Assembly: GCF_002854065.1 (NCBI RefSeq)
Contig: NZ_CP024152.1
Length of the DNA stretch: 64,000 nucleotides
Origin: Escherichia coli
GTDB lineage: Bacteria; Pseudomonadota; Gammaproteobacteria; Enterobacterales; Enterobacteriaceae
Direction: 5' to 3' (one strand)
How positions within the stretch are numbered: the stretch's first letter is position 1; each line of letters begins with the position of its first letter. The position numbers and the translations under genes were made by a program. The notes under the pieces were generated by a model. The model saw only the letters and a program-made list of their open reading frames with translations, had not been told where the DNA came from and did no database searches. Positions 1-64,000 of the stretch are shown one piece after another.

Positions 1-4
1 TACG

Positions 5-23
5 CCAGGTACCGGATTGGCAC
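5..23 (-). repeat. Shufflon sfx-type 19-bp recombination repeat, last repeat before rci
   Basis: Reverse complement of 5-23 reads GTGCCAATCCGGTACCTGG, matching the conserved GTGCCAATCCGG core of IncI1 shufflon repeats as I recall them; sits immediately upstream of rci. The rest of the shufflon is outside the window. Confidence 0.5.
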
Positions 24-73
24 GCTTGCAGAGAATGATTGTTGGCATTATTTTTTCCTCTTTTGAGGTTAGC

Positions 74-1228
74 ATGCCGTCTCCACGCATCCGTAAAATG
101 TCCCTGTCACGCGCACTGGATAAGTACCTGAAAACAGTTTCTGTTCACAAGAAAGGGCATCAACAGGAGTTTTACCGGAGCAATGTTATCAAGCGATATC
201 CCATTGCCCTTCGGAATATGGACGAAATAACAACCGTTGATATTGCTACATACAGAGACGTTCGTTTAGCAGAAATCAACCCCCGAACGGGTAAAGCCAT
301 TACAGGTAATACTGTACGTCTTGAACTCGCCCTTCTGTCATCTCTGTTCAATATTGCTCGTGTTGAATGGGGAACCTGTCGTACTAACCCGGTTGAACTG
401 GTTCGCAAGCCGAAAGTATCCTCCGGACGAGATCGTCGGCTAACGTCTTCAGAAGAACGTCGCCTTTCTCGCTATTTCCGCGAAAAAAATCTGATGTTGT
501 ATGTCATTTTCCATCTTGCCCTTGAAACAGCCATGCGGCAGGGCGAAATACTGGCCTTACGTTGGGAACACATTGATTTGCGCCACGGTGTGGCTCATTT
601 ACCTGAAACCAAAAACGGTCACTCACGGGATGTTCCTCTGTCCAGACGTGCCCGTAACTTTCTTCAGATGATGCCCGTTAATCTCCACGGCAATGTTTTT
701 GATTACACCGCATCCGGCTTTAAAAATGCCTGGAGAATAGCCACACAACGACTTCGCATCGAGGACCTGCATTTTCACGATCTACGGCATGAAGCAATAA
801 GCCGCTTCTTCGAACTGGGTAGCCTGAATGTAATGGAGATTGCTGCAATATCAGGACATCGTTCCATGAATATGCTGAAACGGTATACTCATCTTCGTGC
901 ATGGCAACTGGTCAGTAAGCTTGATGCCCGCCGGCGGCAGACACAAAAAGTGGCAGCATGGTTTGTGCCGTATCCTGCCCATATCACGACCATCGATGAA
1001 GAAAATGGGCAGAAAGCGCATCGTATTGAGATCGGTGATTTTGATAACCTTCACGTCACTGCCACAACGAAAGAGGAAGCAGTTCACCGCGCCAGTGAGG
1101 TTTTGTTGCGTACACTGGCCATTGCAGCACAGAAAGGCGAACGTGTCCCATCTCCCGGAGCGTTACCTGTTAACGACCCTGACTACATTATGATTTGCCC
1201 TCTGAACCCGGGCAGCACCCCGCTGTAA
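74..1228 (+). CDS. rci: Shufflon-specific tyrosine recombinase Rci (384 aa)
   Basis: ORF 17-1228; ATG at 74 preceded by GAGG. Tyrosine recombinase motifs ([16 protein letters not shown]) plus a ~110-aa C-terminal extension; position next to the sfx repeat. Confidence 0.8.
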
Positions 1229-1378
1229 ACATCATTCAAAACACATACAGAAAGGCGAGTTGCAACAACTCGCCAAACACATTCGATCTGCATGATCGAA
1301 ATTATTCGTTTCACCAGAAAAAACACCGAAGATACAATAACCACATGAGCTGAAAAGACTTTTTCAGTCGGAGGAACA

Positions 1379-2203
1379 ATGAGACTGAATACGACCGGTA
1401 TTGCGGCCCGAATGATGCTCTCGCTGGACAAAAAAGCAATCGGCGAAAAACTCATCAACGGTCGTCAGATAAACCCGACACCTCTGCAGGTCCGTTACCC
1501 ACAAGGGGTAAGAGAAGTTCTGGGGATAATGAGCGAACAATTAGCCATATCCACCGCTGATTTAACCCGAATCCTGCTTGAGGATGCTCTTCATAATATG
1601 TTTATGCCTGCGGATAACACCACAGGAAACATAATAAGCAGAATTGAATACATCATGCTGTCGCATGATATAAATGCGCCATTACTGGCAACATTGCTGT
1701 CGCCATGGAATATCCGCTCCACGGTTATACAGGACCCGGCCAGACTTGCAGACTATCTTTCAGCTGACGCTCTCGAACATCTTGCTGAATGTTTTAATCT
1801 CAATCCGGACTGGCTGAATGGCCATGAAAACTATCCGATAGCGTTGTCCGGTGAATGGCCAGATACTGCTGATAATTTCAGAATGCTTATTAATAATAGC
1901 AGCAACACTGAAGTTATTTTCTGGCATAGTTTCCCCTTCGCAGGAAACACGAAAAGAGAATATTGCGGGGTAATATTGAGACAGGAAAAAGAAATAAATG
2001 GCTCTGTAATATATCCGGCACTATCATTATCACCAACACTTCTGAACGATGAAAAAAGAAAATGGTTAACTGAATATACAACCAGGCAGAATACAACAAT
2101 GTCTTTGCGACGCGTCACGTTGAGACCTGGCCTTGCCGAGAACCTTATTACAGGGCAAATACTACCTGTTAGCTTATTTAATACGTCTTTATTACCCTGG
2201 TAA
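1379..2203 (+). CDS. traE: TraE-like protein (274 aa), first gene of the traE-traK block
   Basis: ORF with GGAGG RBS; size and position match R64 traE; contains an LxxLxExFxxNPDWLxxxENxP motif shared with ORF 28438-29424. Confidence 0.6.
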   Translation: MRLNTTGIAARMMLSLDKKAIGEKLINGRQINPTPLQVRYPQGVREVLGIMSEQLAISTADLTRILLEDALHNMFMPADNTTGNIISRIEYIMLSHDINAPLLATLLSPWNIRSTVIQDPARLADYLSADALEHLAECFNLNPDWLNGHENYPIALSGEWPDTADNFRMLINNSSNTEVIFWHSFPFAGNTKREYCGVILRQEKEINGSVIYPALSLSPTLLNDEKRKWLTEYTTRQNTTMSLRRVTLRPGLAENLITGQILPVSLFNTSLLPW

Positions 2204-2288
2204 ATACCAGATAGTACCAAAGTAAAAAATTACGGCACATCCGTGTCATAGCGTTGTTTTGTCTAAATTCTGATAAACAGGAAATTAA

Positions 2289-3491
2289 ATGATGAAGAAA
2301 AATCATATTACCCGCACCATCATTGCATCTGCTGTATTATTTTCCTTTAACGCTGCAGCAGCGACGTCATATTTTGAAGCGCGTAACGATGCAATGGGTG
2401 GCACCGGGGTAGCATCTTCCCATTATGGTGTGGCACCTCTGGCAAACCCGGCTTTACTGACAAAGCACAACAGCAATGATGATTTCAGCCTTCTTCTGCC
2501 GTCTGTTGGGGCACAAGTTGCTGATCCTAATGATGTATCAAATAAAGCTGATGATGTTAAAGATGACTGGGATTTGTTTGACAGTGCTGTAGATAACCAG
2601 CATGGCGTACAACAGGCAGCGGCAAATCTTAAACATCGTCTGCAGGAATTCCGCAATATCAATGCAGATGCTCAGGTAGGTGTATCAGCTGTAGCAGCCA
2701 TGGCAAATGACACTCTGCCGTTTGCCCTTATGGTCAAGTCTTACGGAACTGTCAGCGTAAACGGAAAAGTAAACGATGCAGACCTGGATTATCTGGACAA
2801 AGTTGCCAATGGAACAATTACCGACGTCGATAAGAATGCCCTGACCTCACGCGCATTCGGGCGTGCAGCTGTAATTACCGACGTCGGAATTTCATTTGCC
2901 AAAGAACTGGAAACGGCCGGACAAAAATGGTCTCTTGGCGTCACACCAAAATATCAGCGTGTGGACCTGTTTAACTACAACGTAACGGTTCGTGATTACG
3001 ACAAAGACGATTTTGACGGTGACAAGTACCACAACACGAAAAACGGATTCAACGCCGATATTGGTGCTTATACAGACCTGAATGACAACTGGACTGTCGG
3101 TCTTGTTGCCCAGAACATCATTCCACGCAGTATTGATACTAAAGTCGTCAATGGCTTTAAAGAAACCTTCAAAGTTCGTCCACAGGCAACCGCCGGTGTA
3201 TCCTGGCATAATGACCTGTTTACCACTGCTCTTGACGTTGATCTGACTCCTGCCAGTGGCTTCACTTCTGACAGCAAACGTCAGTTTGCAAGTGTTGGTG
3301 CTGAATTTAACGCATGGAAATGGGCGCAATTGCGTGCCGGTTATCGTCAGAACATGGCATCAAACTCCGGAAGCGCCTTCACCGCTGGCGTTGGTATCTC
3401 TCCATTTGACGTCGTACATATCGATGTTTCCGGCCTGGTAGGAACTGACCACGATTACGGTGCAATGGCACAACTTCAGTTCACTTTCTGA
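2289..3491 (+). CDS. traF: TraF-like outer-membrane protein (400 aa)
   Basis: N-terminal signal peptide (AAAATSYF cleavage region) and a C-terminal ...QLQFTF ending in Phe, typical of beta-barrel outer-membrane proteins. Confidence 0.6.
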   Translation: MMKKNHITRTIIASAVLFSFNAAAATSYFEARNDAMGGTGVASSHYGVAPLANPALLTKHNSNDDFSLLLPSVGAQVADPNDVSNKADDVKDDWDLFDSAVDNQHGVQQAAANLKHRLQEFRNINADAQVGVSAVAAMANDTLPFALMVKSYGTVSVNGKVNDADLDYLDKVANGTITDVDKNALTSRAFGRAAVITDVGISFAKELETAGQKWSLGVTPKYQRVDLFNYNVTVRDYDKDDFDGDKYHNTKNGFNADIGAYTDLNDNWTVGLVAQNIIPRSIDTKVVNGFKETFKVRPQATAGVSWHNDLFTTALDVDLTPASGFTSDSKRQFASVGAEFNAWKWAQLRAGYRQNMASNSGSAFTAGVGISPFDVVHIDVSGLVGTDHDYGAMAQLQFTF

Positions 3492-3550
3492 TTACTGTCC
3501 CCGCCCCCGGCACTAAACCCGGGGGTATTTTTATATTCATTTTAAATAAC

Positions 3551-4135
3551 ATGATGAAACCACGTTCTTCTTATTCAAAGACAGCATTCATTCTTTTATT
3601 TTCTGTTTTCCTGGTAGCTGCAGTGACAAAAGCAAAAAGCTCGCTTCCCGATATCACCCTAGAACAGGCAAAAGAAATTAATGCTGATAACACCGTTATT
3701 TTCCTTTTCCGCCATGGAGAACGTTGCGACCGTTCAGATATGCCATGCTATTCGGATAAAAGCGGAATCACTATTACCGGTACAGAGAAAGCACAGCAGG
3801 AAGGTATTAAGTTCGCAACAATCTTCAGTGAATATGATATTTACTCCAGCAATGCGGTAAGAACCATACAAACTGCAAAATTCTTCTCCGGTAAAGACCC
3901 CGTCGTTATGGACAGTTTATCAGACTGCAATAATGATCTTTATAAGACGCTTGAATCAATCGCAAGAGAATCTCATAAAAGGAACATAGTAATAATGACA
4001 CATAATCATTGTTTATCATTTCTGGCCAGAGATAGGCTCGGCAAGAAATTCAAACCGGCGTACCTTGATGCCCTGATCATGCATTACGATGGTACCCGGC
4101 TCATACTTGACGGAAAATACAACAAAGAGGCATAG
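3551..4135 (+). CDS. traG: TraG-like exported protein with histidine-phosphatase-type motifs (194 aa)
   Basis: Signal/TM segment, then FRHGER and later MTHNHC motifs resembling the RHG catalytic core of the histidine phosphatase fold. Confidence 0.55.
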   Translation: MMKPRSSYSKTAFILLFSVFLVAAVTKAKSSLPDITLEQAKEINADNTVIFLFRHGERCDRSDMPCYSDKSGITITGTEKAQQEGIKFATIFSEYDIYSSNAVRTIQTAKFFSGKDPVVMDSLSDCNNDLYKTLESIARESHKRNIVIMTHNHCLSFLARDRLGKKFKPAYLDALIMHYDGTRLILDGKYNKEA

Positions 4136-4529
4136 AGGATATTTGAATTTACATAAATTCTGATATACTCAGTAAGATACAAGAGTGTACGGGCACATGT
4201 GCCTGTCTGAATTGCAGGTCATCCGGACGAGGGCCGGGAACTGTTTCAGGGACAAGCGCCGGTACGTTCGATTCATAAATCGTCGAGTCATCCATCATGG
4301 ATCGATTCGGCGCGGAGCGTTAAAGATTACGCTCATATTCGTTTTATGTCTGACGACACATCAACCAGCCAGTATCAGGAATAATCACCTTCAGTAAACT
4401 ATGAGGCTATTTACCTGGCCACACTGGCATTTATTTCCGGTAACGCAAGTATAGCCGGAAACAAACATCATCCTGTCTGTACCGGAGCACCGGTATATCC
4501 CATTCTGATTTAACTGCTCAGGAATTATT

Positions 4530-4988
4530 ATGAACCGTATTATACCTGCGGGGTGTCTTGCCGCCCTTTTTCTGGCTGGCTGCAACTCCCCTTCTCAGCA
4601 TACTCCTGTTCCGCGTAACTACGGTGCTGCCTCTGATGTGGCGGTTACCCGGCACACTCAGTACACATTATGGGACAAAGGTGTGTTTTCCGGCCAACTT
4701 CCGGTTTCAACGGGGTCTCATCTTCTGACAGCTAACAGCGATCGCCTTTCCTTTGACTGGGAAGGTGATGCAATTGAATTACTGAACGAACTGGCCAGAG
4801 TCAGGGGGATGCAGTTTAACTACAATGGTGTCCGCCTGCCGTTACCAGTCAACCTTCACGTCCGGGATATGACGTTTTCCAATACGTTGAGACTTATTGA
4901 AGCCCAGACAGCCTGGAGAGCAACAATCCATCAATATCCGGGCTTGTTACAGGTCAGCTTCATGCAGCCGGAGAACCGGAAAAAATGA
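4530..4988 (+). CDS. traH: TraH lipoprotein (DotD-like), 152 aa
   Basis: Lipobox LAGC after a hydrophobic N-terminus; RBS present; gene order matches R64. Confidence 0.65.
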   Translation: MNRIIPAGCLAALFLAGCNSPSQHTPVPRNYGAASDVAVTRHTQYTLWDKGVFSGQLPVSTGSHLLTANSDRLSFDWEGDAIELLNELARVRGMQFNYNGVRLPLPVNLHVRDMTFSNTLRLIEAQTAWRATIHQYPGLLQVSFMQPENRKK

Positions 4989-5803
4989 AAGCACTCACCT
5001 CTCTCATTTTGCCAGTAATACTGCTTACTGGTTGTTCTTCTTCCCCTACCATCTCGCCAGGTGGTGTCAATACGCCACCACCTGACATTAATGCATGGCT
5101 TAAACCACGAAGTGAAAAGCCGGATAGTCTGTCAGAAACACGCTGGAAAATGCTGACCGACGCAGGTAAAACGCTTGGATTTCGTGGTGGCAAGGCTCAG
5201 CGTTCATGGGAGCTGATTCAGGCACTCAACTCCCGGGAAAGCACACTTAATGCCTTATACGATTTCCGGCCACTGATTAGCCCGGAAGGCTGGCTACCAC
5301 CGGTTATTGATGAAGCACAGGACGTAGCTCATATCACGCCAGATCAAATCCGGACCTCTTCCCGGGTCTGGACCATCATTCGCCCTGAACGCTTTGTCAG
5401 CAATCCACCGGGCTGGCGTGACTGGCTTCTCCGGGGGCTTTCAACAACAGCCACTCCGGGTACAGAAGGCAGCGTCGTTCCAGAAGACAGCGTGCAACGA
5501 AAAGTGTGGGAAACCGCATTACGGCAGGGATGGCAGGAAGGAAGACAAAACGCCGACCTGACGCTTGAAGCCAACCAGAAAACCCTCACCCGTGATTACC
5601 GGGGCATGATGCTGTACTCACTTCTCTGGCGTCAGGGCATGATCACCCGTCCGGATGTTTCTGATCAAATGCAAACCGTTACAGGTGACGGGAAAAAACT
5701 GGTCACTGGAGATCGTGTTCGTCGCCTTAAAAATCATGCGGAATTCAATCTTCAGAAATCTCACTGGCGTCCGCTTATAGGCACTGAAGGAGGCTCCCGA
5801 TGA
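4985..5803 (+). CDS. traI: TraI lipoprotein (DotC-like), 272 aa
   Basis: Lipobox LTGC; start overlaps the traH stop (translational coupling). Confidence 0.65.
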   Translation: MKALTSLILPVILLTGCSSSPTISPGGVNTPPPDINAWLKPRSEKPDSLSETRWKMLTDAGKTLGFRGGKAQRSWELIQALNSRESTLNALYDFRPLISPEGWLPPVIDEAQDVAHITPDQIRTSSRVWTIIRPERFVSNPPGWRDWLLRGLSTTATPGTEGSVVPEDSVQRKVWETALRQGWQEGRQNADLTLEANQKTLTRDYRGMMLYSLLWRQGMITRPDVSDQMQTVTGDGKKLVTGDRVRRLKNHAEFNLQKSHWRPLIGTEGGSR

Positions 5804-6948
5804 ATATTCCTGATGAGTTTGGTCTTTTTCCGTTTCAGCGTTTCACTGCAGATGAATTACGGCATTTCTTTGTCTGGTGTGCCGCACATAAAGTCAGTGA
5901 TGTGGATCTGACCGGTGGGTCACCTGTATCTGTCAGTCGCTTTGGCCGACGGGTGCGTTGTTCCAGTGCAACGTTACCAACCACACTCATGTCCTCCCTG
6001 ATTGATGAACTGTTCGGTCGGGAAGTCGTTCCCCGCGTTCTGGCAGGCAATCCGGTTGACAGGACGATACAGATTAACGGGGATGCATCCGGTCGCTATG
6101 GTCTTAAACGCGGAGAACGCATCCGGTTACGCTCCCACCTCATTCAGGGCACATCTGGTGCAGAGGAGAAAGCAGTCTCAATAACCATGCGTGTCATCCC
6201 GACAGAAATACCGGACATTCTCTCCATGAACATTGAACCAGACCTGCTTGAAGCAATGGTCTGCAAAAGCGGTCTGGGATTTGTATGTGGTGAAACCGGG
6301 TCAGGAAAATCAACGCTGTGTTCAGCACTGTACCGTTACATTATGGACAATTTCCCCGACGCCAAAATCGTGACATATGAAGACCCGGTGGAATATATCC
6401 TGGGAAATGAAAACGATCTGCTCCCACCGCATCAGGCAGAAATCGGGCGTGATGTGGTCAGTTTTGCTGCCGGACTGCGTTCTGCTGTACGACGTAATCC
6501 CGAAATTATCGGTGTTGGTGAGATCAGGGATAACGAAACCGCCGACGCAGCGGTACAGGCAGGCAACACCGGGCATTACTGCCTGAGCACCATGCATACG
6601 AAATCTCCTGGTGAAACGCTGGCACGTCTTCTTGGGCTGTTTCCCCCTGTCATCAGGGATTCGATGGCCTGGGCTGTCCTGTCACTGTTGCAGTTCATTC
6701 TGGTTCAGGTTCTGGTCAGAACAAATGACGGTGGTCGTAAAGCCGTCCGGGAATATATCGTCATTAACGATGAGCTTCGCGACAATCTTTCCGGAATGCC
6801 GCATGCAGAGTGGGGGCATCACATTGATGCCATAATCCGGCAGGAGAAGCGCCGTATCCGGGACCAGATTCTGGAAATGTATATCCGGAATGAAGTTGAC
6901 CGAAGAGAAGCGATTCTTTTTATCCCGCCAGGGGAGTTACGGTCATGA
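5800..6948 (+). CDS. traJ: TraJ secretion ATPase (DotB/PilT-like), 382 aa
   Basis: Walker A GETGSGKST and Asp/His boxes typical of PilT/VirB11-family ATPases. Confidence 0.8.
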   Translation: MNIPDEFGLFPFQRFTADELRHFFVWCAAHKVSDVDLTGGSPVSVSRFGRRVRCSSATLPTTLMSSLIDELFGREVVPRVLAGNPVDRTIQINGDASGRYGLKRGERIRLRSHLIQGTSGAEEKAVSITMRVIPTEIPDILSMNIEPDLLEAMVCKSGLGFVCGETGSGKSTLCSALYRYIMDNFPDAKIVTYEDPVEYILGNENDLLPPHQAEIGRDVVSFAAGLRSAVRRNPEIIGVGEIRDNETADAAVQAGNTGHYCLSTMHTKSPGETLARLLGLFPPVIRDSMAWAVLSLLQFILVQVLVRTNDGGRKAVREYIVINDELRDNLSGMPHAEWGHHIDAIIRQEKRRIRDQILEMYIRNEVDRREAILFIPPGELRS

Positions 6949-7235
6949 AAAGAGAAGGTTTCTGGCGATATGCAACACCGCCAGTCAACATCCAGGGCGT
7001 ACCTCTGCCGTTCACCATGATTTATCTGTTTATATGCCCCTTTCCCTCCAAAACAACCTTCTGGATTTGCACCGGCATCATTTTATTTTTCGTCATTCTC
7101 GACCGTTCAGGCTGGACTGTCAGGACGATCTGTACTCGCATTTTCAGCATTCTGAGAGGGGCCATCGCCTCCGGTCGTCCATGGTGGTATCGCCACCATA
7201 CGGAATCACCACGAGACTGGACTGGCCTCGATTAA
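6945..7235 (+). CDS. traK: TraK small inner-membrane protein (IcmT-like), 96 aa
   Basis: Small hydrophobic ORF translationally coupled to traJ; position matches R64 traK. Confidence 0.6.
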   Translation: MKREGFWRYATPPVNIQGVPLPFTMIYLFICPFPSKTTFWICTGIILFFVILDRSGWTVRTICTRIFSILRGAIASGRPWWYRHHTESPRDWTGLD

Positions 7236-7249
7236 ATTCTGGAGTCTTT

Positions 7250-7801
7250 ATGTCAGGTAAAAAAACTATCGTTACTCTGCTCCGGGTATCGCTACTGGCA
7301 TGCCCGTTACTGTTCACGACACCATCGTTTGCAATGATCGACACGCCATCCGTGAAGGTCGGCTTTTCTCCTGAAGGAAGCGCATCCGCTCTGGTGCTTG
7401 ACACAATCAACAGTGCGGAAAGCTCCATCAGGATGATGGCATATTCCTTCACCGACCCGGATGTAATGCATGCGCTGGCAAAAGCGAAAAAACGCGGAGT
7501 GGACGTCCGTATTGTTGTTGATGACAAGGGGAATACGAACCGGGCAAGTCAGGAAGCGATGAAATATATCAACCTGCTGGACATTCCTCTCCGGACTGTA
7601 GATGCCTTCCCCATCCATCACGACAAAGTCATCATTGTTGACGGAAACACGGTTGAAACTGGCTCCTATAACTTCTCTCGTGCTGCTGCACGCAAGAATT
7701 CAGAGAATGTCGTTGTGCTCAAGAATATGCCGGATGTAGCCGCACAATATCTTGAACACTGGCAGGATCGCTGGAATAAGGGTACAGACTGGAGACCCTG
7801 A
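7250..7801 (+). CDS. nuc: Nuc endonuclease, phospholipase D superfamily (183 aa)
   Basis: HxK(x)4D motif (HHDKVIIVDGNTVETGSYNFS), signal peptide, GGAG RBS before the ATG at 7250. Confidence 0.85.
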   Translation: MSGKKTIVTLLRVSLLACPLLFTTPSFAMIDTPSVKVGFSPEGSASALVLDTINSAESSIRMMAYSFTDPDVMHALAKAKKRGVDVRIVVDDKGNTNRASQEAMKYINLLDIPLRTVDAFPIHHDKVIIVDGNTVETGSYNFSRAAARKNSENVVVLKNMPDVAAQYLEHWQDRWNKGTDWRP

Positions 7802-7835
7802 CAAACATTTCTCCCCCGATTTTCTATCCCCCCAG

Positions 7836-7866
7836 CCACCCCCGGCTTTCGGCGGTGGTTTTTTTC
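7836..7866 (+). terminator. Rho-independent terminator after nuc
   Basis: GC-rich hairpin (CCACCCCCG...GGCGGTGG) followed by a T7-8 run. Confidence 0.55.
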
Positions 7867-7890
7867 CGTCTTTTTTCAGGAGAAGCACTC

Positions 7891-10800
7891 ATGCCGTCTG
7901 TATCCCGCTACCGCACCTGGCTTGCCGTGCCTGCAGATGAAATAGAAGATCTCAAAAAAGCACATCCCCCGATGAACGGGCACACGCCCGTCATCTGGGA
8001 CAAGGAGCACAAACTCTGGTTCGCCCGCCCGGGGGCGGACCTGTCCAGGCTGGACCGCTGGCTGCCCCGGCCACAGGACGTCTCCATGAACGGCAGTGAT
8101 CCGGTCACCGAGTTTGCCCAGGTTCTGGAGAATGCCGGACTGGTTCTGAAAGAACTGCCGGTCATGGACGGGAAAATCCACCGTGTCCCGACCGCCGATG
8201 ACAAAAAAGGACAAAAAAGTGGCGCATATCGCGGATTCCTGGACGGCAGACCTGCCGGCTGGTACAGGGATTATCGCAGCGCGGATAATTCGCCGATCAC
8301 CTGGACCTTCTCCGGCGGAGAACAGACAGATCCCCGCGCAAGACTCCACCTGAAAGCGCATTCAATGCAACGCAGGGAGGACGCGGAGCGGGAACTGAAA
8401 GCACAGTACAACCGACAGGCCGCGTATGCCCGCCGCTATATCAACAAATGGCCGCAGGCCACAGCACATGAATACCTGACCCGGAAAGGCATTCAGGCTG
8501 CACCGGGGGTGCGGGTAAACAACAAAAATGAACTGGTTATTCCCTTCAGTAACCGTAACGGCGCGATACGCTCTTACCAGCGTATTCCGGTCACCGGGGG
8601 GAAAGATGCCCGCATCCTGATAGATTCGGAGAAAACCGGTAACTGGTTTGCGCTGGGCACACCGCGCAACGGTCAGCCGGTACTGTTTGCCGAGGGCTAT
8701 GCCACTGCGGCCTCCCTGCACGAAGCCACGGGCCTTCCGGTACTGATGACGGTGGATGGAGGCAACATGATTGCCGTTGCCGAAAATGCCCGGCAAAAGT
8801 GGACGCAAAGCCCCTTTATCTTCTGTGCCGACAACGATCATGCAATCCGGGTTAACAAAGGTATCGTCAGTGCAACAAAAGCCGCAGAACTGACAGGAGG
8901 ATCGGTCATCTTTCCTGCGTTCACCGATGCCGAAAAAGCGCAGGGGCTGACCGATTTCAATGACCTGGACGCAAGCCGGGGACGGGCCGCTTTTCAGCAT
9001 GTCATCAACGCCCAGTTAGAACACATCGGGGTTTCCACCCCCAACAGTAACACCCCGGAAATGCGCGAGGCACTGGTGATAGGCAACCTCGTTTTTACAC
9101 CGGTCCACACTGAGGAAAAAACCATGACTCCGACAGAATATCCTGAAACATCACCCGATACAGGGCACAGCCATGACCAGGGACCTTCTCTGCCGTCCGC
9201 CACGCAGCAGGAACAACCAGCTGCTTCCAGCAGTAACATTGCTGATGAAACACAGTCATTTACCAGTCACGCCACTGAAAATAACGGCAAAGATGAGCGG
9301 CACGCTGATAACGTTCAGGCGCAAACGGAAAGCTCTGTAGTTCAGGACTCCCCTGCAGAATCACTGGCGTCCCCGGAAAGTACAACGGCGTCTGCCCCTG
9401 ATGAACCCGCTCATCCGGCGGAACCTCCGGAAAAAGTTGTCTCGGTGGCCACAGATAAAGACTGGCGTGAATTTGAAGCTGAACTGTCACAACCGGAAAA
9501 AAACGAGTCACAACAGGAATCCGGCACTTCACCTGAAATACCGGCCCCTGCTGCCACCACCGCATCCCCTGAAGACAGTCCCTCATCTGAAACCATGAAT
9601 GAATCAGCCGAGCCATCACCTTCCCCTGATGCAGTCAAAGAGGAAATGACCGCGATGACGGAGCCTGATGACAAACAAAGCACCGGAATATCCCCGGATA
9701 CTCCCCGGGAAGAGGCGGTCAACCATGTAACTGAAGACATTCCCCTTCAGCCAGAGCCGTTCCTTCCTGAGTCAGATGGTCCCGAAGAATACGAAAACTA
9801 CAGCGCATATCAGGAGCTGATGAACAATGAAAATCCTGAGCATCTGCAGGAAAACAGTGATATGCCGTCGCAACCGGACACAGGCCACGTTCAGGCTGAT
9901 GAGTCAGAACTTCAGGCCACAACAGATACAGTAGAACCGGCTGTCCGGGATGACCCCACTCCACAGCAACCTGTTCAGAGCACATCATCTTCTGATAATA
10001 CTTCATCGTTTCTCGACAAAGCGCGTGGCTTTTTTACGCGTAAAAAAACGGATTCACAGGCGCATGAGAACAGTGATCCCACACCCTCACCGGAAACCAC
10101 GACGACCACACCGGCACCTGACAGTATTGTCTACGCCCCGGAACGCCCTGATGCACCGATATCGCTCAATCTGGACGAAATCATTAAATCGCTGGAAGGT
10201 GAAGAACGAGCAGACAGAACCGTCCTGTACAAACTGGATGGCAAACCTGCCTTCATTGACCGGGTAAACCGGCTGGAAATGGTCAACGGTGCCAGCAATG
10301 ACGATCGCAGTGTTCTGGCTGCACTTGCTGTGGCCACTGATTTTTATGGTGGTGTCATTGAGCTGACGGGCAGTGATGCCTTTAAGCAAAAAGCGATGCA
10401 GTTGATCATCGAGCACAACATCAAAGTGCGCATGAAATTCCCGGATCAGCGAGCGGCGCTCGAAAAATTACGCAAGGAAATGGCTGTCGGTAAGGATACT
10501 GTTGTCACCCATAAGCCAACACCGGAACTTAACCGGAATACCCCTGAACAACCAGCAGTCCCAGACCCTGTTCAGGAAAAAGAAGCCACACAATCCCCGG
10601 CGTCCCCAGTAGCCCCTGAAGCATCAACCGTCAGCACCGTCCCTGCATCATCACCGGCTGAACCTGGCAAAACGGCAGATGCGGCACAAGGTGAAGAACC
10701 ACCAGGAAAACTTCGCCCGGGAGAGAGCGTGACTGCCGTACTGCACAATTTTGGTCGTGCTGAATATGCACCCGGCAAAGGAGAGAGTTTCTTTGTTGAG

Positions 10801-11658
10801 CTTAAAAACCGCAGTGGCAGCAAACTCTACTGGGGGGAACAACTGGAAAGTCTGGTCAAAAACCATCAGAAAGGTGACGTGGTGACACTGACACTTCAGA
10901 ACCGCGAACAATTCATCCTCCCGGGAGAGCAAAAAGCACGTTTCCGGAATAAGTGGTCCATGGAGTCAGTTACCAACGGGATCTCGGTATCACATGATAA
11001 TCCGGATAAAGGTCAGCGTATTCAGGCGATTCCGGTCGAAACCTTTATGAAAGTGGCTGCGCAAATCAGCCAGGGGTGGCCCGAAGAGATGAAAGCGTTA
11101 CGTATGCCAGAAAACGTCGGCTCACATCTGTTTATCGGTGAAGACCGACATCCGGTCTCCGCGCCACAGAACGCAAATCAGGTAACAGAAATAACCAGCG
11201 CAGCCCCTGACAAGCTGACACCTGTTCTGGGATCAGTGGATAAGGATACGCGTGAACTCAACCTGCTACTTGTCCAGAGTGCCGATGAACATCTGCAGGG
11301 TGTGGTCCGGCTGAACGGCACATTGTATCCGGCACTGGCCACCCCATCAGCCGACAACAGTCAGCTGGTTATCAATGCGCTGACCGACAAAGGTTTACGC
11401 TTTGCAGGTTATGGTGAAGCGGTAAACCACGATGCTGACAGCACGAATCGCCCTGCACCGGAGCTTATGCAGTTTCATCTGAAAACCCGGGAAGAACCGC
11501 TTTTTGCTGCTGTCTACACGCCGGAAAAACAACCTGATGCGTTGTACCGGAACCTGGGCTTCGAGCAGTCATGGCAGCAGTGGTCCAACAGCCAAAAGCC
11601 GGAGGACAGGCAGGAAAAAACTCTGCATCAGGATCTCTCCCACAGCCCCGGCCGATGA
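7891..11658 (+). CDS. sogL: Sog DNA primase, long form (1255 aa)
   Basis: 1255-codon ORF from the ATG at 7891 (GGAG RBS); N-terminal primase-like domain; long acidic Pro/Ser/Thr/Glu-rich linker; size and position match IncI1 sog. Confidence 0.8.
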   Translation: MPSVSRYRTWLAVPADEIEDLKKAHPPMNGHTPVIWDKEHKLWFARPGADLSRLDRWLPRPQDVSMNGSDPVTEFAQVLENAGLVLKELPVMDGKIHRVPTADDKKGQKSGAYRGFLDGRPAGWYRDYRSADNSPITWTFSGGEQTDPRARLHLKAHSMQRREDAERELKAQYNRQAAYARRYINKWPQATAHEYLTRKGIQAAPGVRVNNKNELVIPFSNRNGAIRSYQRIPVTGGKDARILIDSEKTGNWFALGTPRNGQPVLFAEGYATAASLHEATGLPVLMTVDGGNMIAVAENARQKWTQSPFIFCADNDHAIRVNKGIVSATKAAELTGGSVIFPAFTDAEKAQGLTDFNDLDASRGRAAFQHVINAQLEHIGVSTPNSNTPEMREALVIGNLVFTPVHTEEKTMTPTEYPETSPDTGHSHDQGPSLPSATQQEQPAASSSNIADETQSFTSHATENNGKDERHADNVQAQTESSVVQDSPAESLASPESTTASAPDEPAHPAEPPEKVVSVATDKDWREFEAELSQPEKNESQQESGTSPEIPAPAATTASPEDSPSSETMNESAEPSPSPDAVKEEMTAMTEPDDKQSTGISPDTPREEAVNHVTEDIPLQPEPFLPESDGPEEYENYSAYQELMNNENPEHLQENSDMPSQPDTGHVQADESELQATTDTVEPAVRDDPTPQQPVQSTSSSDNTSSFLDKARGFFTRKKTDSQAHENSDPTPSPETTTTTPAPDSIVYAPERPDAPISLNLDEIIKSLEGEERADRTVLYKLDGKPAFIDRVNRLEMVNGASNDDRSVLAALAVATDFYGGVIELTGSDAFKQKAMQLIIEHNIKVRMKFPDQRAALEKLRKEMAVGKDTVVTHKPTPELNRNTPEQPAVPDPVQEKEATQSPASPVAPEASTVSTVPASSPAEPGKTADAAQGEEPPGKLRPGESVTAVLHNFGRAEYAPGKGESFFVELKNRSGSKLYWGEQLESLVKNHQKGDVVTLTLQNREQFILPGEQKARFRNKWSMESVTNGISVSHDNPDKGQRIQAIPVETFMKVAAQISQGWPEEMKALRMPENVGSHLFIGEDRHPVSAPQNANQVTEITSAAPDKLTPVLGSVDKDTRELNLLLVQSADEHLQGVVRLNGTLYPALATPSADNSQLVINALTDKGLRFAGYGEAVNHDADSTNRPAPELMQFHLKTREEPLFAAVYTPEKQPDALYRNLGFEQSWQQWSNSQKPEDRQEKTLHQDLSHSPGR
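9124..11658 (+). CDS. sogS: Candidate in-frame internal initiation product of sog (SogS-like)
   Basis: In-frame ATG at 9124 preceded by GAGGAAAAAACC. IncI1 sog is known to give two products by in-frame reinitiation; the exact start is not verifiable here. Confidence 0.35.
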   Translation: MTPTEYPETSPDTGHSHDQGPSLPSATQQEQPAASSSNIADETQSFTSHATENNGKDERHADNVQAQTESSVVQDSPAESLASPESTTASAPDEPAHPAEPPEKVVSVATDKDWREFEAELSQPEKNESQQESGTSPEIPAPAATTASPEDSPSSETMNESAEPSPSPDAVKEEMTAMTEPDDKQSTGISPDTPREEAVNHVTEDIPLQPEPFLPESDGPEEYENYSAYQELMNNENPEHLQENSDMPSQPDTGHVQADESELQATTDTVEPAVRDDPTPQQPVQSTSSSDNTSSFLDKARGFFTRKKTDSQAHENSDPTPSPETTTTTPAPDSIVYAPERPDAPISLNLDEIIKSLEGEERADRTVLYKLDGKPAFIDRVNRLEMVNGASNDDRSVLAALAVATDFYGGVIELTGSDAFKQKAMQLIIEHNIKVRMKFPDQRAALEKLRKEMAVGKDTVVTHKPTPELNRNTPEQPAVPDPVQEKEATQSPASPVAPEASTVSTVPASSPAEPGKTADAAQGEEPPGKLRPGESVTAVLHNFGRAEYAPGKGESFFVELKNRSGSKLYWGEQLESLVKNHQKGDVVTLTLQNREQFILPGEQKARFRNKWSMESVTNGISVSHDNPDKGQRIQAIPVETFMKVAAQISQGWPEEMKALRMPENVGSHLFIGEDRHPVSAPQNANQVTEITSAAPDKLTPVLGSVDKDTRELNLLLVQSADEHLQGVVRLNGTLYPALATPSADNSQLVINALTDKGLRFAGYGEAVNHDADSTNRPAPELMQFHLKTREEPLFAAVYTPEKQPDALYRNLGFEQSWQQWSNSQKPEDRQEKTLHQDLSHSPGR

Positions 11659-11675
11659 GCCGGTAAGGAAGCCAT

Positions 11676-12023
11676 ATGAACATGCATAAGTCTCTGGTTG
11701 CCGTGCTCGGCCTTATCCTGATTTCATCCACGGCAAGTGCTGCAACCTGTCGTGCGGGTAGCGCGGCACAGGCCGGTAGTAATACAGGATATGAGCGAGC
11801 ACGTGCAGCTGCGGATGCATGGTCACAACGTGAAAACGATGTTTCCTCATCCCTGCAGTCCTGTCTGTCACGAATCAAAAAAATCAGCATAAACCTCCCC
11901 CAGTTCCCCAGCCTTGACGACATTCTGTCGCAGCTGGAAAACCAGGTCTGCGACGCGGTCGTGGACAAGGTGAATGAAAAGCTGCCGGGGAATATTGATC
12001 CCTGGAAGGACTACAACCTATGA
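11676..12023 (+). CDS. traL: TraL, exported small protein (115 aa)
   Basis: Signal peptide; RBS AAGGAAG; order matches R64. Confidence 0.6.
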   Translation: MNMHKSLVAVLGLILISSTASAATCRAGSAAQAGSNTGYERARAAADAWSQRENDVSSSLQSCLSRIKKISINLPQFPSLDDILSQLENQVCDAVVDKVNEKLPGNIDPWKDYNL

Positions 12024-12712
12024 CCGAAAATACCGAGCCATCCTCGCCATCACATCCGGCACCTGACCCGGAAATACTGAAGAGCACAATCAGGGCTATG
12101 AAGCAGTCAGAACAGCGGGCAAATAATGTCCCTGCGCTGATAAAAGCGCTTTTATGTACGGGCACATGTCTTCTTATCAGTATTACTGGTAACGCCATTC
12201 AGTACTGGCACTCAACGAATGTGGAGCGCGAATATTTCGCTACAGACAATGGTCGTCTGGTCAGGCTGGCACCAACAAGTCAGCCAGCATGGAGTCAGAA
12301 TGATGCAATGGCCTTTGGCAGCCAGGCACTGGCGACCGCATTCAACCTGGATTTTGTGCACTATCGTTCACAGATCTCCTCCCTGTCTCCGCGTTTTTCT
12401 GACGAAGGTTTTGTCGGATATGTGAATGCATTACAGGCATCTAACATTCTGGAGACGATCAAGAAAGAGAAGATGAATCTGACCGCCACGACAGGTGCTG
12501 GCGTTCTGGTACGACAGGGACAAATGTCCGACGGCGTATGGTTCTGGACATTCCAGTATCCTGTCCGTATGCGTCTGGTCGGCCAGACAACCAGCAAGCC
12601 AGAACAGTCTTTTGTTTTCGAAATCACCATCCAGCGTGTTGACCCCAGACTGAAACCATCCGGTATGGAAATCCGGCAGATGATCTCCCGTAACGCCGGA
12701 CCGAACTCCTGA
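12020..12712 (+). CDS. traM: TraM (230 aa)
   Basis: Start overlaps the traL stop; TM segment near the N-terminus. Confidence 0.6.
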   Translation: MTENTEPSSPSHPAPDPEILKSTIRAMKQSEQRANNVPALIKALLCTGTCLLISITGNAIQYWHSTNVEREYFATDNGRLVRLAPTSQPAWSQNDAMAFGSQALATAFNLDFVHYRSQISSLSPRFSDEGFVGYVNALQASNILETIKKEKMNLTATTGAGVLVRQGQMSDGVWFWTFQYPVRMRLVGQTTSKPEQSFVFEITIQRVDPRLKPSGMEIRQMISRNAGPNS

Positions 12713-12722
12713 GATAAGTAAT

Positions 12723-13706
12723 ATGCAATCACGTTATTTACTGAGCACACTGCTCCTGGTGTGCAGCGCCGCCACGTCTGCAGATAACGCAGGATGGCAG
12801 AACGCACGCACACCACAAACGACAAATTCTGCCAGCGATCACGTTCAGAACACCTCCCAAAACACCGGAGGTGTTCCGGCAACACTGGTAAAAGGTGAGC
12901 TGCCTGCCCCCGGGCAGGCCAGCCCGCTGGTACAGGATGCGGCAAGGCTTGATTCTGAGCTCTCCGCCGATGAGATTCGCTCACTACGCAGTCTCATGGC
13001 GGATAACGAGCGGGCCATCAATGCGCCCATCACCAGTGTTGTACCCCGTATCAGCTCTCTGACAGTTAATCTGTCCCCCGGTGCCAGCCTTCCTCTTGTT
13101 CGCACAGCCATGAACAACCTGAGCGTGGTGACATTTACCGATATCAACGGTTCACCATGGCCACAATCCGATCCTCCTTATAACGCGGCACCAAAACTCT
13201 TTGATGTGCAGTACAACGAGAACATGGTGACAATCACACCATTGCGGCCATGGGCATCCGGAAATATTTCTGTCTACCTGAAAGGTCTGTCGGTACCGGT
13301 CATCCTGAACGTAACCAGTGGCGAAACAGATACGCCGTCATCCAGTCAGGAAATGGACAGTCGTCTGGATCTGCGAATACCACGGCAGGGACCAACCAGC
13401 CCAGTTGTCTCCATCCCGACGGATAAGATCGCCCTGCATGATGCAACATTACAGGCATTTCTGGATGGTATTCCTCCCCGGGACCCTTCAGTTAAGAGGC
13501 TGAAATTCACAGGTAATGTCCCGGATACAACGATCTGGCAACACGGCGATGACCTTCTGGTTCGTTCCCGGGCGATGTTGCGCGATGAATTTGAACAGAC
13601 CTTGTCCTCTGCCGACGGAACTCATCTCTGGAAACTTCCCGTCACCCCACTACTGACTTTCTCTGTGAATGGCCAGTCCGTTCACGTGACACCAGAACTG
13701 GAGTAA
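12723..13706 (+). CDS. traN: TraN, exported protein (327 aa)
   Basis: Signal peptide MQSRYLLSTLLLVCSAATSA; order matches R64. Confidence 0.6.
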   Translation: MQSRYLLSTLLLVCSAATSADNAGWQNARTPQTTNSASDHVQNTSQNTGGVPATLVKGELPAPGQASPLVQDAARLDSELSADEIRSLRSLMADNERAINAPITSVVPRISSLTVNLSPGASLPLVRTAMNNLSVVTFTDINGSPWPQSDPPYNAAPKLFDVQYNENMVTITPLRPWASGNISVYLKGLSVPVILNVTSGETDTPSSSQEMDSRLDLRIPRQGPTSPVVSIPTDKIALHDATLQAFLDGIPPRDPSVKRLKFTGNVPDTTIWQHGDDLLVRSRAMLRDEFEQTLSSADGTHLWKLPVTPLLTFSVNGQSVHVTPELE

Positions 13707-13708
13707 TC

Positions 13709-14998
13709 ATGAGTGCTGAACAGGATGCCGGTAAATCCGGAAAGAAACTGGCTGCCCTGCTTGGACTGGGCAGCATCATCTTATTTGGCGGCGGCTATAT
13801 CGCGTTTTCCAAACTATCAGGGAGTAACAGCGATATGCAGTCAGCCGTGAACATTAACAGTGCAGCAAGCGGCGGAACGCGCAGCGTTACCGAAACGCCT
13901 CACTATCGTGAACTGTTAAGAGCGGATAATGAACGAGGGGCCGCAGCTGCAGCCCGCAATAATCAGACGTTCATTGCCAGTCTTCCACAGGGGCTTGATA
14001 TTCCGGACACTCCGGAAAAGCAACAACAGCCTGCAGCAAAACCGGAAAACTATGCTCATCGCCAGGCTTCCGGCACACCACAGGAGGATCGAGCAGCCAG
14101 TGAAAAACGTATGGAGCGGCTGCAAACGCTGATTGTAAGAATAAAAGATCAGCATCCTGCCGGTAGTACACCAACCATAGCAACGACTATGTGGAATAAA
14201 TCTCCGGCAGAAACAACAGGGCAGAATGGTACGCAGCAATTCGCATTACAGAATGCCAGCCTGTCCACGCCTGTAGCAGAAAAAGGGATACAACTGATAC
14301 CTGCTCTGACCCGTATACCGGCATATATTGATACTGCAGTGGATTCTGATAACCCGTCATCCAAGGTTATCGCAACCATTCCCGCTGGCCCCTGGGCAGG
14401 GGCAACGCTGTTCAGTCCGGGAGTCAAACTGGTGGGTAACGGCGTGGAGATCCATTTCGACCGGATGAGCTGGAACGGCATGGACCTTAAGGTCAATGCA
14501 TATGCTCAACGGGAAGACAACCTGATGTCATCCGTGGCCAGCAATGTGAATACACGCTGGTTTAAACATATCATTCTGCCGTCAGTGTTAGGAGGTGTGG
14601 GCAGTATTGGCACACTTTATAAAGATGCCAACACGCAGGTTATTCAGGGTAACTATGGCACGGTTACCGGACGCGTGGGAATGCCCAGTGGTGAAGCTGT
14701 TGCGGGCGTTATTGCCGGTGGTATGGCGGAAAGAGGAAGTCAGATATTAACCCGCCAGGCAGAAAGTGAGCCCTATAAACAGGTAGAAGTGTATCAGCAT
14801 GAAGTCGTATCAATTCTGTTTGTTGACCCGGTAATGACAAACGACGCCAGGTCATCTTCCCTTTCCAGTGGCATTTCCCCTTCAGTTAATCGTACATCAC
14901 AGGCGGAACAACGCTCGCAGGCACGAATGCAGACAGCCATGGAGCAAAGAAAAGCTGTGATGCAACGTCGGTATGATGAACAACCGGAGACACCATAA
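13709..14998 (+). CDS. traO: TraO (DotG/VirB10-like core component), 429 aa
   Basis: N-terminal TM helix, Pro/Gln-rich linker and conserved C-terminal domain; GGAG RBS. Confidence 0.6.
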   Translation: MSAEQDAGKSGKKLAALLGLGSIILFGGGYIAFSKLSGSNSDMQSAVNINSAASGGTRSVTETPHYRELLRADNERGAAAAARNNQTFIASLPQGLDIPDTPEKQQQPAAKPENYAHRQASGTPQEDRAASEKRMERLQTLIVRIKDQHPAGSTPTIATTMWNKSPAETTGQNGTQQFALQNASLSTPVAEKGIQLIPALTRIPAYIDTAVDSDNPSSKVIATIPAGPWAGATLFSPGVKLVGNGVEIHFDRMSWNGMDLKVNAYAQREDNLMSSVASNVNTRWFKHIILPSVLGGVGSIGTLYKDANTQVIQGNYGTVTGRVGMPSGEAVAGVIAGGMAERGSQILTRQAESEPYKQVEVYQHEVVSILFVDPVMTNDARSSSLSSGISPSVNRTSQAEQRSQARMQTAMEQRKAVMQRRYDEQPETP

Positions 14999-15702
14999 TG
15001 AAACCTGAAACAGAAATAGATGAAACCGGCAGCTTCGGTGAACCCGAAGAGAAACCCGCCCCCTTCTGGAAACGTTCCGTCTGGGGGATATCTGTAGCAA
15101 CATGGGGGTTATGTGCAATCGTGTTGCTCGCAGCCATATGGTATCTGTTCCTGAGAGCGCCATCGGAAACAGGCATGCCTCCGTTTAATGATGCGGATGC
15201 TGGCGTACAGACCTGGCAAACCACACAAGAATCATCACCTTCCGTTCAGTCCACTGAGACTATGACTGTCCGGACAGGAGAAGATATGAGCCAGCTTGCC
15301 CGGGATGTAAAAACAGAGCTGGATAACCGCGATGAAAAAATTCAGGCAACACTGAATATGCTTCACGACAGCATTAACAAGCTGGGCGAAGCTATAAAAA
15401 AGGATGAAGAATACGCACAGGAAACACGCCGTCAGCTGGATGATATCCGGAGCCGCCTGAACGGAATAATGACACAGAAAAGCGTCACTGAATCCTCTTC
15501 CACACCGCATCCAGCAAAGAAAAAAACGTCGTCTGTACTTAACGGAATGAAAATCATGTCGATGGAAACTGGTATGGCCTGGATTCGCTGGCAGGGTAGT
15601 ACCTGGGCTGTCAGAGAAGGTCAGACGCTGGGCAATGTGGTGATCCAGCGGATTGATCCGACTACCCGGACCATCATCACCAGTGCAGGGACGTTACGCT
15701 GA
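14998..15702 (+). CDS. traP: TraP (234 aa)
   Basis: TAATG overlap with traO; single TM segment then a coiled-coil region. Confidence 0.6.
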   Translation: MKPETEIDETGSFGEPEEKPAPFWKRSVWGISVATWGLCAIVLLAAIWYLFLRAPSETGMPPFNDADAGVQTWQTTQESSPSVQSTETMTVRTGEDMSQLARDVKTELDNRDEKIQATLNMLHDSINKLGEAIKKDEEYAQETRRQLDDIRSRLNGIMTQKSVTESSSTPHPAKKKTSSVLNGMKIMSMETGMAWIRWQGSTWAVREGQTLGNVVIQRIDPTTRTIITSAGTLR

Positions 15703-16229
15703 TGAACATGGATGCCCTGACCGCCATTGAGAACTTTGCCAGCAGTATTTTCAGTGCCGGAATGGATTTCCTGTTTACCTGGGGAGAATTCATCGGGGTG
15801 ATCAGCATGATTACCCTGTTTGCCCGCGCCCGTTCAGCCGGTCCGGTAAAAATGTCTCCCGGAAAATTTATTGCGGGGATGTTAACCAGCTGCATGCTCG
15901 TATCACTCCCGGCAATGATTAACGCCGGAGGCGTACAAATGGGATTCAGGGCTGACTCATTTGGCCCGATTGCATATGTACAACCTCAGACGTTTGGCGC
16001 TGCTGCTGGCGCAGCAAATGCAGTTCTGTCGCTGGCCAAGCTGGCCGGTGTTGGATTTGTAATGAACGGGATATCCATCTGGCGCAAGGCCGGACTCGAT
16101 GGACATACCGCACTGAGTGCCAGTGAATCCGTCAGTAAGGGAAACGTCAAATTTATTGCCGGCGTCCTGCTGGTCTTTATCGATCGTGTCCTCAATGCCC
16201 TGCTGGCAAGCATTGGAATCGTCTTCTGA
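15702..16229 (+). CDS. traQ: TraQ membrane protein (175 aa)
   Basis: Overlapping start; several hydrophobic segments. Confidence 0.6.
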   Translation: MNMDALTAIENFASSIFSAGMDFLFTWGEFIGVISMITLFARARSAGPVKMSPGKFIAGMLTSCMLVSLPAMINAGGVQMGFRADSFGPIAYVQPQTFGAAAGAANAVLSLAKLAGVGFVMNGISIWRKAGLDGHTALSASESVSKGNVKFIAGVLLVFIDRVLNALLASIGIVF

Positions 16230-16279
16230 TTTTTTTCACCTTCATATAAACCACTGATATATCCATTTAAGGAGAAACT

Positions 16280-16684
16280 ATGTCACGTATTCGTGTCGTA
16301 GCGGCCCGTCTGTACGCCGCATTTATCCACGCACAACTGTTTGTAATGTCATGCCGGAGCAAACTGACTAAGTTCCTGCTGCTCATTCCCATGATGTTGC
16401 TGCCCAAAGCCGTTCTTGCCGATGGAGATCTTGCCGATATGGTTCGCAATGTCGAACAAGGTGCCAAAACAGCACAGTCATCATCACTGACTATTGCGCA
16501 GTTCATCGGCGTAATTCTGTTTCTCGGGGGCCTGATTGGCCTGAAAAAAGTTGGGAAACAAGGGGGGATGGGACTGGCTAGTTGCATTGTATCTATCGTC
16601 ATTGGGGCGGTACTTGTCGCCGGACCTGAAATGATGAGTCGCAGCCAGAAACAGTTGGGGATTTCCTCAATTTCCATTGGCTAA
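16280..16684 (+). CDS. traR: TraR membrane protein (134 aa)
   Basis: AAGGAG RBS; hydrophobic helices. Confidence 0.6.
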   Translation: MSRIRVVAARLYAAFIHAQLFVMSCRSKLTKFLLLIPMMLLPKAVLADGDLADMVRNVEQGAKTAQSSSLTIAQFIGVILFLGGLIGLKKVGKQGGMGLASCIVSIVIGAVLVAGPEMMSRSQKQLGISSISIG

Positions 16685-16747
16685 TCTTGTCCAGGGCACT
16701 GGCATTTATCCGGTGCCCTTCCTGTTCGGCAATACAAGGAGGCACAT

Positions 16748-16936
16748 ATGTCTGCCTGGAGCCCGGAGCACATAACGTTACGACGAACAGAAAACGGCAA
16801 TGTGATTGCCCACGACAGTCGGGACGATCAGGAATTCATTTTTGCAGAATGCTGTTCCGATGAAATCGCAAACATCATTCTGGAAGCCGTGAAACGTTAC
16901 ACCAGTACGGAGCCTGCTCATGCAACACAGCATTAA
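16748..16936 (+). CDS. traS: TraS small protein (62 aa)
   Basis: AAGGAGG RBS 7 nt upstream; position matches R64. Confidence 0.5.
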   Translation: MSAWSPEHITLRRTENGNVIAHDSRDDQEFIFAECCSDEIANIILEAVKRYTSTEPAHATQH

Positions 16937-17720
16937 AAACTTGTGGTTGTATCCCTTTCCAGAAATTGATGTGGTTCATACACAGGAGCCACTGTTACCG
17001 GAACCGGAATTAACAACGCCCGGTCGATGTATCTGCTGCCGGCAAAACGTCAGGCACCGTTTCAGACTGGATGACTCATGGCCACTCAGACAGCTTACCG
17101 ACACAATCAGTGACACACGAGTTCGTCTTAATAAGGCCACAGAACATCTGGTTAAGTTAATCAGGCGTGGTGAACCAGTCGCAACCGGCGAAAAGGAAAA
17201 GTACAACACGGCAGTAAAAGCCGCTGAACGGGCGCTTGAGCAGGCCCGTCTGTCTGCCAGACGTCTTTCACTCCGCCATGTACAGAAAGCTGAAATCACC
17301 AGTACAGAGCCGTTGTCAGAGAAAGAGCAGGAACTGTTTCATGAAGACGGCCCGCCTTACAGCTTATGTGCTTTCTGCCACGCCTGGCATTCACTGAATG
17401 GTTATGCCGCAGCACAGGGCGTTATGGTGTGGCTACCCGACCTTCATCCATCCACAGTCGTGGCCCTTAACCGCCGTTCATTACAGGAAGTTTTCAGTAA
17501 TGATAAGTTCCGGGTCCGGCGGGGACGGGAAGCGCTCTCTGCACTGATGCAAAACAGACTGGCGGTTGAGGATAAATTCCGCAGTTTCCGCCCGGCCGAT
17601 TTCGCTGACGTTTTTCGTCGCTATCCACCTTCCGGTCGTTCGCCCCTGCGTGAAAAAATGAACGGGATTGCCCTGATTCTGACACCAGATTCATTCATCA
17701 AAAAAGAATACGTTGATTGA
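16920..17720 (+). CDS. traT: TraT (266 aa)
   Basis: ORF overlapping the traS end; Cys-rich N-terminal region. Confidence 0.55.
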   Translation: MQHSIKNLWLYPFPEIDVVHTQEPLLPEPELTTPGRCICCRQNVRHRFRLDDSWPLRQLTDTISDTRVRLNKATEHLVKLIRRGEPVATGEKEKYNTAVKAAERALEQARLSARRLSLRHVQKAEITSTEPLSEKEQELFHEDGPPYSLCAFCHAWHSLNGYAAAQGVMVWLPDLHPSTVVALNRRSLQEVFSNDKFRVRRGREALSALMQNRLAVEDKFRSFRPADFADVFRRYPPSGRSPLREKMNGIALILTPDSFIKKEYVD

Positions 17721-17809
17721 TTTTTCTTCATGCCACTCCAGCGCGGGGTGGCATTAAAAAAATCAAACTGCACAAACCTCCCTCCTGTAAGTCCGGAGTT
17801 CCCTCACCT

Positions 17810-20800
17810 ATGAACATAAACCGTTTAATCTTCACTATCGAAGACTGTCTGAACACGCTATCCCGTTTCTCTGTCGCAAGCAGTTTTGTTGAATATTGCG
17901 ATTTACGTACTGTAATTGGTCTGGACAGACAGGATCGTGAACGCCGCCCATGGCTGAATTCGCCCTATATTGCAGCCACAAAGCGTGGAGAATATCTCTC
18001 TGTCTTTGAAGTCAGCGGTGCTTTCAGGGAAATGGATGAAGCATCCGACCAGACTGGCCCAGGTTCACTGGAATCGCTGATCACCAGCATGAGTGACAGC
18101 CTGAATACGGCATATAAAAACAGCGGTCATAAAATCAGCTTCGTTTTTGAGCGTGATCCTGACATGGGGAAAGAAGAAATCGAAGACATGGTCGCCCCAC
18201 AAAAGCGCTCACTGGCTAATACAGGTATCCAGTTACAGGATGTGGTCGATGAGAAAGTCACAACACTGTCCCCATGGCTGGTCCGGGAGCGTTGCTGGCT
18301 GGCGATCTGGAGTGGACCCGACCTTATCAGCAACAGCGATCGCACCGCCCATGATGAGCTTGTCAGAAGACTGGCTGAACGGGTACCGAAAGCACGCTTT
18401 GCCCAGTCCCCCTGGCAGTGGGCCTTATCTGCACTGAAAATCCGCCACGAAGCTTTTCTTGATAATGTGGAACAGGCACTGAGACATTCATCTGATGGCC
18501 TGATTCTCCGGCTACTGGATATACACGAGGTCGGGCGTGAAATACGTCGTCAGACAGAACGGCACAGCACACCGCGTAACTGGCAACCCCACCTGCCTGA
18601 AGATGCCCAGCCAGCGGGATATCGCTGGACTGACGATGAATCCGTACTACATGCTCCTTCATTGCATTTGCAGTTATTCAACACTCAGGTGACCACACAG
18701 GGCAACCTGGTTCAGGCGGGCGGACTCTGGCACGGAATGGTATCGATTACTTTACCTCCGCAAAATCTGCAGACGTTTAACGAACTGGTCCGTGCCGTCC
18801 CCCGCGCAGTCCCCTGGCGCATCAGAATGGATCTGATGCCCGGCGGGATGAAGGCTCTTAATCTGAAGAAAACGCTTCTGACTTACAGCAGCTTCATTTC
18901 TGCCGTTCGTCCAATGTATGAATCCGTTATGACCCTGGCTGCAACGGATGAAAAAGAACCTGTCTGCATAATGACCATCATGGCCTCCACGTGGGGAAAA
19001 ACACGTGAAATATGCACACGAAACCAGGCCATTCTGAAATCGGCCATTGAAGGCTGGGGCGTATGTGGCACCACGACAACATTTGGCGATCCCCGACGCG
19101 CCTGGGTGAATACCATTCTCGCGGCATCCGGAGGCTCCGGCCCGGTTCCCCTGTATCCCCCGTTGTCACATGCCATCTCGCTTTTCCCGCTTAACAGGGC
19201 AGGCTCTGTCTGGCGAGGCAAAGGGAATCTGATGTTACATACAGAAGACGGTTCCGCATTTGAGGTTGGTCTGGCGTCATCCCAACAAAATAAACATACA
19301 GAACTGGCACCAGGCGATCCGGGACTGGGTAAATCAGTTCTGATTAATACGTTGTCGGAAATACAGATATCATCTGCTCAGAAAAACCTGCCCTTCATTG
19401 CCTATATCGATAAGGGATACAGTGCTCAGGGACTGGTTCAGCTTATTCGCGACAGTCTTCCTCCGGAAAGAAAAGACGAAGCTGTCGGTATTATTCTGAG
19501 CAATGATCCGGAATACACCCGTAACCTTTTTGACGTGATGTACGGCGCTAAAAAGCCTATTACGCCGGAAAAGAATTTCATGTCATCTGTGCTGTGTGCT
19601 CTCTGTGTCGATACCGGTACCGGTCAACCCTGTAACCCCGGAGACACCCGACAAATTATCAACCAGCTTATCGAGCTGGCTTTTAAAGAGTACGGTGAAA
19701 ATAATCCGCGACTTTATCGCGCCTCAACGGAAGAACTGGTGGATTCAGCACTGCAGGACTCGGGACTGTATGAAAAACATGATGCAGCCTGGTGGGCCAG
19801 ATCAACCTGGTTCGAAGTCCGGGATATGCTCCACAATGCCGGGTATATCATGGCGGCTCAGCGGGCACATTATCAGGCAATGCCCCAGCTTCCCGAAGTG
19901 TCCTCGATGCTGGGCCATACCAGTCTCAGGGATGTTTTCGGTACTGTTCAGCGTGATGGTTCAAACGAACTTCTGCTGGACTACATCCGCCGCGCTCTCG
20001 AGCAGGGACATAACGACTACCCCATGATATCCGGGTATACCCGGTTTATGATCAACCCGGAAACCCGGGTCATCGCTGTCGATCTGAATAATGTTGCCGG
20101 TGACAAAACGCCTGCAGGCAGGCTTAAAACCGGCATCATGTACCTGCTTGCAGGTCAGATCGCCGGTGGTGACTTCACCCTGCCACAATACAGGGATGAA
20201 GTGTTAAAGCAGCTTCCACGGGAATACCATGAAATCGCTCTTAAACGTATTAACCAACTTGATCAGGAGGTTAAGACAAAAGTTTATGATGAACTGCATA
20301 ACGCCCGGGGCATTGACTTCATCTGGGAAAATCTGGATACCCAGGAGCGTGAGCAACGCAAGTTTGCTATCCGCACGGTTCTGAGTACGCAGTATCTGAG
20401 GGACTACCCGGAAAGCGTTCTTAAGTCAGCAAATACTCTCTGGTTACTGCGCTACAAACCCGAAGATATCCCCGTACTGAGGGATAACTTCAACGTGCCT
20501 GAATTTATGCTGAAACGCTTCCTGAAAATGCCGGAAGGCCCGGCACCAGATGGTAGTGGTGTTCCTGTTCTGGGAGTATTCAGGGTAAAAAGTGGCACGC
20601 TTGCGAGAATACTCAAATTTACCGTCGGTCCACTGGAGCTATGGGCGCTGAACTCATCGCCAAAAGACAGTGCCCTGCGTAAAACACTGACAAATAAGTT
20701 AGGTTCAGTTCGGGCACGTAAGATTCTGGCCGAAAACTTCCCCAGAGGTTCTGCAACGTCATTAATTGAGCACCGGGCGGGCCAACATAACAGTGACAAT

Positions 20801-20854
20801 GTTATTGAAGAACTGGCCTCGGAGCTCATCCGAAAACAGGGATACAATCTCTGA
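17810..20854 (+). CDS. traU: TraU, VirB4/DotO-like ATPase (1014 aa from the ATG at 17810)
   Basis: Walker A GDPGLGKS; the ORF track opens at a TTG at 17717, but the ATG at 17810 gives 1014 aa, the size I recall for R64 TraU. Confidence 0.75.
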   Translation: MNINRLIFTIEDCLNTLSRFSVASSFVEYCDLRTVIGLDRQDRERRPWLNSPYIAATKRGEYLSVFEVSGAFREMDEASDQTGPGSLESLITSMSDSLNTAYKNSGHKISFVFERDPDMGKEEIEDMVAPQKRSLANTGIQLQDVVDEKVTTLSPWLVRERCWLAIWSGPDLISNSDRTAHDELVRRLAERVPKARFAQSPWQWALSALKIRHEAFLDNVEQALRHSSDGLILRLLDIHEVGREIRRQTERHSTPRNWQPHLPEDAQPAGYRWTDDESVLHAPSLHLQLFNTQVTTQGNLVQAGGLWHGMVSITLPPQNLQTFNELVRAVPRAVPWRIRMDLMPGGMKALNLKKTLLTYSSFISAVRPMYESVMTLAATDEKEPVCIMTIMASTWGKTREICTRNQAILKSAIEGWGVCGTTTTFGDPRRAWVNTILAASGGSGPVPLYPPLSHAISLFPLNRAGSVWRGKGNLMLHTEDGSAFEVGLASSQQNKHTELAPGDPGLGKSVLINTLSEIQISSAQKNLPFIAYIDKGYSAQGLVQLIRDSLPPERKDEAVGIILSNDPEYTRNLFDVMYGAKKPITPEKNFMSSVLCALCVDTGTGQPCNPGDTRQIINQLIELAFKEYGENNPRLYRASTEELVDSALQDSGLYEKHDAAWWARSTWFEVRDMLHNAGYIMAAQRAHYQAMPQLPEVSSMLGHTSLRDVFGTVQRDGSNELLLDYIRRALEQGHNDYPMISGYTRFMINPETRVIAVDLNNVAGDKTPAGRLKTGIMYLLAGQIAGGDFTLPQYRDEVLKQLPREYHEIALKRINQLDQEVKTKVYDELHNARGIDFIWENLDTQEREQRKFAIRTVLSTQYLRDYPESVLKSANTLWLLRYKPEDIPVLRDNFNVPEFMLKRFLKMPEGPAPDGSGVPVLGVFRVKSGTLARILKFTVGPLELWALNSSPKDSALRKTLTNKLGSVRARKILAENFPRGSATSLIEHRAGQHNSDNVIEELASELIRKQGYNL

Positions 20855-21468
20855 TGTGTACAATTCATATCACCCCACGCTGCCGGAGACCTGCCAGAGG
20901 GCAGGTATTTCTTAAAAAACTTGAGGTAAAAGGTGACAGTTTCTCATTCACTCTGCCGTCACGTGTCTTCAGGTTACATCCGGCCCCCAATCCCAGAGTG
21001 ATATACGCCTCGGATGCCAGAACACAGGGAAAGGTTACAGGCATGCGGCTGTTGTTGCCGTCCAGCACAGATGAGCTGATAACAACGGCAATATGGCAGG
21101 TTTCTGTCCCGGATGAAGCACCATTCGACGTTCAGCATGTCATCCAGTGGATACTCCCTTCACCGCTGGCTTCGCTGATGTCCGATGATACCTGGTTATG
21201 GCCATCCGTTCCCGGAACGCCGGCACTGAGTGCCGGTGACTGGCCTGTAATGGATACTGACCCTTCCACCTTACGGCGCGTCAGACGTCGTTCTTTCAGC
21301 ATCATCGATAACCGGAACAGGAAAGGTTATATCACCAGGCGATATCAGTGTTTCCCACTGGCCCCACTACCTGAAGACAGAAAATACGACAGCCTTCCTG
21401 ACCTTGTGCTCCACCCCGAGCAGGAGACAATAAAATGCAAAGAAAAACATTACTCGCAGCCCTTATAG
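20854..21468 (+). CDS. traV: TraV (204 aa)
   Basis: ORF coupled to the traU stop; order matches R64. Confidence 0.5.
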   Translation: MCTIHITPRCRRPARGQVFLKKLEVKGDSFSFTLPSRVFRLHPAPNPRVIYASDARTQGKVTGMRLLLPSSTDELITTAIWQVSVPDEAPFDVQHVIQWILPSPLASLMSDDTWLWPSVPGTPALSAGDWPVMDTDPSTLRRVRRRSFSIIDNRNRKGYITRRYQCFPLAPLPEDRKYDSLPDLVLHPEQETIKCKEKHYSQPL

Positions 21469-22637
21469 CTATCCTGAATGGAACGGCATACCAGGCTCAT
21501 GCTTATTCAGTCACCGTCGTCGCCAGCCGTCCCGTTGAACAGCAGGTCGTCCCCAGAATGGAGGCCATCAAAGGTGTGCTGAGTGACATACTGAGTACCC
21601 AGACAGCCACGGGTACCGCTATCAATCAGAACTCTGAAAAGCTGGCAAGTGTCATTGCCCAGAACGGACAGGCGACACGTCAGCAGATGATTTTCAGTAA
21701 TGAAACTCAGCGCCTCGAGGAGGCACGGAAAAGCTTCACCGTGCCAGACTCCATCTGCAGTGAATCCGCATCAGGGATTGCAACAGAAAGCAAAAGTGCC
21801 TCAGCATCCGCAGCCTCAAAACTCAGTAAAGGTGGCGGTGTGAGCAACCGTAGCATCCGCGACCGTCTGGCCAGCGCAGCAAACTCTCCCGTGCGGGAAG
21901 CTTATGATGGCGCGGCCATACACGCCAGTTACTGTACAGAAGCAGAATATGCACGTTTTGGAGGAACCGCCGTTTGTCCTTCTGTGGGCGAAATACCAGG
22001 TGGAGACAGTCAGGTACGCTCGATTTACCACGGCGCAGGTACAGCGGACACACCTGCGGCACTGACATGGGATCAGAAGCAAATAGATGCAGCGACGGCT
22101 TACATGAAAAACACTTCCCGCCCCTCTGCCGGTCGTGCTCTGGGTAAAGGAGAAGTGAATACCCAGAGTGGGCGAACCTACGTCGGACTCCAGAACGAAT
22201 ACAACGGCATCATTGATTCTGCGTCGAATCCCCAACTGACGTTGATTGCTGACAGCACGCCTAATGAAAGCACACGTAAAGCACTGGCTGAAACACTGCA
22301 GTCAGACTCAGCGGCCGCTTACTTCGACCAGGTGGCTTCACCAGAAGCAAAAGCACGGGGATATATGAGTACCCGTGAGTTTGAAGCTTTTGAGGCTGGC
22401 CGGCGCTACGCCAACACAGCATACCTGGTGGATTTACAGGAAATGCAGGGGGATAACCTGCTCCGTGAACTGGTAAGAATCACTGCGCAAATGAACTGGC
22501 AGCTGAACGATCTGAAAGAACAGATCCGCCAGGGTAATGTTATCTCTGGCCAGCAACTGGCTCTGACTGCCCGCCAGTATTATGAAAAACAACTCGGTAG
22601 CCTTGAGAAAACAATCAATCAGGCAAACGCACGTTGA
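21435..22637 (+). CDS. traW: TraW, exported protein (400 aa)
   Basis: Signal peptide MQRKTLLAALIAILNGTAYQAHA. Confidence 0.6.
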   Translation: MQRKTLLAALIAILNGTAYQAHAYSVTVVASRPVEQQVVPRMEAIKGVLSDILSTQTATGTAINQNSEKLASVIAQNGQATRQQMIFSNETQRLEEARKSFTVPDSICSESASGIATESKSASASAASKLSKGGGVSNRSIRDRLASAANSPVREAYDGAAIHASYCTEAEYARFGGTAVCPSVGEIPGGDSQVRSIYHGAGTADTPAALTWDQKQIDAATAYMKNTSRPSAGRALGKGEVNTQSGRTYVGLQNEYNGIIDSASNPQLTLIADSTPNESTRKALAETLQSDSAAAYFDQVASPEAKARGYMSTREFEAFEAGRRYANTAYLVDLQEMQGDNLLRELVRITAQMNWQLNDLKEQIRQGNVISGQQLALTARQYYEKQLGSLEKTINQANAR

Positions 22638-22665
22638 AAGCTGACGTCAGAACAGGACTGAAAAA

Positions 22666-23250
22666 ATGAATAAGTTACCGGAAAATTCAGACCAGACGAA
22701 AAACGTCAAAAAATCACCATCCATAACCCGCATAGCCACCCGGAGGATTATTAACATTTTTGTTCCGCTGATGGAGACTCGCCTGATAACGAATTCTGTA
22801 CAGCATATGCTGGAACAACAAAAACGCAGGCTGGACAGATTTCGTCAGGTAAATAATAAAAAGGCGCAACTCCACCTCACGTGGGAAGAAGCTCTGCAGG
22901 CCAGCCATATGTCAGTAGACGATCTGGATCGTCGTTTCCGCCGGCGCAGAACAGTATGGCGATTCTGTTGCTGGAGTCTGCTGGCCATCGCTTTGTTTCT
23001 CAGTGGTATGCTCTTTGCCGCCTCTTCATTACCTCTTACGACTCTGGTACGCGCCATCAGCACTCTTGTGTTGATACTGTCAGGCGTCGCTCTTTGTGCT
23101 TCCAGAGCACTGATTGTTACATACCGCCTCTGGCAGTTGCATGAACGAAAAGTCAGCGAACCCGAGCAGGGGACTTTCCGTGATTTTCTGAACGACCGCA
23201 ATGGCTGGCGCAATGCCACATTAATTGCCGTAACCAGTAAACAATACTGA
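22666..23250 (+). CDS. traX: TraX membrane protein (194 aa)
   Basis: Two TM helices in the C-terminal half; RBS present. Confidence 0.55.
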   Translation: MNKLPENSDQTKNVKKSPSITRIATRRIINIFVPLMETRLITNSVQHMLEQQKRRLDRFRQVNNKKAQLHLTWEEALQASHMSVDDLDRRFRRRRTVWRFCCWSLLAIALFLSGMLFAASSLPLTTLVRAISTLVLILSGVALCASRALIVTYRLWQLHERKVSEPEQGTFRDFLNDRNGWRNATLIAVTSKQY

Positions 23251-23277
23251 TCACGTCCAGATGCCAGTACCAGTGGC

Positions 23278-25515
23278 ATGTCGCCATCCCCCTTAATTAA
23301 ATCCTGTGTGGCCTTTGCCCATACGCAATTCTATTCCGGAGTTACTGTGAAAATTTTACTTCGCGCACTCTGTGCAGGCCTTGCTATATCCTCACTGCCG
23401 GCAATGGCTTCAGTGACCTATCAGGATATTGTGTCTGCCGCCACCAATCCTGACGATCTGTCCCGCCAGGCGCTGGTCACGATATTCGGTGATGTGGTCA
23501 CCAATCCACTGTCAACCAGCGACCCCACCCTGATCGGAAGCATGTTCTGGGTGTTCAACAATATCATTGCCGTACTTGCTATCGTCTGGTGTATCTTCAT
23601 TAGTATCCGCCATGTTGTGCGTTCGGGGCATCAGGGACAGGTATTCAGCGTCGGGCGCGATATTGTCGGCATACTGAGTTTCGTCGCAGGTTTTCTGATG
23701 ATCGTTCCTACCGGAAATGGCTGGAGTCTCGCTCAGCTCATTATGTTATGGGGCGCATCGATAATGGGGGTTGGGTCCGCCAATGTGATGGTGCAAGTTG
23801 CCGCTGATAATATCGCAAATGGTTATTCAATGACTGTACAGCCAGTTCAGGCATCCACACGAACAGCAGCGCGTGGCATTTTTGAAATGGAACTGTGTAA
23901 GTATGCGGTTAACGCAGGGCTAAATGATTTTAATCAGACGGCCAAATCCTCGACTTCACTGATGACAGAATCAGCTAAAACCGCCAGTGGTAATTACACT
24001 GTCACAGTATCCAATGGCAGCGGTATCTGTGGTACTGCCAGCCTGTCAGTAGAAGGGAACGGAACAACAGATCAGTCGACGATTGGAAAATTCTTTAATC
24101 CCTTCAGTAAAAACGAATACAGCGGTGTTATCTCAGCACAACGTGCAGCCATGGATAATATGATTAGCGACATGGACAACGCTGCCAGTGAGTTTGTGAC
24201 AACATTTCTGGAAAAAAGAAATTCTGGCAACGGAACACTGCCGGATATCGAGACACGAATTCAGAAAGCAGCCGACGAATACGAACGTGCTGTGCAAAAA
24301 TCGCTACCCACTGATAACGGAGAGCAATCCAGAAAAGAGGCTCTTAAATCTTATCTCACAACCTACGGGTGGGTAACGCTTGGCGCGTGGTATCAGACCT
24401 TTGCGACAGCTAACCAACGTCTGGCAGAGCTGGCTGACAGAGCTCCAGCTGTAACCTCAATGTCATCACTGGGAGAAGTTGGTGATACTGACTTATTCAG
24501 TGCAGTCATGAGTGCCTACAAGACTCAATTACAGAACACCACCTATACACCACCTCTGGGCACTGTTACATCAGCCAATGAGCAACGAATGGCCAATGCG
24601 CAAGATCCTAAGTCTGCCTTATCTGAAATGATGAGCTTCTTTGTCTATCGAACCAACTGGATAGCAACAGAGATAAGTGGCACAGGAACAACAAGCGATC
24701 AGGTCAATCCATTGATAAAGATGAAAAATATTGGTGATTATACATTAGGAACAACAGAGATTCTCTGGAGTGGATATACAACAGTTAGAGTTCTCGCGAC
24801 AGTAGGTGATAACTCTATTTTCGGAAAGGTTGCCAATTTATTCTCTGGATTACCTAAAGGATTAGTTGCTCTGCTGGATGCTGCAGCTCCCCCAATATAT
24901 TTCTTGTTGTTCCTGTTGTTTTGTGCGGGTTTTTCCTTATCAATTTACCTACCATTTATACCATTCATTTTCTGGATGACAGGCATTGGGAACTGGATAG
25001 TCAGTGTATTAATAGGATGTACCGCCGGACCTCTGTGGGCTGCAACACATCTCGGAACATCAGAAGACAGAGGAAGTCGGGCAGCCTACGGTTATATATA
25101 CTTAATTGATAGTATGATAAGGCCGCCCATCATGGTCTTTGGTTTTTTCTTTGCTTCTGTTGCCATCATCGCCGTAGGCACAATACTGAATGCATTATTT
25201 GGCGCTGCCCTGGTTAACGTACAGTTCAATTCGCTGACCGGTATTTTCAGTCTTGCTGGTTTCTTGCTGATATACGCCAGAATTTGTACAACCACTGTGG
25301 CTGCCATATTTGCCCTTCAGGCCTACCTACCTGATCATGTTATTAATTTCCTTGGTGGGCGTGAGGGAGCCAACACTCTTGGCAGCATGGCAAATTCTGT
25401 TAAAGAAATATTTATTGGAGGAAGTCGCAATATCCGACATACTCCTGGAATGAAAACAGATCGTCTTAAAAATAATACAAATGGAAGTGACGACAAGGAC
25501 GGAATAAAAGGATAA
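23278..25515 (+). CDS. traY: TraY polytopic inner-membrane protein (DotA-like), 745 aa
   Basis: Large ORF with many TM segments directly upstream of excA; exact start uncertain. Confidence 0.7.
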   Translation: MSPSPLIKSCVAFAHTQFYSGVTVKILLRALCAGLAISSLPAMASVTYQDIVSAATNPDDLSRQALVTIFGDVVTNPLSTSDPTLIGSMFWVFNNIIAVLAIVWCIFISIRHVVRSGHQGQVFSVGRDIVGILSFVAGFLMIVPTGNGWSLAQLIMLWGASIMGVGSANVMVQVAADNIANGYSMTVQPVQASTRTAARGIFEMELCKYAVNAGLNDFNQTAKSSTSLMTESAKTASGNYTVTVSNGSGICGTASLSVEGNGTTDQSTIGKFFNPFSKNEYSGVISAQRAAMDNMISDMDNAASEFVTTFLEKRNSGNGTLPDIETRIQKAADEYERAVQKSLPTDNGEQSRKEALKSYLTTYGWVTLGAWYQTFATANQRLAELADRAPAVTSMSSLGEVGDTDLFSAVMSAYKTQLQNTTYTPPLGTVTSANEQRMANAQDPKSALSEMMSFFVYRTNWIATEISGTGTTSDQVNPLIKMKNIGDYTLGTTEILWSGYTTVRVLATVGDNSIFGKVANLFSGLPKGLVALLDAAAPPIYFLLFLLFCAGFSLSIYLPFIPFIFWMTGIGNWIVSVLIGCTAGPLWAATHLGTSEDRGSRAAYGYIYLIDSMIRPPIMVFGFFFASVAIIAVGTILNALFGAALVNVQFNSLTGIFSLAGFLLIYARICTTTVAAIFALQAYLPDHVINFLGGREGANTLGSMANSVKEIFIGGSRNIRHTPGMKTDRLKNNTNGSDDKDGIKG

Positions 25516-25579
25516 TATAAATATTGCACAACCTCCCCATCGGCATTAAAATAATAGATAGTACGAGGGGAGGCATTGT

Positions 25580-26242
25580 ATGAAAGCTAAAAAAGAGACA
25601 CCTGACAGATTTCCAACTTGGTGGTTGTTATATTATGTATTAAGGAAGGCTTACTTCTTTTTAGGAATACCTTTCTTTTTATTTTGCGCACTGACATCTA
25701 CACTGATGTTATTTAGTTCTCGTTATTATGGTGACAACATTGAAGATTATGTTGTCACTTTTGGTAGTTGGTTCTTATTACTTGCACCAGGTATATGGAT
25801 GTATTCACGTGCAAAAACAAGGAGAGAAAAGATAAGAAAAGTTGTACAAACAATAAAAGAGTCAGGCTTCTACTCTCCAGAGAAGGGGTATGAAGGATTA
25901 TCTTTAACTCAGGGAGCTTATTTTGGTATTGACCTTAAAAATGGCACAATGTTGTATGTCCGTATCTATCCAGGCAACATTATGGATGTTATCGGTTTTG
26001 ACATTCATAATTTCACTCGTACTGTAACAGACGACAAAACACTGGAAATTCATACGAAATACATCAATCTGCCAATGGTTCCTATTCCATCATGGTGTAC
26101 TCATCCAGAAACCGCATCAAACACCATGCACGCTATGGCAAGTCGAGGATATGATTACCCTGTCGACTTTCCTCGTCTGATTCAGGAAAAGCGTAAGGAG
26201 TGGGAGCAGATTGCAGGCGTGCCTGTAGCCGAAGTATTTTAA
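25580..26242 (+). CDS. excA: Entry exclusion protein ExcA (220 aa)
   Basis: 220-aa AT-rich ORF with N-terminal TM segments immediately after traY; RBS GAGGGGAGG. Confidence 0.7.
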
Positions 26243-26261
26243 GATAAGCTCCCCCCATAAC

Positions 26262-26288
26262 AGCCGGTTCAAATGAGCCGGCTTTTGT
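26262..26288 (+). terminator. Rho-independent terminator after excA
   Basis: Hairpin AGCCGG...CCGGCT followed by TTTT. Confidence 0.5.
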
Positions 26289-26313
26289 TCATTACAACAG
26301 ATAACTTATGCCG

Positions 26314-26523
26314 TTACCGATAAATTCGACCAAGTGCTTTAATCGCAGCAATTTTTATTTCCATATCATCACTTTGACTCAATCTCTCTAATTCACGAAT
26401 GATGTTATCCGCCTGGCATCGACCTTCACCTAATGCATAGATCGCAGCAAGCGTAATGTCTTTTGATTTACTCTTCATCATTTCAAACAAGAAAGTATTA
26501 GCTATCGCAGGAGGCATGCTCAT
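26314..26523 (-). CDS. Small hypothetical protein with HEAT-like repeat signature (about 69 aa)
   Basis: Minus-strand ORF with AGGA RBS; repeated AA(I)xALG motifs; AT-rich context. Possibly a gene remnant. Confidence 0.3.
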   Translation of the reverse strand: MSMPPAIANTFLFEMMKSKSKDITLAAIYALGEGRCQADNIIRELERLSQSDDMEIKIAAIKALGRIYR

Positions 26524-26854
26524 AATCAATCCTCTTCATGAAATAAACAATGGCACTCACTTACAAACAGGAGTCCACTATCGCAAGCGACTCAACTTAG
26601 TAATATCTCTCAATTTGAATGAAAAAACCAGATGGCATGTGACAGGGAACCGTCCGCATGATGTCCGTGACCATTTAACCCCATAAACTGATAAAAAATG
26701 AATACCGGTATCTCAATGCGAAGAAATAATCTCCGTAGAATCCCCCATGAGAAAAATATCATATGGGAGAAAATCGCAATTATCACAGCCAGCGCATTCA
26801 TTATTTTCGCTGTCTTCTGGCATTAATTATTTTCAACACAAAAAGGAAAAAACA

Positions 26855-27031
26855 ATGAATCTGGTAGACGCCTTTGTCAAAAAAGTAATATCCGGTCCAT
26901 ATGAAGAATATGGAAAATGGTGGATAGATGTTGAATACATTTCATGGGGTGTTCCCGGGAAAACAAGACTGATGTTTGAGTCAAAGGAGCAGGCACTGGA
27001 AGTTAAAGAAGGGTACAAATTTTTAACGTGA
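26855..27031 (+). CDS. Hypothetical small protein (58 aa)
   Basis: ATG at 26855 preceded by AAAAGGAAAA; followed by a hairpin at 27047-27077. Confidence 0.35.
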   Translation: MNLVDAFVKKVISGPYEEYGKWWIDVEYISWGVPGKTRLMFESKEQALEVKEGYKFLT

Positions 27032-27095
27032 GATCTCTTTTTGTTAAAGGGCAGGAAGCGGTAACTCCCTGCCCTTAGTTACGTTTCCAGGCTTA

Positions 27096-27203
27096 TCAGT
27101 CGACAAGTTCCCGGATCAGTTCCAGAACAGCAATCAGCGCGTTTGCAACGGCAACTACTGCCCTGAGAACGATGATTAACAGATTAATCATCCGCTTCTC
27201 CAT
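27096..27203 (-). CDS. Candidate type I toxin, DinQ/TisB-like hydrophobic peptide (35 aa, or 31 aa from the ATG at 27191)
   Basis: Manual translation of the minus strand gives MEKRMINLLIIVLRAVVAVANALIAVLELIRELVD; GGAG sits 6 nt before the internal ATG; single predicted TM helix with a charged C-terminus; not in the 60-aa ORF track. Confidence 0.4.
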   Translation of the reverse strand: MEKRMINLLIIVLRAVVAVANALIAVLELIRELVD

Positions 27204-27449
27204 CACTGGAGGAAATCACCGTTGCTTACTCTTACATTGCCTGTCACAACGGCACTTTCAGTGTTAGTTGAAAAGAGACTTCCTCCTGCCAGAGCACTGA
27301 ACACAGCACCACCTGTTTGTTCAGCCAGGACTTAAAATCTTGCATCCATAGTCCCGATGGATATCACGGCAGAAGTGTCGCCAGACAGAGCTAACCTGCG
27401 GATTATAAGGATGGTTGCTATCAAATGAACAGCTCGCTATTATAAGAAC

Positions 27450-27537
27450 GTTAGTTGAAAAGAGATTTCCTCCGGTCAGGGCCACCCACTCTGTAACGGA
27501 ACAGTAAAAAAACCGACCTCACCAGTCGGTTTTTTTA
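27450..27537 (+). ncRNA. Candidate antisense sRNA (putative antitoxin) for the 27096-27203 peptide gene
   Basis: Sigma70-like -35 TTGCTA (27415-27420) and -10 TATTAT (27438-27443); intrinsic terminator hairpin plus T7 at 27511-27536. The transcript carries GTTAGTTGAAAAGAGATTTCCTCC, a near-exact copy of 27262-27285, so it would be complementary to the opposite-strand mRNA leader. Confidence 0.3.
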
Positions 27538-27689
27538 CATCTGTTGTTTCTCAAAATCCGCCCAACATGCCCGTCACACCGGGGAAACTCATGCTCTGAA
27601 TCAGAACCAACCATCTCAACTTTGCCGTCTCCTGAAAAAACTGGCACATTCAGTTCGATAACTACCCATAAATACAGAGAGAAAATCCG

Positions 27690-27941
27690 ATGTCAGAAAA
27701 GTGGAGTAAAGAATTCGACTCTTGCTTTCAGGTGGGGAGCATAGAAGAAATTGCAGATGCTCTCGAGAAACGCAGCGGAAGCGAGGAAAATGCGTTAGCC
27801 ATGCTGGCAATGACAGCCTTCACACTCATGACCCGACGTGGTATCTGCGAAATGCAGAACGTGGCCCCCGATGGCAAAGGCATTCGGCTGGAGCTAATCG
27901 GCTTCAGGGAAAATGAAACAATACCGGATACGCTTCATTGA
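27690..27941 (+). CDS. Hypothetical protein (83 aa)
   Basis: ORF with a weak RBS; ends just before the bidirectional terminator at 27981-28003. Confidence 0.35.
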   Translation: MSEKWSKEFDSCFQVGSIEEIADALEKRSGSEENALAMLAMTAFTLMTRRGICEMQNVAPDGKGIRLELIGFRENETIPDTLH

Positions 27942-27980
27942 AGAAGAAAGGGCGCAATGAGGTCAGCCTTCGCAACAAAG

Positions 27981-28003
27981 CGGCGGCAGAAAACCTGCCG
28001 CCG
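27981..28003. terminator. Bidirectional hairpin terminator shared by pndA and the 27690-27941 gene
   Basis: CGGCGGCAG-AAAAC-CTGCCGCCG perfect stem with T-rich flanks on both strands. Confidence 0.55.
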
Positions 28004-28012
28004 TGTTGCCCG

Positions 28013-28165
28013 TTAACGTTTAACTTCGTAGGCTAACGTTGCCACAAGCACTGTGTTTCCCTGCTGGAGCCGGAGTCCGCAAAGCGAATCCCTCACCATC
28101 CAGACAAAACACAGAATCGTCACACAGATGACGATTAACATCATTAAAAACGTTCGCTGTGGCAT
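28013..28165 (-). CDS. pndA: PndA, Hok-family type I toxin (50 aa)
   Basis: Manual translation: MPQRTFLMMLIVICVTILCFVWMVRDSLCGLRLQQGNTVLVATLAYEVKR, with the Hok-family pattern of a TM helix followed by SLC and AYE. Below the ORF-track size cutoff. Confidence 0.8.
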   Translation of the reverse strand: MPQRTFLMMLIVICVTILCFVWMVRDSLCGLRLQQGNTVLVATLAYEVKR

Positions 28166-28223
28166 CATAGCCCCTCCATTGCCTTACGGCGGTTATCGGG
28201 CTACTATAATGTTGTCTAGGCAT
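28020..28223 (-). CDS. pndC: PndC, Mok-like overlapping reading frame enabling pndA translation
   Basis: Overlapping frame (ORF 28020-28358) with an ATG at 28223; hok/mok/sok architecture. Confidence 0.5.
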   Translation of the reverse strand: MPRQHYSSPITAVRQWRGYDATANVFNDVNRHLCDDSVFCLDGEGFALRTPAPAGKHSACGNVSLRS

Positions 28224-28280
28224 TACAGTAGAGCCCTTGGTTGATTGATAAAAAAATCTCCAGGGGCTTTCTGCTGTATA
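28217..28280 (+). ncRNA. pndB: PndB, Sok-like antisense RNA (approximate)
   Basis: Plus-strand -10 TATAAT at 28205-28210; the transcript would be antisense to the pndC start region; imperfect hairpin plus U-rich tail near 28230-28280. Confidence 0.4.
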
Positions 28281-28437
28281 TGGTTTAGTTAACAAAGAGA
28301 GCCAGTGTTCCACTGAGCAAAACCAGTAGCTATTCATGCTTACAATTATCTTCTCCATATCTGAAATAACTCAAACAGCCCAATAGAAACATATTGTTAC
28401 ATCTAAGATCTTGAAAAGACCTCTTTGAGAAATCAAT

Positions 28438-29424
28438 ATGAGATCACGGTATGTTGATAGGATAATATATATGAAGAAACTATTGATTCGATTAATACCT
28501 GATGCAATATATGAGGCTCTGGAAAAGACAGCTCTGCATTCTGAACGCTCCCTGGAAGCACAGGCCAGATATATCCTTAGTTGCTCCGTAGATAATGAAA
28601 AACAATTAACTGGTGGTGAACGCTATCAAAGAGAAATAACCGCGCGTCTTAATCAAGCGTTATCAGAAGCTAATGAGGTCATAACAGCCATTAATCTTGT
28701 TCCCGCAAGAATTGCAGAACAATTAGGCCATCATGACGCCATAGAATCCGAAAATTGGTTCACCGGAAATGCTGTTCCTAGCTTTACAGAGCTTGACGAA
28801 TTAAGCGATATCTTTGGATGCTCTCCAGATTGGTTAAAGTTTGGCGAAAATGTACCTTATCCAAAGAGTTCTAAAGGAAGGATAAACTGGAATCGTGGCG
28901 GAGAAAAAGATATCGATGCACTTTTAGAGCCTGACAACAAAGGTCGTAAAGTCTCATCTATTCATATTTTCAGGGTAAATGAATCTGGCAATATACTAAT
29001 ACTGAGAGAATTTGAAAACAGCATAACTACAGATTTTTTCTCAACAAACCTTTACTTATCAGACAAAGAAAAAATAGGACAGGGCGGATTCCACGACCTG
29101 GTCGATTTCCTTGTAATTTTACAATCCCTTTATTTAAAATATATAAATAGCAATCTGTTAGTGAAAAGCTATAACATTAGCCAATATGTACTGGATTCCT
29201 GTTATAAGAGCGGAGAAAAGCACCCCATAACTATATGTAGTGCAGGTGAGACAAGTACCTGGTGGGAAGACATATGGCATGAAGACATGATAGCTCAATC
29301 GAGGAATAATGAGTCCTACTTCTGGGATGGTGACAAACCTCTTATTGATAGCCTTCATAAAGAACTTCAAAAAAATAACAGATTAAAGCCAAACAGTGAG
29401 TTAGATATGCCACTAATTGGTTAA
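28438..29424 (+). CDS. Low-GC hypothetical protein with N-terminal ribbon-helix-helix-like region, paralogous to TraE (328 aa)
   Basis: About 38% GC; Arc/MetJ-like N-terminus (LIPDAIYEALEKTALHSERSLEAQARYIL); shares the SPDWLKFGENVPYP motif with TraE (NPDWLNGHENYPIA). Confidence 0.5.
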   Translation: MRSRYVDRIIYMKKLLIRLIPDAIYEALEKTALHSERSLEAQARYILSCSVDNEKQLTGGERYQREITARLNQALSEANEVITAINLVPARIAEQLGHHDAIESENWFTGNAVPSFTELDELSDIFGCSPDWLKFGENVPYPKSSKGRINWNRGGEKDIDALLEPDNKGRKVSSIHIFRVNESGNILILREFENSITTDFFSTNLYLSDKEKIGQGGFHDLVDFLVILQSLYLKYINSNLLVKSYNISQYVLDSCYKSGEKHPITICSAGETSTWWEDIWHEDMIAQSRNNESYFWDGDKPLIDSLHKELQKNNRLKPNSELDMPLIG

Positions 29425-29641
29425 ACACCAATTAAAGATTATCTAGCTAAAACAACATCGTACACGCATACTGCAAAGCCCTTGGTGAGTTAATAGAAGA
29501 ATTACTAAGGGCTTATAAAAAATATATACCCCCACATTGGTGACACATTAAAATATTTTTTGTTGATGTGTTACCAGCCTGACCCAAAAACAATTTTTAA
29601 TCTTTCCGTTCGATTTAAATTCCAGAAATGGAGACTTTGTC

Positions 29642-30850
29642 ATGTCTTACAATCGACAGCCTGTCGCAGAAGATCCTATGCAGATATGGGGCGCTGTTGG
29701 TGTCCTTCTTATCCTGCTGCTGTTCGTCATATGGTTATTCTTGCCGGAAGTGGTTTACACCAGCTGCCTGATTCTTCATACCTTATGGGGACTGGTCGAC
29801 TGGGGACCATTTCATAACTATGCAGCACCACGATACAACCTGCTTGCCATGACCGGTAACAACGCCGCCAACATAAGCTATAGCCAGTGGGTTAACGTCA
29901 TGGAACAGACCATAGGTATTCTGTGGATGTACCTCTTACCTGTGACACTCTGGTGTTTGTGGGAATGGTATCAACATCCGGGACAAAGCCGTTTCACCCG
30001 CAGACCAGTAGATATTACCCGACTGCCACACATCTTTGCTTCGTTATCCCCTGCTATCGCCCCTGTACTGGCAGATGGTGATCCGAAAAAACTCTTTCAT
30101 GGTGGTAAACGACCTGAACGGCGGGTTGCTCTCACCCCGGAAGCATTTGTCGAACAGCATACTCTCATCACCAATATGCAGCTCGATGTTGCAGCTGCAA
30201 GACGATGTTTCATGGCCCAGTTGGGTAAACCTTTAACGTCCTGGAAAGACATGGCACCACATGAAAAAGCGCTCTTTGCCATATTTGGCCTTCAGTATTT
30301 CCTGGATGATCGGAAGGCAGCATTAAAGCTCATGGATACACTGAACCTCTCATGCAGAATTAAAAGCAAACGGGACAGCGGGAAATTCTGTACCCCTGTT
30401 TATTCACTGGCCAAATCAGCTTTCCAGAGAGTGATTAAAAGCAACGGAGCACAGCAATGGCTGAAACAACATCGCTACGTCCGCAGTGGGCTGGTCTGGC
30501 TGTATGCACATGACCTGCGGCTTACGCCACCCAACTGGATTTGGCTGAAAGGCGTGGACAGAACGCTGTTTTATGCATTACACCGCGCCAATACCACGAA
30601 AGGATTTATTGAAGGCGCTGGCGTGGTGGCCGTTGCACGTGCAGAGGCCGAAGCCATGCGTTTTGGTCTTCCCTGCCCTGAACCCTGTGTTGATGAAGCG
30701 GTGGAAGGCTTACGGCGGGATATGCTCAGTCTCGGTCTTATCTGGGATGAACCACAACCAGATCGCGACCGGAAACGCCGCATCCTGACCAACTGGTCCC
30801 TCACCGACGACATCCTGCCCCGCACACCTGCTACAGACAACGAATTCTGA
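29642..30850 (+). CDS. trbA: TrbA membrane protein (402 aa)
   Basis: GGAG RBS; N-terminal TM helices; size and position match R64 trbA. Confidence 0.65.
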   Translation: MSYNRQPVAEDPMQIWGAVGVLLILLLFVIWLFLPEVVYTSCLILHTLWGLVDWGPFHNYAAPRYNLLAMTGNNAANISYSQWVNVMEQTIGILWMYLLPVTLWCLWEWYQHPGQSRFTRRPVDITRLPHIFASLSPAIAPVLADGDPKKLFHGGKRPERRVALTPEAFVEQHTLITNMQLDVAAARRCFMAQLGKPLTSWKDMAPHEKALFAIFGLQYFLDDRKAALKLMDTLNLSCRIKSKRDSGKFCTPVYSLAKSAFQRVIKSNGAQQWLKQHRYVRSGLVWLYAHDLRLTPPNWIWLKGVDRTLFYALHRANTTKGFIEGAGVVAVARAEAEAMRFGLPCPEPCVDEAVEGLRRDMLSLGLIWDEPQPDRDRKRRILTNWSLTDDILPRTPATDNEF

Positions 30851-30868
30851 TTATCCGGAGAACTGAAA

Positions 30869-31939
30869 ATGACAATCGAGTACTTTGCAACACGCATTGC
30901 AAAACATATTTCCGTGCAGGCAATCTGGCCGGATGGCAGGACAGAAATTATTGCTGTCCTTCCACGGGATGCCCTGTCAGGGCTGGTAACACGAAATAAT
31001 CAACTGATTCATATAGCCTTTGACGCCATGGGCACCCGTAACAGAGAAACCGTCCTGATTGATAAACAGGAGCATAACGCTGACCAGATACTTACAGCTA
31101 TTGATTCCTGCCTGCGCCTTGAATATCTGATGGAACGCCGCTTCAGCAGAACACCTTTGTTCCGTGGCATAATCGCCAGCGTTGTGCTGTTCGTAATGGC
31201 AACGATTGGCTTCTCTCTGTTCCGCTATGTTGATCGTGTATTCTGGGATGATACAACGCCTGAAGCAGTACAGACAGCAGGTGAGCCACGACTGCTACCC
31301 CCTCACCTGAATCACACTGTGCCATTAAATGAAGGCATTCAACTCCCGGTTCCCCCGAAAAAAGACGTCCAGGTCCCGGAGAAAACAATCACAAGCAAAA
31401 ATCCGGAAGCCGCAGCTGCGCGACATAATCTGGCTACTGTTCTGAAGCGGAACGCCGATCGGGGCATGTTTACCATCAACCTGTCATCCGGTCATGAACG
31501 AACCCTGTTCGCATTTCTCGATCCTGCCTGTCCTAACTGCAGACTTCTGGAGCCGGCCTTAAAACGCCTGGCCAGCGACTTCAATGTCGTTATCTACCCG
31601 GTTTCAGTTATTGGTGGAGAGGAATCCACCGACCGTGTGGCACCACTGCTGTGTGAAAAAGATGCTCAGAAACGTGCTGCCGGCTGGCACCGACTGTATT
31701 CCGCAGATAACGGAATGATGACGCCATCAGAAGAAACAACGCCTGCAGATGAAACATGCCTGAAAGCAGCCAGAGCTGCGATTGATGTTAACAATGTCGC
31801 CTTCCGTAAGTTCGGATTTGCCGGTACCCCATGGGTGCTGTCCGACACCGGCTGGCATCTGCCTACAGGAATTCTGCAGGAAACTGGCACGCTTAATTTA
31901 TTCCTGAAAACCACCGACAGCGAGTCTGGCCATGAGTGA
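30869..31939 (+). CDS. trbB: TrbB, thioredoxin-fold disulfide isomerase-like protein (356 aa)
   Basis: CPNC active-site motif (FLDPACPNCRLLEP) in the C-terminal domain; TM anchor. Confidence 0.7.
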   Translation: MTIEYFATRIAKHISVQAIWPDGRTEIIAVLPRDALSGLVTRNNQLIHIAFDAMGTRNRETVLIDKQEHNADQILTAIDSCLRLEYLMERRFSRTPLFRGIIASVVLFVMATIGFSLFRYVDRVFWDDTTPEAVQTAGEPRLLPPHLNHTVPLNEGIQLPVPPKKDVQVPEKTITSKNPEAAAARHNLATVLKRNADRGMFTINLSSGHERTLFAFLDPACPNCRLLEPALKRLASDFNVVIYPVSVIGGEESTDRVAPLLCEKDAQKRAAGWHRLYSADNGMMTPSEETTPADETCLKAARAAIDVNNVAFRKFGFAGTPWVLSDTGWHLPTGILQETGTLNLFLKTTDSESGHE

Positions 31940-34223
31940 ACATCGCGTTAACCCCGAGCTTTTACACCGTACAGCCTGGGGAAATCCTGTCTGGAATGCA
32001 CTCCAGAGTCTCAATATCTATGGCTTTTGCCTGGTGGCAAGTCTTGTGGCCAGTTTTATCTGGCCACTTGCATTACCGGCATGTCTGTTGTTCACACTGA
32101 TAACAATGCTGGTATTTAGTCTGCAGCGATGGCGCTGCCCTCTTCGTATGCCCATGACGCTGGAATGTGCTGACCCGTCACAGGACAGAATGATTAAAAG
32201 AAGTCTTTTCAGCTTCTGGCCAACCCTGTTCCAGTATGAGGTCATTCTGGAATCACCGGCCAGCGGCATATTCTATGTTGGTTATCAACGCGTCAGGGAT
32301 ATTGGCAGGGAGTTATGGCTGAGTATGGACGATCTGACCCGCCATATAATGTTTTTCGCCACCACCGGTGGCGGTAAAACGGAAACCATCTTTGCCTGGG
32401 CGATTAACCCACTTTGCTGGGCAAGAGGATTCACCCTTGTCGATGGCAAGGCACAGAATGATACGGCAAGAACGATCTGGTATCTGGCCAGACGCTTTGG
32501 ACGTGAAGACGATGTGGAAGTCATTAACTTCATGAACGGAGGAAAATCCCGCAGTGAAATCATTCTGAGTGGTGAAAAAACGCGTCCTCAGTCAAATACC
32601 TGGAATCCCTTCTGTTACAGCACTGAGGCATTCACAGCGGAGACAATGCAGTCAATGCTGCCCCAGAACGTCCAGGGGGGCGAGTGGCAGTCCCGGGCCA
32701 TTGCCATGAATAAGGCACTGGTATTTGGTACTAAATTCTGGTGTGTGCGCGAAGGCAAAACAATGTCGCTGCAGATGCTCCGTGAACATATGACTCTCGA
32801 AGGGATGGCCAAACTTTACTGTCGTGGCCTCGATGATCAGTGGCCGGAAGAAGCTATCGCACCGTTACGTAACTACCTTCAGGACGTTCCCGGTTTCGAC
32901 CTGTCGCTGGTCAGGACACCATCAGCCTGGACGGAAGAACCCAGAAAACAACATGCTTATCTCTCCGGGCAGTTTTCTGAAACTTTCAGCACATTCACGG
33001 AAGCATTCGGGGATATTTTTGCTGAAGATTCCGGTGATATCGATATCCGTGACAGCATTCACAGCGACAGGATTCTGATGGTAATGATCCCCGCTCTGGA
33101 TACATCAGCGCATACAACGTCTGCTCTTGGACGAATGTTTATCACCCAGAAAAGTATGATTCTCGCCCGTGATTTGGGCTACCGCCTCGAAGGAACTGAT
33201 TCCGATGCACTGGAAGTCAAAAAATATAAGGGGCGTTTCCCTTATCTGTGTTTCCTTGATGAAGTGGGGGCATACTATACGGACCGTATTGCTGTGGAAG
33301 CCACTCAGGTGCGTTCACTGGATTTTGCTCTGATTTTGATGGCACAGGACCAGGAACGTATAGAAGGACAGACAACAGCCACGAATACGGCAACACTGAT
33401 GCAGAACACGGGGACAAAATTTGCCGGCAGGATTGTCAGCGAGGGCAGTACGGCCAGAACGCTGAAAAGCGCCGCCGGTGAAGAAGCCAGGGCGAGGATG
33501 AACAACCTGCAGCGTCAGGACGGCATATTTGGTGAATCATGGATTGACAGCCCACAAATCAGCATCCTGATGGAAAGTAAGATAGATGTTCAGGAGTTGA
33601 TTGAACTTCATCCTGGCGAGTTCTTTTCTATTTTCCGGGGAGAAACCGTACCATCAGCATCATTCTTCATCCCTGACGATGAGAAAAGCTGCAGCAGCGA
33701 TCCCGTTGTTATAAACAGGTATATCAGCGTGGATGCGCCACGCCTGGACCGTCTCCGCCGTCTTGTTCCCCGTACTACTCAACGTCGAATACCGTCACCG
33801 GAAAATGTCAGTGCCATCATTGGCGTCCTGACTGCAAAACCCTCCAGAAAAAGACGAAAAATTCGCACAGAGCCGCACACGATCGTGGATACATTCCAGC
33901 AACGCATTGCAGGACGTCAGGCGGCTATGGCAATGCTGGAAGAGTACGACACAGATATCAACGCACGTGAAAGTGCCTTGTGGGAAACAGCGGTGAATAC
34001 GCTTAAAACGACCACACGGGAAGAGCGACGAATTCGCTATATCACGCTGAACAGACCAGAACTACCTGAAACAAAAGAGGAAAATCAGATATCAGTGAGA
34101 GCAGAAAGAGCAGGTATAAACCTGTTAACGCTTCCACAGGACAATAACCACCCGACAGGGCGTCCTGTAAACGGGTTTCATCATAAAAAAAACAACCGTC
34201 CGGACTGGGACGGAATGTACTGA
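31932..34223 (+). CDS. trbC: TrbC, P-loop NTPase, probable coupling-type ATPase (763 aa)
   Basis: N-terminal TM helices; Walker A-like TTGGGKT; start overlaps the trbB stop. Confidence 0.65.
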   Translation: MSEHRVNPELLHRTAWGNPVWNALQSLNIYGFCLVASLVASFIWPLALPACLLFTLITMLVFSLQRWRCPLRMPMTLECADPSQDRMIKRSLFSFWPTLFQYEVILESPASGIFYVGYQRVRDIGRELWLSMDDLTRHIMFFATTGGGKTETIFAWAINPLCWARGFTLVDGKAQNDTARTIWYLARRFGREDDVEVINFMNGGKSRSEIILSGEKTRPQSNTWNPFCYSTEAFTAETMQSMLPQNVQGGEWQSRAIAMNKALVFGTKFWCVREGKTMSLQMLREHMTLEGMAKLYCRGLDDQWPEEAIAPLRNYLQDVPGFDLSLVRTPSAWTEEPRKQHAYLSGQFSETFSTFTEAFGDIFAEDSGDIDIRDSIHSDRILMVMIPALDTSAHTTSALGRMFITQKSMILARDLGYRLEGTDSDALEVKKYKGRFPYLCFLDEVGAYYTDRIAVEATQVRSLDFALILMAQDQERIEGQTTATNTATLMQNTGTKFAGRIVSEGSTARTLKSAAGEEARARMNNLQRQDGIFGESWIDSPQISILMESKIDVQELIELHPGEFFSIFRGETVPSASFFIPDDEKSCSSDPVVINRYISVDAPRLDRLRRLVPRTTQRRIPSPENVSAIIGVLTAKPSRKRRKIRTEPHTIVDTFQQRIAGRQAAMAMLEEYDTDINARESALWETAVNTLKTTTREERRIRYITLNRPELPETKEENQISVRAERAGINLLTLPQDNNHPTGRPVNGFHHKKNNRPDWDGMY

Positions 34224-34228
34224 ACAGT

Positions 34229-34261
34229 GGCCGCGCCGGATTCTGGCGCGGCCTTTTTTTT
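34229..34261 (+). terminator. Rho-independent terminator between convergent trbC and nikB
   Basis: GGCCGCGCC...GGCGCGGCC stem followed by T8. Confidence 0.6.
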
Positions 34262-36959
34262 AACCTGGAGAAGGCGGTTCCCAGCGTTTATCCTGCTCCG
34301 GCGGAGGCAGTGATGCGTCATCGTTGCTGTTCGCCGCGATATAATCGCGGTAGTAGCGTTCACTTCCTTCACGGTGATGATCCACGTCCGGTCGCGTAAT
34401 CCTGTAGTCTTCGTGACCGGTACGGCCTGTCACATTATGCCAGGCAACCATTTCAGCAAAGACCTGGTTAAATTGTTTGTCGTTTCCTTCTGGTTCAAAA
34501 CCCATGCGTGGATCACGCCCGAATAATACCGGTGCAATCAAATCCAGTTTATCTGCCAGCGCATTGCGGTCATGGTGATTACGGAAAACAACCCTGTCAC
34601 CATAATCCGTACAGACAAACTCTCCCGTCCGACGGTCACGGAAACGAACACTCCCGTTCTTCTGCAGACGGGCCTCGAGATCACCGGTATTACCGTATAC
34701 CGGCGTTCCGCCCGGTTCACAAAGCACGACACAGCGGTCTGTCGTCGTTGTGCGTGACCTGTCTTTACGGCGATCGCGATAATCCCAGCCTCTCAACTGC
34801 GATACAGCAGCCCTGTCTCCCTGAGCAGCCTGAATTTCGACCCACTGACGGTAAGAGGGTGGATACCACTTCCCGTCAGCAATAAGTTTCTGTCGCTCAT
34901 CCCTGATGTCTTCTTTCAGCCTGATCAATGCCTGCATTCGCTGAACTTCTGCAATGTGATAATGCAGCTTACGTAATGCCGGATCATCGTACTGCGCACG
35001 AATGTGTGACTTCCGCAGACGGCATGCCTGATGAATTTCCCGACAACGTTCCCCATAACGCAGATCTGGTTTACGCCATTGTTCACGCCATGCCAGATAG
35101 CGGGCACGCAGGTCAGCACGGGCCTCAGCTCTGGCTTCACGTCGCTGCCGGCGCAGCATTGGGTCACGTTTACTGCTGACCCCGTACCTGTCACTGACAG
35201 CCAGCTCCGGGTTATAGCGACTTTCAGGTTGCACCCTGTCAAACAAATCTGCTGGGGCACTCACAAAAGGTCCGGCCTGTGGCTCTGCACGCCCCAGTGT
35301 CAGATCAGGATGAATGCTGCTGGCCTTCACCGGCGTTTGCTCATGATTAAAGGCATCAACGACAACAAGCCCGTGATGTTGTTTCTGTAGCATCAGTCCC
35401 TGTTGTGCAAACAGCTCATGACAACGCTGCCAGGTAAACTCACCCTGTGTGATCATTTCTTCAATCTGAGGGCTACAATGGCTGATGCTGTATCCCCACA
35501 GACTTTCTTTGTCAGAAAACAGTTCGCGTTTGATAGCCCCCTGCGGCCCCGTGCCTGTACGCATACGGTGCCATTCTTTATCGGTCGCAGGACAGCTCTC
35601 CATACGACGACCACGGAAGCGTTCTGTTGGCGTAACCTGGCGGAAAATATCTGTTGGTACAGGCTGCCAGCCACCATCGAGTTGATTCACATTGTCGAGC
35701 GTCAGCAGCGACCATACGCTGTCAGCACGAACGGGAGTCTGGTTATGATCATAACCGTCACAGATAACCAGGTGACCATGCTGAACACGCATCCATAATC
35801 CCGCTTCAGCCAGTGTGCGGTGAATAGCCTGGCAGTTTTCCAGCCGTCCTTCCCGTGCCATTTCCGGCAGACGTTCTCCAAGGTGACGACAGGCATACTG
35901 CTGCAGACTTTCTGTTTCAGCGATTTTTTCCGGGCGAACATCAGCGGCAATGAAGTCCGGATTATAGCGTCCTGGTGCTTCCACCTGGCTGAAAATGTCT
36001 TTTGGTACTGGCGTGTAGTCACCCATTTTTTTCATGAGTTTTTCTGCACACCAGGAGGGACCAAACGAGTCAAGCTGTACACCTTCCCTGTTGCGATCCC
36101 AGCCATCCATCACCAGAAATTTTCCTTCCATCTGAGACAGGTACAGACCATCTTCCGCAAGACGACGATGCAGGGATAACCAGTCATTTACAGGTTCACT
36201 GCGTAAACCAGCGACCGCTGTCTGCGCGACATACTCGCGAAAAGTTTGTTTTTTTCCGCGTGTCCACGCGTTCTGGCGATCACGTTCAACGGCAGTTTTG
36301 CGAACGATACGATTTCCCGGCGCATGGACCCAGCAACCGTTATCCGGAGCAAAACCATGCTTCAGTTCAAGTTCACGGCAGGCACGGCTGAGTTTTTCCT
36401 GACTCCATGAAAGGCAATTCAGATAACCTGTAACCGGATGTACCCGGTTGACCGCAACGTGAACATGCAGGTTATCAGTATCGGTATGTACGGCAGAAAC
36501 ATACTGATGTTCACCCAGCCCGAGGGATTTCAGGGTATGGCGTACACTGTCATAAATCTGTTCCGGACGCGGGCTTTCATGGGCCTGCCAGGAAAGAATG
36601 TAGTGAAAAACAGGATCAGTATTATCTTTCGCATAGTGTGCCTGCTGTGCAATGTACTCCATATCTGCAGCAGCAGTTTCAAGCGATGTACAGTTGTGAA
36701 AACAGGTCACACCGTAAAAGTTAACCCATTCGCAGCCGTCCTTCATGACATCAACCAGCGCCACGAATGACTCATTTCGAAGGCGTGTCGCATAATCAAC
36801 AAGGCGACTGAAACGGCTCCGGTGCGGTTGTTCAGCCTGCGAAGAAGAAGATAAATTCAGTTCCTCATCGGTCATGTCATCCCGGACCGAGACGTAGGAC
36901 ACCAGGTCTTCGAACGAAGACTTGCCGTCCCTTCTCTTTTTCGGAATGACTGCATTCAC
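34260..36959 (-). CDS. nikB: NikB relaxase (899 aa)
   Basis: Relaxase His-triad motif HTDTDNLHVHVAVN; large ORF adjacent to nikA and oriT; GTG start with GAGGA RBS. Confidence 0.85.
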   Translation of the reverse strand: MNAVIPKKRRDGKSSFEDLVSYVSVRDDMTDEELNLSSSSQAEQPHRSRFSRLVDYATRLRNESFVALVDVMKDGCEWVNFYGVTCFHNCTSLETAAADMEYIAQQAHYAKDNTDPVFHYILSWQAHESPRPEQIYDSVRHTLKSLGLGEHQYVSAVHTDTDNLHVHVAVNRVHPVTGYLNCLSWSQEKLSRACRELELKHGFAPDNGCWVHAPGNRIVRKTAVERDRQNAWTRGKKQTFREYVAQTAVAGLRSEPVNDWLSLHRRLAEDGLYLSQMEGKFLVMDGWDRNREGVQLDSFGPSWCAEKLMKKMGDYTPVPKDIFSQVEAPGRYNPDFIAADVRPEKIAETESLQQYACRHLGERLPEMAREGRLENCQAIHRTLAEAGLWMRVQHGHLVICDGYDHNQTPVRADSVWSLLTLDNVNQLDGGWQPVPTDIFRQVTPTERFRGRRMESCPATDKEWHRMRTGTGPQGAIKRELFSDKESLWGYSISHCSPQIEEMITQGEFTWQRCHELFAQQGLMLQKQHHGLVVVDAFNHEQTPVKASSIHPDLTLGRAEPQAGPFVSAPADLFDRVQPESRYNPELAVSDRYGVSSKRDPMLRRQRREARAEARADLRARYLAWREQWRKPDLRYGERCREIHQACRLRKSHIRAQYDDPALRKLHYHIAEVQRMQALIRLKEDIRDERQKLIADGKWYPPSYRQWVEIQAAQGDRAAVSQLRGWDYRDRRKDRSRTTTTDRCVVLCEPGGTPVYGNTGDLEARLQKNGSVRFRDRRTGEFVCTDYGDRVVFRNHHDRNALADKLDLIAPVLFGRDPRMGFEPEGNDKQFNQVFAEMVAWHNVTGRTGHEDYRITRPDVDHHREGSERYYRDYIAANSNDDASLPPPEQDKRWEPPSPG

Positions 36960-36969
36960 CGGAGAATCC

Positions 36970-37302
36970 TCAACCTTCCATTAACTGTTTACGCAATGTA
37001 TTTGTAAGTTCGGTTATGGCAACAAGCACTTCTGCGTATTCCTTGTCACCGGTTCTTTTTCCCTGAACAAACAGATGCTTCTGCATCCTTCCCAGTCTCA
37101 TTAACTCCTTCAGAAAAGCATCATCTGTACGGGAGTTAATTCGCTTATTCAGTGCTGCATTTCGGATGTAAGCAGATACAGTAAGTCCGGAATCTTCAGC
37201 TTTTTTCCTGATGGTTTCATCCTCAACAGGAGAGAATCTGAGTGTCCTGACAACTGTCTTTTGCCGTACCTCACTTTTCTTTCTTACCGCACTATCACTC
37301 AC
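36970..37302 (-). CDS. nikA: NikA, oriT-binding relaxosome accessory protein (110 aa)
   Basis: Small basic ORF immediately upstream of nikB and next to the oriT inverted repeats. Confidence 0.8.
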   Translation of the reverse strand: MSDSAVRKKSEVRQKTVVRTLRFSPVEDETIRKKAEDSGLTVSAYIRNAALNKRINSRTDDAFLKELMRLGRMQKHLFVQGKRTGDKEYAEVLVAITELTNTLRKQLMEG

Positions 37303-37420
37303 TTCAGGCTCCTTACGGGGTGTCGGGGCGAAGCCCTGACCAGATGGTAATTGTAATAGCGTCGCGTGTGACGGTATTACAATTACACATCCTGTCCCGT
37401 TTTTCAGGCCATTATAGCCT
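37303..37420. other. Origin of transfer (oriT) region with inverted repeats
   Basis: Inverted repeat GTCGGGGC...GCCCTGAC (37331-37349) and AATTGTAATA-N16-TATTACAATT (37358-37393), directly upstream of nikA; a nick site is expected at the 3-prime side of the right arm. Confidence 0.6.
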
Positions 37421-37529
37421 GTTATTTTTGTGCATCATAGTCTTATGCAGACGGCAGAAGCAGGGCGCAGCCCTGCCAGGAGTCAGTTTTTGATGATAAA
37501 ATCAGACTTCAACATGAAACGGAGAGAAA

Positions 37530-37871
37530 GTGCCAATGGCTTCTAAAAAATTTTACTCAGATGATGACATCCAGCTGGCAAAAGCTGCCTTATCGGAATT
37601 GCCGGACCTCACCGCTCAACGGAAAACATTGCGTGATTTTCTTGATGCCATTCGTGATGACATCATTGTCCTGGTAAGGACAAAGGGTTATACACTGGCA
37701 GATGTTCGTGACACGCTTAAAAATGCAGGGTATGAAGTAGGAGAGAAGGCACTTCGTGACATTATTCGGGAAGCAGAATCGAAAAAACCATCCCGCCGTT
37801 CTTCCTCTAAAACAGCACCTAAAAAGACAGATTCAGGCAGGAAAGATGGCATCGATATGAACAACAATTGA
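37530..37871 (+). CDS. Hypothetical protein with basic C-terminal tail (113 aa), first gene right of oriT
   Basis: ORF with a perfect palindrome GATGTGACAATGTCACATC immediately after the stop; no recognisable catalytic motif. Confidence 0.45.
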   Translation: MPMASKKFYSDDDIQLAKAALSELPDLTAQRKTLRDFLDAIRDDIIVLVRTKGYTLADVRDTLKNAGYEVGEKALRDIIREAESKKPSRRSSSKTAPKKTDSGRKDGIDMNNN

Positions 37872-37956
37872 TGTGACAATGTCACATCGTGTTCTGAGAT
37901 TATGATGGTTACAGAAAAAAAAGCCCCGGCATAAATACCAGGGCTTTTCTGTTTAA

Positions 37957-38808
37957 TCAGACTCGTGGCGGCAATGCACCAGGATAATGCCGTGCAATAA
38001 TATCATTCAGTTTTTCAACAAGGTCAGGACGCTTAAAGACAATGTGTACGGTCCCTTTCTGGTAGCCACGCACCGTAAAATATTCCCCTTCTAACAGCTT
38101 ACCGACGTTGTCGCCGTTCCCGAGAAATTCACCATACTGCGCCCCGATGCTGCTCCGGAAGTCAGGAACGTTGCGCCCCTCCAGCAGATAAAAAGGACGT
38201 ACCAGGTCATCCAGTGCCTCCCGTCCGCTGCAGTCCAGCGTCACACGCCCGTTACTCCAGCGGTACAGCATGTTTTCAATAATGATTCTCTTGCCCAGAC
38301 GGCAGGGATTATTGGTTCTGTAATCCCATGACAATTTCCGGTAGACATCAATCAGTCCCTGTTCAAACGTCTGCATCTTGCTGGTATTAAGATGGCGGAA
38401 TGTTGCCAGTACATTGTCCAGGGTGATTTCAGGACAGGTGTCGCTCATCAGCTGGCTGTTCCACTCATCACGCTGGCATGAACTCATGAAGGTGTACATG
38501 CCCGTATCTGTCATCAGGCGGTCCCAGATTTTCCGGTCGGCAAGACGGGTGATATTCCTTTTCGCTTCTTCCGGCTTATCCATGCGACGAACGGAATCAG
38601 TCACGCAGTCTTCAAACCCGTAAAGAAAAATATCACCTGACGCATCGAGCAGAATCCTGCGCGCTGTCGCCAGGCATTCCATCGCCTGCATGAATAGTGC
38701 AATACCTTCGTTACGCTGCGCGATGATGCGGTCGATAGCCACAGACGGAATAACATCTGTCGTGCCGGCAGTATTCAGGTCAGCAGTGGGTAAAGTCTGA
38801 TTCATCAC
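37957..38808 (-). CDS. Hypothetical leading-region protein (283 aa)
   Basis: Minus-strand ORF directly downstream (in transcription sense) of structured repeat copy 1; function not recognisable from sequence. Confidence 0.5.
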   Translation of the reverse strand: MMNQTLPTADLNTAGTTDVIPSVAIDRIIAQRNEGIALFMQAMECLATARRILLDASGDIFLYGFEDCVTDSVRRMDKPEEAKRNITRLADRKIWDRLMTDTGMYTFMSSCQRDEWNSQLMSDTCPEITLDNVLATFRHLNTSKMQTFEQGLIDVYRKLSWDYRTNNPCRLGKRIIIENMLYRWSNGRVTLDCSGREALDDLVRPFYLLEGRNVPDFRSSIGAQYGEFLGNGDNVGKLLEGEYFTVRGYQKGTVHIVFKRPDLVEKLNDIIARHYPGALPPRV

Positions 38809-38853
38809 ATTGTCTCCTCATCGTCACGACTGCCGGGTCAGCCAGGTCATTTC

Positions 38854-39180
38854 CCGGAGGAGCGAAGCTCCTTCTGCCGTCCGGGTCTTAGGGTATTTCC
38901 CCGCAGTGGACCTTTCCGACGGGGGACGCTCACCACGTCACGGGGCAGTTGTCCGGGGGCAGACGCAAAAGTTTTTGACGCCAGCGGCAAAAAGTTTTGT
39001 GGCTGGTACATCTCTCCCCTGGACGACTGAAACGGGATGTGGTCGTGTATGTACCCCCGGAAAGTCCGTCTGCGGAGAACAGGCCGCAGTGCGGCGGCAG
39101 ACAGGCAAGAGACAGCTGCGCCATCAGGCGCAGTGGCCTTACACACCGTAAGGTGTGCAGGGAGCGCCGCATCCGGCGCG
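38854..39180. promoter_or_regulatory. Structured repeat family 1, copy 1 (ssi/Frpo-like single-strand promoter candidate)
   Basis: About 330 bp, highly similar to 41711-42207 and 48054-48551; contains internal palindromes (GCGCCATCAGGCGC, ACACACCGT-AGGTGTG). Confidence 0.55.
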
Positions 39181-39281
39181 TCTGAAGAAAAACGACGGCA
39201 CAACAATGGCATGTGGTGGTCACTGGCACACCACTCCCGCACAGGTGAAAACAGAGAAAACCGCACGACATTTACAAACAA

Positions 39282-39378
39282 AAAAAGTGAAATTTCTTCA
39301 CTTTTTTACACTTATTTATCGCGCTGATTTGGCAATTGTGATGATAAAATAAAGTGAAGTTTTTTCACTTTTTCAAAG
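39282..39378. promoter_or_regulatory. Two palindromic operator-like sites flanking the putative promoter of the HTH gene
   Basis: AAAAAGTGAA-ATTTC-TTCACTTTTT (39282-39307) and AAAGTGAA-GTTTTT-TCACTTT (about 39350-39375), sharing the half-site AGTGAA. Confidence 0.45.
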
Positions 39379-39385
39379 GTGTTTT

Positions 39386-39637
39386 ATGACCGGCTGGGAA
39401 CTGCGAATCTGGCGAAAAAGCATGCTATGGTCACGCGAAAAAGCGGCCAGAGAATTTGGCGTGACGCAGAGAACATGGCACGCCTGGGAAAATGCGGAAC
39501 AGGTGGACGTCACCGTCTGGAGGACCACTCAGGCACTTTCAGTCCGTGACCTGCTGCCTCACATGCAGGGGATGCGCAAGGCAGATATCATCAGGCGTCT
39601 GGAAAATGAACTGGGGGAAACGGCAGGGAATGTGTGA
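39386..39637 (+). CDS. Helix-turn-helix (XRE-like) DNA-binding protein (83 aa)
   Basis: HTH signature SREKAAREFGVTQRTWHAWE; AGGTG RBS; palindromic sites upstream. Confidence 0.55.
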   Translation: MTGWELRIWRKSMLWSREKAAREFGVTQRTWHAWENAEQVDVTVWRTTQALSVRDLLPHMQGMRKADIIRRLENELGETAGNV

Positions 39638-39667
39638 GCGTGATTCACAGCCTGGCAGAATGTCAGG

Positions 39668-39838
39668 CTACTGCTCATCAGGAAACAGCTTTTTCAGTTC
39701 TTCACCGGAAAGTCCGGTCGCCTCCTGAATCCGTTCCGGCGTCCAGCCCATATCCCGCAGCCGGCAGGCTATTTCCCGCGCCACTTCAAGAGCACCTTTT
39801 TCAAAACCTTTCTGTATAAGACGTTCTGCAATCGTCAT
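39668..39838 (-). CDS. Standalone small protein homologous to the Rpn C-terminal tail (56 aa; RpnS-like)
   Basis: MTIAERLIQKGFEKGALEVAREIACRLRDMGWTPERIQEATGLSGEELKKLF aligns residue by residue with the last 57 aa of the upstream Rpn protein; separated from rpn by an intrinsic terminator. Confidence 0.5.
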   Translation of the reverse strand: MTIAERLIQKGFEKGALEVAREIACRLRDMGWTPERIQEATGLSGEELKKLFPDEQ

Positions 39839-39862
39839 GCTGTTTGCTCTGCTCCTGCTGAC

Positions 39863-39887
39863 AAAAAAGCCCGGCATTTTGCCGGGC
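39863..39887 (-). terminator. Rho-independent terminator after the rpn-like gene
   Basis: On the minus strand, GCCCGGC-AAAAT-GCCGGGC hairpin followed by T6. Confidence 0.55.
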
Positions 39888-39900
39888 TGTGAGGTTCTCA

Positions 39901-40860
39901 TCAGTGAATGATTTTCTTCAGTTCGTCATCGGAAAGTCCGGTAGCCTGCTTAATCTGCTCCGGCGTCATCCCCATTTTCTGAAGCTGGCACGCAATAGCC
40001 AGGGCTTTTTCAAGCGCACCTTCCATCCTGCCCTCCTGGCGACCTTTTTGCTCAAGACGTTCTGCGATAGTCATCAGTTTATCCTCATGCTGCGGCAGAC
40101 GCTCAGCCAGCGCCCGCATAAATTCCGGTGATACAGAGTCCCCTGCGTTAACGATGTAATGAATCAGAACACGCACCTGCTCGTCTGAAATTTCCACCAT
40201 GACCTGCGGGAGTTTGTCCAGCAGCTCCATCATGTCACGATGGCGGATATGCTTCATCAGCAGCGTCAGTGCGGCCATCCGGCGATGGTTCATGATTTCA
40301 TTGTCATCAACGACAGTGATATCAACCAGCGGAAACGGCTTTGTGTATATTTTAGCCGCAAGTGCCGGATTCTCAAAACAGTCCAGCCAGTTCATGCTGT
40401 ACGGGTACGGGCTGCGCTCACCATGATAGAACAGCACAGGAATCACCAGTGGCAACGTTTTGTGCTGCTCCAGATGTCTCTGCATCGCCGCCACACTGTA
40501 ACGTAACATGCGGAAAGGCATGTACAGATTTTCGGTGCTCTGGTGCTCGATGAGCGTATAAACATAGCCGTCTTCACCCCCGGTGGTTTTCACACTCCAG
40601 AGGATATCGCTGGCGTACTGATGCAGGTCCGGCTCAACAAAGGTGGCGGGTTCCAGCTTCAGCGTGGACAGGTCGCACAACTGCCGGTACTCCGCCGGAA
40701 GATGCAGTTCCAGAAAATCTCTGGCGACGTCGGGATTCGCCAGGAACGACCGGAACGCGGCATCATGCGGCGTGGGCGTCGTGGTGGTTTTCTTCTTACT
40801 CACGGTTCCTCCTGGTGAGATGTCTGAACGTATCCTGCCGCCTGCACAGGCAGACGGCAA
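39901..40860 (-). CDS. Rpn-family (YhgA-like, PD-(D/E)xK) recombination-promoting nuclease (319 aa)
   Basis: Rpn/YhgA-type N-terminal nuclease-domain signature and the characteristic C-terminal tail; internal in-frame ATG at 40074 with a GAGGA SD could produce the C-terminal small protein. Confidence 0.6.
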   Translation of the reverse strand: MPSACAGGRIRSDISPGGTVSKKKTTTTPTPHDAAFRSFLANPDVARDFLELHLPAEYRQLCDLSTLKLEPATFVEPDLHQYASDILWSVKTTGGEDGYVYTLIEHQSTENLYMPFRMLRYSVAAMQRHLEQHKTLPLVIPVLFYHGERSPYPYSMNWLDCFENPALAAKIYTKPFPLVDITVVDDNEIMNHRRMAALTLLMKHIRHRDMMELLDKLPQVMVEISDEQVRVLIHYIVNAGDSVSPEFMRALAERLPQHEDKLMTIAERLEQKGRQEGRMEGALEKALAIACQLQKMGMTPEQIKQATGLSDDELKKIIH

Positions 40861-40867
40861 GGGTTAA

Positions 40868-41134
40868 TCAGTGGCAGACCCGCTCAATTTCAAGCGCGCG
40901 GAGCAGGTGGCCCCATTCGCTGACTTTCATAGCGGGGATACGCACCCGCTTCTGCTCACTGCAGCGTCTGGCGATATGGCCGCTCATCGCCAGGACGTCC
41001 GGGTTAATCTCATCCTGTGCCAGCTCCTGACGTCTGAAGCGGGTATGGCGGTGCAGGGGTTTATTCTCCCGCAGGCACTCTTCACGCAGACGCTTTACAT
41101 ACTCGGCGGTTGCGAAGATAATTGATGGTCTCAC
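40868..41134 (-). CDS. Hypothetical leading-region protein (88 aa)
   Basis: ORF downstream of structured repeat copy 2. Confidence 0.4.
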   Translation of the reverse strand: MRPSIIFATAEYVKRLREECLRENKPLHRHTRFRRQELAQDEINPDVLAMSGHIARRCSEQKRVRIPAMKVSEWGHLLRALEIERVCH

Positions 41135-41225
41135 AAATATTTCTCCTTATGTTGTTGATGACTGCCGCTCTTCCTGGCGGGGAAGTAACGGCGGAGAGAG
41201 GCAGGGTTTATCGCCCTGCCTTTTT

Positions 41226-41660
41226 TCATTTCGGACAGCGACGCAGTGCCAGCGCGAGCGCTTTCATCTTCCAGCCTTCCGGCGTGCGGTACATCACCTT
41301 CCAGTAGCCGTCGATGAACACATAATGGAAGCGCACCTCTTCAGTGCTTTCAGTGGCAATAGCCTCCATGAAAGAACGGTACTCACGCGCCTCACTGTCC
41401 ATCCGGAAACCACTGTCACGTCCGTAATAAGCCGTCACACCGTCCACCGGGTTCTGAAGCGTATGCCCGGCGGGTTTGTCGCAACGGGGACCGAGGCAAC
41501 GGATATCACCGTGTTCAACCAGGGCTTCGGCCTGCTGACCGGTGGCATAGTGGGTATGCAGGATGCGACCGTTCCAGGTCGGCTCACCGTGCAGGTGGCA
41601 GTAAACGGTACGGAACACCCCGTCGCGGCAAAAAACGGAAATCGTGCTGCTGACTGTCAT
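41226..41660 (-). CDS. Hypothetical leading-region protein (144 aa)
   Basis: First ORF downstream of structured repeat copy 2; Cys/His-containing N-terminus. Confidence 0.45.
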   Translation of the reverse strand: MTVSSTISVFCRDGVFRTVYCHLHGEPTWNGRILHTHYATGQQAEALVEHGDIRCLGPRCDKPAGHTLQNPVDGVTAYYGRDSGFRMDSEAREYRSFMEAIATESTEEVRFHYVFIDGYWKVMYRTPEGWKMKALALALRRCPK

Positions 41661-41710
41661 GAAAACGTCTCCTTCTGCTGAATCAGGTCGCCGGGCCGAC
41701 CGGTTGCTCC

Positions 41711-42207
41711 CCGGAGGGGCGAAAGCCCCTTCTGCCGTCCACTTCTTCGGGGTTTCTCCCCGCAGTGGACCTTTCCGATGGGGCGTCCGTCACCACGTCA
41801 CGGGGCAGCTGTCCGGGGGCGGACGCAAAATTTTTTGCCGGGTTTATGGCTAAAAATTTTGTGGACGGTATATCTTCCCCTGGACTGCTGAAACGGGATG
41901 TGGTTACTCCAGCCCCCGGAAAGTCCACAGCGGGAAACAGGCCGCAGGGGTGGCGGCGGAAGGGTTGACTGCGCCATCAGGCGCAGTGGCCTTACACACC
42001 GTCAGGTGTGCAGGGAGCGCCGTTTCCGGCGCGACAGGGGCGGCGCGACCGGAACGGTCGCTGCAAGCCTGGTTTTTCAGACATCGGACCGTAGCGGCAG
42101 CCCGAAACCGCGCCAGCGGGTTCGGCGGAGACTGGCGGGTGCGCCAGCAGCTGCCTGTCGGAGTCGGGCCTGACGACCGGATGCCGCCAGGCAGCCGGGA
42201 GCCGAAG
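41711..42207. promoter_or_regulatory. Structured repeat family 1, copy 2 (ssi/Frpo-like)
   Basis: About 500 bp, near-identical over most of its length to 48054-48551 and over about 330 bp to 38854-39180. Confidence 0.6.
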
Positions 42208-42388
42208 GTGTCCCCGCCTCCGGAAATCAGAACAACAGAAACGACATAACAGAAAAATGCCTCACACCATGACGGGCAGGAAGGGCAGCGCCGCAGGCGC
42301 GGCCCTCCTGCATTTCAGGCAGGCGTAAGCCTGCCAGGGTTTTCCGGCGGCCTGGCAGGCCATACCCCCGCCGGAGCGGGGGAGTAAA

Positions 42389-42889
42389 TCACCGACGGAA
42401 CACATGACCGTCAATAAAGGTGAAGGAGTCCAGGAATAAATCCCGCGCATACGCCTCATAGTCAAAATAGAGCGCCACCGTCTCCGGCACGTCAGCCAGC
42501 AGGCCGGTATCACTGGCGAACTCAACCGCAAAAGCCTCCTCACTGTCAGCCTCGCCCCACCAGGCATCGCGGAAGGTGTCAAAATCCGTCTCACCGGTAT
42601 CCTCCACCCAGAGACGATAAGCCTCTTCGCAGCCTTCATCCCGTGCCTGGCGGAAGCCTTCAACCCAGGCCCAGTTGATATGGCATTCAGAGGCCATATT
42701 CCCCGGGAATCCCTCATAATCCTGAAACATCAGTTCAGGATCGGCTTCATCCTGGTGAAGAGCACGGCAGGCGGCGAAAAAGTCGCGCTCATCATCAAAC
42801 GTGGTCAGGTCAAACCAGCGTCCGGCGATGCTTCCACAGTTGTATTTGTGCCAGGTTCCAACGTATACAGCAGGTGCAACAACAGACAT
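42389..42889 (-). CDS. ardA: Antirestriction protein ArdA (166 aa)
   Basis: Starts [27 protein letters not shown] and has the acidic DNA-mimic composition; GGAGGA RBS. The ORF-track 301-aa reading is an upstream extension through the repeat. Confidence 0.85.
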
Positions 42890-42921
42890 TCCCGAATCCT
42901 CCATAGTCACATGTTCTGCGG

Positions 42922-43248
42922 CACCGGGCGGTGCCGTGCCTCCATAAAAGCCGGGCGATAAGGCGGGGATGCATAGGGCGCAAGGGAAGCCGCAGCCTGA
43001 CGCACACGGCTGGCGGGAGTTGGAGGGTGAGACCGCGAAATCTGAGCGGGTGAACGACCGGAAAATCACGGCAGACGGGAAGGAGGGACCGGGTGACCGC
43101 AGCGGCGAAGCGTACCCTTGCATCCCTGCCAGCCCGGCTAAGATGGAGGCACGGCACAGCCCGCACACGACGCTGAGGCCACAGAGCTGAAAACCCACAA
43201 GGCCATGCCCCGCATGGCCGGGTAAAAGCGGAGCCGCCGGCGACTTCC
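42922..43248. promoter_or_regulatory. Structured repeat family 2, copy A (ssDNA promoter candidate upstream of ardA)
   Basis: Perfect 15-bp inverted repeat GTGCCGTGCCTCCAT (42931-42945) / ATGGAGGCACGGCAC (43143-43157) about 200 bp apart, plus further paired arms; second copy at 49870-50192. Confidence 0.55.
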
Positions 43249-43351
43249 TTATTCCGGCGAGTGCAGAGGACACGCCGCATGACCTCCAGACCACCCCTGA
43301 TATGAAACGATCATGATCGGCGTGTCCCTGCGTAAAATATACATGTCTGGT

Positions 43352-43948
43352 TCACCGGAGAATATCTGTGATATCCACAAGTTTTCTGTCGCACAGCCAG
43401 TCCTGCGCTTCACGCACCACGCTACTGTCGGGTTTCACCGCTTTCAGCGATGATGCCAGTCGCTTGATCAACATAACCAGTTCCCGTGTCTGTATGTCCG
43501 GCATTGTCTCCGGCGGAGCAGAGGGACTCTCATTTCCGACGCCCATCCCATGCGCTTCCAGTGTGGCACGGACAAACCAGGCGGCATCGACCAGTTGCTG
43601 GCGAATCCAGGTCAGATCGGCATTTCTGTCACGGGCTGCCATTCGCTCACCCGACAGCGCCTTGCTGATATGGCTGCGCACCAGATTATCCAGGAGTTCC
43701 TGCGCTTCTTCCGGTGAAAAGCCACCTGGTATCTCTGTGCGCAACAGTCCTTTCCTGTACAGTAGCTGCAGCAGATCAATCTGCGACCGCACTGCAACTA
43801 TCAGTACATAACGGACAATATTCGCACTGGCGGTGGTTTCTGTATCATTCAGCAGTTCCTCCGGATCATTACCACCGGTATTGCAGAGCAACGGCAACAG
43901 AGGTCGCATCCACACGGGAACCTGATATTGTTCGTCTGATTTCATCAT
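43352..43948 (-). CDS. Hypothetical protein (198 aa), coupled to psiA
   Basis: ATGA overlap with the psiA stop at 43945-43948. Confidence 0.45.
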   Translation of the reverse strand: MMKSDEQYQVPVWMRPLLPLLCNTGGNDPEELLNDTETTASANIVRYVLIVAVRSQIDLLQLLYRKGLLRTEIPGGFSPEEAQELLDNLVRSHISKALSGERMAARDRNADLTWIRQQLVDAAWFVRATLEAHGMGVGNESPSAPPETMPDIQTRELVMLIKRLASSLKAVKPDSSVVREAQDWLCDRKLVDITDILR

Positions 43949-44664
43949 ATTGCGTTCTCCAGCTTGTTCGGGATCATCCACTGCTCAAGTGCACGTACCT
44001 GTACCGGTGCACCACGACCGGCCTCACCGGCTTCAAAAATCAGCCGCCAGAGTGGTTCCTCCTGCCAGAAAAACCGGTCAAATGATGACAGTGATGGAAA
44101 ACGCCCGCACCACCCCCAGAAAATCGTTTCCAGATCATGCTCCTCAACAACACCAGACCAGCGGGACAACCAGCTTCCGACCGTGGCGGGAGTATGAAAC
44201 GCAAGGTCAATCTGCGCCTGAGCAAAACATGTCTGGTATTCCAGTTCCCGTCGTTCTGCCTCACGTTCCCGCTGGCGGCTGTATTTCTGCTCTGTCAGCG
44301 TGGTTTTCTGACGACGACGCTCACCTTCACGAAAAGGCACGGACGGGAACAGACGGTGCCCCGCATCGGATGGCAGGGGAAGAACACAGACTTCCCCAAA
44401 ACTTTCAATCAGTTTATCCACGGCAGCCAGCCACAGGAGACGGTTGCCATGAAATTCCTCCTTCGTCAGCGCAGGGGCAAAAAAGCGGAGATCGGTCAGC
44501 GAAATCCGGCGACTGCCATTCAGGCAGCGAAAGAAAGCGGTGGCATAAGGCCATGCTGGAAGTGTGCGTCCCTGACGACGACGTTGTTCTGTGACAGCCA
44601 CCGCCTGCATGGCGGCCTGTTGTTCTGCGCTGAGGGGGATCAGTGCCCGTGAACGTGCGCTCAT
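43945..44664 (-). CDS. psiA: PsiA (239 aa)
   Basis: 239-aa ORF immediately downstream of psiB, overlapping its stop; recognised PsiA sequence. Confidence 0.8.
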
Positions 44665-45098
44665 GCCTGACCTCCTTCTGCCATCAGGATATGGATGATG
44701 TCGTTAACACTGTATCCCTGCGCATCAAGTGTCGCGGCAAGCGCCAGCGTGTGACTGATCGCGACAGGCGTGAAGATATGTTGCACCTGAACGACGGCGA
44801 AAGGCTGTCCACCACCATTCACCAGAACCAGCATCCAGAGCTGAGAGACGTCTCCCGGCGAACATAATGCCAGGTGGAAACGTTCGTGGGCTGGCGTGAA
44901 ACGAACCTGGACGGGGAAAAAGCCCCCGAACTCGCTGCCATACTCTCCGTTCATCATCCAGTTAGCCGGTGCGTCCACTTCACGCATCACCTCGTGAGTG
45001 AGATTACGGCGCATATCGCTTCCCGCAGCACGGATTTCTTCATATTCCTGGGCATTCATGGACTGCAGGGCATTCAGTGTCAGTTCGGTATTCATCAT
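44661..45098 (-). CDS. psiB: PsiB, plasmid SOS inhibition protein (145 aa)
   Basis: Sequence [25 protein letters not shown]...[12 protein letters not shown] is recognisable as PsiB. Confidence 0.85.
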
Positions 45099-45149
45099 CG
45101 TATTTCTCCCTCTGCCGCCCCGTCTCCGGCGGGGCGGTGTGGTTGTTCA

Positions 45150-47114
45150 TCAGGCGGCATCAGCCAGGTTATCGGCGCGTTCAGTGGCATCCGTCTGTGG
45201 ACGTGGTGAACACATCCAGCCAGGCACCCAGCGGTTGTCTTTCATATGGAACTCTGCATGTTCAGCGGCATCGCCTTTCTTCATCTTCTCTGCGTCCCGT
45301 GCGGCACCGGACAGTCCGGCATCATTCAGGGCTGCGATAATCTGCGGCTTTTTCAGGTGTCCGAAGAAGTTTGCTTTCGTCGGCTGCCACCAGTCGCGCA
45401 TGTGAAAACCGATGGCGCTCTCCAGTGAGTCAAGCGGACTGCGTGACGTGCGACCACACTCGCGGGTCTGGACACCGTTAAGGCTGCATGCGGTGCAGAA
45501 ACTGAGCAGGGATAACAGCACCTCCTGACTGAGTGACAGGAACGTCGTCATGTCCCGTGACCATCCCTCCGGTAACAGGGCCGCAAGACGGGCTTTTTCT
45601 GCCATCAGCGCCAGGAATGCGGCACCTTCCTTCCCTGACGGCGCATCGCTGGTCAGCGAATAATGTTTACATTCCAGGCTGATTTGTGCTGGTTTACTGT
45701 ACGCTCCGCTGTCAAACACATTCAGGCAGAGCGTCCATGCCAACAGTGCCAGAGATTTGTCCGGTTGCTGCATCAGTGCTGCCTGGACTGCCAGCGTGCG
45801 TTCGGAAGACATTTTCGTCAGCAGTGGCAGACTGATTTCCTCCACTGACGCTTTTTCCTGCACCTGTTCCGTGCGGTCAGCGTCGTCAGCCGCATCATCC
45901 TCACTGCGTAACTGCACACCACGCTGGACACATACGTTTCCATAACGCCAGGACACCACCACTCCACCTTCGGCACGCATCTCCGGCGTCCACGCTCTGA
46001 CCTTCGCCATGCAGCGCATCAGCTTCATTTCTGCTTCCAGCAGGTCAGATTCCTCACACTGGTTTTCCAGCGCGTCGTAACGTGCCATCAGTTCGTTCAG
46101 ACGTTCTTCTTCCGCCTCGGTCAGCACCGCTTCCGGCTCCGGCAGACAGCGGTATGTTCCGGCATCCTCACGGCACTCACCGACAGGCTCCATGCGTCCG
46201 GCGCACCATTCCCAGCCTTCGGCTTCCCGAAGGAACTCTGCGACAGCCTGGAGTTTTTCCAGCAGGGCGGCATCGAGCGCCACGCAGTCCACATAGCCAC
46301 CCTCGTCGTCGCTGAACAAATCGGTGCGCAGTTCGTCTGGCGAGAAGGCATCAGCCCCCACGAAGCGGAATTTACTGTTCCCCGCCACCGCCACTTCACT
46401 TTCCGTAATCAGATTGCGGATAACCCGCACATCCGGTTTACCGCCCCATCCCGACTGACAGGCAGCTTCAAACACCTGCACCTGACGCGCGGTGTCGTTC
46501 TCCAGCGCCAGCGCCTGACAGTGTTCGGTGGTGATGCGGTCTTCTGCCAGCGCATCGAGGATGACAGGCGCAAGGTCAGCCAGTTTCAGCATTCGCTGAA
46601 CGTGGCGGGGTGAATAGCCCAGCAAATCACCGATTTGTGCAGGTGTTTTGCCTTCCTGCGCCATTGCGCGGAATCCGGCAATCTGTTCAGCAGGGTGCAT
46701 ATCCCGACGATGACCGTTTTCAGTCATTGATGCCGCCGTCGCCAGCTCCTGCGGAATGACCTTCACACGGACAGGCCAGTCAGCCGGAATGATGCCACGC
46801 TCTGCCAGCATGTTGAGTGCAGCCAGTCGGCGACCACCTGCGGCGACACCGTAACGGTCACCAGGCAGGGTATGCACGACCAGATTCTGCAACAGGCCAA
46901 CGCCCTTAATGGACTCCGCCAGTTCGCTGACGGACTCCGCAGAATACGGCACCGTGCGCACATTCAGCGGTGATTTAATCAGCGAGGCCAGCGGCACGCT
47001 CACTTCCTCCGTCTGCGCCAGCAGGGCAGACAGGACAGTTTCCTGCGTTTTTGCAGATTTACGGCTTGCTTTGCGGGTGGTTTCTGGTTCACACTTCGTT
47101 ACAGGCATAATCAT
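45150..47114 (-). CDS. ParB-like nuclease-domain protein (654 aa)
   Basis: N-terminal ParB/Srx-type motifs (GLLQNLVVH, AGGRRLAAL); no adjacent ParA partner. Confidence 0.65.
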   Translation of the reverse strand: MIMPVTKCEPETTRKASRKSAKTQETVLSALLAQTEEVSVPLASLIKSPLNVRTVPYSAESVSELAESIKGVGLLQNLVVHTLPGDRYGVAAGGRRLAALNMLAERGIIPADWPVRVKVIPQELATAASMTENGHRRDMHPAEQIAGFRAMAQEGKTPAQIGDLLGYSPRHVQRMLKLADLAPVILDALAEDRITTEHCQALALENDTARQVQVFEAACQSGWGGKPDVRVIRNLITESEVAVAGNSKFRFVGADAFSPDELRTDLFSDDEGGYVDCVALDAALLEKLQAVAEFLREAEGWEWCAGRMEPVGECREDAGTYRCLPEPEAVLTEAEEERLNELMARYDALENQCEESDLLEAEMKLMRCMAKVRAWTPEMRAEGGVVVSWRYGNVCVQRGVQLRSEDDAADDADRTEQVQEKASVEEISLPLLTKMSSERTLAVQAALMQQPDKSLALLAWTLCLNVFDSGAYSKPAQISLECKHYSLTSDAPSGKEGAAFLALMAEKARLAALLPEGWSRDMTTFLSLSQEVLLSLLSFCTACSLNGVQTRECGRTSRSPLDSLESAIGFHMRDWWQPTKANFFGHLKKPQIIAALNDAGLSGAARDAEKMKKGDAAEHAEFHMKDNRWVPGWMCSPRPQTDATERADNLADAA

Positions 47115-47166
47115 CCCCTTATAATTGCTTATGTCCTGCCGGACGTTCGCGCGTCCGGCACCTCTC

Positions 47167-47400
47167 TTACTTAAGAATCCCGAAATCCCTGATGTACTGG
47201 TTCATCCAGTACCCGGCACAGTCCTCAAAATTCCAGGAGCGCCAGATCAACGTGCCATCCTGACGGACAACCAGGCGAAAATGCGTTCCCTGATCATCCT
47301 CGATAAAGACGTTCTGGTACTGTGCGGCAACGGCTTCCGCCTGTTCGCGGGTAAAGGAGCCGTCCGGCAGTCCCTGAAGTATTCTGAAATATTCGCTCAT
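47167..47400 (-). CDS. Hypothetical small protein (77 aa)
   Basis: ATG at 47400 with GGAG RBS; lies between ssb and the parB-like gene. Confidence 0.4.
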
Positions 47401-47457
47401 CCTCATATCTCCGGTGATGCCCCGCACAGGGCGGGGCGGTTGTCACAGTCAGCCCGA

Positions 47458-47985
47458 TCAGAACGGGATGTCGTCTGAAAACCCGTAATCCTCCCCCTCC
47501 GGCGGTTGCGGCTGAGGCTCTGGCTGCGCGGCCTTACGTCCACGGCCTTTCGTTTTCGCGCCACCTTTTTTCGTCGCGTCAGCACTCTGTGGCTGCCCAT
47601 TCTGCTGAGGCTTCGGTTGCGCCTGAGCGTTCTGCTGTGGTGCACGTCCCAGCATCTGCACGGTGCCCGTGGTCTTAACAAGAATTTCAGTGACGTAACG
47701 GGTGATACCGTTATCTTCCCAGCTACGGGTGCGAAGCTGACCTTCGATGTAGACCTGCGCACCCTTGCGCAGATATTCACCTGCCACTTCCGCGAGCTTG
47801 CCGAACAGCACCACGCGGTGCCATTCCGTCTGCTCCCGCATCTCCCCCGTCTGTTTGTCACGCCAGCTTTCTGATGTGGCCACCTGCAGGTTTGCCACTG
47901 CGCCCCCGTTGGGGATGTAACGGACTTCCGGATCATTGCCCAGACGCCCGACGAGGATGACCTTGTTGATACCACGTGCACTCAT
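47458..47985 (-). CDS. ssb: Plasmid single-stranded DNA-binding protein (175 aa)
   Basis: OB-fold N-terminus ([15 protein letters not shown]), Gly/Pro/Gln-rich linker and acidic C-terminal tail DDIPF. Confidence 0.9.
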
Positions 47986-48053
47986 AAGAACCTCCTGACT
48001 GAAAGATGTGAGATAAACCGGATACCGGCGACGGGACGTTCATGTGCCCCTTC

Positions 48054-48551
48054 AGAGGAGCGAAAGCTCCTCCTGCCGTCCACTTCACAGGGGTTTCTCC
48101 CCGCAGTGGACCTTTCCGATGGGGGCCCGTTTACCGCCTCACGGGACAGCTGTCCGGGGGCGGACGCAAAATTTTTAGCCGGGTTCATGGCTAAAAATTT
48201 TGTGGCCGGTGCATCTCACCCTGGACAGATGGAACGGGAGGGGGTTACGTCTGCCCCCCGGAAAGTCCACAGCGGGAAACAGGCCGCAGGGGTGGCGGCA
48301 GGAGGGAGGACTGCTGCGCCATCAGGCGCAGTTTCCTCACACACCGTCAGGTGTGCAGGGAGCGCAGGTCACGGCGCGACAGGGGCGGCGCGACCGGAAC
48401 GGTCGCTGCAAGCCGGGTTTTCACGCATCGGACCGTAGCGGCAGCCCGAAACCGCGCCAGCGGGTTCGGCGGAGACTGGCGGGTGCGCCAGCAGCTGCCT
48501 GTCGGAGTCGGGCCTGACGACCGGATGCCGCCAGGCAGCCGGGAGCCGAAG
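48054..48551. promoter_or_regulatory. Structured repeat family 1, copy 3 (ssi/Frpo-like), upstream of ssb
   Basis: About 500-bp near-duplicate of 41711-42207, positioned immediately upstream (minus sense) of ssb. Confidence 0.6.
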
Positions 48552-48753
48552 TGGGCGCAATAAAAGACAGCCAGAAACGGTGACAGTGTCACGGAATATC
48601 ACACCTGTTCCCTGCATACAGCCATACACTACCTTCTGACCGGAAAGCCGGGCCGGCAGCGCCGCAGGCGCTGCACCCCGCATTTCCGGCAGGCGTCAGC
48701 CTGCCAGGGGTTTTCGCGCGGGCTGACAGGCGGCCTCCACCGCCTGCCCTGTA

Positions 48754-48945
48754 TCACCTGTTTCTGCTGCCCTGAAGGATATAGTGACCACCGAGGAAAA
48801 CCGCCTGCTGATTCGCCACAAAATCGCAGATTTCATCAACAATCTGCGCAGTGGTGAGCGGTTTCTGCCCCATTTCACGACGCCGCGCATTAATCACGGC
48901 TTTGTAATTGCGCAGAATTTCGCGGGTTTCTGTGCTGATATTCAT
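48754..48945 (-). CDS. Hypothetical small protein (63 aa)
   Basis: ORF coupled to the upstream 140-aa gene. Confidence 0.35.
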   Translation of the reverse strand: MNISTETREILRNYKAVINARRREMGQKPLTTAQIVDEICDFVANQQAVFLGGHYILQGSRNR

Positions 48946-49364
48946 GACATGTGCTCCCCGTCCAGCGCCTGTAACACAACGTCCATTGCTTCGCGTTCTT
49001 CCCTGACGAACGCATCACCGTCGCCCCCGTTCTCACTCCCGACGGCATACAGGCGCTTCATTTCACTGCCTGCCAGCGCCAACACTTTTTCCAGCATCAC
49101 CGCCGGGACTGTCACCTGACGGCTGGCGCGCTTTTCTTCCATCAGTTCACGAACAACGTCGTGAACAACGCTGACATCCGCACCATGCTCAAAGGCATCG
49201 TCCAGCCGCTGCATGACGGTTTCCAGCTCATCGTCTGTCAGACTCCAGTCCTGGGCTATGTGACGCACATCCCCACGGGTCAGCACCACGGCAAAAACGC
49301 ATTCACTGTCCGGCACGTCTGTATCCAGCACTTCGCGGATAATTTCTTTAACAGTACAGTACAT
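48942..49364 (-). CDS. Hypothetical acidic leading-region protein (140 aa), paralog of 51063-51497
   Basis: Shares N-terminal architecture and the RQVTVPA motif with the protein at 51063-51497. Confidence 0.5.
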   Translation of the reverse strand: MYCTVKEIIREVLDTDVPDSECVFAVVLTRGDVRHIAQDWSLTDDELETVMQRLDDAFEHGADVSVVHDVVRELMEEKRASRQVTVPAVMLEKVLALAGSEMKRLYAVGSENGGDGDAFVREEREAMDVVLQALDGEHMS

Positions 49365-49410
49365 GTTCTCGTCTCCTTTACAGGGGCGGCATTGCCGCCC
49401 CGTCCGTTAA

Positions 49411-49836
49411 TCAGTCCAGAGCCGCGTAAATCGCGTTGCATTCGGGGTGAAATTCGATGTGACGCCACAACTGCGCATCGCGCATCCGGTAAAGCTGGGT
49501 CAGTCCTGCATCCCCGCTGTCGTGGTACAGCCACAACTGGCGGTTAATCACAAGGGAGGTCAGGATGATGCCTGCGGCATCAGCACTCACGGTACGGTCA
49601 AACCAGTTTGCACCGTTCACCATGTGGAAACGGTCGCCATCCGGCATCATGTAACCGCCACCGTCCGGCAGGCGGATGAAGTGCCAGAAGCCTCCCTGAT
49701 ATTCCGGCATCATTTTTTGCGCCAGCGCGTACACATACGCCTCGGCATACAGAAAATCGTTGCCAAACAGATACGGCAGAAAGGAGAGACGGTCGCACTC
49801 TTCAACATTCAGAGTGACAGGTTTCGCATATTGCAT
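49411..49836 (-). CDS. KlcA/ArdB-family antirestriction-like protein (141 aa)
   Basis: Family-typical motifs EYQGGFWHF and [10 protein letters not shown]; located directly downstream of a structured repeat, like ardA. Confidence 0.65.
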
Positions 49837-49869
49837 GATGTTTTCCTCCGTTGTTCACATATTCCGCGA

Positions 49870-50192
49870 CACCGGGCGGTGCCGTGCCTCCATAAAAGCC
49901 GGGCGAACAGGCGGGGATGCAGGGGCGCAAGGGAAGCCGCAGCCTGACGCACACGGCTGACGGGAGTTGCAGGGTGAGACCGCGAAATCTGAGCGGGTGA
50001 ACGACCGGAAAATCACGGCAGACGGGAAGGAGGGACCGGGTGACCGCCGCGTTCATTTTACCCTTGCATCCCCGCCAGCCCGGCTAAGATGGAGGCACGG
50101 CACAGCCCGCACACGACACGGCGGCCACATAACTGAAAACCCACAAGGCCATGCCCCGCATGGCCGGGTAAAGCGGAGCCGGCGGCGACTTC
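49870..50192. promoter_or_regulatory. Structured repeat family 2, copy B (ssDNA promoter candidate)
   Basis: Near-duplicate of 42922-43248 including the 15-bp inverted repeat arms. Confidence 0.55.
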
Positions 50193-50247
50193 CTTTGTGC
50201 TCTGTCCGGGACCGGCAGGAAAAAGGCGGGGATTTTCCCCGCCATCA

Positions 50248-51018
50248 TCAGCCCCTGATTTTTGCCAGGGCATCCGCCACGCTACGGATTTCGGCCCGGG
50301 CTTCCCGGACAACTTCCCGCAGAACACAACGGTCAAACCACCGGCGGGGCGGTTCATCCGGTATACGCAGCACATCGCAGGCCAGCCCACTGGACAGGAT
50401 ATGCTCAATACAATCGCTGACCAGATACATTTCCACCGCCGAAAAACGTGCGCCCCGGTTCAGGATGGCATCGAGCACCACGGGCAGGTTTTCGTCATCT
50501 TCATCAAGCCAGCAGGGGTAATCGCTTTCCTTCACGACCAGGCGAAAGCGGCGCGTCTGGCGGGTCAGTAACGTCTGACCGGTTGTGGTCAGCGCCGCCC
50601 GGATACGCCGCGTATCTTCTGCCACCTGGTAACTGACACAGCGTACTGCATCGCGTACCGCATCAAGAACTGCCCTGATTTCGTCCTCTGCCAGCCACTC
50701 ACCGGCATACGGAAAAGACACCTGTGTTCCGTCTGCCGGAAGTACCGGCAGCGACTGCCACTGACTGCCGGACAGTACCAGTTCCGCCCCGGTTCCGGTC
50801 AGTTTCTGAATGGCGGAGGCCAGGTGCGGCGGCAGCACGCCATCGTGGCGGTTAACGAGTAACGTCGCCAGCCGGGGCGCATCCAGCCGCACGTAAATGC
50901 TGATCCAGCCCGGATAGTTCGGATTTCGCTGGTCAACATCCGTCTCTTCCGGCCAGCCCTGCGCCAGCAGCAGGTTACGGGCGTGGCGACAAATCAGTGC
51001 ATTCAGCGTTTCGTTCAT
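50248..51018 (-). CDS. Hypothetical leading-region protein (256 aa)
   Basis: ORF with no recognisable motif; reads toward repeat family 2 copy B. Confidence 0.45.
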
Positions 51019-51062
51019 GATTCATGGTCTCCCTGAATCGCCGCCCGGAGGCGGCGATAACA

Positions 51063-51497
51063 TCAGTCGGTTTCGCGTGTGTTGTTTTTCAGCAGGGCGC
51101 GGGCCTGATTAACCACCGCCTGTCGGCGGGTGACGCATTCCGGGACGGCGAGGTCGTTATCACGGGCGGCCCACTCACGTTTCCACAGTGCCTGTTCAGC
51201 GGTCTGAATCAGGGACGCCAGCAGTTCAGCAGGGACGGTCACCTGGCGGTTTTCTCTCACGTTATTGATGATCTCCATCGCCACGCCGGAAGAAATACCG
51301 GACTCAATCCGCTGGTCTTCCGGGATGTCCTCCAGGCGCGCCAGGACGGTCCTGATTTCATGATCGGACAGGGAAATATCCATTCCGTCAGCGAGGGCCT
51401 GAATCTCTTCAGGGGACCAGACAACCAGCATCAGCGGCGTGTCTCCCTGATACTTTGCTGCCAGCTCCCGGCAGAGTATTTCGCATGTTCCGTACAT
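51063..51497 (-). CDS. Hypothetical acidic leading-region protein (144 aa), paralog of 48942-49364
   Basis: ATG at 51497 with GGGGAG RBS; RQVTVPAELL motif shared with the paralog. Confidence 0.5.
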   Translation of the reverse strand: MYGTCEILCRELAAKYQGDTPLMLVVWSPEEIQALADGMDISLSDHEIRTVLARLEDIPEDQRIESGISSGVAMEIINNVRENRQVTVPAELLASLIQTAEQALWKREWAARDNDLAVPECVTRRQAVVNQARALLKNNTRETD

Positions 51498-51508
51498 ACT
51501 CTCTCCCC

Positions 51509-51730
51509 TCAATCTTTGAAGCAGGAATCCAGTTCCAGAATTTCGGTATATGCCTCCATCAGGAGGCGGTTTGCGCGAAACAACGTCTGACGCACCAGAC
51601 GTTCCGGCAGGGTGTCAGCATTAAAGCTGTACCGCCGCTCCATCTCATTCATGGTTGTACGCAGGTCGCACATGGCATTGGCCACCTCCGCCACTTCGGC
51701 GCGAAGTTTTTCATGTCCGGCATAGTTCAT
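51509..51730 (-). CDS. Hypothetical small protein (73 aa)
   Basis: ORF immediately downstream of the methyltransferase gene. Confidence 0.35.
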   Translation of the reverse strand: MNYAGHEKLRAEVAEVANAMCDLRTTMNEMERRYSFNADTLPERLVRQTLFRANRLLMEAYTEILELDSCFKD

Positions 51731-52414
51731 TTACGCAGCCTCCGGCATAAACCAGTCATCATTCGCGGCCCCCTGCTGCATGGCCCGCTGTACGGCAGCC
51801 AGACGTTGCTGTCCGGCACGGTGATACTGCTCAAGCAGCTCGATACCGATATACCGGCGTCCGGACTGGAGGGCGGCGACGCAGGTTGAGCCGCTGCCTG
51901 CAAACGGGTCCAGCACAATCGCGTTCGGGTGTGTGAAGCTCTCAATCAGCGGTTGCAGGCTGGTAACGGGCTTTTCCGTCGGGTGATGACGGTTGCCCGA
52001 ATATTTCCAGCCCAGCACGTCCGGCAGCGGGTTTTGTGGCAGACGTGGACGGCCTTTTGCCAGGATGTAGGCGCATTCGTGGCGATAGCCCACATATGCG
52101 GCCTTCGATGTGTAGTTTTTGGTAAACACCAGGTGTCCGACCACGCTGAATCCCGCATTTTTCCAGGCGGCCATAAAGCGATCGACGCGGTTCCAGCCGT
52201 AGAAGCTCACCATCAGCGCGTCTTTTTTGAGTACGCGGTACATTTCATTACAGGCCGGTTGCAGCCATTCATCGGTTTTATCGCCGGCGATGGTGCGCCC
52301 GGAACGGTCACGAAAACCGACGAGATATGGCGGGTCAGTTAATATGAAATCAATGGCGTTATCAGGGATACGCGTCATAACATCGATGCAGTTACCAAGG
52401 ACAAAACGGGACAT
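51731..52414 (-). CDS. Orphan DNA methyltransferase, N6-adenine/N4-cytosine beta-class (227 aa)
   Basis: Motif IV DPPY precedes the AdoMet motif I FAGSGST; no adjacent restriction endonuclease. Confidence 0.75.
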   Translation of the reverse strand: MSRFVLGNCIDVMTRIPDNAIDFILTDPPYLVGFRDRSGRTIAGDKTDEWLQPACNEMYRVLKKDALMVSFYGWNRVDRFMAAWKNAGFSVVGHLVFTKNYTSKAAYVGYRHECAYILAKGRPRLPQNPLPDVLGWKYSGNRHHPTEKPVTSLQPLIESFTHPNAIVLDPFAGSGSTCVAALQSGRRYIGIELLEQYHRAGQQRLAAVQRAMQQGAANDDWFMPEAA

Positions 52415-52797
52415 ACGAAACTCCTTCTCTTACAGAGGGCACCGGGAGGGCACCCCTGTGGTGCCCGTTCCCCGCTGCCTGTGGGCTGTTCACCGCGTCC
52501 GGTAACGGGTCAGGCCGACCGTGGAATATCGCAGCCGTCGTCTTTTTGACGGCGAGAATATGCCGCGAAAGCGGCTTGAAGGGCGTTCATCAGAAAAGGG
52601 CGACAGGCTGGCGTACACTGTCATCGACGCCAGCCGGGAGCGGTAAAAGCGCCCGTCCCGTGCCCGCCGGACGCGGGACACTGACCACAGGCAGCGTTTA
52701 TGCCGCGCCGCGTCAGCCGGCGCAGTAAAAAGAGGAGCACGGCGACATCCTTTGTCGGAAAAGAAGCGGGCGGTTTCCCGCCCGTCTCCGTCATACT

Positions 52798-53553
52798 TCA
52801 TCCGCCATAATGCGCCACATTGTCGACTATCCACGCAGGTCCGGTGACTTCCGGCAGCTCATCGTCATCTGTCGGGGAAGACCATTCCAGTTCCCCCCAC
52901 AGCACATCAACAAGCTCTCCGCGCTCATACAACTGCCAGCCACAGAAATCACAGCCCTGTTCGGCGTACCAGTGCTCCAGCGTGCAGCCGAAAAGGCGGC
53001 TTAATTCTGCAACAACGTCGCTCTCCGGCTGACACCACGGCGTGTCGAAATCTACCTGAATGAAGTTTTCCCCCTGACTGCTGATATTCAGGTCATACCC
53101 ACAAGGCCACTTCACGCCATACCGTTCTGTATACCAGTGATATGCAGAAGGAACACCGTTCAGAACACCGCCGTTAAAGCCATTCACTTCAATATCCAGG
53201 CGGGTCGGCAAAACCGTCAGCAGGTCAAACGGCATGGTTTTTTCCGGCAGTACGTTGTCACACAGACGGTTCCACCACACCGATACATCCTCGTTACTCC
53301 AGAAGCCACACCAGTCACCTCTCTTTGCGGTGAAAAGTGCGGTGATGGTATCCCTGACATCGTCCGGTAATCCTTCCCAGCGACGCTGTTCAGTACCGCT
53401 CTGCAGCCAGAGTTCATGCAGCATCAGGCAGTTTTGTTCATCCAGTAGCACACCGTTCTGCAGGTGTGTCAGCCAGCGTGTGAACGCGATATTCTCCGGC
53501 GATACAACACCACGTCCGGCAGCCGTCAGTCCGGGGCACGGTTCAAACTGCAC
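52798..53553 (-). CDS. Hypothetical Trp-rich leading-region protein (251 aa)
   Basis: ORF with GTG start; no recognisable catalytic motif. Confidence 0.4.
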   Translation of the reverse strand: MQFEPCPGLTAAGRGVVSPENIAFTRWLTHLQNGVLLDEQNCLMLHELWLQSGTEQRRWEGLPDDVRDTITALFTAKRGDWCGFWSNEDVSVWWNRLCDNVLPEKTMPFDLLTVLPTRLDIEVNGFNGGVLNGVPSAYHWYTERYGVKWPCGYDLNISSQGENFIQVDFDTPWCQPESDVVAELSRLFGCTLEHWYAEQGCDFCGWQLYERGELVDVLWGELEWSSPTDDDELPEVTGPAWIVDNVAHYGG

Positions 53554-54077
53554 ATCTTCGTGGTCTGCAGAAGTCCGGCACTTCCGGCCAGAAACAGCTG
53601 AATACCTTCATTTGTGGCGCGGCGATAAAACGGTGTGACTGCGCCGCTGGCCAGTCGTTTAATCTCAGCGATCTGTGCCGGTTCACCAGAAAAATACATA
53701 CGATTCGAGCACCAGTTTGGCATGGGAATTCTCCTCTCACATGCGGCCTCCATCAGGCCGTGCCGCACCTGTAACCGGGCGACCGCATACGAATGCAGGT
53801 GCGGCCCCGAAGCCGCAGCGCGTGGAGGAGGAACGACGAAACGTGACCGGGTGAGGAGGCCGGCGACAGCGACACACTTGCATCGGATGCAGCCCGGTTA
53901 ACGTGCCGGCACGGCCTGGGTAACCAGGTATTTTATTCACAGAACCGTGCGCAAAATGCTGTGGATAAGCTGAACACAGCAGTCCACAGCAGGCATACAG
54001 CCACACTCTCAGAGAATTGAGCGCTTTTTAGTCACAATAATGACATTTGACTGTGTGTGGATTCAGTTATTAGAATA

Positions 54078-54093
54078 CTGTATATGCATACAG
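54078..54093 (+). promoter_or_regulatory. LexA (SOS) box at the impCAB promoter
   Basis: CTGTATATGCATACAG matches CTGT-N8-ACAG exactly and sits about 24 nt upstream of the impC start. Confidence 0.75.
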
Positions 54094-54116
54094 CAACAGA
54101 AAAGGGAGATGAGAAC

Positions 54117-54365
54117 ATGATCCGCATTGAAATTCTTTTCGACCGCCAGAGCACAAAAAACCTCAAATCAGGCACACTTCAGGCGCTACAGAATGAAATC
54201 GAACAACGTCTGAAACCACACTACCCGGAAATCTGGCTGCGTATAGACCAGGGCAGCGCCCCGTCTGTATCTGTCACAGGAGCCCGCAACGACAAGGATA
54301 AAGAACGTATCCTGTCTCTGCTGGAAGAAATCTGGCAGGACGACAGCTGGCTGCCTGCAGCATGA
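54117..54365 (+). CDS. impC: ImpC, DinI-like small SOS protein (82 aa)
   Basis: ATG at 54117 with GGGAGATGAG RBS; DinI-like size; first gene of the imp operon. Confidence 0.7.
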   Translation: MIRIEILFDRQSTKNLKSGTLQALQNEIEQRLKPHYPEIWLRIDQGSAPSVSVTGARNDKDKERILSLLEEIWQDDSWLPAA

Positions 54366-54800
54366 GTACCGTTTATCACCGTCCGGCTGACCCTTCAGGC
54401 GATGACAGTTACGTGCGCCCGTTGTTTGCCGATCGTTGCCAGGCCGGTTTTCCTTTCGCCTGCCACTGATTATGCTGAGCAGGAACTGGATCTGAACAGC
54501 TATTGCATCAGCAGACCTGCAGCCACCTTCTTTCTGCGCGCCAGCGGTGAATCGATGAACCAGGCTGGCGTGCAGAATGGTGATCTGCTGGTAGTGGACA
54601 GGGCCGAAAAACCACAACACGGGGACATCGTTATCGCTGAGATCGACGGTGAGTTCACCGTCAAACGACTGCTGTTGCGCCCACGCCCGGCACTGGAGCC
54701 GGTTTCAGACAGCCCGGAGTTCCGCACACTGTATCCGGAAAACATCTGTATTTTTGGTGTTGTCACTCACGTGATACACAGGACGCGGGAGTTACGCTGA
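54362..54800 (+). pseudogene. impA: impA (UmuD-like) interrupted by a +1 frameshift in a T run near 54454-54456
   Basis: The N-terminal 34 codons (MSTVYHRPADPSGDDSYVRPLFADRCQAGFP) are in one frame from the ATGA-coupled start and hit TGA at 54464; the rest (SPATDYAEQ...SGESM...KRL) is in another frame (ORF 54402-54800). The UmuD-type GFPSPA motif is restored by removing one T. Confidence 0.6.
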
Positions 54801-56073
54801 TGTTTGCACTGGCTGATATCAACAGTTTCTACGCCTCATGTGAAAAAGTTTTCCGCCCGGACCTTCGCAACGAACCGGTCATCGTACTCAGCAATAACGA
54901 TGGCTGTGTGATCGCGCGCAGCCCGGAGGCAAAAGCCCTTGGCATCAGAATGGGGCAGCCCTGGTTTCAGGTGAGACAAATGCGCCTGGAGAAGAAAATA
55001 CATGTATTTTCCAGCAATTATGCGCTGTACCACAGCATGAGCCAACGGGTTATGGCTGTTCTGGAGTCGCTTTCTCCCGCAGTTGAGCCCTACTCAATTG
55101 ATGAAATGTTCATTGATTTGCGGGGGGTGAACCGTTGCATCTCTCCGGAGGTTTTGGTCATCAGCTCAGGGAACAGGTAAAGAGCTGGACAGGACTCACC
55201 ATGGGGGTGGGCATTGCGCCTACAAAAACGCTGGCTAAAAGTGCACAGTGGGCAACAAAGCAATGGCCACAGTTTTCCGGTGTGGTCGCGCTGACGGCAG
55301 AAAACCGTAATCGGATCTTGAAGCTACTGGGGCTGCAGCCAGTTGGTGAGGTCTGGGGAGTAGGACGCAGACTGACGGAAAAGCTGAATGCACTGGGTAT
55401 TAACACAGCACTGCAGCTGGCGCAGGCTAACACGGCATTCATCCGGAAAAACTTCAGCGTCATTCTTGAGCGTACGGTACGCGAACTCAACGGCGAGTCC
55501 TGCATATCCCTGGAAGAAGCACCACCGGCAAAACAGCAGATTGTCTGTAGTCGCAGTTTTGGTGAACGAATCACAGACAAAGATGCCATGCACCAGGCTG
55601 TTGTTCAGTATGCAGAGCGGGCCGCAGAGAAACTACGTGGGGAGCTTCAGTATTGCCGGCAGGTGACGACATTTGTACGGACATCCCCCTTTGCAGTAAA
55701 AGAACCCTGTTACAGCAATGCCGCTGTGGAAAAGCTTCCATTGCCCACACAGGACAGCCGGGACATTATTGCCGCCGCATGCAGAGCCTTAAACCATGTC
55801 TGGCGTGAAGGGTACCGCTATATGAAGGCAGGAGTCATGCTGGCTGATTTCACACCATCGGGTATAGCGCAGCCGGGATTATTTGATGAAATCCAGCCCC
55901 GTAAAAACAGTGAAAAGTTAATGAAAACACTCGATGAACTGAACCAGTCGGGAAAAGGGAAAGTGTGGTTTGCGGGGCGAGGAACCGCCCCTGAATGGCA
56001 AATGAAACGGGAAATGTTGAGTCAGTGTTATACAACTAAATGGCGAGATATTCCCCTGGCCAGGCTGGGTTAG
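54800..56073 (+). pseudogene. impB: impB (UmuC-like Y-family polymerase) interrupted by a -1 frameshift in a T run near 55152-55155
   Basis: ORF 54800-55180 (MFALADINSFYASCEKVFRPD...DEMFIDLRGVNRC) and ORF 55135-56073 (FGHQLREQV...) are consecutive parts of a UmuC-like protein in different frames; adding one T to GTTTTG restores continuity. Confidence 0.6.
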
Positions 56074-56074
56074 T

Positions 56075-56491
56075 TCAGTCATCTCCGAACATATTTTCAG
56101 CGTTTCTTCTGGTCTGGTCTTCACCGTCATTTCTCGACAGACTCTGCTCTGTAAGAGGAGTACTGCAATCCACAGACGTATGGAGACCAGATTGTTTTTC
56201 CAGTAATTCAAGCAATTTCTTTTCAACCGAAAAAGCACCTGGTATCACGCTGGAAATCACCTTATTAATATCATCCAGAGTCGTATTTTCTGTCAGTAAC
56301 TCCGATATCAGCAAAGGAAGACGTTTATCTATAGCTGCAAACGCCGCACCAGTAACTAACATCGCGCGCATGAAACGTCCCCGCTCCTTCAGTTTTTCAT
56401 TTGCAATGAGCTCATCTGCTATCTTATCTCCTGTCCGTTCATCCGGGAAAAGTTCAAATGAGCAGCGTCTGGATTTATTTTCATCACTCAT
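56075..56491 (-). CDS. parR: ParR/StbB-like partition adaptor protein (138 aa)
   Basis: Small gene immediately downstream of, and overlapping, the ParM-like gene. Confidence 0.5.
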   Translation of the reverse strand: MSDENKSRRCSFELFPDERTGDKIADELIANEKLKERGRFMRAMLVTGAAFAAIDKRLPLLISELLTENTTLDDINKVISSVIPGAFSVEKKLLELLEKQSGLHTSVDCSTPLTEQSLSRNDGEDQTRRNAENMFGDD

Positions 56492-57464
56492 TAGTCACAC
56501 CACCTTTCATTTTTATCATTCCCATGACTAAATCAAACTGCGGGGATGAGCTCAGATAAAAGCGCTCATCAGGAACCTTAGTCAGGTTCTTCACAGCCTC
56601 GGCCACAATTTCAGCCCCACCACCAACACACATTACATGTGTATAGTCGGTGAAACGGCTGATGACATCATTAACTCGTTTAATAAGCAACTTCTGCCGT
56701 TCATTGATAACATTAATGATAGACTCACGCTGTTCAGCATTATAAATGCGACGGGAAAGGTAGTCAGGTTCATTACGGTGCACAATGATATTGTCAGCCT
56801 GGAATGAGCTCACTCTTGTATTAGCATGTACAGCCATCTGTTCCTTAACCCCGGATGTAATCAGGGACACGCCGATATTTGGATCACACCAGGTTTTTGT
56901 AATCCCTGTCATTTTGCTACGAACATGCGACACATCAAGAGTTGTACCACCGAGATCTACGATCAAAAGGGATTCATCATCCTCAAGCCCCGCAAGAACA
57001 CTGAAACCAGCGGGAATACTTTCAGGAAGAACGGAAACACTGCGAATAACAAATGCATCACTCCCCTGCACCCGTACTTCACGCATCACATTTTTTTTCT
57101 TTCTTTCAATGTTTTGCTTATTTTTCTGATTGTTGGCGTCAAGGTATTCAGAGATCGGCAATGTGACGATGACATCAACAGGCTGCGCTTTCAGGCCGGT
57201 CTGCTGTAGCGCATGCTGAATGGCCACAACATTCACATCACTGTACTGATAGCGTGTTTCAGTCGTTACGACAGCATCAGCACTTAATGGATCAAATGAA
57301 AACTTCTCGCCGTCGATCTCGTAATTAGCCGGGGCAGCATCATCCAGTAAACTAAAAGACCATTCCGGTTTAAAGCTGTTAGGGCTGATTAACGTTTTCA
57401 CGTCACCATCCTCCAACCAGGCAAGTTTAATGTTGGTAGAACCATCATCAATAAAGATTTTCAT
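56484..57464 (-). CDS. parM: ParM/StbA-like actin-type segregation ATPase (326 aa)
   Basis: Actin-fold phosphate motifs (KIFIDDGSTNIKLAW, VDLGGTTLD, CVGGGA); ATG at 57464. Confidence 0.7.
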   Translation of the reverse strand: MKIFIDDGSTNIKLAWLEDGDVKTLISPNSFKPEWSFSLLDDAAPANYEIDGEKFSFDPLSADAVVTTETRYQYSDVNVVAIQHALQQTGLKAQPVDVIVTLPISEYLDANNQKNKQNIERKKKNVMREVRVQGSDAFVIRSVSVLPESIPAGFSVLAGLEDDESLLIVDLGGTTLDVSHVRSKMTGITKTWCDPNIGVSLITSGVKEQMAVHANTRVSSFQADNIIVHRNEPDYLSRRIYNAEQRESIINVINERQKLLIKRVNDVISRFTDYTHVMCVGGGAEIVAEAVKNLTKVPDERFYLSSSPQFDLVMGMIKMKGGVTNE

Positions 57465-57720
57465 AACCAGTCTCCGTTGCTCATAAACAAATAGAAAAAA
57501 CAAACATGCTTCATACATGCAATGTATATTCAATTATAATGAAAAAACGGTCTTTCTGAAAGGACAAATGCAACATAAAAACACGATAAATTGCATGTAC
57601 ATTGTACACACAACTTTAAGACCAGAGGAAATCATAGATACAAAAACATTATGAAGGTTATATGTGATACATAAATGCAATATAAAAACATCGTGGACAT
57701 CATGGTTCAGGTTAGGGGAA
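57465..57720. promoter_or_regulatory. AT-rich centromere/promoter-like region upstream of parM with repeated TGCA-containing motifs
   Basis: Repeated ACATGCAATGTA / AAATGCAACATA / AATTGCATGTACATTGTACA / AAATGCAATATA elements in an AT-rich leader. Confidence 0.35.
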
Positions 57721-57877
57721 AAGGAATGAAATGGTGAAACTGAGAGGAAAGGAAAGCGGTGACGAATCATGTCACCATAAACAGAAAGATGTCTAATGGG
57801 GACTCTTTAGGTACGTGAAGAATCCCCATAACGCATTTAAAAGACACACATCAGATACCTTTAAGGTATCCGATAGT

Positions 57878-58186
57878 TTATTGACCTATTGCACCATCAC
57901 GTTCAAGCTTCTCTCTTATAGCCTCAATAATATATGAGCTAAAATCCAGAGATGTTTTACTGGTCGCTTTAAGTTCCGCATGAGCTTCAAAATACGACAG
58001 CGGTATGGCCTTAAGATTCTTAGCCTTCGTCCTGGCAGCCACGGGACGACCTGAAACTTCCTCTGCACCTTCATTTGGCTGAGACGGGGCTGTTGCTGTT
58101 ACGGCAGAAGAAGAAGTTTGTAATCTGGCAGAATCCACCAGGTTTTTCAGTTTTTCAGCCTGTGCACTAAATTTCGCTTTGCTCAT
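57878..58186 (-). CDS. ParG-like small centromere-binding protein (102 aa)
   Basis: Small ORF directly downstream of parA; flexible N-terminus and C-terminal helices consistent with ParG/RHH partition proteins. Confidence 0.5.
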   Translation of the reverse strand: MSKAKFSAQAEKLKNLVDSARLQTSSSAVTATAPSQPNEGAEEVSGRPVAARTKAKNLKAIPLSYFEAHAELKATSKTSLDFSSYIIEAIREKLERDGAIGQ

Positions 58187-58272
58187 GAGATAACCCAGGA
58201 TGTTTGTTAGATACTTAAAAGATATCCATTAAAAGCCCAAAGGATACTATATGGATACCCAATAGACACACC
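58187..58272. repeat. GATATCC / GGATAC iteron cluster between parA and parG-like genes
   Basis: GATATCC (58221-58227), GGATACT (58242-58248) and GGATACC (58253-58259); related motifs at 57853-57874 and 58973-59077. Confidence 0.4.
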
Positions 58273-58917
58273 TTACTGTTTGTTATTTTCAATCAGATGA
58301 TTGATTTCTTCGATCAGGGCAATAACTTCCTTACCTCCTGCCGAATAGCGCCCATGAACAGACTCTGTGATTCCCATCCCAGTCTCAATGACATCCTCAA
58401 ATTCTGCACGAGCAGAAATGCGGCTCTTCATCAGCTTCAGATGTTTGAACGATGGCAGGATTGCATCAAGCTTAGGGAATTTCTTCTTGTTAGGATTAAC
58501 TTTACAGAGATACAGGTGAGCAGTTATATCGGTCCCCATGATAGAGCTGATTTCGTCCAGTACTCCATCAAAATGCATCAGACCAATACGTTCAGTCAGG
58601 GAGTCTTTTGAAGGAACAATAACGCAGTCTGCAAAGGCAATCGCAGTACGGGTAAGATCTGAGTCAAATCCCCCACAGTCAATAAGTAACGTCTTATCGC
58701 TGTTCTTGTAGGGAGTCATAATTTCGATTAACTCATCCACTGTTTTGGGTACTTTCACGGAAATTTCTTTTCCTTCAGGTCTCAGCCCCAGAATGATAGA
58801 AAGCCCGGTATGAGTATCCAGATCAACTGTATCAGACTTCATTTCACCAACAATGTTTACGGATGAAGTTGTCTTACCCACACCACCTTTGGGATGCGTA
58901 TTAGCAATAACAGGCAT
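58273..58917 (-). CDS. parA: ParA-family Walker-type partition ATPase (214 aa)
   Basis: Deviant Walker A KGGVGKTT; ATG at 58917 with GGAGA RBS. Confidence 0.75.
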   Translation of the reverse strand: MPVIANTHPKGGVGKTTSSVNIVGEMKSDTVDLDTHTGLSIILGLRPEGKEISVKVPKTVDELIEIMTPYKNSDKTLLIDCGGFDSDLTRTAIAFADCVIVPSKDSLTERIGLMHFDGVLDEISSIMGTDITAHLYLCKVNPNKKKFPKLDAILPSFKHLKLMKSRISARAEFEDVIETGMGITESVHGRYSAGGKEVIALIEEINHLIENNKQ

Positions 58918-58959
58918 AGTGTATCTCCAGAATCCACATGTAATACCCATAAAGACCCC

Positions 58960-59096
58960 ATAAGACACCTTTCGGATATCCAAGAGGTACTCAATAGATG
59001 TTTTTTTACTCTATACCGGTCCTGCATGTCAACAGAATATGAAATACCGATAATATATCCATGAGATATCCGAAAGGGATTTAAAAAAGTCAGAGC
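58960..59096. repeat. Iteron cluster upstream of parA (putative centromere/operator)
   Basis: CGGATATCC (58973-58981), ATATATCC (59053-59060) and GAGATATCCGAAAGG (59063-59077). Confidence 0.4.
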
Positions 59097-59876
59097 TTAT
59101 GGAATTCTTTTGAGCATAGACACCGCATCGGACTCAGGCATCGAAAACTGCACCCGGTGCCGTGCAGCCACATCCAGTGCAAACACCTTCGTGTAGACCT
59201 CCGTTGAGCTGATGGACTTATGCCCCATCAGACTCTGCAGGACCTTCAGCGGTATACCGGCATACAGCATATGCATCGCATAGGAATGGCGGAACGTATG
59301 TGGCGTGACCGGGACAGAGAACGTCACACCATCAGCGGCAGCGGCGGCAACCGCCTCCCCAATCCAGGTCCTGACCGTTCTGTCCGTCACTTCCCAGATC
59401 CGCGCTTTCTCTGTCCTGCCTGTTCGTTTATTACGCCGTTCCATGGGGATTTTCAGTGTGGCCACCATCGTCTGCAGCTGGCTGACGTACCAGGCGTCGG
59501 AGAGCGGAACCAGACGGTGAGTCTGCTGACCGGCGGGCATCCTTCCTGCCGTCCTGGCGGCTTTTTCTGTCCGCTGCTTCAGAGTGGCCAGTTGCACAAA
59601 CGGATACGGAGACGTGAGCGAAAAATCCCCCCGCGTCAGCGCCAGTGCTTCATTAATGCGCGCACCGGTGTTCCACAGTGTGGCCAGCAGCATTTTGCGG
59701 CGCAGATCCGGCACGTAATGGAGCAGGGCGCTCACTTCAGGGGCCAGCAGGTATTTTGGCAGTTCATCATGAACCATCGACATCTGGCGGAGTGCCAGCG
59801 CTGCCGGATAATCGATGGCAACAGGAAGCTGAGCGGCATCCCGGGCATGGTGGATCGGTGACGGCAGGTGCTGCAT
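59097..59876 (-). CDS. Tyrosine site-specific recombinase, probable multimer resolvase (259 aa)
   Basis: Catalytic motifs HTFRHSYA and LGHKSISSTEVYT (R...H-x-x-R...Y); ATG at 59876. Confidence 0.75.
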   Translation of the reverse strand: MQHLPSPIHHARDAAQLPVAIDYPAALALRQMSMVHDELPKYLLAPEVSALLHYVPDLRRKMLLATLWNTGARINEALALTRGDFSLTSPYPFVQLATLKQRTEKAARTAGRMPAGQQTHRLVPLSDAWYVSQLQTMVATLKIPMERRNKRTGRTEKARIWEVTDRTVRTWIGEAVAAAAADGVTFSVPVTPHTFRHSYAMHMLYAGIPLKVLQSLMGHKSISSTEVYTKVFALDVAARHRVQFSMPESDAVSMLKRIP

Positions 59877-59877
59877 A

Positions 59878-60291
59878 TCAGTGTTCACTCCACGGGGAAA
59901 CGTCGGGCAGTTTTTCCACAACACGGTACTTTCCCGGATAACGGAGCTGGTTACCGCCACGCGTCCAGACGGTGACAACAAAACCCCCTCCCTGGTTGTT
60001 TTCGGGGAGCAGGCGATCGCACTGCTCACTCAGCATGTGGATCACAAACGGCGCATCGCTGCCGTCTTCAAATACCAGTTCCAGCGCATCGCGGCCATTC
60101 AGCGTTCCCTTACTGATGATGACGTACTCAGCCCCCCGCATCTCCCTGAGTAAATGTTTTGCCGCATCCGGGACAAGCAGCCTGGCTGCGCCGGCATTCC
60201 AGCTGAGGTAGACATATCCGGCCTGCGCCTGTACAGACTGCCAGTAATCCGTTCTGGCGACAGCCTGACCTTCATTCTCAATAAAAAACAT
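59878..60291 (-). CDS. Hypothetical protein coupled to the resolvase gene (137 aa)
   Basis: AAGGAG RBS before the ATG at 60291; its stop overlaps the resolvase start (TGATATG). Confidence 0.45.
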   Translation of the reverse strand: MFFIENEGQAVARTDYWQSVQAQAGYVYLSWNAGAARLLVPDAAKHLLREMRGAEYVIISKGTLNGRDALELVFEDGSDAPFVIHMLSEQCDRLLPENNQGGGFVVTVWTRGGNQLRYPGKYRVVEKLPDVSPWSEH

Positions 60292-60859
60292 GGGTGACTC
60301 CTTTTTTCTTTTCCGGGCAGGGACGGTCATGCGATAACGTCATCCATCATCACTGCCCTTACCGTCACGCCGTCAGATAACATCATGCCGTTATCATCAT
60401 CACCATGATAACAAGCATCCATATAACCACGCCGTTAAATTACCGGAGAGCCGTTTCCGTCAGATCCGACTTTCCGAAATATCACAACTTTCCGGAAGTG
60501 TACCACGCTGAGAAAATCATCATATCGCTGTTTTCCGCCCCTGCGCGGCGCATCACAGGTCAGGGAGATGACACAACATATAGTGTCATCAGCAGCTGAA
60601 TTCAGCACTACATGTTGTGCTGACAGGAGGTGGCGTTATGTGGGGGAAGAGGAAGATCCGTCTCCGCCGGAAACCGGATCTGCGCGACGGGAAACGGGCA
60701 AGTGATATGATAATTGAGCAATACACACAAAATCATATCAGATATGATTTTCATCATTGATGATAAAACCATATATGATATTATCAGAAATCAGGAGCAC
60801 ACAAATCATGCGGGATATTATTTTTACCTGTCAGAACATTATCAGATGGAGCGTGCAGG

Positions 60860-61114
60860 ATGGATGAAGAAAGGGTGTTTTCACTCAGCTATGAGCAACT
60901 AACCCGAATAGCGGAAAAAAATATCCGTGAATGTGGGCTGGACAACCAGAGCGCCAGGTGTATCAGTGAACTGAAGGCCTCAGCTCTGCTGTGGTTGTGG
61001 TATGAACTGGCCATTCATGGTGCGCCACAGAACAATCACGCACAGGCCCGGGAACGCATCGATACCGATTATCAGCGCCTCAAAAAACTCATCTGGTCGG
61101 AGGGTGACAGTTAA
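60860..61114 (+). CDS. Hypothetical protein (84 aa)
   Basis: ORF translationally coupled (TAATG) to the downstream 196-aa gene. Confidence 0.35.
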   Translation: MDEERVFSLSYEQLTRIAEKNIRECGLDNQSARCISELKASALLWLWYELAIHGAPQNNHAQARERIDTDYQRLKKLIWSEGDS

Positions 61115-61704
61115 TGACTCAGAGCCGCCGACCGTCGCCACTGCAGCGGAGAGTGCTGATTGTGCTGGCTGCGCTTGATGAAAAACGGCCGGGCCCCGTG
61201 CTGACGCGGGACCTGGAACGGGTGCTGGAGCGAAGCGGGGAAGCCCCGGTCTACGGGCCAAACCTGCGCGCCTCCTGCCGTCGTCTGGAGGATGCCGGCT
61301 GGCTGCGTACCCTGCGCGCCCCGAACCTGCAGCTGGCAGTGGAGCTGACGGACGCCGGCCGGGCCGTGGCACAGCCTCTGCTGCTGGCAGAACAGGACCG
61401 CCTCCGGGCAGAACAGCGTGCGGCAGAAGTCGTCGTACTGCCGCTGGTCCCGGCAGCAGGTCTGCCCGCAGACGGCACTTCTGCCACTGATCTGGCGGTG
61501 GAGCTGAACGGCATAACGTATCAGGCCTGCCGCGGGGATTTTGTGGTGCGTCTCGACGGCAGCACCTGTCTGCAGTTATGGAATAAAGAAGGCAGGGTGG
61601 TACGCCGGGAGGGCGATCCGCTGGAAGTGGCGCAGTGGCTGCAGGCCTGTCATGACGCAGGAATAGAGGTTCGCGTACAGATAAATGAAAGTGCCGCTCC
61701 GTAA
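61114..61704 (+). CDS. GC-rich hypothetical protein with winged-helix-like N-terminus (196 aa)
   Basis: GGAGGG RBS; N-terminal RRVLIVLAALDEKRPGPVLTRDLERVLERSG resembles a wHTH; about 65% GC versus neighbours. Confidence 0.45.
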   Translation: MTQSRRPSPLQRRVLIVLAALDEKRPGPVLTRDLERVLERSGEAPVYGPNLRASCRRLEDAGWLRTLRAPNLQLAVELTDAGRAVAQPLLLAEQDRLRAEQRAAEVVVLPLVPAAGLPADGTSATDLAVELNGITYQACRGDFVVRLDGSTCLQLWNKEGRVVRREGDPLEVAQWLQACHDAGIEVRVQINESAAP

Positions 61705-61723
61705 GAACACGCCTGTGCACGGT

Positions 61724-62071
61724 TTACACATCATCCCATGGTGGCAGCCGGTTAACTTTCCTGCGCCACCAGTGGAAAGAGGCCATGCACAGTCCGAACA
61801 AAAAACCACCCGTGATACTTATAATAATGGCCTCACCTGCCACCATTCCTGACGGCCCCCAGTAGGTAAACCACATTACACATCCCCAGGAAATGCCCCA
61901 TAAGCCCCCCGTCAGCACCGTGACCTGCCAGAACGGCATAAAGGGTAATGGCGGAAGCCGGATACCCAGCCGCCATAGAATACGCAGAAGAGGAGGGGCA
62001 TAATTGCTCCGCCACATCTTTTTGCTGTCCATCAGGGCAATGGCCCGGGCTTTTTTCTGCTCAAAGGTCAC
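61724..62071 (-). CDS. Hypothetical integral membrane protein (115 aa)
   Basis: Three predicted TM helices, Trp-rich; adjacent to the colicin immunity gene. Confidence 0.4.
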   Translation of the reverse strand: MTFEQKKARAIALMDSKKMWRSNYAPPLLRILWRLGIRLPPLPFMPFWQVTVLTGGLWGISWGCVMWFTYWGPSGMVAGEAIIISITGGFLFGLCMASFHWWRRKVNRLPPWDDV

Positions 62072-62199
62072 AGGAGCACCTCCGTTCCATGATGTAAACG
62101 TGACACAGCTTATTGTTATTGATTATTATTATCATGCTGTGGTTATGTTGTCATGCATCAGTACACTGACAAAAGTGCAAAAGAAAGGAAAACTGGCAG

Positions 62200-62535
62200 A
62201 TGAACAGAAAATATTATTTTAATAATATGTGGTGGGGATGGGTGACGGGGGGATATATGCTGTATATGTCATGGGATTATGAGTTTAAATACAGATTACT
62301 GTTCTGGTGTATTTCTCTCTGCGGAATGGTTTTGTATCCGGTTGCAAAATGGTATATTGAAGATACAGCTCTGAAATTTACCCGGCCTGATTTCTGGAAC
62401 AGCGGTTTTTTTGCTGATACACCTGGAAAAATGGGGTTGCTTGCGGTTTATACGGGTACTGTTTTCATATTATCTCTTCCGTTAAGTATGATATATATTC
62501 TTTCTGTTATTATAAAAAGGCTGTCTGTAAGATAG
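62200..62535 (+). CDS. Colicin Ia/Ib-type immunity protein (111 aa)
   Basis: Starts MNRKYYFNNMWWGW; polytopic membrane protein convergent with the colicin gene; 111 aa fits colicin Ia immunity better than Ib. Confidence 0.7.
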   Translation: MNRKYYFNNMWWGWVTGGYMLYMSWDYEFKYRLLFWCISLCGMVLYPVAKWYIEDTALKFTRPDFWNSGFFADTPGKMGLLAVYTGTVFILSLPLSMIYILSVIIKRLSVR

Positions 62536-62556
62536 ACAGCCTGTCTTATATTTTAT
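62519..62556. terminator. Bidirectional terminator between the immunity and colicin genes
   Basis: GGCTGTCTG-TAAGATA-GACAGCC hairpin with T-rich flanks. Confidence 0.5.
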
Positions 62557-64000
62557 TTAAATACCCCAGAACTTATTCGCTTTTTCCACAAGCGATTCAT
62601 CAATCAGCGCACCGGTGACAGCCATCAGTAAACCATACCCGATAATGCCTAAAGCGCTTCCGGTAAGAATACTGAAGACCAGTGCCACAAGAGCCGTTGC
62701 GGCATTGCCTGCTATGATGGTTTCTGTTTTAACAAAAAGAGGACGCCAGTTCTCTGTCCGGACAGCCTTACCAAACTCAGTGATCCAGTCAGCAAGACTT
62801 GTAAATTTTCCTGCATATCCCAGTCCCCGACTGAATCTGTTCAGATTAGACGATATATCAGACAGCTTCACAGACTCAAGGGCTGCGGCAATCGCTGCAC
62901 GATCTTTTGCATTAATTTTTTTGTTAATGTCAGCCCGGTACTTTTCATACGTTTTTAATGCCTCTTCAACATTACGTATTTTCTTCCCTTTAGCCTGCCC
63001 GGCCATCTCTCTGGCTAACTGCTCAGCTTTTGCACCATATTTTTCTGAAACTGATTTCAGGAACTCTGTTGTGAAATTAATTGCGTCTTTCGTTGCCTTC
63101 AGTTCATCCTGTTTTCTTTTCTCTTCCGCTATCTTCTGATTGATGCCGGAAAGCTGGTTACGGATATTCTCTTTTTCCTTCAACAGGGCATTAAGAGCGT
63201 CATTTGCATGCTTTTGCTCATTTGTTCTGGCACTGAGGTTATTTCTCGCCGAATTTACCGCAGATTCAGCAGAGGTGATTTTATTTCTGGCATCAAGCAA
63301 TCTTTGCCGTAACTTATCCCATTCAGCAACTTCAGCATTATAAATTTTCTTGTCACCTTCCACATCCTCTGTCACCACCGGATTCCGGTCATTCAGAATA
63401 TTGCGTTTATAGTCCAGACCGGAATGGCTCAGAAGATAATTCAGGTTTGCACGGTTATCGATGACTGCGCTGGTTGTGATTTTTATCGTACCGGCAAATC
63501 TCGGATCACCGCTCACAACAATAGAATGATTTGTTGATGAACGCCCCGGGAATTTTTCAGGGGAAACTATCGTTTTGCCGTCAGGCGTGTTTTTCTGTTG
63601 CGTCAGCTGTTGTTCAGCTCTGGTTAATGCATTACGGGCCGTGTTAAGCGATTCCGTCACTGAACTGAGTTTATTCCGGGCCTCTGAAATGGCCCTGTCA
63701 TTCCGTGTCTGCTGCCCGAGCAGACGGGCCTGTTGTGCATCAAGAACGGCAAGGGCTGCCCCGCCATTTTTTTCCAGCTCTGACAACCGGGTGTCCAGAA
63801 TACCTTTTCTGCGCTCGTATTCAGCAAGCATATCAGCGGCCTTCTTGTCTGCGTTCTGCGCATCCTTCTGCCGTTTTTCAGCCTGTTCGATTAACGACCT
63901 GGCCTCCCGGGGAGATATACGAAGAGAATCAGCATCAGCAAACAGCATCCGGCTCTCTGTATGCAGCCGGAGGGCGTCATATCCGGCGATTTCAGTACGG
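62557..64000 (-). CDS. cia: Pore-forming colicin Ia/Ib, C-terminal ~480 aa (5-prime end beyond the window)
   Basis: Ends ...ALVALVFSILTGSALGIIGYGLLMAVTGALIDESLVEKANKFWGI (channel-forming hairpin); the reading frame stays open to the window edge. Ia versus Ib not resolved. Confidence 0.7.
   Translation of the reverse strand, partial: RTEIAGYDALRLHTESRMLFADADSLRISPREARSLIEQAEKRQKDAQNADKKAADMLAEYERRKGILDTRLSELEKNGGAALAVLDAQQARLLGQQTRNDRAISEARNKLSSVTESLNTARNALTRAEQQLTQQKNTPDGKTIVSPEKFPGRSSTNHSIVVSGDPRFAGTIKITTSAVIDNRANLNYLLSHSGLDYKRNILNDRNPVVTEDVEGDKKIYNAEVAEWDKLRQRLLDARNKITSAESAVNSARNNLSARTNEQKHANDALNALLKEKENIRNQLSGINQKIAEEKRKQDELKATKDAINFTTEFLKSVSEKYGAKAEQLAREMAGQAKGKKIRNVEEALKTYEKYRADINKKINAKDRAAIAAALESVKLSDISSNLNRFSRGLGYAGKFTSLADWITEFGKAVRTENWRPLFVKTETIIAGNAATALVALVFSILTGSALGIIGYGLLMAVTGALIDESLVEKANKFWGI

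Follow-up and report, generated by a model that had tools for sequence, protein, structure and literature searches.

Two unrelated backbone genes right of oriT in an IncI1-type plasmid: ygfB, a candidate early establishment gene, and yggA, a probable regulator of the oriT module

Which functions are encoded by the first plasmid DNA to enter a recipient cell? The window analysed here is a 64,000-nt stretch of an IncI1-type plasmid, in which two genes, yggA and ygfB, lie to the right of nikB-nikA-oriT. The initial annotation regarded both as priority anti-defence candidates. Its premise, that leading regions are rich in anti-defence genes, is already published (PMC11541004). The analyses below indicate that the pair should be split. 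It is probable that these are two unrelated backbone genes: ygfB would be an early gene of the establishment or anti-restriction type, served by an ssDNA promoter, and yggA would be a regulator belonging to the oriT module.

Layout of the region right of the transfer origin

Both open reading frames were found where they had first been placed, at 37530..37871 (plus strand, 113 aa, GTG start) and 37957..38808 (minus strand, 283 aa, GTG start). Public annotations begin yggA two codons later and ygfB one codon later. The interval from 37300 to 39400 shares 98.5% identity with pESBL-EA11, and 80% or more of 36900-39400 is covered in 1,903 PLSDB plasmids; the region is not a chance feature. According to public annotation, yggA and ygfB are a well-known backbone pair adjoining the transfer origin of IncI1 plasmids. 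The features of the region are as follows.

34260-36959, minus strand: nikB, directly left of nikA (ORF and annotation)
36970..37302, minus strand: nikA, relaxosome accessory gene (ORF, annotated NikA), at the left edge of the oriT gap and divergent from yggA
37310..37400, plus strand: oriT core, an inverted repeat at about 37349-37386 and then CATCCTG|T at 37388-37395
37473..37502, plus strand: sigma-70-like promoter match upstream of yggA (CTGCCA-18-TAAAAT, extended -10 TG), a consensus match only
37536..37871, plus strand: yggA, 111 aa from the ATG at 37536 (113 aa from the GTG at 37530)
37915..37954, bidirectional: intrinsic-terminator-like hairpin between the convergent yggA and ygfB, A8-GCCCCGG-loop-CCAGGGC-TTTTCTGTTT, read from the sequence
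37957..38805, minus strand: ygfB, 282 aa from the ATG at 38805 (283 aa from the GTG at 38808)
38832..39200, plus strand: copy 1 of a class-1 ssDNA-promoter repeat (ssi/Frpo type), oriented to drive ygfB
41690..42058, plus strand: copy 2 of this repeat, upstream of ygcA (41226-41660, minus strand)
48031..48402, plus strand: copy 3 of this repeat, upstream of ssb (47458-47985, minus strand)

The sequence CATCCTG|T, which we take to be a match to the MOBP nick consensus, is on the plus strand. It follows that transfer involves the plus strand as T strand, which runs into the recipient 5'->3' in the rightward direction, and that the DNA right of oriT is the first to arrive. The first-entering position ascribed to the two genes is confirmed by this strand logic, and the orientation of ygfB is T-strand-compatible. 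In pESBL, oriT was placed between Hp23 (YggA) and NikA, the same arrangement as in the window. Apart from yggA, all the leading genes are on the minus strand, ygeA excepted. The terminator-like hairpin separates the convergent yggA and ygfB, so that ygfB forms a single-gene unit. This hairpin was not flagged by the consensus scan, owing to its 8-nt loop and a single mismatch.

yggA and the oriT module

YggA is predicted to consist of a helical HTH-like core (about residues 5-82) and a basic tail. The tail had been noticed initially; it comprises residues 81-111 (pI 10.3) and is predicted to be disordered. The AF2 model, of medium confidence (pLDDT 73), has four helices, of which 32-48, 54-63, and 70-82 are HTH-compatible. 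The family profile matched the sigma-54 C-terminal HTH (2o8k, 2ahq) over residues 29-73 with a marginal E = 0.003, and the family alignment has invariant LPD, R, KGY, and G positions. The Pfam search with YggA gave nothing below E = 0.001 and no match to MobC (PF05713); the NCBIfam search gave nothing significant, with weak matches to the N-terminal part of IS3/IS21 transposases. The PGAP product name of YggA (molybdopterin-guanine dinucleotide biosynthesis 'MobC') is thus a misnomer, and this misleading label can be removed.

Homologues of yggA were found in 3,541 plasmids (tblastn). In all seven distant plasmids inspected, the gene is divergent beside the nikA/mobA-relaxase genes, and the neighbouring leading genes vary. 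One homologue, Orf35 of the IncM plasmid pCTX-M3, is 32% identical to YggA (PMC6112013); in our own alignment, the Orf35 or 'MobC' proteins of IncL/M and pOXA-48-like plasmids are 30-40% identical to it. These proteins resemble YggA in size and in their basic tail, and their genes are likewise divergent next to nikA/mobA across oriT. Deletion of Orf35 increased the nikA, nikB, and traH transcripts (80-fold for traH) and raised mobilisation more than 200-fold, and the same paper states that the role of YggA in mobilisation 'has not been studied' (PMC6112013). No functional study of pOXA-48 mobC was found in the literature searched. By analogy with Orf35, we infer that YggA is itself a repressor; the most likely target of its repression or tuning is the divergent nikAB (oriT) operon. 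The repression of nikA, nikB, and traH and the more than 200-fold effect on mobilisation were shown for Orf35 only; the IncI1 tra genes are outside the nikAB operon, and the YggA regulon may therefore be smaller than that of Orf35.

The strand of yggA is also informative. Families on the opposite strand are not transcribed from the leading ssDNA (PMC11541004). Because yggA is coded in the same sense as the T strand, it should be silent before complementary-strand synthesis. It would be read from the non-transferred strand by an ordinary promoter, only once the plasmid is double-stranded, and would yield a small protein that combines an HTH-like, DNA-binding core with a basic tail. Based on its strand, its synteny with nikA/mobA, its HTH-like core, and the repression by Orf35, yggA is placed in the oriT module and not among the early anti-defence genes.

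Two other readings of yggA should be considered. YggA might be a relaxosome accessory protein that aids NikA/NikB at oriT, instead of or besides being a repressor. The gene invariably adjoins oriT, homologues are called 'MobC' in IncL/M records, and an HTH-like core with a basic tail would suit such a role. However, Hp23 (YggA) was non-essential for transfer and maintenance in the pESBL transposon sequencing (probability of being required for transfer 0.01), Orf35 was unneeded for transfer of pCTX-M3 and its deletion raised mobilisation (PMC6112013), and the true MobC family of Pfam was not matched. An accessory role is therefore rather unlikely. It was also proposed that the two genes are expressed early and shield the incoming plasmid against host defences. 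Their first positions after oriT and the enrichment of such genes in leading regions (PMC11541004) are in favour of this, and ygfB fits it. In contrast, the T strand cannot serve as a template for yggA, and the promoter match upstream of this gene is of the ordinary kind. Its synteny is with nikA and not with the leading-region cargo, and a homologue of its product represses transfer genes. A shared anti-defence role of both genes is very unlikely; for yggA, homology largely indicates a housekeeping plasmid function. The initial observation of the locus was confirmed, and its interpretation is partly supported: the candidate status stands for ygfB, which had already been catalogued, and does not stand for yggA.

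ygfB, its ssDNA-promoter repeat, and the DUF4942 family

The three repeat copies (about 370 nt each) have a mean column identity of 80% when aligned. They share one long hairpin with 127 predicted pairs, 12 of which show compensatory changes. The plus (T) strand of copy 1 has a predicted fold of -115 kcal/mol (z = -6.7 versus shuffles). As had been noticed, ygfB is directly downstream of this copy; the repeat ends 24 nt from the start codon. With the T strand as its template and a Frpo/ssi-type hairpin repeat immediately upstream, ygfB structurally fits a leading-region early gene. The repeats resemble Frpo of the F plasmid and ssi1-3 of ColIb-P9 and pESBL in the unit of about 370 nt and in the long T-strand hairpin; in the window there are three dispersed copies, each immediately preceding a gene that is read in the direction of oriT. 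The promoter activity was mapped in pESBL, whereas the copies in the window are predicted from sequence and fold. According to the pESBL report, ssi1-3 were verified by 5' RACE and drive an induction of up to about 500-fold 15 min after mating, and transcription from ssDNA in the recipient, off in the double-stranded form, was reported from the RNA-seq and 5' RACE data. By analogy with this near-identical plasmid, copy 1 probably acts as such a promoter.

It had been suggested that neither protein has an assignable motif. This does not hold for YgfB, whose residues 91-276 match the Pfam family DUF4942 (PF13708) at model positions 5-189 of 190 (E = 1e-50). In the AFDB50 Foldseek search with YgfB, the 50 matches listed were all DUF4942 proteins. 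Relatives of YgfB form 2,070 clusters at 50% identity (E < 1e-3), and stand-alone proteins of 250-300 aa make up most of the best 150 of these 2,070 clusters. Homologues of YgfB occur in at least 5,000 plasmids, and 4,580 of these are conjugative. Among 59 sequences of about 30% identity, the polar residues D91, D201, R204, D216, R218, H255, and N268 are invariant; W95 and an S-W-x-Y-K-T-N-x-P motif are also conserved. The invariant residues suggest a specific pocket for binding or catalysis. The NCBIfam search with YgfB found nothing, and the PADLOC search gave just a weak partial match (E = 0.0055). When the PDB was searched with sequence profiles from 20 and 59 family members, only ULK1/augmin helices were matched (E >= 0.04). 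Comparison of the YgfB structural model with the PDB found no solved-structure relative and no known catalytic fold.

[quoted passage not shown] A MOBF plasmid carries a 40%-identical homologue together with an antirestriction gene on the strand of trwB/trwC. Distant homologues were found in the early regions of phages and ICE-like elements. Upstream of the DUF4942 gene of the IncL plasmid, the predicted fold is stronger than that of shuffled sequences (z = -3.1), and the core of the IncI1 class-1 repeat is absent.

Samuel et al. (2024) listed DUF4942/YdiA/YgfB as leading-region family 24 (FDR p = 0, 2,171 members), with a median position of 1 from oriT and a T-strand-compatible orientation, under the label 'Uncharacterized; DUF4942; Methyltransferase'. 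YgfB of the window is a full-length member of this family, is the first T-strand-compatible gene after oriT, and differs in nothing from the catalogued description. Therefore, ygfB as a leading-region anti-defence candidate is already known from this catalogue. No functional study of DUF4942, ygfB, or ydiA was found in the literature searched, and ygfB at present belongs to a known, catalogued family.

Fused relatives of YgfB are found among the orphan, NPPF-type methyltransferases of phages and plasmids. In SSU5_095 of a Salmonella phage, gp22 of the Pseudomonas phage phiPSA1, gp32 of the Marinomonas phage P12026, and phrog_6263, DUF4942 is N-terminal and a class I methyltransferase domain with the VLEPSAGxG and NPPF motifs is C-terminal; like these, WP_011831692 of Methylibium is an orphan methyltransferase with an N-terminal DUF4942. 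The fused enzymes are putative DNA methyltransferases, and NPPF-type methyltransferases can act on proteins and rRNA. Their N-terminal 270 or so residues align with the whole of YgfB, and the alignment takes in the invariant positions (W, D, H, and N). The class I domain, which the orphan enzymes own, is entirely missing from YgfB, and the methyltransferase motifs are confined to the C-terminal extension of the fused relatives. By its domain content, YgfB is a stand-alone DUF4942 protein and not a methyltransferase. No methyltransferase gene was found beside the stand-alone homologues inspected. [quoted passage not shown]

Possible roles of YgfB

A candidate role of ygfB in anti-restriction or establishment is plausible. 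When the T strand enters the recipient, the hairpin upstream of ygfB would fold and recruit the host RNA polymerase. The gene would then be read from single-stranded DNA within minutes and would be switched off once the complementary strand is made. With regard to biochemical action, we infer that DUF4942 handles the ligand in the fusions and that stand-alone YgfB binds this same ligand. The putative ligand may be the incoming DNA, or a partner in modification or restriction. In this reading, YgfB would work during the first minutes in the recipient, as a factor of the establishment or anti-restriction type. Against a ligand-binding role of DUF4942, its strong polar conservation is unlike that of typical hypervariable target-recognition domains, and it could mean an enzyme instead. 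Hp22 (YgfB) was non-essential for transfer and maintenance in the pESBL transposon sequencing, which used laboratory recipients, in which an anti-defence role would stay hidden.

Several alternatives bear on this. YgfB itself might be a DNA methyltransferase, and the plasmid would then be protected by self-methylation. Such a function is suggested by names: AP024477.1 labels ygfB 'restriction methylase', in Samuel et al., 'Methyltransferase domain' appears among both the UniProt names and the Foldseek neighbours, and YgfB matches phrog_6263, 'DNA methyltransferase'. Pfam and NCBIfam detected no class I SAM-dependent methyltransferase family in YgfB, and the PDB search with its model gave no methyltransferase match. 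Together with the lack of the C-terminal domain, this makes self-methylation by YgfB extremely improbable, and the misleading 'methyltransferase' label can be removed from the protein. An inhibitor of restriction that mimics DNA, like ArdA or Ocr, is suggested by the leading-region position and early expression, which YgfB shares with ardA and klcA of the same plasmid. However, neither in sequence nor in fold does YgfB resemble ArdA, KlcA/ArdB, or lambda Ral; the Pfam and PDB fold searches found no ArdA (PF07275), KlcA/ArdB (PF03230), or Ocr-type similarity. With a pI of 6.0, against a family median of 7.7, YgfB is not strongly acidic and is not predicted to be an acidic DNA mimic. In addition, its highly conserved specific polar residues are unlike those of surface-charge mimics. 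A DNA mimic is therefore highly improbable.

It is also conceivable that YgfB serves establishment as an enzyme or as a helper in DNA processing and is not a counter-defence factor; it might act on the incoming strand, on complementary-strand synthesis, on recircularisation, or on host physiology. The D, H, N, and R residues that are invariant across homologues of about 30% identity resemble an active site, and relatives of YgfB are found in phage early and replication regions, next to genes for a sliding clamp, NinB, primase, and RadC. A recent preprint on another leading-region protein, YfjB, reports host reprogramming and not the blocking of defence. On the other hand, ygfB was dispensable in pESBL, no known catalytic fold was detected, the recurrent fusion partner of DUF4942 is a methyltransferase, and its recurrent neighbours are antirestriction genes. 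A helper of this kind is unlikely on the whole.

The establishment or anti-restriction-type reading of YgfB can be extended, tentatively, to the family. Stand-alone DUF4942 proteins (YgfB/YdiA) may possibly represent a widespread new class of counter-defence factors, the first plasmid protein to be made and made from ssDNA. To blunt restriction, they would rely on the putative ligand-binding module found in the orphan methyltransferases of phages, with the catalytic domain missing. They might shield the incoming DNA, or might hijack or stimulate a host or plasmid methyltransferase. A Ral-like boost of modification is one possible route for a methyltransferase-associated module.

IncI1 plasmids rank among the major vehicles of ESBL and AmpC resistance genes; the at least 5,000 sequenced plasmids with DUF4942 homologues include pOXA-48-like ones. 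If YgfB does neutralise a host barrier, it would be a general determinant of the establishment of resistance plasmids in new hosts, and a possible target against plasmid spread. The conserved residues of DUF4942 and its fusion context, as defined here, provide a starting point for experiments.

Organization of the region to the right of oriT

The window is an IncI1-type conjugative plasmid. The segment 36900-39400 matched 2,515 PLSDB plasmids by megablast, and at least 80% of the query was covered in 1,903 of them, which come mainly from Escherichia, Salmonella, and Shigella and are of type MOBP/MPF_I. The annotated gene order in the plasmid records is, from left to right, nikB, nikA, yggA, ygfB, and ygeA. 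The ORF list reproduced the coordinates of both open reading frames described in the initial annotation:

37530..37871, + strand: yggA, 113 aa from GTG (annotated start ATG 37536, 111 aa)
37957..38808, - strand: ygfB, 283 aa from GTG (annotated start ATG 38805, 282 aa)
38832-39200, + strand fold tested: class 1 repeat copy 1, immediately upstream of ygfB
41690-42058: class 1 repeat copy 2, immediately upstream of ygcA
48031-48402: class 1 repeat copy 3, immediately upstream of ssb

The products are labelled 'molybdopterin-guanine dinucleotide biosynthesis protein MobC' (yggA, by PGAP) and 'DUF4942 domain-containing protein' (ygfB, in the records). Positions 37300-39400 share 98.5% identity with the near-identical plasmid pESBL-EA11 (pESBL). 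YgfB matches its pESBL counterpart Hp22 at 278/282 residues, and the annotated YggA product has one protein accession common to pESBL and the best-matching plasmid; therefore, the published pESBL experiments apply here.

Between nikA and yggA lies an inverted repeat (~37349-37386), and the sequence after it, CATCCTG|T at 37388-37395 (+), is taken to be the MOBP-type nick sequence. On this basis, the + strand would be the transferred (T) strand: its 5' end is at the nick, and transfer runs to the right. The incoming T strand is the template for the - strand genes. In the leading region, yggA and ygeA are the exceptions; every other annotated gene, from ygfB through the DNA methylase, has - strand orientation.

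Alignment of the three dispersed repeat copies gave a mean column identity of 80%. One long hairpin, with 127 predicted pairs, is common to all three; at 12 of these pairs, both sides have changed and pairing is retained. The + strand of copy 1, folded as ssDNA, reached -115 kcal/mol (z = -6.7 against dinucleotide shuffles). The three repeats correspond to the ssi1-3/Frpo 'class 1' ssDNA promoters. For pESBL, mapping of ssi1-3 via 5' RACE has been reported, and these promoters gave the strongest induction in new transconjugants, up to ~500-fold at 15 min. Between the convergent genes ygfB and yggA is a hairpin flanked by A and T runs (37915-37954), which leaves ygfB as a single-gene unit. The genes, their positions, and the repeat upstream of ygfB are confirmed as first described, well above chance; the gene identities, the strand logic, and the promoter repeat are almost certain.

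YggA and the oriT module

The initial annotation regarded both genes as priority anti-defence candidates. The yggA gene is not an early gene: its coding sense is the T-strand sense. A sigma-70-like promoter match lies upstream. Homologues were found on 3,541 plasmids (tblastn). Seven distant relatives (24-40% identity) were inspected, on two IncL/M plasmids, Yersinia pGDT4, and Serratia, Citrobacter, Klebsiella IncFII/MPF_I, and Tatumella plasmids. The divergent yggA-like gene was beside the nikA/mobA-relaxase gene in all seven; the following leading gene was different in each. In a pOXA-48-like plasmid, the yggA-like gene is still at oriT, and the DUF4942 gene is ~5.6 kb away from oriT.

The YggA family has a conserved core (residues ~5-77; LPDLT...R...KGY...G), and its profile gave a marginal match to the sigma-54 HTH DNA-binding domain (2o8k, 2ahq; E = 0.003) over residues 29-73. 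The AF2 model (pLDDT 73) contains helices at 9-20, 32-48, 54-63, and 70-82; after these comes a disordered tail with a pI of 10.3. The IncM homologue Orf35 of pCTX-M3 is dispensable for transfer; its deletion raised the nikA, nikB, and traH transcripts (traH 80-fold), and increased oriT-plasmid mobilisation >200-fold (PMC6112013). YggA (Hp23) was likewise scored non-essential in pESBL transposon sequencing. The preferred reading, held with fair confidence, is that YggA is a small DNA-binding protein that regulates the oriT/nikAB module; it may also serve that module as a relaxosome accessory factor. The T-strand sense, the relaxase synteny, and the homology to the Orf35 regulator contradict an early anti-defence role, and this assignment is of the housekeeping kind that the initial annotation had named as refuting.

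YggA (37536-37871) is named molybdopterin 'MobC' in thousands of RefSeq records. Profile searches with YggA found no true MobC family match and no molybdenum-cofactor protein match; the PGAP name, matching neither meaning of MobC, was rejected as a misnomer. It appears to be an annotation error propagated from the IncL/M gene label mobC. A perfect palindrome, TGTGACA-A-TGTCACA (37872-37886), begins one base past the stop codon of yggA; its two arms recall a CRP-type half-site pair, with the difference that the spacer is 5 nt long.

YgfB and the DUF4942 family

YgfB had been described as having no assignable motif; its residues 91-276 are Pfam DUF4942 (E = 1e-50). The family is large: 2,070 clusters at 50% identity matched at E < 1e-3. 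Of the best 150 listed, the majority are stand-alone proteins with lengths of 250-300 aa. A homologue is carried by at least 5,000 plasmids; 4,580 of the 5,000 listed are conjugative. In the confident AF2 model (pLDDT 83), residues 22-159 form a helical N-terminal part, and the C-terminal part is small and alpha/beta. Among 59 DUF4942 sequences (~30% identity), W95, P126, G151, D201, H255, and N268 are invariant; D91, W116, S160-W161-x-Y163, N166, P168, R204, D216, and R218 are nearly so.

The inspected distant stand-alone DUF4942 genes lie in modules of mobile elements that serve early or establishment functions. On a MOBF plasmid, there is an antirestriction gene nearby, coded on the trwB/trwC strand; in a pOXA-48-like leading region, the neighbours include ssb and an antirestriction gene. 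Primase and RadC genes accompany the DUF4942 gene of an ICE-like region, and sliding-clamp, HNH, and NinB genes accompany that of a phage early region. None of these four neighbourhoods has an adjacent methyltransferase gene. YgfB is probably an early establishment factor, which would be made from the single-stranded T strand. The likeliest single reading, held tentatively, is an anti-restriction/anti-defence role. YgfB could act via a putative ligand-binding module, common to it and phage orphan methyltransferases, which might either bind the incoming DNA or engage a modification/restriction enzyme. The main rival, considered unlikely, is that YgfB is an enzyme or a helper in DNA processing with no link to defence; the strongly conserved polar residues favour this rival. 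In pESBL transposon sequencing, Hp22 was non-essential for transfer and maintenance, an assay without bearing on defence-proficient recipients.

Two other roles are effectively excluded. The pI of YgfB (6.0) and the family median (7.7) argue against an ArdA/Ocr-type DNA mimic. YgfB is also not a genuine methyltransferase; the labels 'restriction methylase' and 'Methyltransferase' derive from longer relatives that consist of an N-terminal DUF4942 half and a C-terminal class I methyltransferase half (VLEPSAGxG ... NPPF). Phages mostly carry this fused form (SSU5_095, phiPSA1 gp22, P12026 gp32, phrog_6263). The YgfB sequence stops at the point at which the fused proteins go into their linker.

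The anti-defence candidacy of ygfB stands in spirit, but the gene had already been published as a catalogued unknown (family 24 in Samuel et al. 2024), and its first-entering position, orientation, and absence of assigned function are already on record. Full-text literature searches yielded no functional work on DUF4942, ygfB, or ydiA. The residual value lies in a very widespread first-expressed gene with a candidate role only.

Other elements of the leading region and related loci

A 227-aa M.EcoGIX-like DNA methylase of the permuted type, in which DPPY precedes FAGSGST, is encoded at 51731-52414 (-). Being unlike the phage DUF4942-fused NPPF domain, it is no obvious partner of YgfB. In the metagenome contig SRR31559757_155788 (L006 432-3124), a fused DUF4942-methyltransferase gene (P0239) has upstream of it a 287-aa ORF that faintly matches N6_Mtase, and downstream an H-NS-like gene; P0239 and the 287-aa ORF, as tandem methyltransferase-related genes, may form a modification module.

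Besides yggA, the sole + strand leading-region gene is ygeA (39386-39637, +), encoding an 83-aa HTH regulator. Just upstream of it, between ssDNA-promoter copy 1 and ygeA, are two 38-nt direct repeats (within 39280-39384), each with the palindrome AAAGTGAA-N-TTCACTTT. They look like tandem operators for ygeA autoregulation.

A 77-aa ORF (39668-39901, -) directly follows the Rpn-family nuclease gene ygdB (39901-40860, -), and repeats the Rpn C-terminal ~40 residues. At the DNA level, repeats D7 and D14 show 76-82% identity, and MTIAERL(I/E)QKG...TGLS..ELKK occurs in both products. The ORF may encode the Rpn C-terminal domain a second time, as a separate copy; small products of this kind can serve as antitoxin-like regulators.

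A second structured repeat pair (42907-43226 and 49855-50172; D4, D5, D9, with internal inverted repeats I3 and I5) is directly upstream of the ardA region (ORF 42389-43294) and a klcA-like antirestriction gene (49411-49836). It matches the 'class 2' ssDNA promoters reported for pESBL ardA and klcA.

Follow-up and report, generated by a model that had tools for sequence, protein, structure and literature searches.

The rpn locus in the 64,000-nucleotide stretch of DNA analyzed here (the window) is, judged by its sequence, the I-complex (IncI) plasmid version of an already published Rpn toxin-antitoxin and phage-defense gene, and is largely ordinary. As a whole, it is best explained as an I-complex plasmid member of the RpnL/RpnS family of toxin-antitoxin and abortive phage-defense systems, an interpretation to which we give a probability of roughly 80%. 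What is new is its place in an operon behind an ssi/Frpo-type promoter, 12-nt repeats that vary independently in the two antitoxin-like sequences, the rarity of matched repeat counts, and the presence in some plasmids of two free-standing copies. The standalone copy in this locus (solo) is most likely a specificity-shifted RpnS, rather than a simple back-up antitoxin for the neighboring nuclease. The features that a first-pass annotation had listed for the rpn, solo and HTH genes were all found at their coordinates, and current understanding is not overturned by any of the findings below.

The nuclease gene

The rpnL gene (39901–40803, minus strand) encodes a 300-aa Rpn/YhgA-type PD-(D/E)xK nuclease, the predicted toxin. 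It starts with GTG at 40803, preceded by an AGGAGG Shine-Dalgarno (SD) sequence. The minus-strand open reading frame at 39901–40860 described in the first-pass annotation exists; the 319-aa product assigned to it, starting with TTG at 40860, is ruled out by the RefSeq annotation, which has the GTG start and 300 residues, and by the retention of this GTG and its SD in plasmids with two upstream contexts that differ entirely in sequence.

The N-terminus was recognized by profile searches as that of an Rpn/YhgA nuclease. Pfam PF04754 (Transposase_31) matches residues 11–207 (E = 2e-78), and TIGR01784 scores 184.7 bits against a cutoff of 52.1. The score against the RpnA equivalog NF007361 (324.5 bits, E = 7e-97) is under the curated cutoff of 583, and thus the protein is a paralogue and not RpnA itself. 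The residues needed in RpnA are D11, D63, E82, Q84 and R94 (Kingston 2017); all five are present, as D14, D66, E86, Q88 and R98, in agreement with the proposed PD-(D/E)xK assignment. The PDDEI motif, which lies outside the core of the domain, is not matched, as rpn has DDNEI (residues 166–170), with N168 at the position of RpnA D165. This motif is identical among the K-12 paralogues, is not described as required for activity, and yields a hyperactive protein when changed to D165A (Kingston 2017).

By family membership, rpn would encode a DNA endonuclease that is toxic by itself. Toxicity, neutralization and defense by the I-complex allele are extrapolated from RpnA, RpnB, RpnC and RpnP2. No model in PADLOC 2023 matches Rpn or solo, and an Rfam scan returned nothing within 36.5–49 kb.

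A predicted internal start for RpnS

An in-frame ATG (40072–40074, M244) lies within rpn on the minus strand, preceded by a GAGGA SD (40082–40086) with a 7-nt spacer. Its tail-only product, the intragenic rpnS (39901–40074), has 57 residues, as had been noted in the first pass. The proposed likeness to published intragenic RpnS proteins is borne out by the position of this start, which aligns with residue 1 of the RpnA-S crystal chain (PDB 7TH0) and is identical to the RpnA M244 start validated by experiment (Zhong et al. 2023). Both the ATG and the GAGGA are kept in 14 of 14 plasmid loci, including alleles down to 86% identity.

A candidate sigma-70-like promoter for a short rpnS transcript, TTGAGA-16-TAAAAT, is located inside rpn at 40349–40376 (minus strand) and matches 10 of 12 consensus positions. 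It is conserved across loci, which is weak evidence because it lies in coding sequence; internal transcription start sites have been reported for E. coli rpn genes (Zhong et al. 2023). Initiation at M244, probably served by this promoter, would give a three-helix protein of 57 residues with the same sequence as the C-terminal domain of the nuclease itself. By analogy with the studied family members, this RpnS is the predicted cognate antitoxin of the I-complex RpnL. As the working antitoxin, it would bind that domain via its long first helix and hold the nuclease inactive until a trigger, which in published cases is phage infection, frees it.

The standalone copy

An intrinsic terminator (39862–39888, minus strand) separates rpn from solo, as first described. 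It consists of a GC hairpin, AGCCCGGC-AAAA-GCCGGGCT, followed by T6 on the minus strand. The hairpin is conserved in 14 of 14 plasmid loci, while the T-run varies between 4 and 7.

Solo (39668–39838, minus strand) encodes a 56-aa protein with its own ATG and an MTIAERL start. The resemblance to the rpn tail seen in the first pass reflects true paralogy: with repeat units removed, 33 of 49 residues (67%) are identical to the adjacent tail, which makes solo a standalone rpnS paralogue of the RpnSs type. At the DNA level, the two form a direct repeat, 76–82% identical, with a 12-nt offset. Solo matches the C-terminal part of TIGR01784 (E = 3e-7). Its precomputed family is PF27070, which the Pfam copy that we scanned does not contain; that scan gave only noise-level HTH-like matches, and no match to DUF4351 (PF14261), an annotation reported for RpnSs of some species. 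The AlphaFold2 model (pLDDT 78) is helical, with four DSSP segments and helix 1 split at residues 10–12. The best PDB match of the model is 7TH0, with a probability of 0.85 and a TM-score of 0.70, although the small size of the protein leaves the E-value at 0.69.

An AGGAG SD (39852–39856) lies 13 nt upstream of the solo ATG, which is poor spacing; this distance and the strong terminator upstream make the expression level uncertain. The start and SD context are kept in all 14 plasmid loci. A 77-aa form annotated in some records, starting with ATG at 39901 and overlapping the rpn stop, was rejected. Its frame is broken in several plasmids by differences in T-run length (4–7) and stop context (TGATGAG or TGAGTAA), and it is thus not conserved, unlike the invariant MTIAERL start. 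Solo would be translated from its own ATG, and may have originated at the conserved 5′ segment coding for MTIAERL, by either duplication or unequal crossover.

The second copy had been singled out as an unusual feature. RpnS blocks RpnL, and separate downstream rpnS genes are already published from chromosomes and plasmids, among them rpnE-ypaA and rpnC (Zhong et al. 2023). Searches of 1.84 billion representatives and of PLSDB turned up no full-length Rpn tail closer to solo than the adjacent one. When an RpnL with a solo-type tail was sought, the matches were small proteins, apart from a single fusion in a Shigella gene that is disrupted; this word-indexed search missed even full-length I-complex Rpn proteins and was thus not exhaustive. 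The tails of K-12 RpnA and RpnE are only 37–47% identical to solo.

Repeat number and pairing specificity

The tail contains two hypervariable 12-nt (4-aa) repeat units, RQEG and RMEG (40018–40041, minus strand), and solo has a single unit, FEKG (39794–39805, minus strand). The tail units begin at residue 12 of RpnS; the hypervariable 4-aa repeats of the family lie in helix 1, 8–20 residues past the Met. Across 75 haplotypes, the number of units ranges from 0 to 6 in the tail and from 0 to 5 in solo, and the two vary independently. Counts shift on otherwise identical backbones, with up to four combinations per SNP-identical backbone. All length changes in solo are in-frame 12-nt units (∼90 loci). 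Long proteins with “repeated RpnS-like stretches” (P0137 and similar) contain AGFSAKDLKD-type low-complexity repeats and are irrelevant here.

Matched counts in tail and solo were found in 3 of 72 haplotypes, compared to 10.8 expected (P = 0.0025, although the haplotypes lack phylogenetic independence). Drawing once from each backbone gave 3.3 matches versus 9.0±2.6 expected. Matches are therefore about three times rarer than chance, and counts differ in ∼95% of haplotypes. An absolute mismatch, as seen in all of the first 14 plasmids, was rejected when matches appeared among 94 metagenome loci, leaving under-representation only; four of the six possible matched combinations occur, from (0,0) to (3,3).

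Repeat number has been shown to set the specificity of RpnS for RpnL, and in RpnC one extra repeat abolishes neutralization (Zhong et al. 2023). Since repeat number sets pairing specificity and the two counts usually differ, we read solo as specificity-shifted relative to the tail beside it.

Position in the plasmid leading region

The plasmid leading-region setting suggested in the first pass is supported by an oriT inverted repeat at 37347–37386 and by exactly three copies of the ssi element in the window (z about −8). The rpn operon is placed just past oriT, with its genes on the minus strand, so that the coding strand is complementary to the T-strand. An ssi/Frpo-type class-1 single-strand promoter hairpin (41700–42060, on the plus, transferred strand; single-stranded fold of −113.7 kcal/mol, z −8.1) lies directly upstream of orf144-orf88-rpn. 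The first gene past it, orf144 (41226–41660, minus strand), matches phrog_1987 (E = 1e-20), which has no function assigned, and no Pfam family. The co-oriented orf88 (40868–41134, minus strand), located upstream of rpn, is annotated in all related plasmids and gave no match in family searches.

The leading region shares its layout with that of pESBL, for which RNA-seq detected six operons induced early in conjugation, one behind each of ssi1–3 (PMC12672017). By analogy, early induction may extend to rpn itself: transient expression upon entry into a new cell is probable because the module belongs to an operon of the leading region that is preceded by an ssi/Frpo-type promoter.

The neighboring HTH gene

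An 83-aa XRE-type HTH gene (39386–39637, plus strand; Pfam HTH_31, E = 1e-4) is convergent with solo, as originally described, and adjoins it in 87 of 94 loci. The two palindromes noted upstream of it, AAGTGAA-N5-TTCACTT at 39285–39303 and 39352–39370 (67 bp apart, together spanning 39285–39370), are the only ones within the 64 kb, compared to a chance expectation of 0.27. They are likely the operators of the HTH gene. No link between this gene and rpn emerged: the palindrome does not occur on the side of rpn, and in a few plasmids rpn and solo persist beside a truncated HTH gene. The HTH gene is a conserved neighbor of the module.

Distribution and dispensability

Of 5426 complete E. coli genomes, 1378 (about a quarter) have the module, on I-complex resistance plasmids. 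Among ∼2037 I-complex plasmids, 2030 carry solo, which always adjoins rpn. Transposon sequencing (TnSeq) of pESBL classed rpn, solo and the HTH gene as non-essential, a call that is gene-averaged and in which insertions in the tail strike toxin and antitoxin together. A plain antitoxin gene is normally intolerant of insertions. Since all three genes are dispensable in pESBL, the “duplicated antitoxin capacity” proposed in the first-pass annotation is unproven and probably too simple.

Possible roles of the standalone copy

That proposal regards solo as a second, redundant antitoxin acting on the adjacent RpnL and providing extra or separately regulated neutralizing capacity. It is a possible but doubtful explanation. 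The adjacent tail is the closest known relative of solo, solo stands beside rpn without exception and is under purifying selection, and a few plasmids do have matched repeat counts. Koonin's commentary suggests that second copies may decouple toxin and antitoxin regulation. However, the scarcity of matched counts, the loss of neutralization caused by a single extra repeat in RpnC, and the dispensability of solo in pESBL all argue against redundancy. The repeat residues also differ (R/Q/M/E in the tail, F/D/K in solo). Moreover, solo is conserved while the neighboring tail switches among ALEK, ALQK and RMEEK types, indicating that solo does not co-evolve with the tail.

An unlikely variant is that solos are kept out of register with the resident tail, either as orphan immunity expressed on entry or as donor cassettes for tail switching. 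In the latter version, recombination at the MTIAERL segment would switch the tail of the nuclease, and hence its antitoxin specificity. If so, two kinds of rearranged loci, the three-member arrays and a body-plus-solo fusion, would represent snapshots of this process.

Orphan immunity as such, with solos delivered early in conjugation as immunity or anti-defense proteins against RpnL alleles carried by competing I-complex plasmids or by the recipient, appears improbable, and the same applies to the idea that the free-standing copies together form an immunity collection. Leading regions are enriched in orphan antitoxins (Samuel et al. 2024). In the three-member arrays, the rpn gene has a tail of the IQQG type, and behind it stands a free copy of a tail of the RQEG type; in other I-complex plasmids, the present one included, the RQEG type serves as the working tail. 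Solo itself lacks an obvious target: no RpnL from plasmids or the representative library has a tail of the solo type (FxxG), the only FxxG-tailed example being the disrupted Shigella gene, and the low identity to the K-12 RpnA and RpnE tails also argues against these as targets. The terminator upstream of solo should, in addition, limit early expression.

The first-pass annotation had itself raised the alternative that solo is just what remains of a second rpn gene since deleted. More broadly, solo could be a non-functional by-product of recombination, left by the deletion or replacement of such a gene. Products of unequal crossover are known, namely the three-member arrays and the body-plus-solo fusion, and the dispensability of solo, its weak SD spacing and the upstream terminator would fit this view. 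The pN/pS ratio of solo (0.25, similar to 0.19 for the tail) indicates purifying selection, and solo is therefore not a dead remnant. The reading frame is intact in essentially all of ∼90 loci, with changes in length confined to whole repeat units; the start and SD context are conserved, and nearly all I-complex plasmids retain the gene. The K-12 counterpart YpaA is translated (Zhong et al. 2023). We consider decay very improbable.

The older annotation of Rpn as a transposase or recombination-promoting enzyme that moves plasmid DNA, with the small open reading frames incidental, is hardly credible: overexpressed RpnA does promote RecA-independent recombination (Kingston 2017) and the locus is recombinationally dynamic, but it has no terminal inverted repeats or target duplications, rpn occupies one fixed position in the I-complex backbone, and Zhong et al. 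(2023) argue against a transposase function.

The repeat counts (0–6 and 0–5), which change on identical backbones, constitute a large natural data set for studying repeat-number specificity and the purpose of the second copy. The pESBL work treated the module as the hypothetical proteins Hp19 and Hp20. Its recognition as RpnLS provides a candidate for the extra toxin-antitoxin activity suspected on pESBL, and assigns a nuclease of the defense type to an operon that is probably switched on as the plasmid enters a cell.

Comparison with known systems

A close parallel is rpnE-ypaA of K-12 (Zhong et al. 2023 PNAS), which likewise has an internal MTIAERL start and, downstream of the Rpn gene, a small gene of its own duplicating the tail. 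In both loci, tail and downstream copy differ by one 4-aa unit (YpaA has an extra KLEG), and the copy derives from its own neighbor and not from another Rpn. However, ypaA is located 12 nt past the stop, has a strong AAGGAG SD and is not preceded by a terminator, whereas the I-complex locus has a 62-nt spacer, a strong terminator and a distant SD. In addition, RpnE is annotated as inactive, while the I-complex nuclease has all the catalytic residues and is plasmid-borne, in a leading region.

RpnP2-LS of E. coli ECOR13, compared by description only, is also a plasmid-borne RpnL and serves as a functional model for the I-complex locus. RpnP2-L defends against T-even phages and becomes toxic when its internal RpnS is missing; in the accessible part of its description, it has neither a standalone copy nor a leading-region context (Zhong et al. 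2023). RpnA (YhgA) and RpnA-S (7TH0) share the domain order, the catalytic residues and the internal start at residue 244. They differ in that RpnA-S has no 4-aa repeat units and RpnA has no downstream copy, and in the PDDEI motif of RpnA, which is DDNEI in the I-complex Rpn.

The main text of Samuel et al. (2024 Nature), on leading-region orphan antitoxins and toxin-antitoxin systems, does not mention Rpn. The I-complex locus shares with these systems a toxin-antitoxin-type module accompanied by a free antitoxin-like gene, a location in the region that enters first, and an orientation suited to transcription from the T-strand. It differs from them in that the “orphan” is paralogous to the antitoxin of the resident module itself.

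The Rpn nuclease gene and its predicted internal product

Sequence evidence gives good support to identifying the locus as an Rpn toxin gene that contains an intragenic antitoxin. The minus-strand reading frame described in the first-pass annotation (39901-40860) exists, but its start at 40860 is wrong: the true start is the GTG at 40803, also used by RefSeq, which is preceded by AGGAGG and gives a protein of 300 aa (RpnL). This GTG and its SD are unchanged in plasmids with a different upstream gene and unrelated upstream sequence. A profile search bore out the Rpn nuclease N-terminus (Pfam PF04754, E = 2e-78), and RpnL scores 185 bits with TIGR01784 (cutoff 52). Its score with the RpnA equivalog, 324 bits, is below the cutoff of 583, and it is therefore an Rpn paralogue, not RpnA. 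The PD-(D/E)xK residues of the N-terminal domain are in place, with D14, D66, E86, Q88 and R98 of RpnL aligned to D11, D63, E82, Q84 and R94 of RpnA, mutation of which abolishes or alters activity (Kingston 2017). All K-12 Rpn paralogues share a PDDEI motif, whereas the I-complex Rpn has DDNEI (residues 166–170, 40294-40308), in which the Asn occupies the position of RpnA D165. Since RpnA D165A is hyperactive and 42-fold more toxic (Kingston 2017), the I-complex allele may be naturally more active.

The internal start proposed for the C-terminal part of RpnL (the tail) is present as an in-frame ATG at 40072-40074, with GAGGA 7 nt upstream. Both elements are kept in all 14 of the aligned plasmid loci, including alleles of ∼86% identity with changed neighbouring codons. 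The RpnA-S crystal chain (7TH0, 49 aa) starts at a Met aligned to M244 of RpnL, and this position is the RpnA internal start, which has been validated experimentally (Zhong et al. 2023, PNAS). A promoter-like TTGAGA-16-TAAAAT, a consensus match within coding sequence, is found inside rpn ∼280 nt 5′ of the internal ATG, and would be in keeping with the internal transcription starts described for E. coli rpn genes (Zhong et al. 2023, PNAS).

The standalone copy

Downstream of rpn, an intrinsic terminator (39868-39888, T6) and a separate 56-aa gene (39668-39838, minus strand; hereafter solo) were both found as first described. The resemblance of solo to the tail also holds: with the repeats taken out, 33 of 49 residues are identical, and the nucleotide identity of 74% and pS of 0.48 indicate that the duplication is old. 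The two DNA segments form a direct repeat (76–82% identity) whose spacing moves from 224 to 236 nt, thus revealing a 12-nt indel. The match of solo to TIGR01784 covers the C-terminal 49 positions (E = 3e-7), and the top PDB match of its AlphaFold2 model (pLDDT 78) is RpnA-S (probability 0.85, TM 0.70), with a non-significant E-value for so small a protein.

That solo is a decaying remnant is contradicted by its pN/pS of 0.25 (0.19 for the tail), by an ORF that is intact in essentially all of ∼90 loci (length changes are all multiples of 12 nt), and by its MTIAERL start, which is invariant among the aligned plasmid loci, as is the context CAGCAGGAGCAGAGCAAACAGCATG. Together with its presence in ∼2030 PLSDB plasmids, free-standing in every one, these features identify solo as a maintained gene. 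A 77-aa form in some RefSeq records, whose start codon is an ATG overlapping the rpn stop, was rejected; the extension is not conserved and falls out of frame in relatives because of a terminator T-run of 4 to 7 and differences in stop context. The level at which solo is expressed is uncertain: AGGAG is 13 nt from its ATG, and the terminator leaves no space behind it for a separate promoter. A hairpin (GCCTGAC-ATTCT-GCCAGGC, 39640-39666) between the stop codons of solo and the convergent HTH gene has no run of T residues on either strand and might terminate weakly in both directions.

Repeat variation, arrays and fusions

Repeat units were compared in 14 plasmid loci and 94 metagenome contigs, the latter retrieved by the conserved solo SD context. 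The tail contains zero to six units of RQEG/RMEG or IQQG (n; two in the window) and solo zero to five units of FxxG (m; one in the window). Both counts vary on otherwise SNP-identical backbones, with up to four combinations per backbone. Equal counts occur in 3 of 72 regular haplotypes (and one irregular), compared to 10.8±2.9 expected by permutation (P = 0.0025, Spearman −0.30), the haplotypes being phylogenetically non-independent; a single draw per backbone gives 3.3 observed against 9.0±2.6 expected. Four of the six possible matched pairs are present: (0,0), (1,1), (2,2) and (3,3). These data are suggestive of equal n and m being under-represented, not excluded. The neighbouring tail switches among ALEK, ALQK and RMEEK types, solo is conserved throughout, and the two do not co-evolve.

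Four contigs (L027, L028, L062 and L085) contain a three-member array of rpn with an IQQG-type tail, a free-standing tail copy of the RQEG type seen in the window's own tail, and the FxxG solo. The same terminator and SD unit stands ahead of every free-standing copy, the units being ∼235 nt apart. In a Shigella sonnei contig (L110; CWUX01000070.1, 1104-3204), the rpn body is joined directly to a solo-type tail (P0189), the gene being disrupted into 223-aa and 40-aa pieces. This fusion would be the reciprocal of the crossover product that yields the arrays, and both are the outcomes expected if unequal crossover took place at the conserved MTIAERL segment of 33 nt (82% identical). Two proteins from other organisms, P0150 (221 aa) and P0164 (296 aa), consist of two or three tandem RpnS-like units in a single chain, every unit having G-rich 4-aa repeats, and look like fused antitoxin-domain arrays with no nuclease attached.

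Plasmid setting and single-strand promoters

The guess that the module lies in a plasmid leading region proved right: an R64-type oriT inverted repeat is located at 37347-37386, and the leading-region genes are all on the minus strand, so that the transferred (+) strand is the template for their transcription toward oriT. IncI-type E. coli plasmids are 100% identical to the region, which has matches in ∼2037 PLSDB records; almost all of these are conjugative MOBP/MPF_I plasmids belonging to the I-complex (IncI1, I-gamma, K, B/O, Z). The order in annotated relatives is trbABC, nikB, nikA, oriT, a small ORF, the DUF4942 gene, the HTH gene, a small hypothetical, Rpn, two hypotheticals, ardA, psiA, psiB, parB and ssb. 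Among 5426 complete E. coli genomes, 1378 contain the module, which occupies 1465 plasmid sites and 63 chromosomal ones.

A ∼330-nt repeat occurs exactly three times within the window, anchored near 39116, 41969 and 48314; these copies correspond to ssi1-3, the class-1 single-strand promoters of IncI1. The copy nearest oriT (38845-39205) precedes the DUF4942 gene, the middle copy (41700-42060) lies between ardA and orf144, directly 5′ of orf144-orf88-rpn, and the third (around 48314) precedes ssb. Two of the copies, the middle one among them, were folded as ssDNA and form long hairpins (z ∼−8). Early-conjugation RNA-seq of pESBL-EA11, which has the same layout as the window, revealed induction of six operons, and each of ssi1-3 precedes one of them; by analogy, rpn itself would be induced early.

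The first gene past the middle copy, orf144 (41226-41660, minus strand), matches phrog_1987 (E = 1e-20) and phrog_23089 (E = 4e-19), phage families without known function, and has no Pfam match. Some I-complex plasmids (L012, 2661-3050; pESBL-EA11, NC_018659.1, 66517-66906) contain a 129-aa ORF between orf88 and rpn, overlapping the rpn start by 4 nt, that is absent from the window. A 65-aa ‘hypothetical protein’ in many RefSeq records (39155-39352, plus strand) spans the ssi hairpin and the first palindrome of the HTH gene, and is probably not a gene.

The HTH gene

Both palindromes noted ahead of the HTH gene (39386-39637, plus strand) are present, as AAGTGAA-N5-TTCACTT at 39285-39303 and 39352-39370, with no further match in the window (0.27 expected). 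The XRE-family assignment is upheld by a weak match (HTH_31, E = 1e-4); the gene also matches phrog_6962 (E = 2e-13), whose function is not known. The simplest reading is that the HTH protein would autoregulate, as the palindromes bracket its own upstream region. The gene is coded on the transferred strand and thus is not transcribed before the complementary strand is made. It adjoins solo in 87 of 94 loci, is truncated in a few plasmids retaining rpn and solo, and is tied to rpn by nothing in the evidence. A promoter-like GTGAAA-16-TATCAT (39341-39368, minus strand) overlaps the second palindrome. It faces away from the HTH gene, in the direction of the first ssi and the DUF4942 gene, and a divergent double-strand promoter might thus be under the control of the HTH protein.

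Comparison with known Rpn systems

In the pESBL-EA11 transposon screen, Hp19 (rpn), Hp20 (solo) and Hp21 (HTH) were each classified as ‘non-essential’ (probability 1.00) for maintenance and transfer, which argues against solo as a required antitoxin. The result is compatible with an internal RpnS because tail insertions disable toxin and antitoxin together, and because the classification is gene-averaged. The same group later reported residual stability in a par pnd oriT triple mutant and found no further TA candidate in the annotation; the Rpn module clearly qualifies as one.

RpnL proteins act as toxic nucleases, each countered by a specific RpnS antitoxin whose translation begins at an internal start, and RpnP2, encoded on a plasmid, protects against T-even phages (Zhong et al. 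2023, PNAS). Specificity depends on how many 4-aa repeats helix 1 contains, and one unit added to RpnC-S abolishes neutralisation (Zhong et al. 2023, PNAS). The idea that solo does no more than double the antitoxin capacity is unproven; judging from the repeats, it is probably wrong. The architecture of nuclease, internal RpnS and second copy is already published, and the second copy is a known family feature. In K-12, rpnE and ypaA are separated by 12 nt without a terminator, the SD of ypaA is strong, and YpaA contains an extra 4-aa unit (KLEG) compared with the RpnE tail. What is new and most useful here is the single-strand-promoter context, the occurrence of multi-copy arrays, and repeat counts that vary independently and mostly differ between tail and solo.

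What the first reader, a model, noticed from the sequence alone, without database searches (positions are those of the whole stretch)
40868..41660. Two uncharacterised small genes directly driven by structured repeat copy 2
The 144-aa (41226-41660, Cys/His-containing) and 88-aa (40868-41134) ORFs follow repeat copy 2 on the minus strand and precede the Rpn module. Their position mirrors ardA and ssb relative to their repeats, suggesting early-expressed establishment or anti-defence proteins.
Basis: inference. Interest (0 to 1): 0.45.

Follow-up and report, generated by a model that had tools for sequence, protein, structure and literature searches.

The report
Early-expressed unknown genes of IncI plasmid
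The two small genes are real, sit first behind a single-stranded-DNA promoter in the entry end of an IncI conjugative plasmid, and are already catalogued in the literature as early-expressed genes of unknown function, one of them under a wrong database name.

Summary
The window is an IncI-type conjugative plasmid. The 144-aa (41226-41660) and 88-aa (40868-41134) minus-strand ORFs are genuine genes with strong ribosome-binding sites. They lie directly downstream of repeat copy 2 (41690-42250), which is the Frpo/ssi class-1 single-stranded-DNA promoter "ssi2".

The locus is already described. Plasmid pESBL encodes the identical 144-aa protein (Hp16), and ColIb-P9 the identical 88-aa protein. RNA-seq and 5'RACE on pESBL (97.8% identical here) showed the ssi operons induced up to about 500-fold in fresh transconjugants. 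Samuel et al. 2024 list the two genes as leading-region families 23 and 1.

What I add:
- The "PndC / Hok-Sok" label on the 144-aa protein is wrong.
- That protein belongs to a large phage-plasmid family (1,939 clusters, PHROG 1987, no Pfam). Its predicted fold is very confident (pLDDT 96.6) and matches no solved structure.
- It has conserved His/Asp/Arg positions, and a sharply bounded divergent allele (51% identity between flanks that are at least 97% identical).
- The 88-aa protein is a basic helical YdfB/YdaB protein confined to Enterobacterales plasmids.

Function is untested for both. An anti-defence or establishment role is plausible but not shown. Both genes are dispensable for laboratory transfer.

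The parts
41690..42250 (-). Class-1 ssDNA promoter repeat, copy 2 (= ssi2 of ColIb-P9/pESBL; homologous to F Frpo1/Frpo2). It acts when the + strand (the T-strand) is single-stranded, and transcription runs toward lower coordinates.
   Evidence: It aligns with copies A and C. The fold has dG -170.9 kcal/mol, z -7.8. It shows 80-87% blastn matches to the F plasmid at positions just upstream of ssb and ygeA. Published ssi1-3 operon descriptions.
41726..41968 (+). Core long imperfect hairpin of the repeat on the T-strand, with an AT-rich apex at about 41826-41860.
   Evidence: In the consensus structure of 7 IncI and IncF copies, 22 of 68 pairs keep pairing through changes on both sides. The coordinates are approximate, mapped from alignment columns.
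41226..41660 (-). 144-aa gene (pESBL Hp16; Samuel et al. family 23; mis-named 'PndC'). It is the first cistron after ssi2.
   Evidence: PHROG 1987 at E 1.3e-20. 1,939 representative clusters. pLDDT 96.6.
41200..41220 (-). Intercistronic hairpin GGCAGGG-CGATAAA-CCCTGCC just after the 144-aa stop codon. It has no T-run, so it is not a canonical terminator.
   Evidence: Read from the sequence. No minus-strand terminator-like site was found in 40700-42400.
40868..41134 (-). 88-aa gene (pESBL Hp17; YdfB/YdaB/YgdA; Samuel et al. family 1). It is the second cistron.
   Evidence: dN/dS 0.11. pI 9.9. Three predicted helices, pLDDT 78.5.
39901..40803 (-). Rpn-family (YhgA-like) nuclease gene, probably the third cistron of the same unit.
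   Evidence: PF04754 at E 1.5e-78. TIGR01784. Annotated start in L001.
39668..39901 (-). 77-aa ORF resembling the C-terminal tail of Rpn (a small RpnS-like protein). It is the last gene before the convergent HTH gene.
   Evidence: TIGR01784 positions 217-273 at E 2e-7. Direct repeat 39690-39798 vs 39914-40022 at 76%.
42907..43226 (-). A different (class-2) repeat upstream of ardA (42389-42889). Its second copy, 49855-50172, lies upstream of the klcA/ardB-like gene.
   Evidence: 94% match upstream of the F antirestriction gene. Class-2 promoters are described in PMC12672017.

Best explanation
The two ORFs are the first two cistrons of the ssi2 operon in the leading region of an IncI-type conjugative plasmid.

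How the operon works:
- Shown or established: at conjugation the + strand of the window enters the recipient 5'-first from oriT (about 37.3-37.5 kb).
- Shown for homologous copies in F, ColIb-P9 and pESBL: the roughly 500-nt class-1 repeat at 41690-42250 folds on that single strand into a long imperfect hairpin that host RNA polymerase uses as a promoter.
- Transcription runs toward oriT through the 144-aa gene and the 88-aa gene. Inferred: it probably continues through the Rpn nuclease gene and its small tail-like ORF.
- Expression stops once the complementary strand is made.

The proteins:
- The 144-aa protein is a compact, soluble alpha/beta protein of a large family shared by phages and plasmids. 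It has an invariant His66 and near-invariant His22, Asp24 (His in this allele), Arg81 and Asp82. I infer these form a catalytic or ligand-binding site.
- The 88-aa protein is a small, basic, helical protein confined to Enterobacterales conjugative plasmids.
- My best guess (inference) is that both act in the first minutes in the new host. The 144-aa protein would be a counter-defence or host-takeover factor. The 88-aa protein would be a nucleic-acid-binding accessory. Neither is part of the transfer machinery.
For: Gene reality.

Promoter repeat and structure.

Orientation and position: oriT lies between nikA and the yggA-like gene, and all leading-region genes are on the minus strand.

Same proteins in studied plasmids: the identical 144-aa protein in pESBL (Hp16) and the identical 88-aa protein in ColIb-P9, with 97.8% and 95.6% DNA identity.

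Published early expression:
- The ssi1-3 operons are induced up to about 500-fold at 15 min, with start sites mapped (PMC12672017).
- The ssi operons are described as including 'PndC' (PMC10104558).
- Frpo deletions abolish early expression in F (PMC9849209).

Leading-region enrichment on the T-strand: families 1 and 23 of PMC11541004.

Pointers toward counter-defence for the 144-aa protein:
- It has phage homologues in arrays of small hypothetical genes.
- It shows an allele replacement: 50.7% identity against ArdA 98.2%, the 88-aa protein 97.7% and Rpn 97.4%.
- A 43%-identical homologue sits beside ArdC-like genes.
- One member is fused to a WYL_2/DUF2829 domain.

For the 88-aa family: in an IncF plasmid a homologue is again the first gene after a Frpo-like copy.
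Against: - No function has been tested for either protein.
- Tn-seq in pESBL scored Hp16 as 0.76 non-essential, 0.24 'essential for maintenance' and 0 required for transfer. It scored Hp17 as 1.00 non-essential.
- Neither protein matched PADLOC defence-system models, Pfam or NCBIfam, which cover the ArdA and ArdC antirestriction families among others.
- The 144-aa model found no matches among solved structures.
- I could not locate convincing -35/-10 hexamers in the hairpin.
- I could not read the per-gene induction values.
- The window allele has His instead of the near-invariant Asp24 and Arg instead of Ser54, so a conserved site may be altered.
- The WYL_2 fusion rests on a single 1-kb metagenome contig.
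- That transcription continues into Rpn is inferred only from the absence of a terminator.
Confidence: 0.6

Rival explanations
1. The 144-aa protein is PndC, a component of a Hok/Sok-type post-segregational killing system. This is what GenBank and UniRef call it, and it is how Samuel et al. 2024 classed family 23.
For: The names attached to cluster members and plasmid records. The label 'PndC (Hok/Sok TA related)' in Supplementary Table 1 of PMC11541004. The same name is used in PMC10104558.
Against: - There is no Hok/Gef or any other Pfam or NCBIfam match.
- There is no significant alignment to the plasmid's own Hok-family toxin (26 residues, 19% identity, E 0.25), and no hydrophobic segment (maximum Kyte-Doolittle 0.73).
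- The real hok/pndA gene of this plasmid is about 13 kb away, at 28016-28165, on the other side of nikAB-trbABC.
- The protein is a confidently folded globular domain of a mainly phage-borne family.
Confidence: 0.02
2. The two proteins are accessories of the downstream Rpn nuclease module, for example inhibitors, activators or regulators. They would have no independent role.
For: - They have the same orientation as Rpn, with short gaps and no terminator-like site before it.
- In IncI plasmids families 23, 1 and RpnB sit at adjacent median positions 7, 6 and 4 from oriT.
- In IncF plasmids the neighbours of the 88-aa family are also DNA-acting enzymes: methylases and a DUF3560 protein.
Against: - The 144-aa family is mostly in phages, with no Rpn gene next to it.
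- Its 43% homologue sits among ArdC-like genes without Rpn.
- IncF homologues of the 88-aa protein have no Rpn neighbour.
- pESBL carries an extra gene (Hp18) inserted between Hp17 and Rpn.
- The 144-aa allele swap left the 88-aa and Rpn genes unchanged.
Confidence: 0.12
3. They are establishment factors unrelated to host immunity. Examples would be helping complementary-strand synthesis, recircularisation, SOS or stress modulation, or reprogramming of host gene expression, as proposed for other leading-region proteins.
For: - Other leading-region genes have such roles: Ssb and PsiB, and YgeA, which is important for F conjugation.
- A recent preprint abstract assigns a host-reprogramming role to YfjB.
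- The 88-aa protein is basic, pI 9.9.
- Hp16 has a 0.24 'maintenance' probability in Tn-seq.
Against: - Both genes were dispensable for transfer in pESBL Tn-seq.
- The deep allele dimorphism confined to the 144-aa gene and its presence in lytic jumbo and T4-like phages fit a conflict-driven function better than a housekeeping step of conjugation.
Confidence: 0.22
4. One or both ORFs are not functional genes, and are chance ORFs or decaying remnants downstream of a repeat.
For: - Many truncated or frameshifted versions of the 88-aa protein appear in the protein database.
- Spurious ORFs are annotated inside the repeats themselves.
Against: - Both have strong ribosome-binding sites.
- dN/dS is about 0.1.
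- There are 461 or more clusters for the 88-aa family and 1,939 for the 144-aa family.
- The structure predictions are confident.
- The genes are retained in at least 2,000 plasmids.
Confidence: 0.02

Closest known systems
ssi2 operon of IncI1 plasmids ColIb-P9 and pESBL (class-1 ssDNA promoter; Bates et al. 1999; Benz et al. 2023; Wen et al. 2025)
   Same: The gene order is the same: ardA, ssi repeat, 144-aa, 88-aa, Rpn, then DUF4942, oriT and nikA. The 144-aa protein is identical to pESBL Hp16 and the 88-aa protein is identical to the ColIb-P9 protein. DNA identity is 95.6-97.8%.
   Different: The window plasmid types as IncI-gamma/K1 rather than IncI1. It lacks the extra Hp18 gene that pESBL carries between the 88-aa gene and Rpn.
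F-plasmid Frpo1 and Frpo2 single-stranded promoters (Masai & Arai 1997; Couturier et al. 2023)
   Same: The repeat is homologous (75-87% blastn matches). The long hairpin is shared and shows compensatory changes. The orientation relative to oriT is the same, and both show transient early expression of downstream genes.
   Different: In F the downstream genes are ygeA/ygeB and ssb-yfjA-yfjB-psiB-psiA. The annotated F leading region shows no 144-aa homologue. F YgeA shows no similarity to the 88-aa protein.
Samuel et al. 2024 leading-region gene families 23 ('PndC') and 1 (YdaB/YdfB/YgdA)
   Same: The names given to my homologues match those families. So do the T-strand orientation and the median positions of 7 and 6 from oriT, next to ArdA at 8 and RpnB at 4.
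   Different: That paper files family 23 as Hok/Sok-related on the strength of the database name, which my tests contradict. I matched families by name and position, not by their HMMs.
PHROG 1987 / 23089 (phage proteins of unknown function; T4-GC_66 in cyanomyophages)
   Same: The HMM matches at E 1.3e-20 and 4.4e-19 over nearly the full length. The fold matches predicted phage proteins at TM up to 0.86.
   Different: The plasmid allele replaces the near-invariant Asp24 with His and Ser54 with Arg. No member has a known function.
Known plasmid anti-restriction proteins (ArdA, ArdB/KlcA, ArdC)
   Same: They share the genomic neighbourhood, the T-strand orientation and control by an ssDNA promoter.
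   Different: There is no sequence match to the ArdA or ArdC Pfam models or to any other Pfam/NCBIfam model, and no structural match to any solved structure.

Membership tests
Class-1 ssDNA promoter (Frpo/ssi) operon | Sequence homology of the upstream element to Frpo/ssi | tested here: met
   Copy 2 aligns with copies A and C. It matches the F plasmid at the positions upstream of ssb and ygeA at 75-87%.
Class-1 ssDNA promoter (Frpo/ssi) operon | Stable long stem-loop on the transferred strand, conserved by compensatory change | tested here: met
   dG -170.9 kcal/mol, z -7.8. 22 of 68 pairs show changes on both sides across 7 copies.
Class-1 ssDNA promoter (Frpo/ssi) operon | Downstream genes oriented so that the T-strand is their template, transcribed toward oriT | tested here: met
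   Genes are on the minus strand, with oriT between nikA (36970-37302) and the yggA-like gene. The pESBL oriT position is given in Table 2 of PMC4288162.
Class-1 ssDNA promoter (Frpo/ssi) operon | Hairpin reconstitutes -35 and -10 boxes | tested here: inconclusive
   The hexamer scan gave only weak matches that are not conserved between copies.
Class-1 ssDNA promoter (Frpo/ssi) operon | Transient induction in transconjugants, with the start site inside or next to the hairpin | not testable with these tools
   Reported for ssi1-3 of pESBL, which is 97.8% identical here. Per-gene values were not readable.
PndC / Hok-Sok post-segregational killing | Reading frame overlapping and coupled to a Hok/Gef-family toxin gene | tested here: not met
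   No Hok/Gef match. The plasmid's hok gene is at 28016-28165, 13 kb away, and there is no significant alignment to it (best E 0.25 over 26 residues).
PHROG 1987 (= Samuel family 23) phage-plasmid family | Full-length profile match | tested here: met
   E 1.3e-20 over residues 1-126 of the protein. 1,939 relatives found by phmmer. BFVD fold matches at E 8e-14 and 8e-13.
PHROG 1987 (= Samuel family 23) phage-plasmid family | Conserved motif residues (Y20, H22, D24, S54, H66, R81, D82, Y113, W120) | tested here: inconclusive
   Seven of the nine are present. D24 is His and S54 is Arg in the window allele, while the alternative IncI allele keeps D24.
YdfB/YdaB/YgdA (= Samuel family 1) | Homology to proteins so named, with leading-region position on the T-strand | tested here: met
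   The profile search returns proteins named YdaB and YdfB at 37-46% identity. IncF homologues lie in leading regions. Family description.
Known anti-restriction / anti-defence protein families | Sequence or fold similarity to a characterised inhibitor | tested here: not met
Rpn toxin / small-Rpn antitoxin module | Similarity to the Rpn catalytic or C-terminal domain | tested here: not met
   Only the 319-aa and 77-aa ORFs match Rpn models. The 144-aa and 88-aa proteins do not.

The most novel reading that the evidence does not exclude
The 144-aa protein would represent a new, structurally unprecedented anti-defence family shared by jumbo phages, T4-like phages and IncI plasmids. Its conserved His/Asp/His/Arg/Asp cluster would destroy, sequester or block a host immune component. 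The deep allele dimorphism at an otherwise near-identical locus would reflect matching to different host defences. The 88-aa YdfB/YdaB protein, the largest leading-region family known, would be a second new early effector.
Probability: 0.3. Interest if true: 0.7.

Novelty: already known. Interest (0 to 1): 0.35.

Why it matters
IncI plasmids are major carriers of ESBL and other resistance genes, and what they express in the first minutes in a new host decides whether they establish there.

These two genes belong to very abundant leading-region families. The 88-aa family is the largest such family in the 2024 survey. Neither has a known function.

Removing the misleading 'PndC' label matters for how the 144-aa protein is studied. 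So does showing that it is a confidently folded domain shared with phages, with no solved structural relative and a swapped allele. Together these make it a concrete candidate for anti-defence screening and for structure determination.

Tried and rejected
- I tried to locate the -35/-10 boxes in the hairpin, both by hand and with a relaxed hexamer scan. I considered both possible geometries: the promoter template on the 5' arm or on the 3' arm. Nothing convincing or conserved emerged.
- The supplement of Wen et al. (per-gene fold changes, start-site figure) is not held.
- The AFDB50 fold library was unavailable.
- An Rfam scan of 30000-64000 found nothing.
- Genomic context of distant 144-aa homologues was mostly short metagenomic contigs full of unannotated small genes. 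Annotated phage contexts were arrays of hypothetical proteins.
- Longer family members were scanned for fused domains. I found only one WYL_2 fusion and one sub-threshold gp32-like hit.
- A literature search by protein accession and PHROG id returned nothing.
- F YgeA was tested as a possible relative of the 88-aa protein and rejected.
- The PndC / Hok-Sok reading was rejected.

Full report
**What the window is.** The region matches IncI-gamma/K1 and IncI1 conjugative plasmids at up to 100% identity. The gene order on the minus strand, going from high to low coordinates, is:
- ssb, a DUF905 gene, a ParB-like gene, psiB, psiA, a 198-aa gene, ardA;
- the 144-aa ORF, the 88-aa ORF, an Rpn-family nuclease, a 77-aa ORF;
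- a convergent HTH gene;
- a DUF4942 gene, a yggA-like gene, then nikA and nikB.

oriT lies between nikA and the yggA-like gene. The pESBL oriT position is given in Table 2 of PMC4288162. This is therefore the plasmid's leading region. The + strand of the window is the transferred strand, and every leading-region gene uses it as template.

**Checking the observation.**
- Both ORFs are at the stated coordinates.
- Each has an AAGGAG ribosome-binding site 8 nt before its start codon (ATG at 41660, GTG at 41134).
- Both are annotated CDSs in identical public records (WP_000218858.1 and WP_001247862.1).
- Against a diverged IncI plasmid, the 88-aa gene has dN/dS 0.11.
- Within the common allele, both genes show pN/pS of about 0.1 on few differences.

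The repeat is real. Three copies of about 500 nt align, and each ends 30-60 nt before a start codon:

| Copy | Coordinates | Gene that follows |
|---|---|---|
| A | 38850-39280 | DUF4942 gene |
| B (copy 2) | 41690-42250 | 144-aa gene |
| C | 48055-48551 | ssb |

- The single-stranded + strand of copy 2 folds far better than shuffles do (dG -170.9 kcal/mol, z -7.8).
- In an alignment of seven IncI and IncF copies, 22 of 68 predicted pairs keep pairing through changes on both sides.
- Copy 2 also matches F at the positions upstream of ssb and ygeA, which are Frpo2 and Frpo1.

One correction. ardA is preceded by a different repeat (42907-43226). Its only other copy (49855-50172) precedes the klcA/ardB-like gene.

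**What is already published.**
- ColIb-P9, the plasmid in which ssi sites were defined, is collinear with the window at 95.6% identity and encodes the identical 88-aa protein.
- pESBL is 97.8% identical from ardA through both genes and encodes the identical 144-aa protein. It calls the two genes Hp16 and Hp17.
- Benz et al. describe the IncI leading region as three operons transcribed from ssi3 to ssi1, and list 'PndC' among the products.
- Wen et al. removed donor cells and sequenced RNA from fresh pESBL transconjugants. They found six leading-region operons induced up to about 500-fold at 15 min and declining afterwards. They mapped start sites for all six promoters.
- Wen et al. also classified ssi1-3 and the Frpo elements as class 1, the ardA and klcA promoters as class 2, and the M.EcoGIX promoter as class 3. 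The two repeat families I found correspond to their classes 1 and 2.
- In F, deleting Frpo1 or Frpo2 abolishes early production of the downstream proteins.
- Samuel et al. list the relevant gene families as enriched in leading regions on the T-strand:

| Family | Names given | ORFs | Median position from oriT |
|---|---|---|---|
| 1 (the largest) | YdaB/YdfB/YgdA | 4,739 | 6 |
| 23 | 'PndC (Hok/Sok TA related)' | 2,203 | 7 |
| 15 | ArdA | 2,814 | 8 |
| 18 | RpnB | 2,601 | 4 |
| 24 | DUF4942 | 2,171 | 1 |

This is the gene order in the window. I matched families by name and position, not with their HMMs.

- Tn-seq in pESBL found neither gene required for transfer. Hp16 scored 0.76 non-essential, 0.24 maintenance and 0 transfer. 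Hp17 scored 1.00 non-essential.

**The 144-aa protein.**
- It has no Pfam, NCBIfam or PADLOC match. None of 74 relatives matches a Pfam family in any meaningful way.
- It matches PHROG 1987 and PHROG 23089, both of unknown function.
- An exhaustive search found 1,939 representative clusters at E of 0.001 or better.
- Relatives occur in several kinds of phage: jumbo phages (GAP32, BF, XbC2 and Erwinia phages), KVP40-like vibriophages and cyanomyophages. There they sit in long arrays of small hypothetical genes.
- The family consensus has an invariant His66. Near-invariant positions are Tyr20, His22, Asp24, Ser54, Arg81, Asp82, Tyr113 and Trp120.
- The window allele has His at position 24 and Arg at position 54. 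A second IncI allele keeps Asp24.
- AlphaFold gives a very confident alpha/beta model (pLDDT 96.6, pTM 0.90).
- The viral structure library returns only uncharacterised phage proteins.
- I could not inspect the coordinates, so the idea that the conserved residues cluster into one site is an inference.

**The 'PndC' name is wrong.**
- There is no Hok/Gef domain.
- There is no hydrophobic segment and no significant alignment to the plasmid's own Hok toxin (best E 0.25 over 26 residues).
- The real hok/pndA gene lies at 28016-28165, on the far side of the transfer genes.

**An allele swap at the 144-aa gene.** A related IncI plasmid carries a 143-aa version at the same position. Nucleotide similarity to the window stops about 55 nt into the gene and resumes about 40 nt before its end. 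Protein identities between the two plasmids are:

| Protein | Identity |
|---|---|
| 144-aa | 50.7% (synonymous sites saturated) |
| ArdA | 98.2% |
| 88-aa | 97.7% |
| Rpn | 97.4% |

This is an old allele moved in as a cassette, not recent fast evolution. Such dimorphism is common in genes involved in host-parasite conflict, but it does not prove that role. Two further circumstantial points: a 43%-identical homologue lies among ArdC-like genes, and one metagenomic member is fused to a WYL_2/DUF2829 domain.

**The 88-aa protein.**
- It has no Pfam or NCBIfam match.
- Close relatives occur only in enterobacterial plasmids. A profile search finds 461 clusters, all in Enterobacterales, some named YdaB or YdfB.
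- Homologues at 40-45% identity are present in more than 3,000 further plasmids, including IncF leading regions.
  - In one IncF plasmid, the homologue is the first gene after a Frpo-like copy and precedes a DUF3560 gene and a methyltransferase.
  - In a Klebsiella IncF plasmid, it precedes an N6 methylase and an antirestriction gene.
- The protein is basic (pI 9.9).
- It is predicted as three helices with moderate confidence (best model pLDDT 78.5, the other four about 60).
- The most conserved stretch is R-V-R-I-P-A-M-x-x-S-E-W-G.
- Some database variants carry a compensated frameshift across the middle third but keep both ends in frame. This suggests the middle is a tolerant linker.

**How it most likely works.** On entry of the T-strand, ssi2 folds and recruits host RNA polymerase. 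A transcript runs toward oriT through the 144-aa and 88-aa genes. It probably continues into Rpn and the 77-aa tail-like ORF, because I found no terminator-like site, only a short hairpin without a T-run at 41200-41220. Expression ends when the strand becomes double-stranded.

The status of each step is as follows.
- The promoter mechanism and early induction are shown for homologous or near-identical plasmids. Here they are inferred by identity.
- The extent of the operon is inferred.
- The protein functions are inferred. I favour a counter-defence or host-takeover role for the 144-aa protein and a nucleic-acid-binding accessory role for the 88-aa protein, with low confidence.

**Verdict.** However, the locus, its promoter and the abundance of both gene families are already in the literature, so the finding is not new.

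What remains open is what the two proteins do, and that question is directly testable. The useful additions from this work are:
- the refutation of the PndC label;
- the size and phage distribution of the 144-aa family;
- its confident fold, which matches no solved structure;
- its conserved polar residues;
- its allele swap.

Noticed in passing
window 42907-43226 and 49855-50172: A second repeat family, unrelated to the Frpo-like one, sits directly upstream of ardA and of the klcA/ardB-like antirestriction gene. It matches the F plasmid upstream of its antirestriction gene at 94%. It corresponds to the 'class 2' ssDNA promoters of Wen et al. 2025.
   Followed up: partly
window 39668-39901 vs 39914-40022: The 77-aa ORF just after the Rpn gene is a diverged duplicate of the Rpn C-terminal tail (76% DNA identity; TIGR01784 positions 217-273). 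This is a free-standing small-Rpn-like protein next to the full-length nuclease.
   Followed up: partly
window 41264-41605 compared with L006 8056-8394: The body of the 144-aa gene has been replaced by a 51%-identical allele in a related IncI plasmid. The flanks stay 84-96% identical at the DNA level and at least 97% at the protein level.
   Followed up: yes
window 28016-28165 (minus strand): The plasmid's genuine Hok/Gef-family (pndA-type) toxin gene lies here, 13 kb from the gene that databases call 'PndC'.
   Followed up: yes
homologues of window 40868-41134 (P0065, P0080, P0093): Some 88-aa variants read the middle roughly 30 codons in another frame and then return to frame, keeping the N- and C-terminal thirds intact. 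These are compensated frameshifts or sequencing errors.
   Followed up: no
window 41094-41122 (+ strand): The best sigma-70 consensus match in the region (TTTACA-17-GATAAT, 10 of 12) lies antisense inside the start of the 88-aa gene and points toward the 144-aa gene. It could be chance or an antisense promoter active in double-stranded DNA.
   Followed up: no
window 34260-37302 vs L006 12405-15469: NikA (64.5%) and NikB (72.4%) are far more diverged between the two plasmids than the adjacent leading-region genes (95-99%). The relaxase module and the leading region therefore have different histories.
   Followed up: no
L004 (pESBL) 16433-16894: pESBL carries an extra 129-aa gene (Hp18) inserted between the 88-aa gene and Rpn. 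The window and ColIb-P9 lack it.
   Followed up: no
window 48369-48683 and 42890-43294: Public annotation and mechanical ORF calling place 'hypothetical proteins' or 5' extensions inside the promoter repeats. Examples are a 104-aa CDS over copy C, a 301-aa extended ArdA ORF, and 184-251-aa 'PndC' versions. These are probably artefacts.
   Followed up: no
pESBL Tn-seq, Hp16 (equivalent to window 41226-41660): Hp16 is the only gene in this stretch with a non-zero 'essential for maintenance' probability (0.24). Part of the gene was therefore under-represented for transposon insertions in the donor library. This is unexplained.
   Followed up: no

Follow-up and report, generated by a model that had tools for sequence, protein, structure and literature searches.

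Three repeats matching ssi1, ssi2 and ssi3 as very probable single-stranded DNA promoters within the leading region of an IncI1-type plasmid

We analysed a stretch of 64,000 nucleotides of Escherichia coli DNA (contig NZ_CP024152.1; hereafter the window), which belongs to an IncI1-type plasmid. The plasmid record NZ_AP021916.1, typed as IncI-gamma/K1, MOBP and MPF_I, is 100% identical to it over 19 kb, and thousands of enterobacterial plasmids match the window. The first-pass annotation, made from the letters without database searches, had compared the region with F as well as with ColIb-P9; the replicon belongs to IncI1/I-gamma and not to IncF. All genes from 37957 to 53700 lie on the minus strand. 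The features that the argument needs are given below from left to right; ssi1, ssi2 and ssi3 stand for copies 1, 2 and 3 of a dispersed repeat, after the elements that they match.

34260-36959, minus strand: nikB, left of oriT, beyond nikA
36970-37302, minus strand: nikA, directly left of oriT
37347-37396, plus strand: oriT core of the R64 type, read from the sequence, adjoining nikA
37957-38805, minus strand: gene for a DUF4942 protein of 282 aa, behind ssi1 (from the annotation of the 100%-identical NZ_AP021916.1)
38855-39184, plus strand: ssi1, copy 1, very probable class 1 ssDNA promoter, 98.2% identical to ColIb-P9 Frpo1
39868-41660, minus strand: ssi2 operon (144-aa gene, 88-aa gene, Rpn-family nuclease gene, terminator-like hairpin)
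39868-39888, minus strand: terminator-like hairpin with a T-run at the end of the ssi2 operon
39901-40803, minus strand: Rpn-family nuclease gene, ssi2 operon
40868-41134, minus strand: 88-aa gene, ssi2 operon
41226-41660, minus strand: 144-aa gene, ssi2 operon
41712-42037, plus strand: ssi2, copy 2, very probable class 1 ssDNA promoter, 99.7% identical to ColIb-P9 Frpo2
42038-42207, plus strand: right-hand extension of copy 2, a GC-rich multi-hairpin module outside the published ssi element
42907-43226: class 2 ssDNA promoter hairpin with ardA behind it
43352-47985, minus strand: ssi3 operon (ssb, DUF905 gene, ParB-like gene, psiB, psiA, 198-aa gene)
43352-43948, minus strand: 198-aa gene, ssi3 operon
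43945-44664, minus strand: psiA, ssi3 operon
from 44661, minus strand: psiB, ssi3 operon
45150-47108, minus strand: gene for a ParB-like protein, ssi3 operon
between ssb and the ParB-like gene, minus strand: DUF905 gene, ssi3 operon
47458-47985, minus strand: ssb, ssi3 operon
48052-48382, plus strand: ssi3, copy 3, very probable class 1 ssDNA promoter, 99.1% identical to ColIb-P9 Frpo3
48383-48551, plus strand: right-hand extension next to copy 3, a second occurrence of the module, 98% identical to 42038-42207
49855-50172: class 2 ssDNA promoter hairpin with a klcA/ardB-type antirestriction gene, a DUF1380 gene and a 63-aa gene behind it
between the class 3 unit and the class 2 hairpin at 49855-50172: a 256-aa gene, then a terminator (50225-50243)
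about 53750-53920: class 3 ssDNA promoter hairpin with a DUF1281 gene, a hypothetical gene, a DNA methylase gene and a 73-aa gene behind it

Read from right to left, the order is class 3, class 2, extension plus ssi3, class 2 (ardA), extension plus ssi2, ssi1 and oriT.

A repeat search of the region between 36 and 52 kb and a three-way alignment recovered three dispersed direct repeats of one element where the first-pass annotation had placed them, with refined boundaries. The unit common to the three copies measures 326-331 nt (38855-39184, 41712-42037 and 48052-48382), and the matches between the cores, with E-values from 1e-53 to 1e-110, are far beyond chance. Core identity is 87-88% between copies 2 and 3 and 79-81% between copy 1 and the other two (about 80-88% overall); the description of the copies as near-identical was too strong for the core at 79-88%, and it held for the extension of copies 2 and 3 at 98%. 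This extension, about 170 nt that only copies 2 and 3 have in common (42038-42207 and 48383-48551), explains why the copies had been reported with sizes of 330 and 500 bp, and copy 1 is indeed the shorter one, being without it. Interval 41711-42207 had been taken as a single element; the published element does not include its last 170 nt, which behave as a module of their own.

Each repeat fronts a minus-strand gene block, as had been observed, and the distance from the end of the copy to the start codon is 49-66 nt: 49 nt from ssi1 to the DUF4942 gene, 66 nt from ssi3 to ssb, with the 144-aa gene behind ssi2. The N-terminal half of the DUF4942 gene product matches PHROGs families that include a DNA-methyltransferase family. 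A coding role of the repeats themselves was considered and rejected, as the open reading frames annotated inside them have no significant family support and differ from copy to copy. When the window was scanned with Rfam, the repeats gave no hit and only sok and AgrB were returned elsewhere, which is expected for a DNA element.

ColIb-P9 carries three such elements, ssi1, ssi2 and ssi3, reportedly known from work by Bates and by Nasim and their colleagues in 1999 and 2004. The same elements are listed as 'ColIb P-9 Frpo1-3' by Samuel et al. 2024 (PMC11541004), and we BLASTed the ColIb-P9 sequences of their Supplementary Table 2 against the window. Copy 1 matched AJ238399.1:1459-1787 with 98.2% identity, copy 2 matched AJ238399.1:4353-4678 with 99.7% and copy 3 matched AJ238399.1:11381-11711 with 99.1%. 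A resemblance to the known ssDNA promoters of F and ColIb-P9 had been suspected; at 98.2-99.7% identity the repeats are the ColIb-P9 elements themselves. The comparison with pESBL-EA11 (NC_018659.1) is closer still for two of the cores, with ssi2 identical at 326/326 and ssi3 at 331/331 positions. The ssi1 of the window differs from that of pESBL-EA11 at 5 positions (~98.5% identity), one of which is the last base of a TGGAC motif, C in the window and T in pESBL. F ssiD is 73-75% identical to the window elements over the apex. Judged by sequence, then, the three repeats are the published ssi1, ssi2 and ssi3 of ColIb-P9/pESBL-type IncI1 plasmids, elements that are already known both in sequence and in function, the function coming from identical or near-identical copies on other plasmids.

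Next, we examined the orientation of the repeats with respect to transfer. The first-pass annotation had put oriT to their left, and we located it at 37347-37396, where a 17-bp inverted repeat (GTAATTGTAATAGCGTC / GACGGTATTACAATTAC, complementary at 16 of 17 positions) is followed, 8 nt on, by a MOBP-type nick motif, ACATCCTG followed by T with the cut marked before the T. The layout is that of R64 and RP4, and the position of the nick in R64 was reportedly mapped by Furuya and Komano in 1991. In MOBP/R64 systems the DNA 3' of the nick is what the recipient receives first. The nick would fall on the plus strand after G37394 (about 37394/37395), and the plus strand would depart 5' to 3' rightward. 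Because ACATCCTG with its T lies on the plus strand at oriT beside nikA, the polarity rule of MOBP systems makes the plus strand the T-strand; as the leading-region genes are all encoded by the minus strand, the genes downstream of the repeats have the transferred strand as their template. The earlier proposal that the plus strand enters as ssDNA agrees with both the nick motif and the gene orientation. The ssi copies start 1.46, 4.32 and 10.66 kb to the right of the oriT/nic motif, with nikA and nikB on the opposite side. The start of copy 1 is 1,460 nt from the putative nick and at coordinate 1459 in the ColIb-P9 leading-region entry AJ238399, which ties the numbering of that entry to oriT independently.

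To characterise the secondary structure of the repeats, we folded both strands of the elements and compared them with dinucleotide shuffles. Folding of the plus strand as ssDNA, which had been proposed as a check together with the ssDNA-promoter idea, gave long hairpins with free energies of -98 to -106 kcal/mol: -98.0 kcal/mol for ssi1 (z -8.88), -102.9 for ssi2 (z -9.66) and -106.0 for ssi3 (z -9.84), with 0 of 100 shuffles equally stable. The abundance of internal palindromes noted at the outset resolves into one architecture: every core forms one imperfect hairpin of ~230 nt (84-86 pairs in copies 1 and 2), with three short GC hairpins on its 3' side. In ssi1 the main hairpin extends over 38873-39101 (86 pairs), in ssi2 over 41733-41958 (84 pairs, apex loop 41840-47) and in ssi3 over ~48069-48305. 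In ssi2 the bulge GTATATCTT sits on the right arm only (41868-76), a helix of invariant sequence pairs TGTCCGGGGG (41810-19) with CCCCTGGACT (41877-86), and a conserved 4x4 internal loop lies at ~41908-11.

The minus strand folds as well (-89.9 kcal/mol and z -7.82 for ssi2, -90.5 and z -8.27 for ssi3) because the element is an inverted repeat, and with z-scores of about -8 on that strand too, folding alone does not identify the active strand. The plus strand is nevertheless more stable by 13-15.5 kcal/mol in all three copies, since several conserved pairs are G-T there and C-A mismatches on the other strand.

We then asked whether the hairpin has been conserved as a structure. When only the window copies were compared with one another, pairing was kept in 15 of 38 changed cells, which is not above slid controls. 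We therefore aligned the upper stems of 12 elements: the three window copies, Frpo1 and Frpo2 of F, two copies from one IncFII Klebsiella plasmid, and further candidates of Samuel et al. from Serratia, an insect metagenome and Salmonella. Independent folding returned the same architecture in 12 of 12. From apex to base it consists of an apex stem, usually an AT-rich palindrome; a right-arm-only bulge of 8-10 nt with CAT[C/T]T; a GTCC.GGG / CCC.GGAC helix; a helix of ~10 bp; a conserved internal loop; and a GC helix. In the alignment 92.4% of cells pair, compared with 45-53% with slid partners, compensatory cells number 29 compared with 4-9, and the covariation score of 0.387 (0.07-0.10 in the slid controls) was reached by none of 500 shuffles. 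Compensatory changes affect 7 of the 10 pairs of the ~10-bp helix. These results show that the class 1 stem-loop is maintained by selection, with compensatory changes among the 12 relatives. The GTCC.GGG / CCC.GGAC helix shows no covariation; what has been kept is its sequence and not just its pairing, which suggests that it is read by a protein.

The covariation also bears on the idea that the repeats are inert remnants of duplication, whose main effect is to let homologous recombination rearrange the cassettes of the leading region or remove them. Venturini et al. 2013 (PMC3817090) described three Frpo-homologous repeats, R1-R3, in IncI plasmids, and in pO111-CRL115 a 9.7-kb leading region was deleted by recombination between the outer ones; the way IncI and IncF plasmids mix cores with extensions likewise shows that exchange takes place at these sites. 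Yet covariation keeps the hairpin across lineages whose stem sequences are unrelated, so recombination appears as a side effect, and the idea leaves unexplained both the fixed position and orientation of the repeats before operons and the experimental promoter data. We regard its probability as close to negligible.

Having found a conserved hairpin, we searched it for promoter boxes. A search for TTGACA/N16-18/TATAAT, covering the two strands of every copy and those of F ssiD, gave nothing usable: pairs with at least 8 of 12 matches at a spacing of 16-18 nt were absent from copies 1 and 2, and the one in copy 3 was off-register. A 9/12 match in the left arm of the older F ssiD entry, TTGAGA-17-CATACT, was discarded, as the F reference record has CATCAC there and ColIb-type elements have no equivalent. 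A consensus scan of 17 kb found no duplex sigma-70-like site on the minus strand, either within the copies or beside them, which fits a duplex that is inactive, although a scan of this kind cannot prove absence of activity.

Within the folded class 1 stem three arrangements are weak candidates for polymerase contact. In the first, copy 2 would offer TTGTGG (41859-64) and, after 16 nt, TGGACT (41881-86). All members whose apex is AT-rich retain the TTG and a spacing of 15-17 nt; the weakness of this arrangement is a '-10', TGGACT, without the essential A at position 2. In the second, TGGAC[A/T/G] would act as the -35 (4-5 of 6 matches), followed at 17-18 helical steps by TACTCC at the internal loop (41905-10), and the AT-rich apex would serve as an UP element; here the weakness is the poor -10, TACTCC. 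The third arrangement, with the right-arm bulge (TATATC/TATCTT) as a pre-melted -10, was rejected as a firm assignment, as no -35 lies 17 nt upstream and a correctly spaced A...T pair is missing from the bulge of F Frpo1. By analogy with the class 2 hairpin described next, the right arm would be the non-template strand, with transcription that would run from apex to base and out toward the gene.

The class 2 hairpin at 42907-43226 offers a contrast, as canonical boxes are reconstituted in class 2 and none were found in class 1. Its right arm carries a readable TTGCAT-N15-TAAGAT, with the -10 placed in a mismatch of 3 nt and a template arm that exceeds it by 4 nt. The class 3 hairpin carries TTGCAT-N15-TAACGT. 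The first-pass annotation had named ardA among the genes driven by the known F and ColIb-P9 promoters; in the window none of the three copies of the repeat fronts this gene, which is behind this class 2 hairpin. Class 2 has been reported as a replication roadblock (bioRxiv 10.64898/2026.01.09.698686).

The same evidence weighs on the view that the repeats are ordinary duplex regulatory regions, be it conventional promoters or 5'-UTR or terminator RNA, in which the hairpin acts in RNA or not at all. The minus-sense RNA would be highly structured too, the inverted repeat being symmetric, and one small hairpin of copy 1 is terminator-like on the minus strand (39133-39116). We consider this view extremely unlikely, given that no sigma-70-like duplex promoter was found on the coding strand at any copy, that the plus strand is consistently more stable through conserved G-T pairs, and that the expression described in the literature is transient and orientation-dependent. 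Expression reportedly depends on how the genes are oriented with respect to the strand that is transferred (Bates et al. 1999, according to PMC9849209 and PMC12672017; oriT inversion, PMC7736820) and ends on conversion to duplex (PMC9849209, PMC12672017).

The functional data come from others and agree with an activity on the entering strand. In pESBL, whose ssi2 and ssi3 are identical to those of the window and whose ssi1 has 5 differences, Wen et al. (NAR 2025; PMC12672017) found leading genes induced up to ~500-fold at 15 min of mating, with full-length operon induction by RNA-seq. Induction decayed by 60 min as duplex formed and was prolonged in a uvrD recipient, and 5' RACE gave the starts of six ssDNA promoters, three of which are ssi1-3, termed 'class 1'. 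In F, Couturier et al. 2023 (PMC9849209) showed Frpo1 and Frpo2 to be necessary in vivo for their downstream genes to be expressed early, deletion of Frpo1/2 abolishing early protein production. Samuel et al. 2024 (PMC11541004) found that an anti-CRISPR becomes effective when a Frpo is placed on the T-strand in the leading region. According to the summaries given in PMC9849209, PMC11541004 and PMC12672017, Masai & Arai 1997 observed binding of the sigma-70 holoenzyme to F Frpo and initiation on SSB-coated ssDNA in vitro.

A further reading takes the elements mainly or only as priming signals for complementary-strand DNA synthesis, the original sense of 'ssi', rather than as promoters of mRNA. 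According to PMC12672017 and PMC7736820, it was as a priming signal that F ssiD was isolated, and primer RNA synthesis in vitro was shown by Masai & Arai; Fraikin et al. (bioRxiv 10.64898/2026.01.09.698686) described early rifampicin-sensitive conversion events near the class 1 promoters of F. Priming and mRNA synthesis are compatible, however, and one transcript can serve both. The position of the copies 49-66 nt from start codons of genes that are all co-oriented, the loss of early protein on deletion of Frpo1/2 in F and the induction of full-length operons in pESBL all speak against priming as the main or sole function, which we judge very unlikely.

Our preferred reading, which we hold with high confidence, is that the repeats are class 1 (Frpo/ssi-type) ssDNA promoters of the IncI1 leading region that drive the downstream operons from the entering strand. 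What supports it here is the identity with characterised elements, the position, the strand logic, the strong and conserved fold and the lack of a detected duplex promoter; early induction and start sites were demonstrated on pESBL. Under this model NikB would nick the plus strand at oriT, and the strand would enter the recipient 5' end first, with the ssi elements following the nick at distances of about 1.5, 4.3 and 10.7 kb. Once folded on itself, each element of ~330 nt would present a ~230-nt hairpin whose stem mimics a duplex promoter for the host sigma-70 RNA polymerase, which may contact the stem at one of the positions discussed above and would transcribe the entering strand leftwards. 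By this route ssi1 would drive the DUF4942 gene, ssi2 the 144-aa, 88-aa and Rpn genes, and ssi3 the series ssb, DUF905, parB-like gene, psiB, psiA and 198-aa gene. Complementary-strand synthesis would turn the hairpin into ordinary duplex, upon which the promoter would be lost and expression would stop; the transcripts probably also prime that synthesis.

The extension module was studied separately. Searched alone, it matched at least 5,000 plasmid records, with at least 95% identity in all of those best matches. It is 100% conserved in ColIb-P9, and among the matches listed the IncF Klebsiella plasmids carry it in up to 5-6 places per record. In the IncFII Klebsiella plasmid pHA2-23-KPC it is 96% identical to that of the window and follows F-type cores, which resemble the ColIb type at ~75% over 115 nt only. 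The extension, then, combines with either ColIb-type or F-type cores and is more conserved than the cores, at 96-100% between IncI and IncFII plasmids. The F plasmid has only its first ~40 nt (GCGCGACCGGAACGGTCGCTGCAAGCC), and ssi1 has none of it. Because ssi1 works without the extension and F largely without it, the extension is dispensable for promoter activity; it is a separate module, which promoter function does not require.

The predicted fold of the module consists of several short GC hairpins and exceeds shuffles only weakly (z -2.9 as ssDNA, -2.7 as RNA). A distant variant from an insect metagenome has exchanged one whole stem and kept the hairpin, with 2 compensatory pairs in this one divergent sequence. 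When the module was examined as a terminator, no hairpin followed by a T-run was found on the minus strand, and the fold has a z of about -2.8. An annotated ORF of 104 aa (48369-48683, minus strand) overlaps the extension of copy 3. It had no NCBIfam match and one marginal PHROGs hit (E 0.003, without a matched stretch). Given the lack of a significant family match and of a counterpart at copy 2, the ORF is probably spurious. We put forward as a possible, if doubtful, interpretation that the extension is a distinct, so far undescribed functional element of leading regions, a multi-hairpin unit of ssDNA or RNA on the 3' side of the promoter hairpin on the transferred strand. If this were true, it might insulate or terminate between successive ssDNA transcription units, slow complementary-strand synthesis or provide a loading site for it, or protect the promoter hairpin from SSB.

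Promoters of this type allow SSB, SOS-inhibition and anti-restriction functions to be expressed before the plasmid is double-stranded, and such early expression helps resistance plasmids to establish themselves in new hosts. The sequence of the ssi elements and its interpretation date from 1999; a catalogue of 2024 lists them in thousands of plasmids, and in 2025 identical sequences were shown to work in vivo. The present analysis contributes the annotation of six ssDNA-promoter hairpins, a quantitative covariation test for class 1, the recognition of an invariant helix conserved as sequence, and the separation of a widespread flanking module from the promoter proper.

Finally, we compared the region with known systems. 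Class 2 (ssp2) and class 3 (ssp3) promoters share with class 1 the region, the strand logic and the principle of a long hairpin, but no sequence similarity. Compared with Frpo1 (ssiD) and Frpo2 of F, the window elements have in common the AT-rich palindromic apex, the right-arm bulge with CAT[T/C]T, the GTCC.GGG/CCC.GGAC helix in unchanged sequence and, ~30 nt lower, an internal loop; Frpo2 also precedes ssb, and the demonstrated function is the same. They differ in that identity is ~73-80% and confined to an apex region of ~80-115 nt, with unrelated sequence in the lower stem, and in that F has two copies instead of three and only the first ~40 nt of the extension module. ColIb-P9 shares the order and orientation of ssi1-3, the ssb-psiB-psiA block downstream and the distance from ssi1 to the nick (1,459 nt, compared with 1,460 nt in the window). 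Its spacing is slightly different, with 2,894 nt between ssi1 and ssi2 and 7,028 nt between ssi2 and ssi3 as against 2,857 and 6,340 nt in the window, so the cargo between the repeats differs by indels; the window plasmid is an IncI-gamma/K1 relative (NZ_AP021916.1) and not ColIb-P9. The gene set of the ssi3 operon is that of the 'ssi3 operon' of Benz & Hall 2023 (PMC10104558) and of pESBL. In pESBL-EA11 the cargo between ssi2 and ssi1 is slightly different, with an extra 129-aa ORF and another Rpn allele, and the layout of six promoters (class 3, class 2, ssi3, class 2, ssi2, ssi1) is the same as in the window.

Besides ssi1, ssi2 and ssi3, the class 1 (Frpo-type) single-stranded DNA promoters, the leading region carries a second family of repeats, with these two copies:

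42907-43226: class 2 repeat, directly upstream (minus sense) of ardA
49855-50172: class 2 repeat, directly upstream (minus sense) of a klcA/ardB-type antirestriction gene

The two copies share 93-98% identity, and candidate "Frpo" 4 of Samuel et al. (PMC11541004) matches the family at 82-85% identity. The right arm of the hairpin holds TTGCAT-N15-TAAGAT, with a mismatched −10 element. These repeats correspond to the "class 2" or ssp2 single-stranded DNA promoter, for which a replication roadblock role has been reported (bioRxiv 10.64898/2026.01.09.698686).

A third hairpin type and a conventional promoter match lie further to the right:

~53750-53920 (intergenic 53701-54117): third hairpin type, upstream of the DUF1281-methylase operon
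54047-54076, plus: sigma-70-like promoter match TTGACT-18-TAGAAT (10/12), directed rightwards into dinI-umuD-umuC

The hairpin has a fold z of −4.6 and carries TTGCAT-N15-TAACGT on its right arm. Because the matching regions of the F plasmid and pESBL are 96-98% identical to it, we assign it, presumably, to the "class 3" single-stranded DNA promoters on sequence grounds. The sigma-70-like match was among the four best conventional matches of the 17-kb region scanned. Its target genes, dinI-umuD-umuC, stand in the non-template orientation for transcription from single-stranded DNA, and therefore mark the end of the block expressed in that way.

Two minus-strand ORFs lie closer to oriT:

37957-38805, minus: DUF4942 protein gene, driven by ssi1
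39668-39901, minus: 77-aa ORF that follows the Rpn gene

The DUF4942 protein had no match in NCBIfam. Its whole length aligns with a PHROGs DNA-methyltransferase family, within the N-terminal half of that family (E 5e-20), which hints that this gene, the first into the recipient, may have an accessory role in DNA modification or anti-restriction. The 77-aa ORF matched Rpn-family profiles in its C-terminal ~55 residues only, and its DNA forms a direct repeat with the Rpn gene's 3' end (39690-39798 and 39914-40022, 76% identity) whose junction holds a terminator-like hairpin at 39868-39888. The ORF thus appears to be a partial tandem duplicate of the Rpn gene end.

On the lagging side of oriT, the excA-trbA interval yielded two Rfam matches, which are pnd/hok-type and DinQ-like type I toxin loci:

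28163-28380, minus: sok antitoxin RNA (74.9 bits)
27451-27538, plus: AgrB (55.3 bits)

The RefSeq records also place two "hypothetical protein" ORFs inside the GC-rich repeats:

48369-48683, minus: hypothetical protein
41965-42249, plus: hypothetical protein

Neither ORF gave a significant family match nor was conserved between the repeat copies, and both are probably annotation artefacts.

A comparison of F plasmid records bears on the class 1 element ssiD (Frpo1). Its sequence in GenBank D90178 reads GGGGCATACTGCC, while the F reference record (14657-15004) has GGGGCATCACTGCC at the same place, and this one-base difference produces the sole good −10-like hexamer of D90178. Box assignments based on that entry need comparison with the F reference sequence.

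Finally, ssi2 and ssi3 are flanked by an extension module, with short hairpins between it and the upstream operon:

42038-42207 and 48383-48551: GC-rich multi-hairpin module of ~170 nt
42307-42346 and 48677-48716: conserved short GC hairpin GGCAGGC-n4-GCCTGCC
42357-42374: conserved short GC hairpin CCCCCGC-n4-GCGGGGG, directly after the ardA stop

The module is absent from ssi1. Its conservation exceeds that of the promoter cores, with no fewer than 5,000 plasmid records matching it at 95% or above. In IncFII plasmids it also follows F-type cores, and in the F plasmid it is cut down to ~40 nt.
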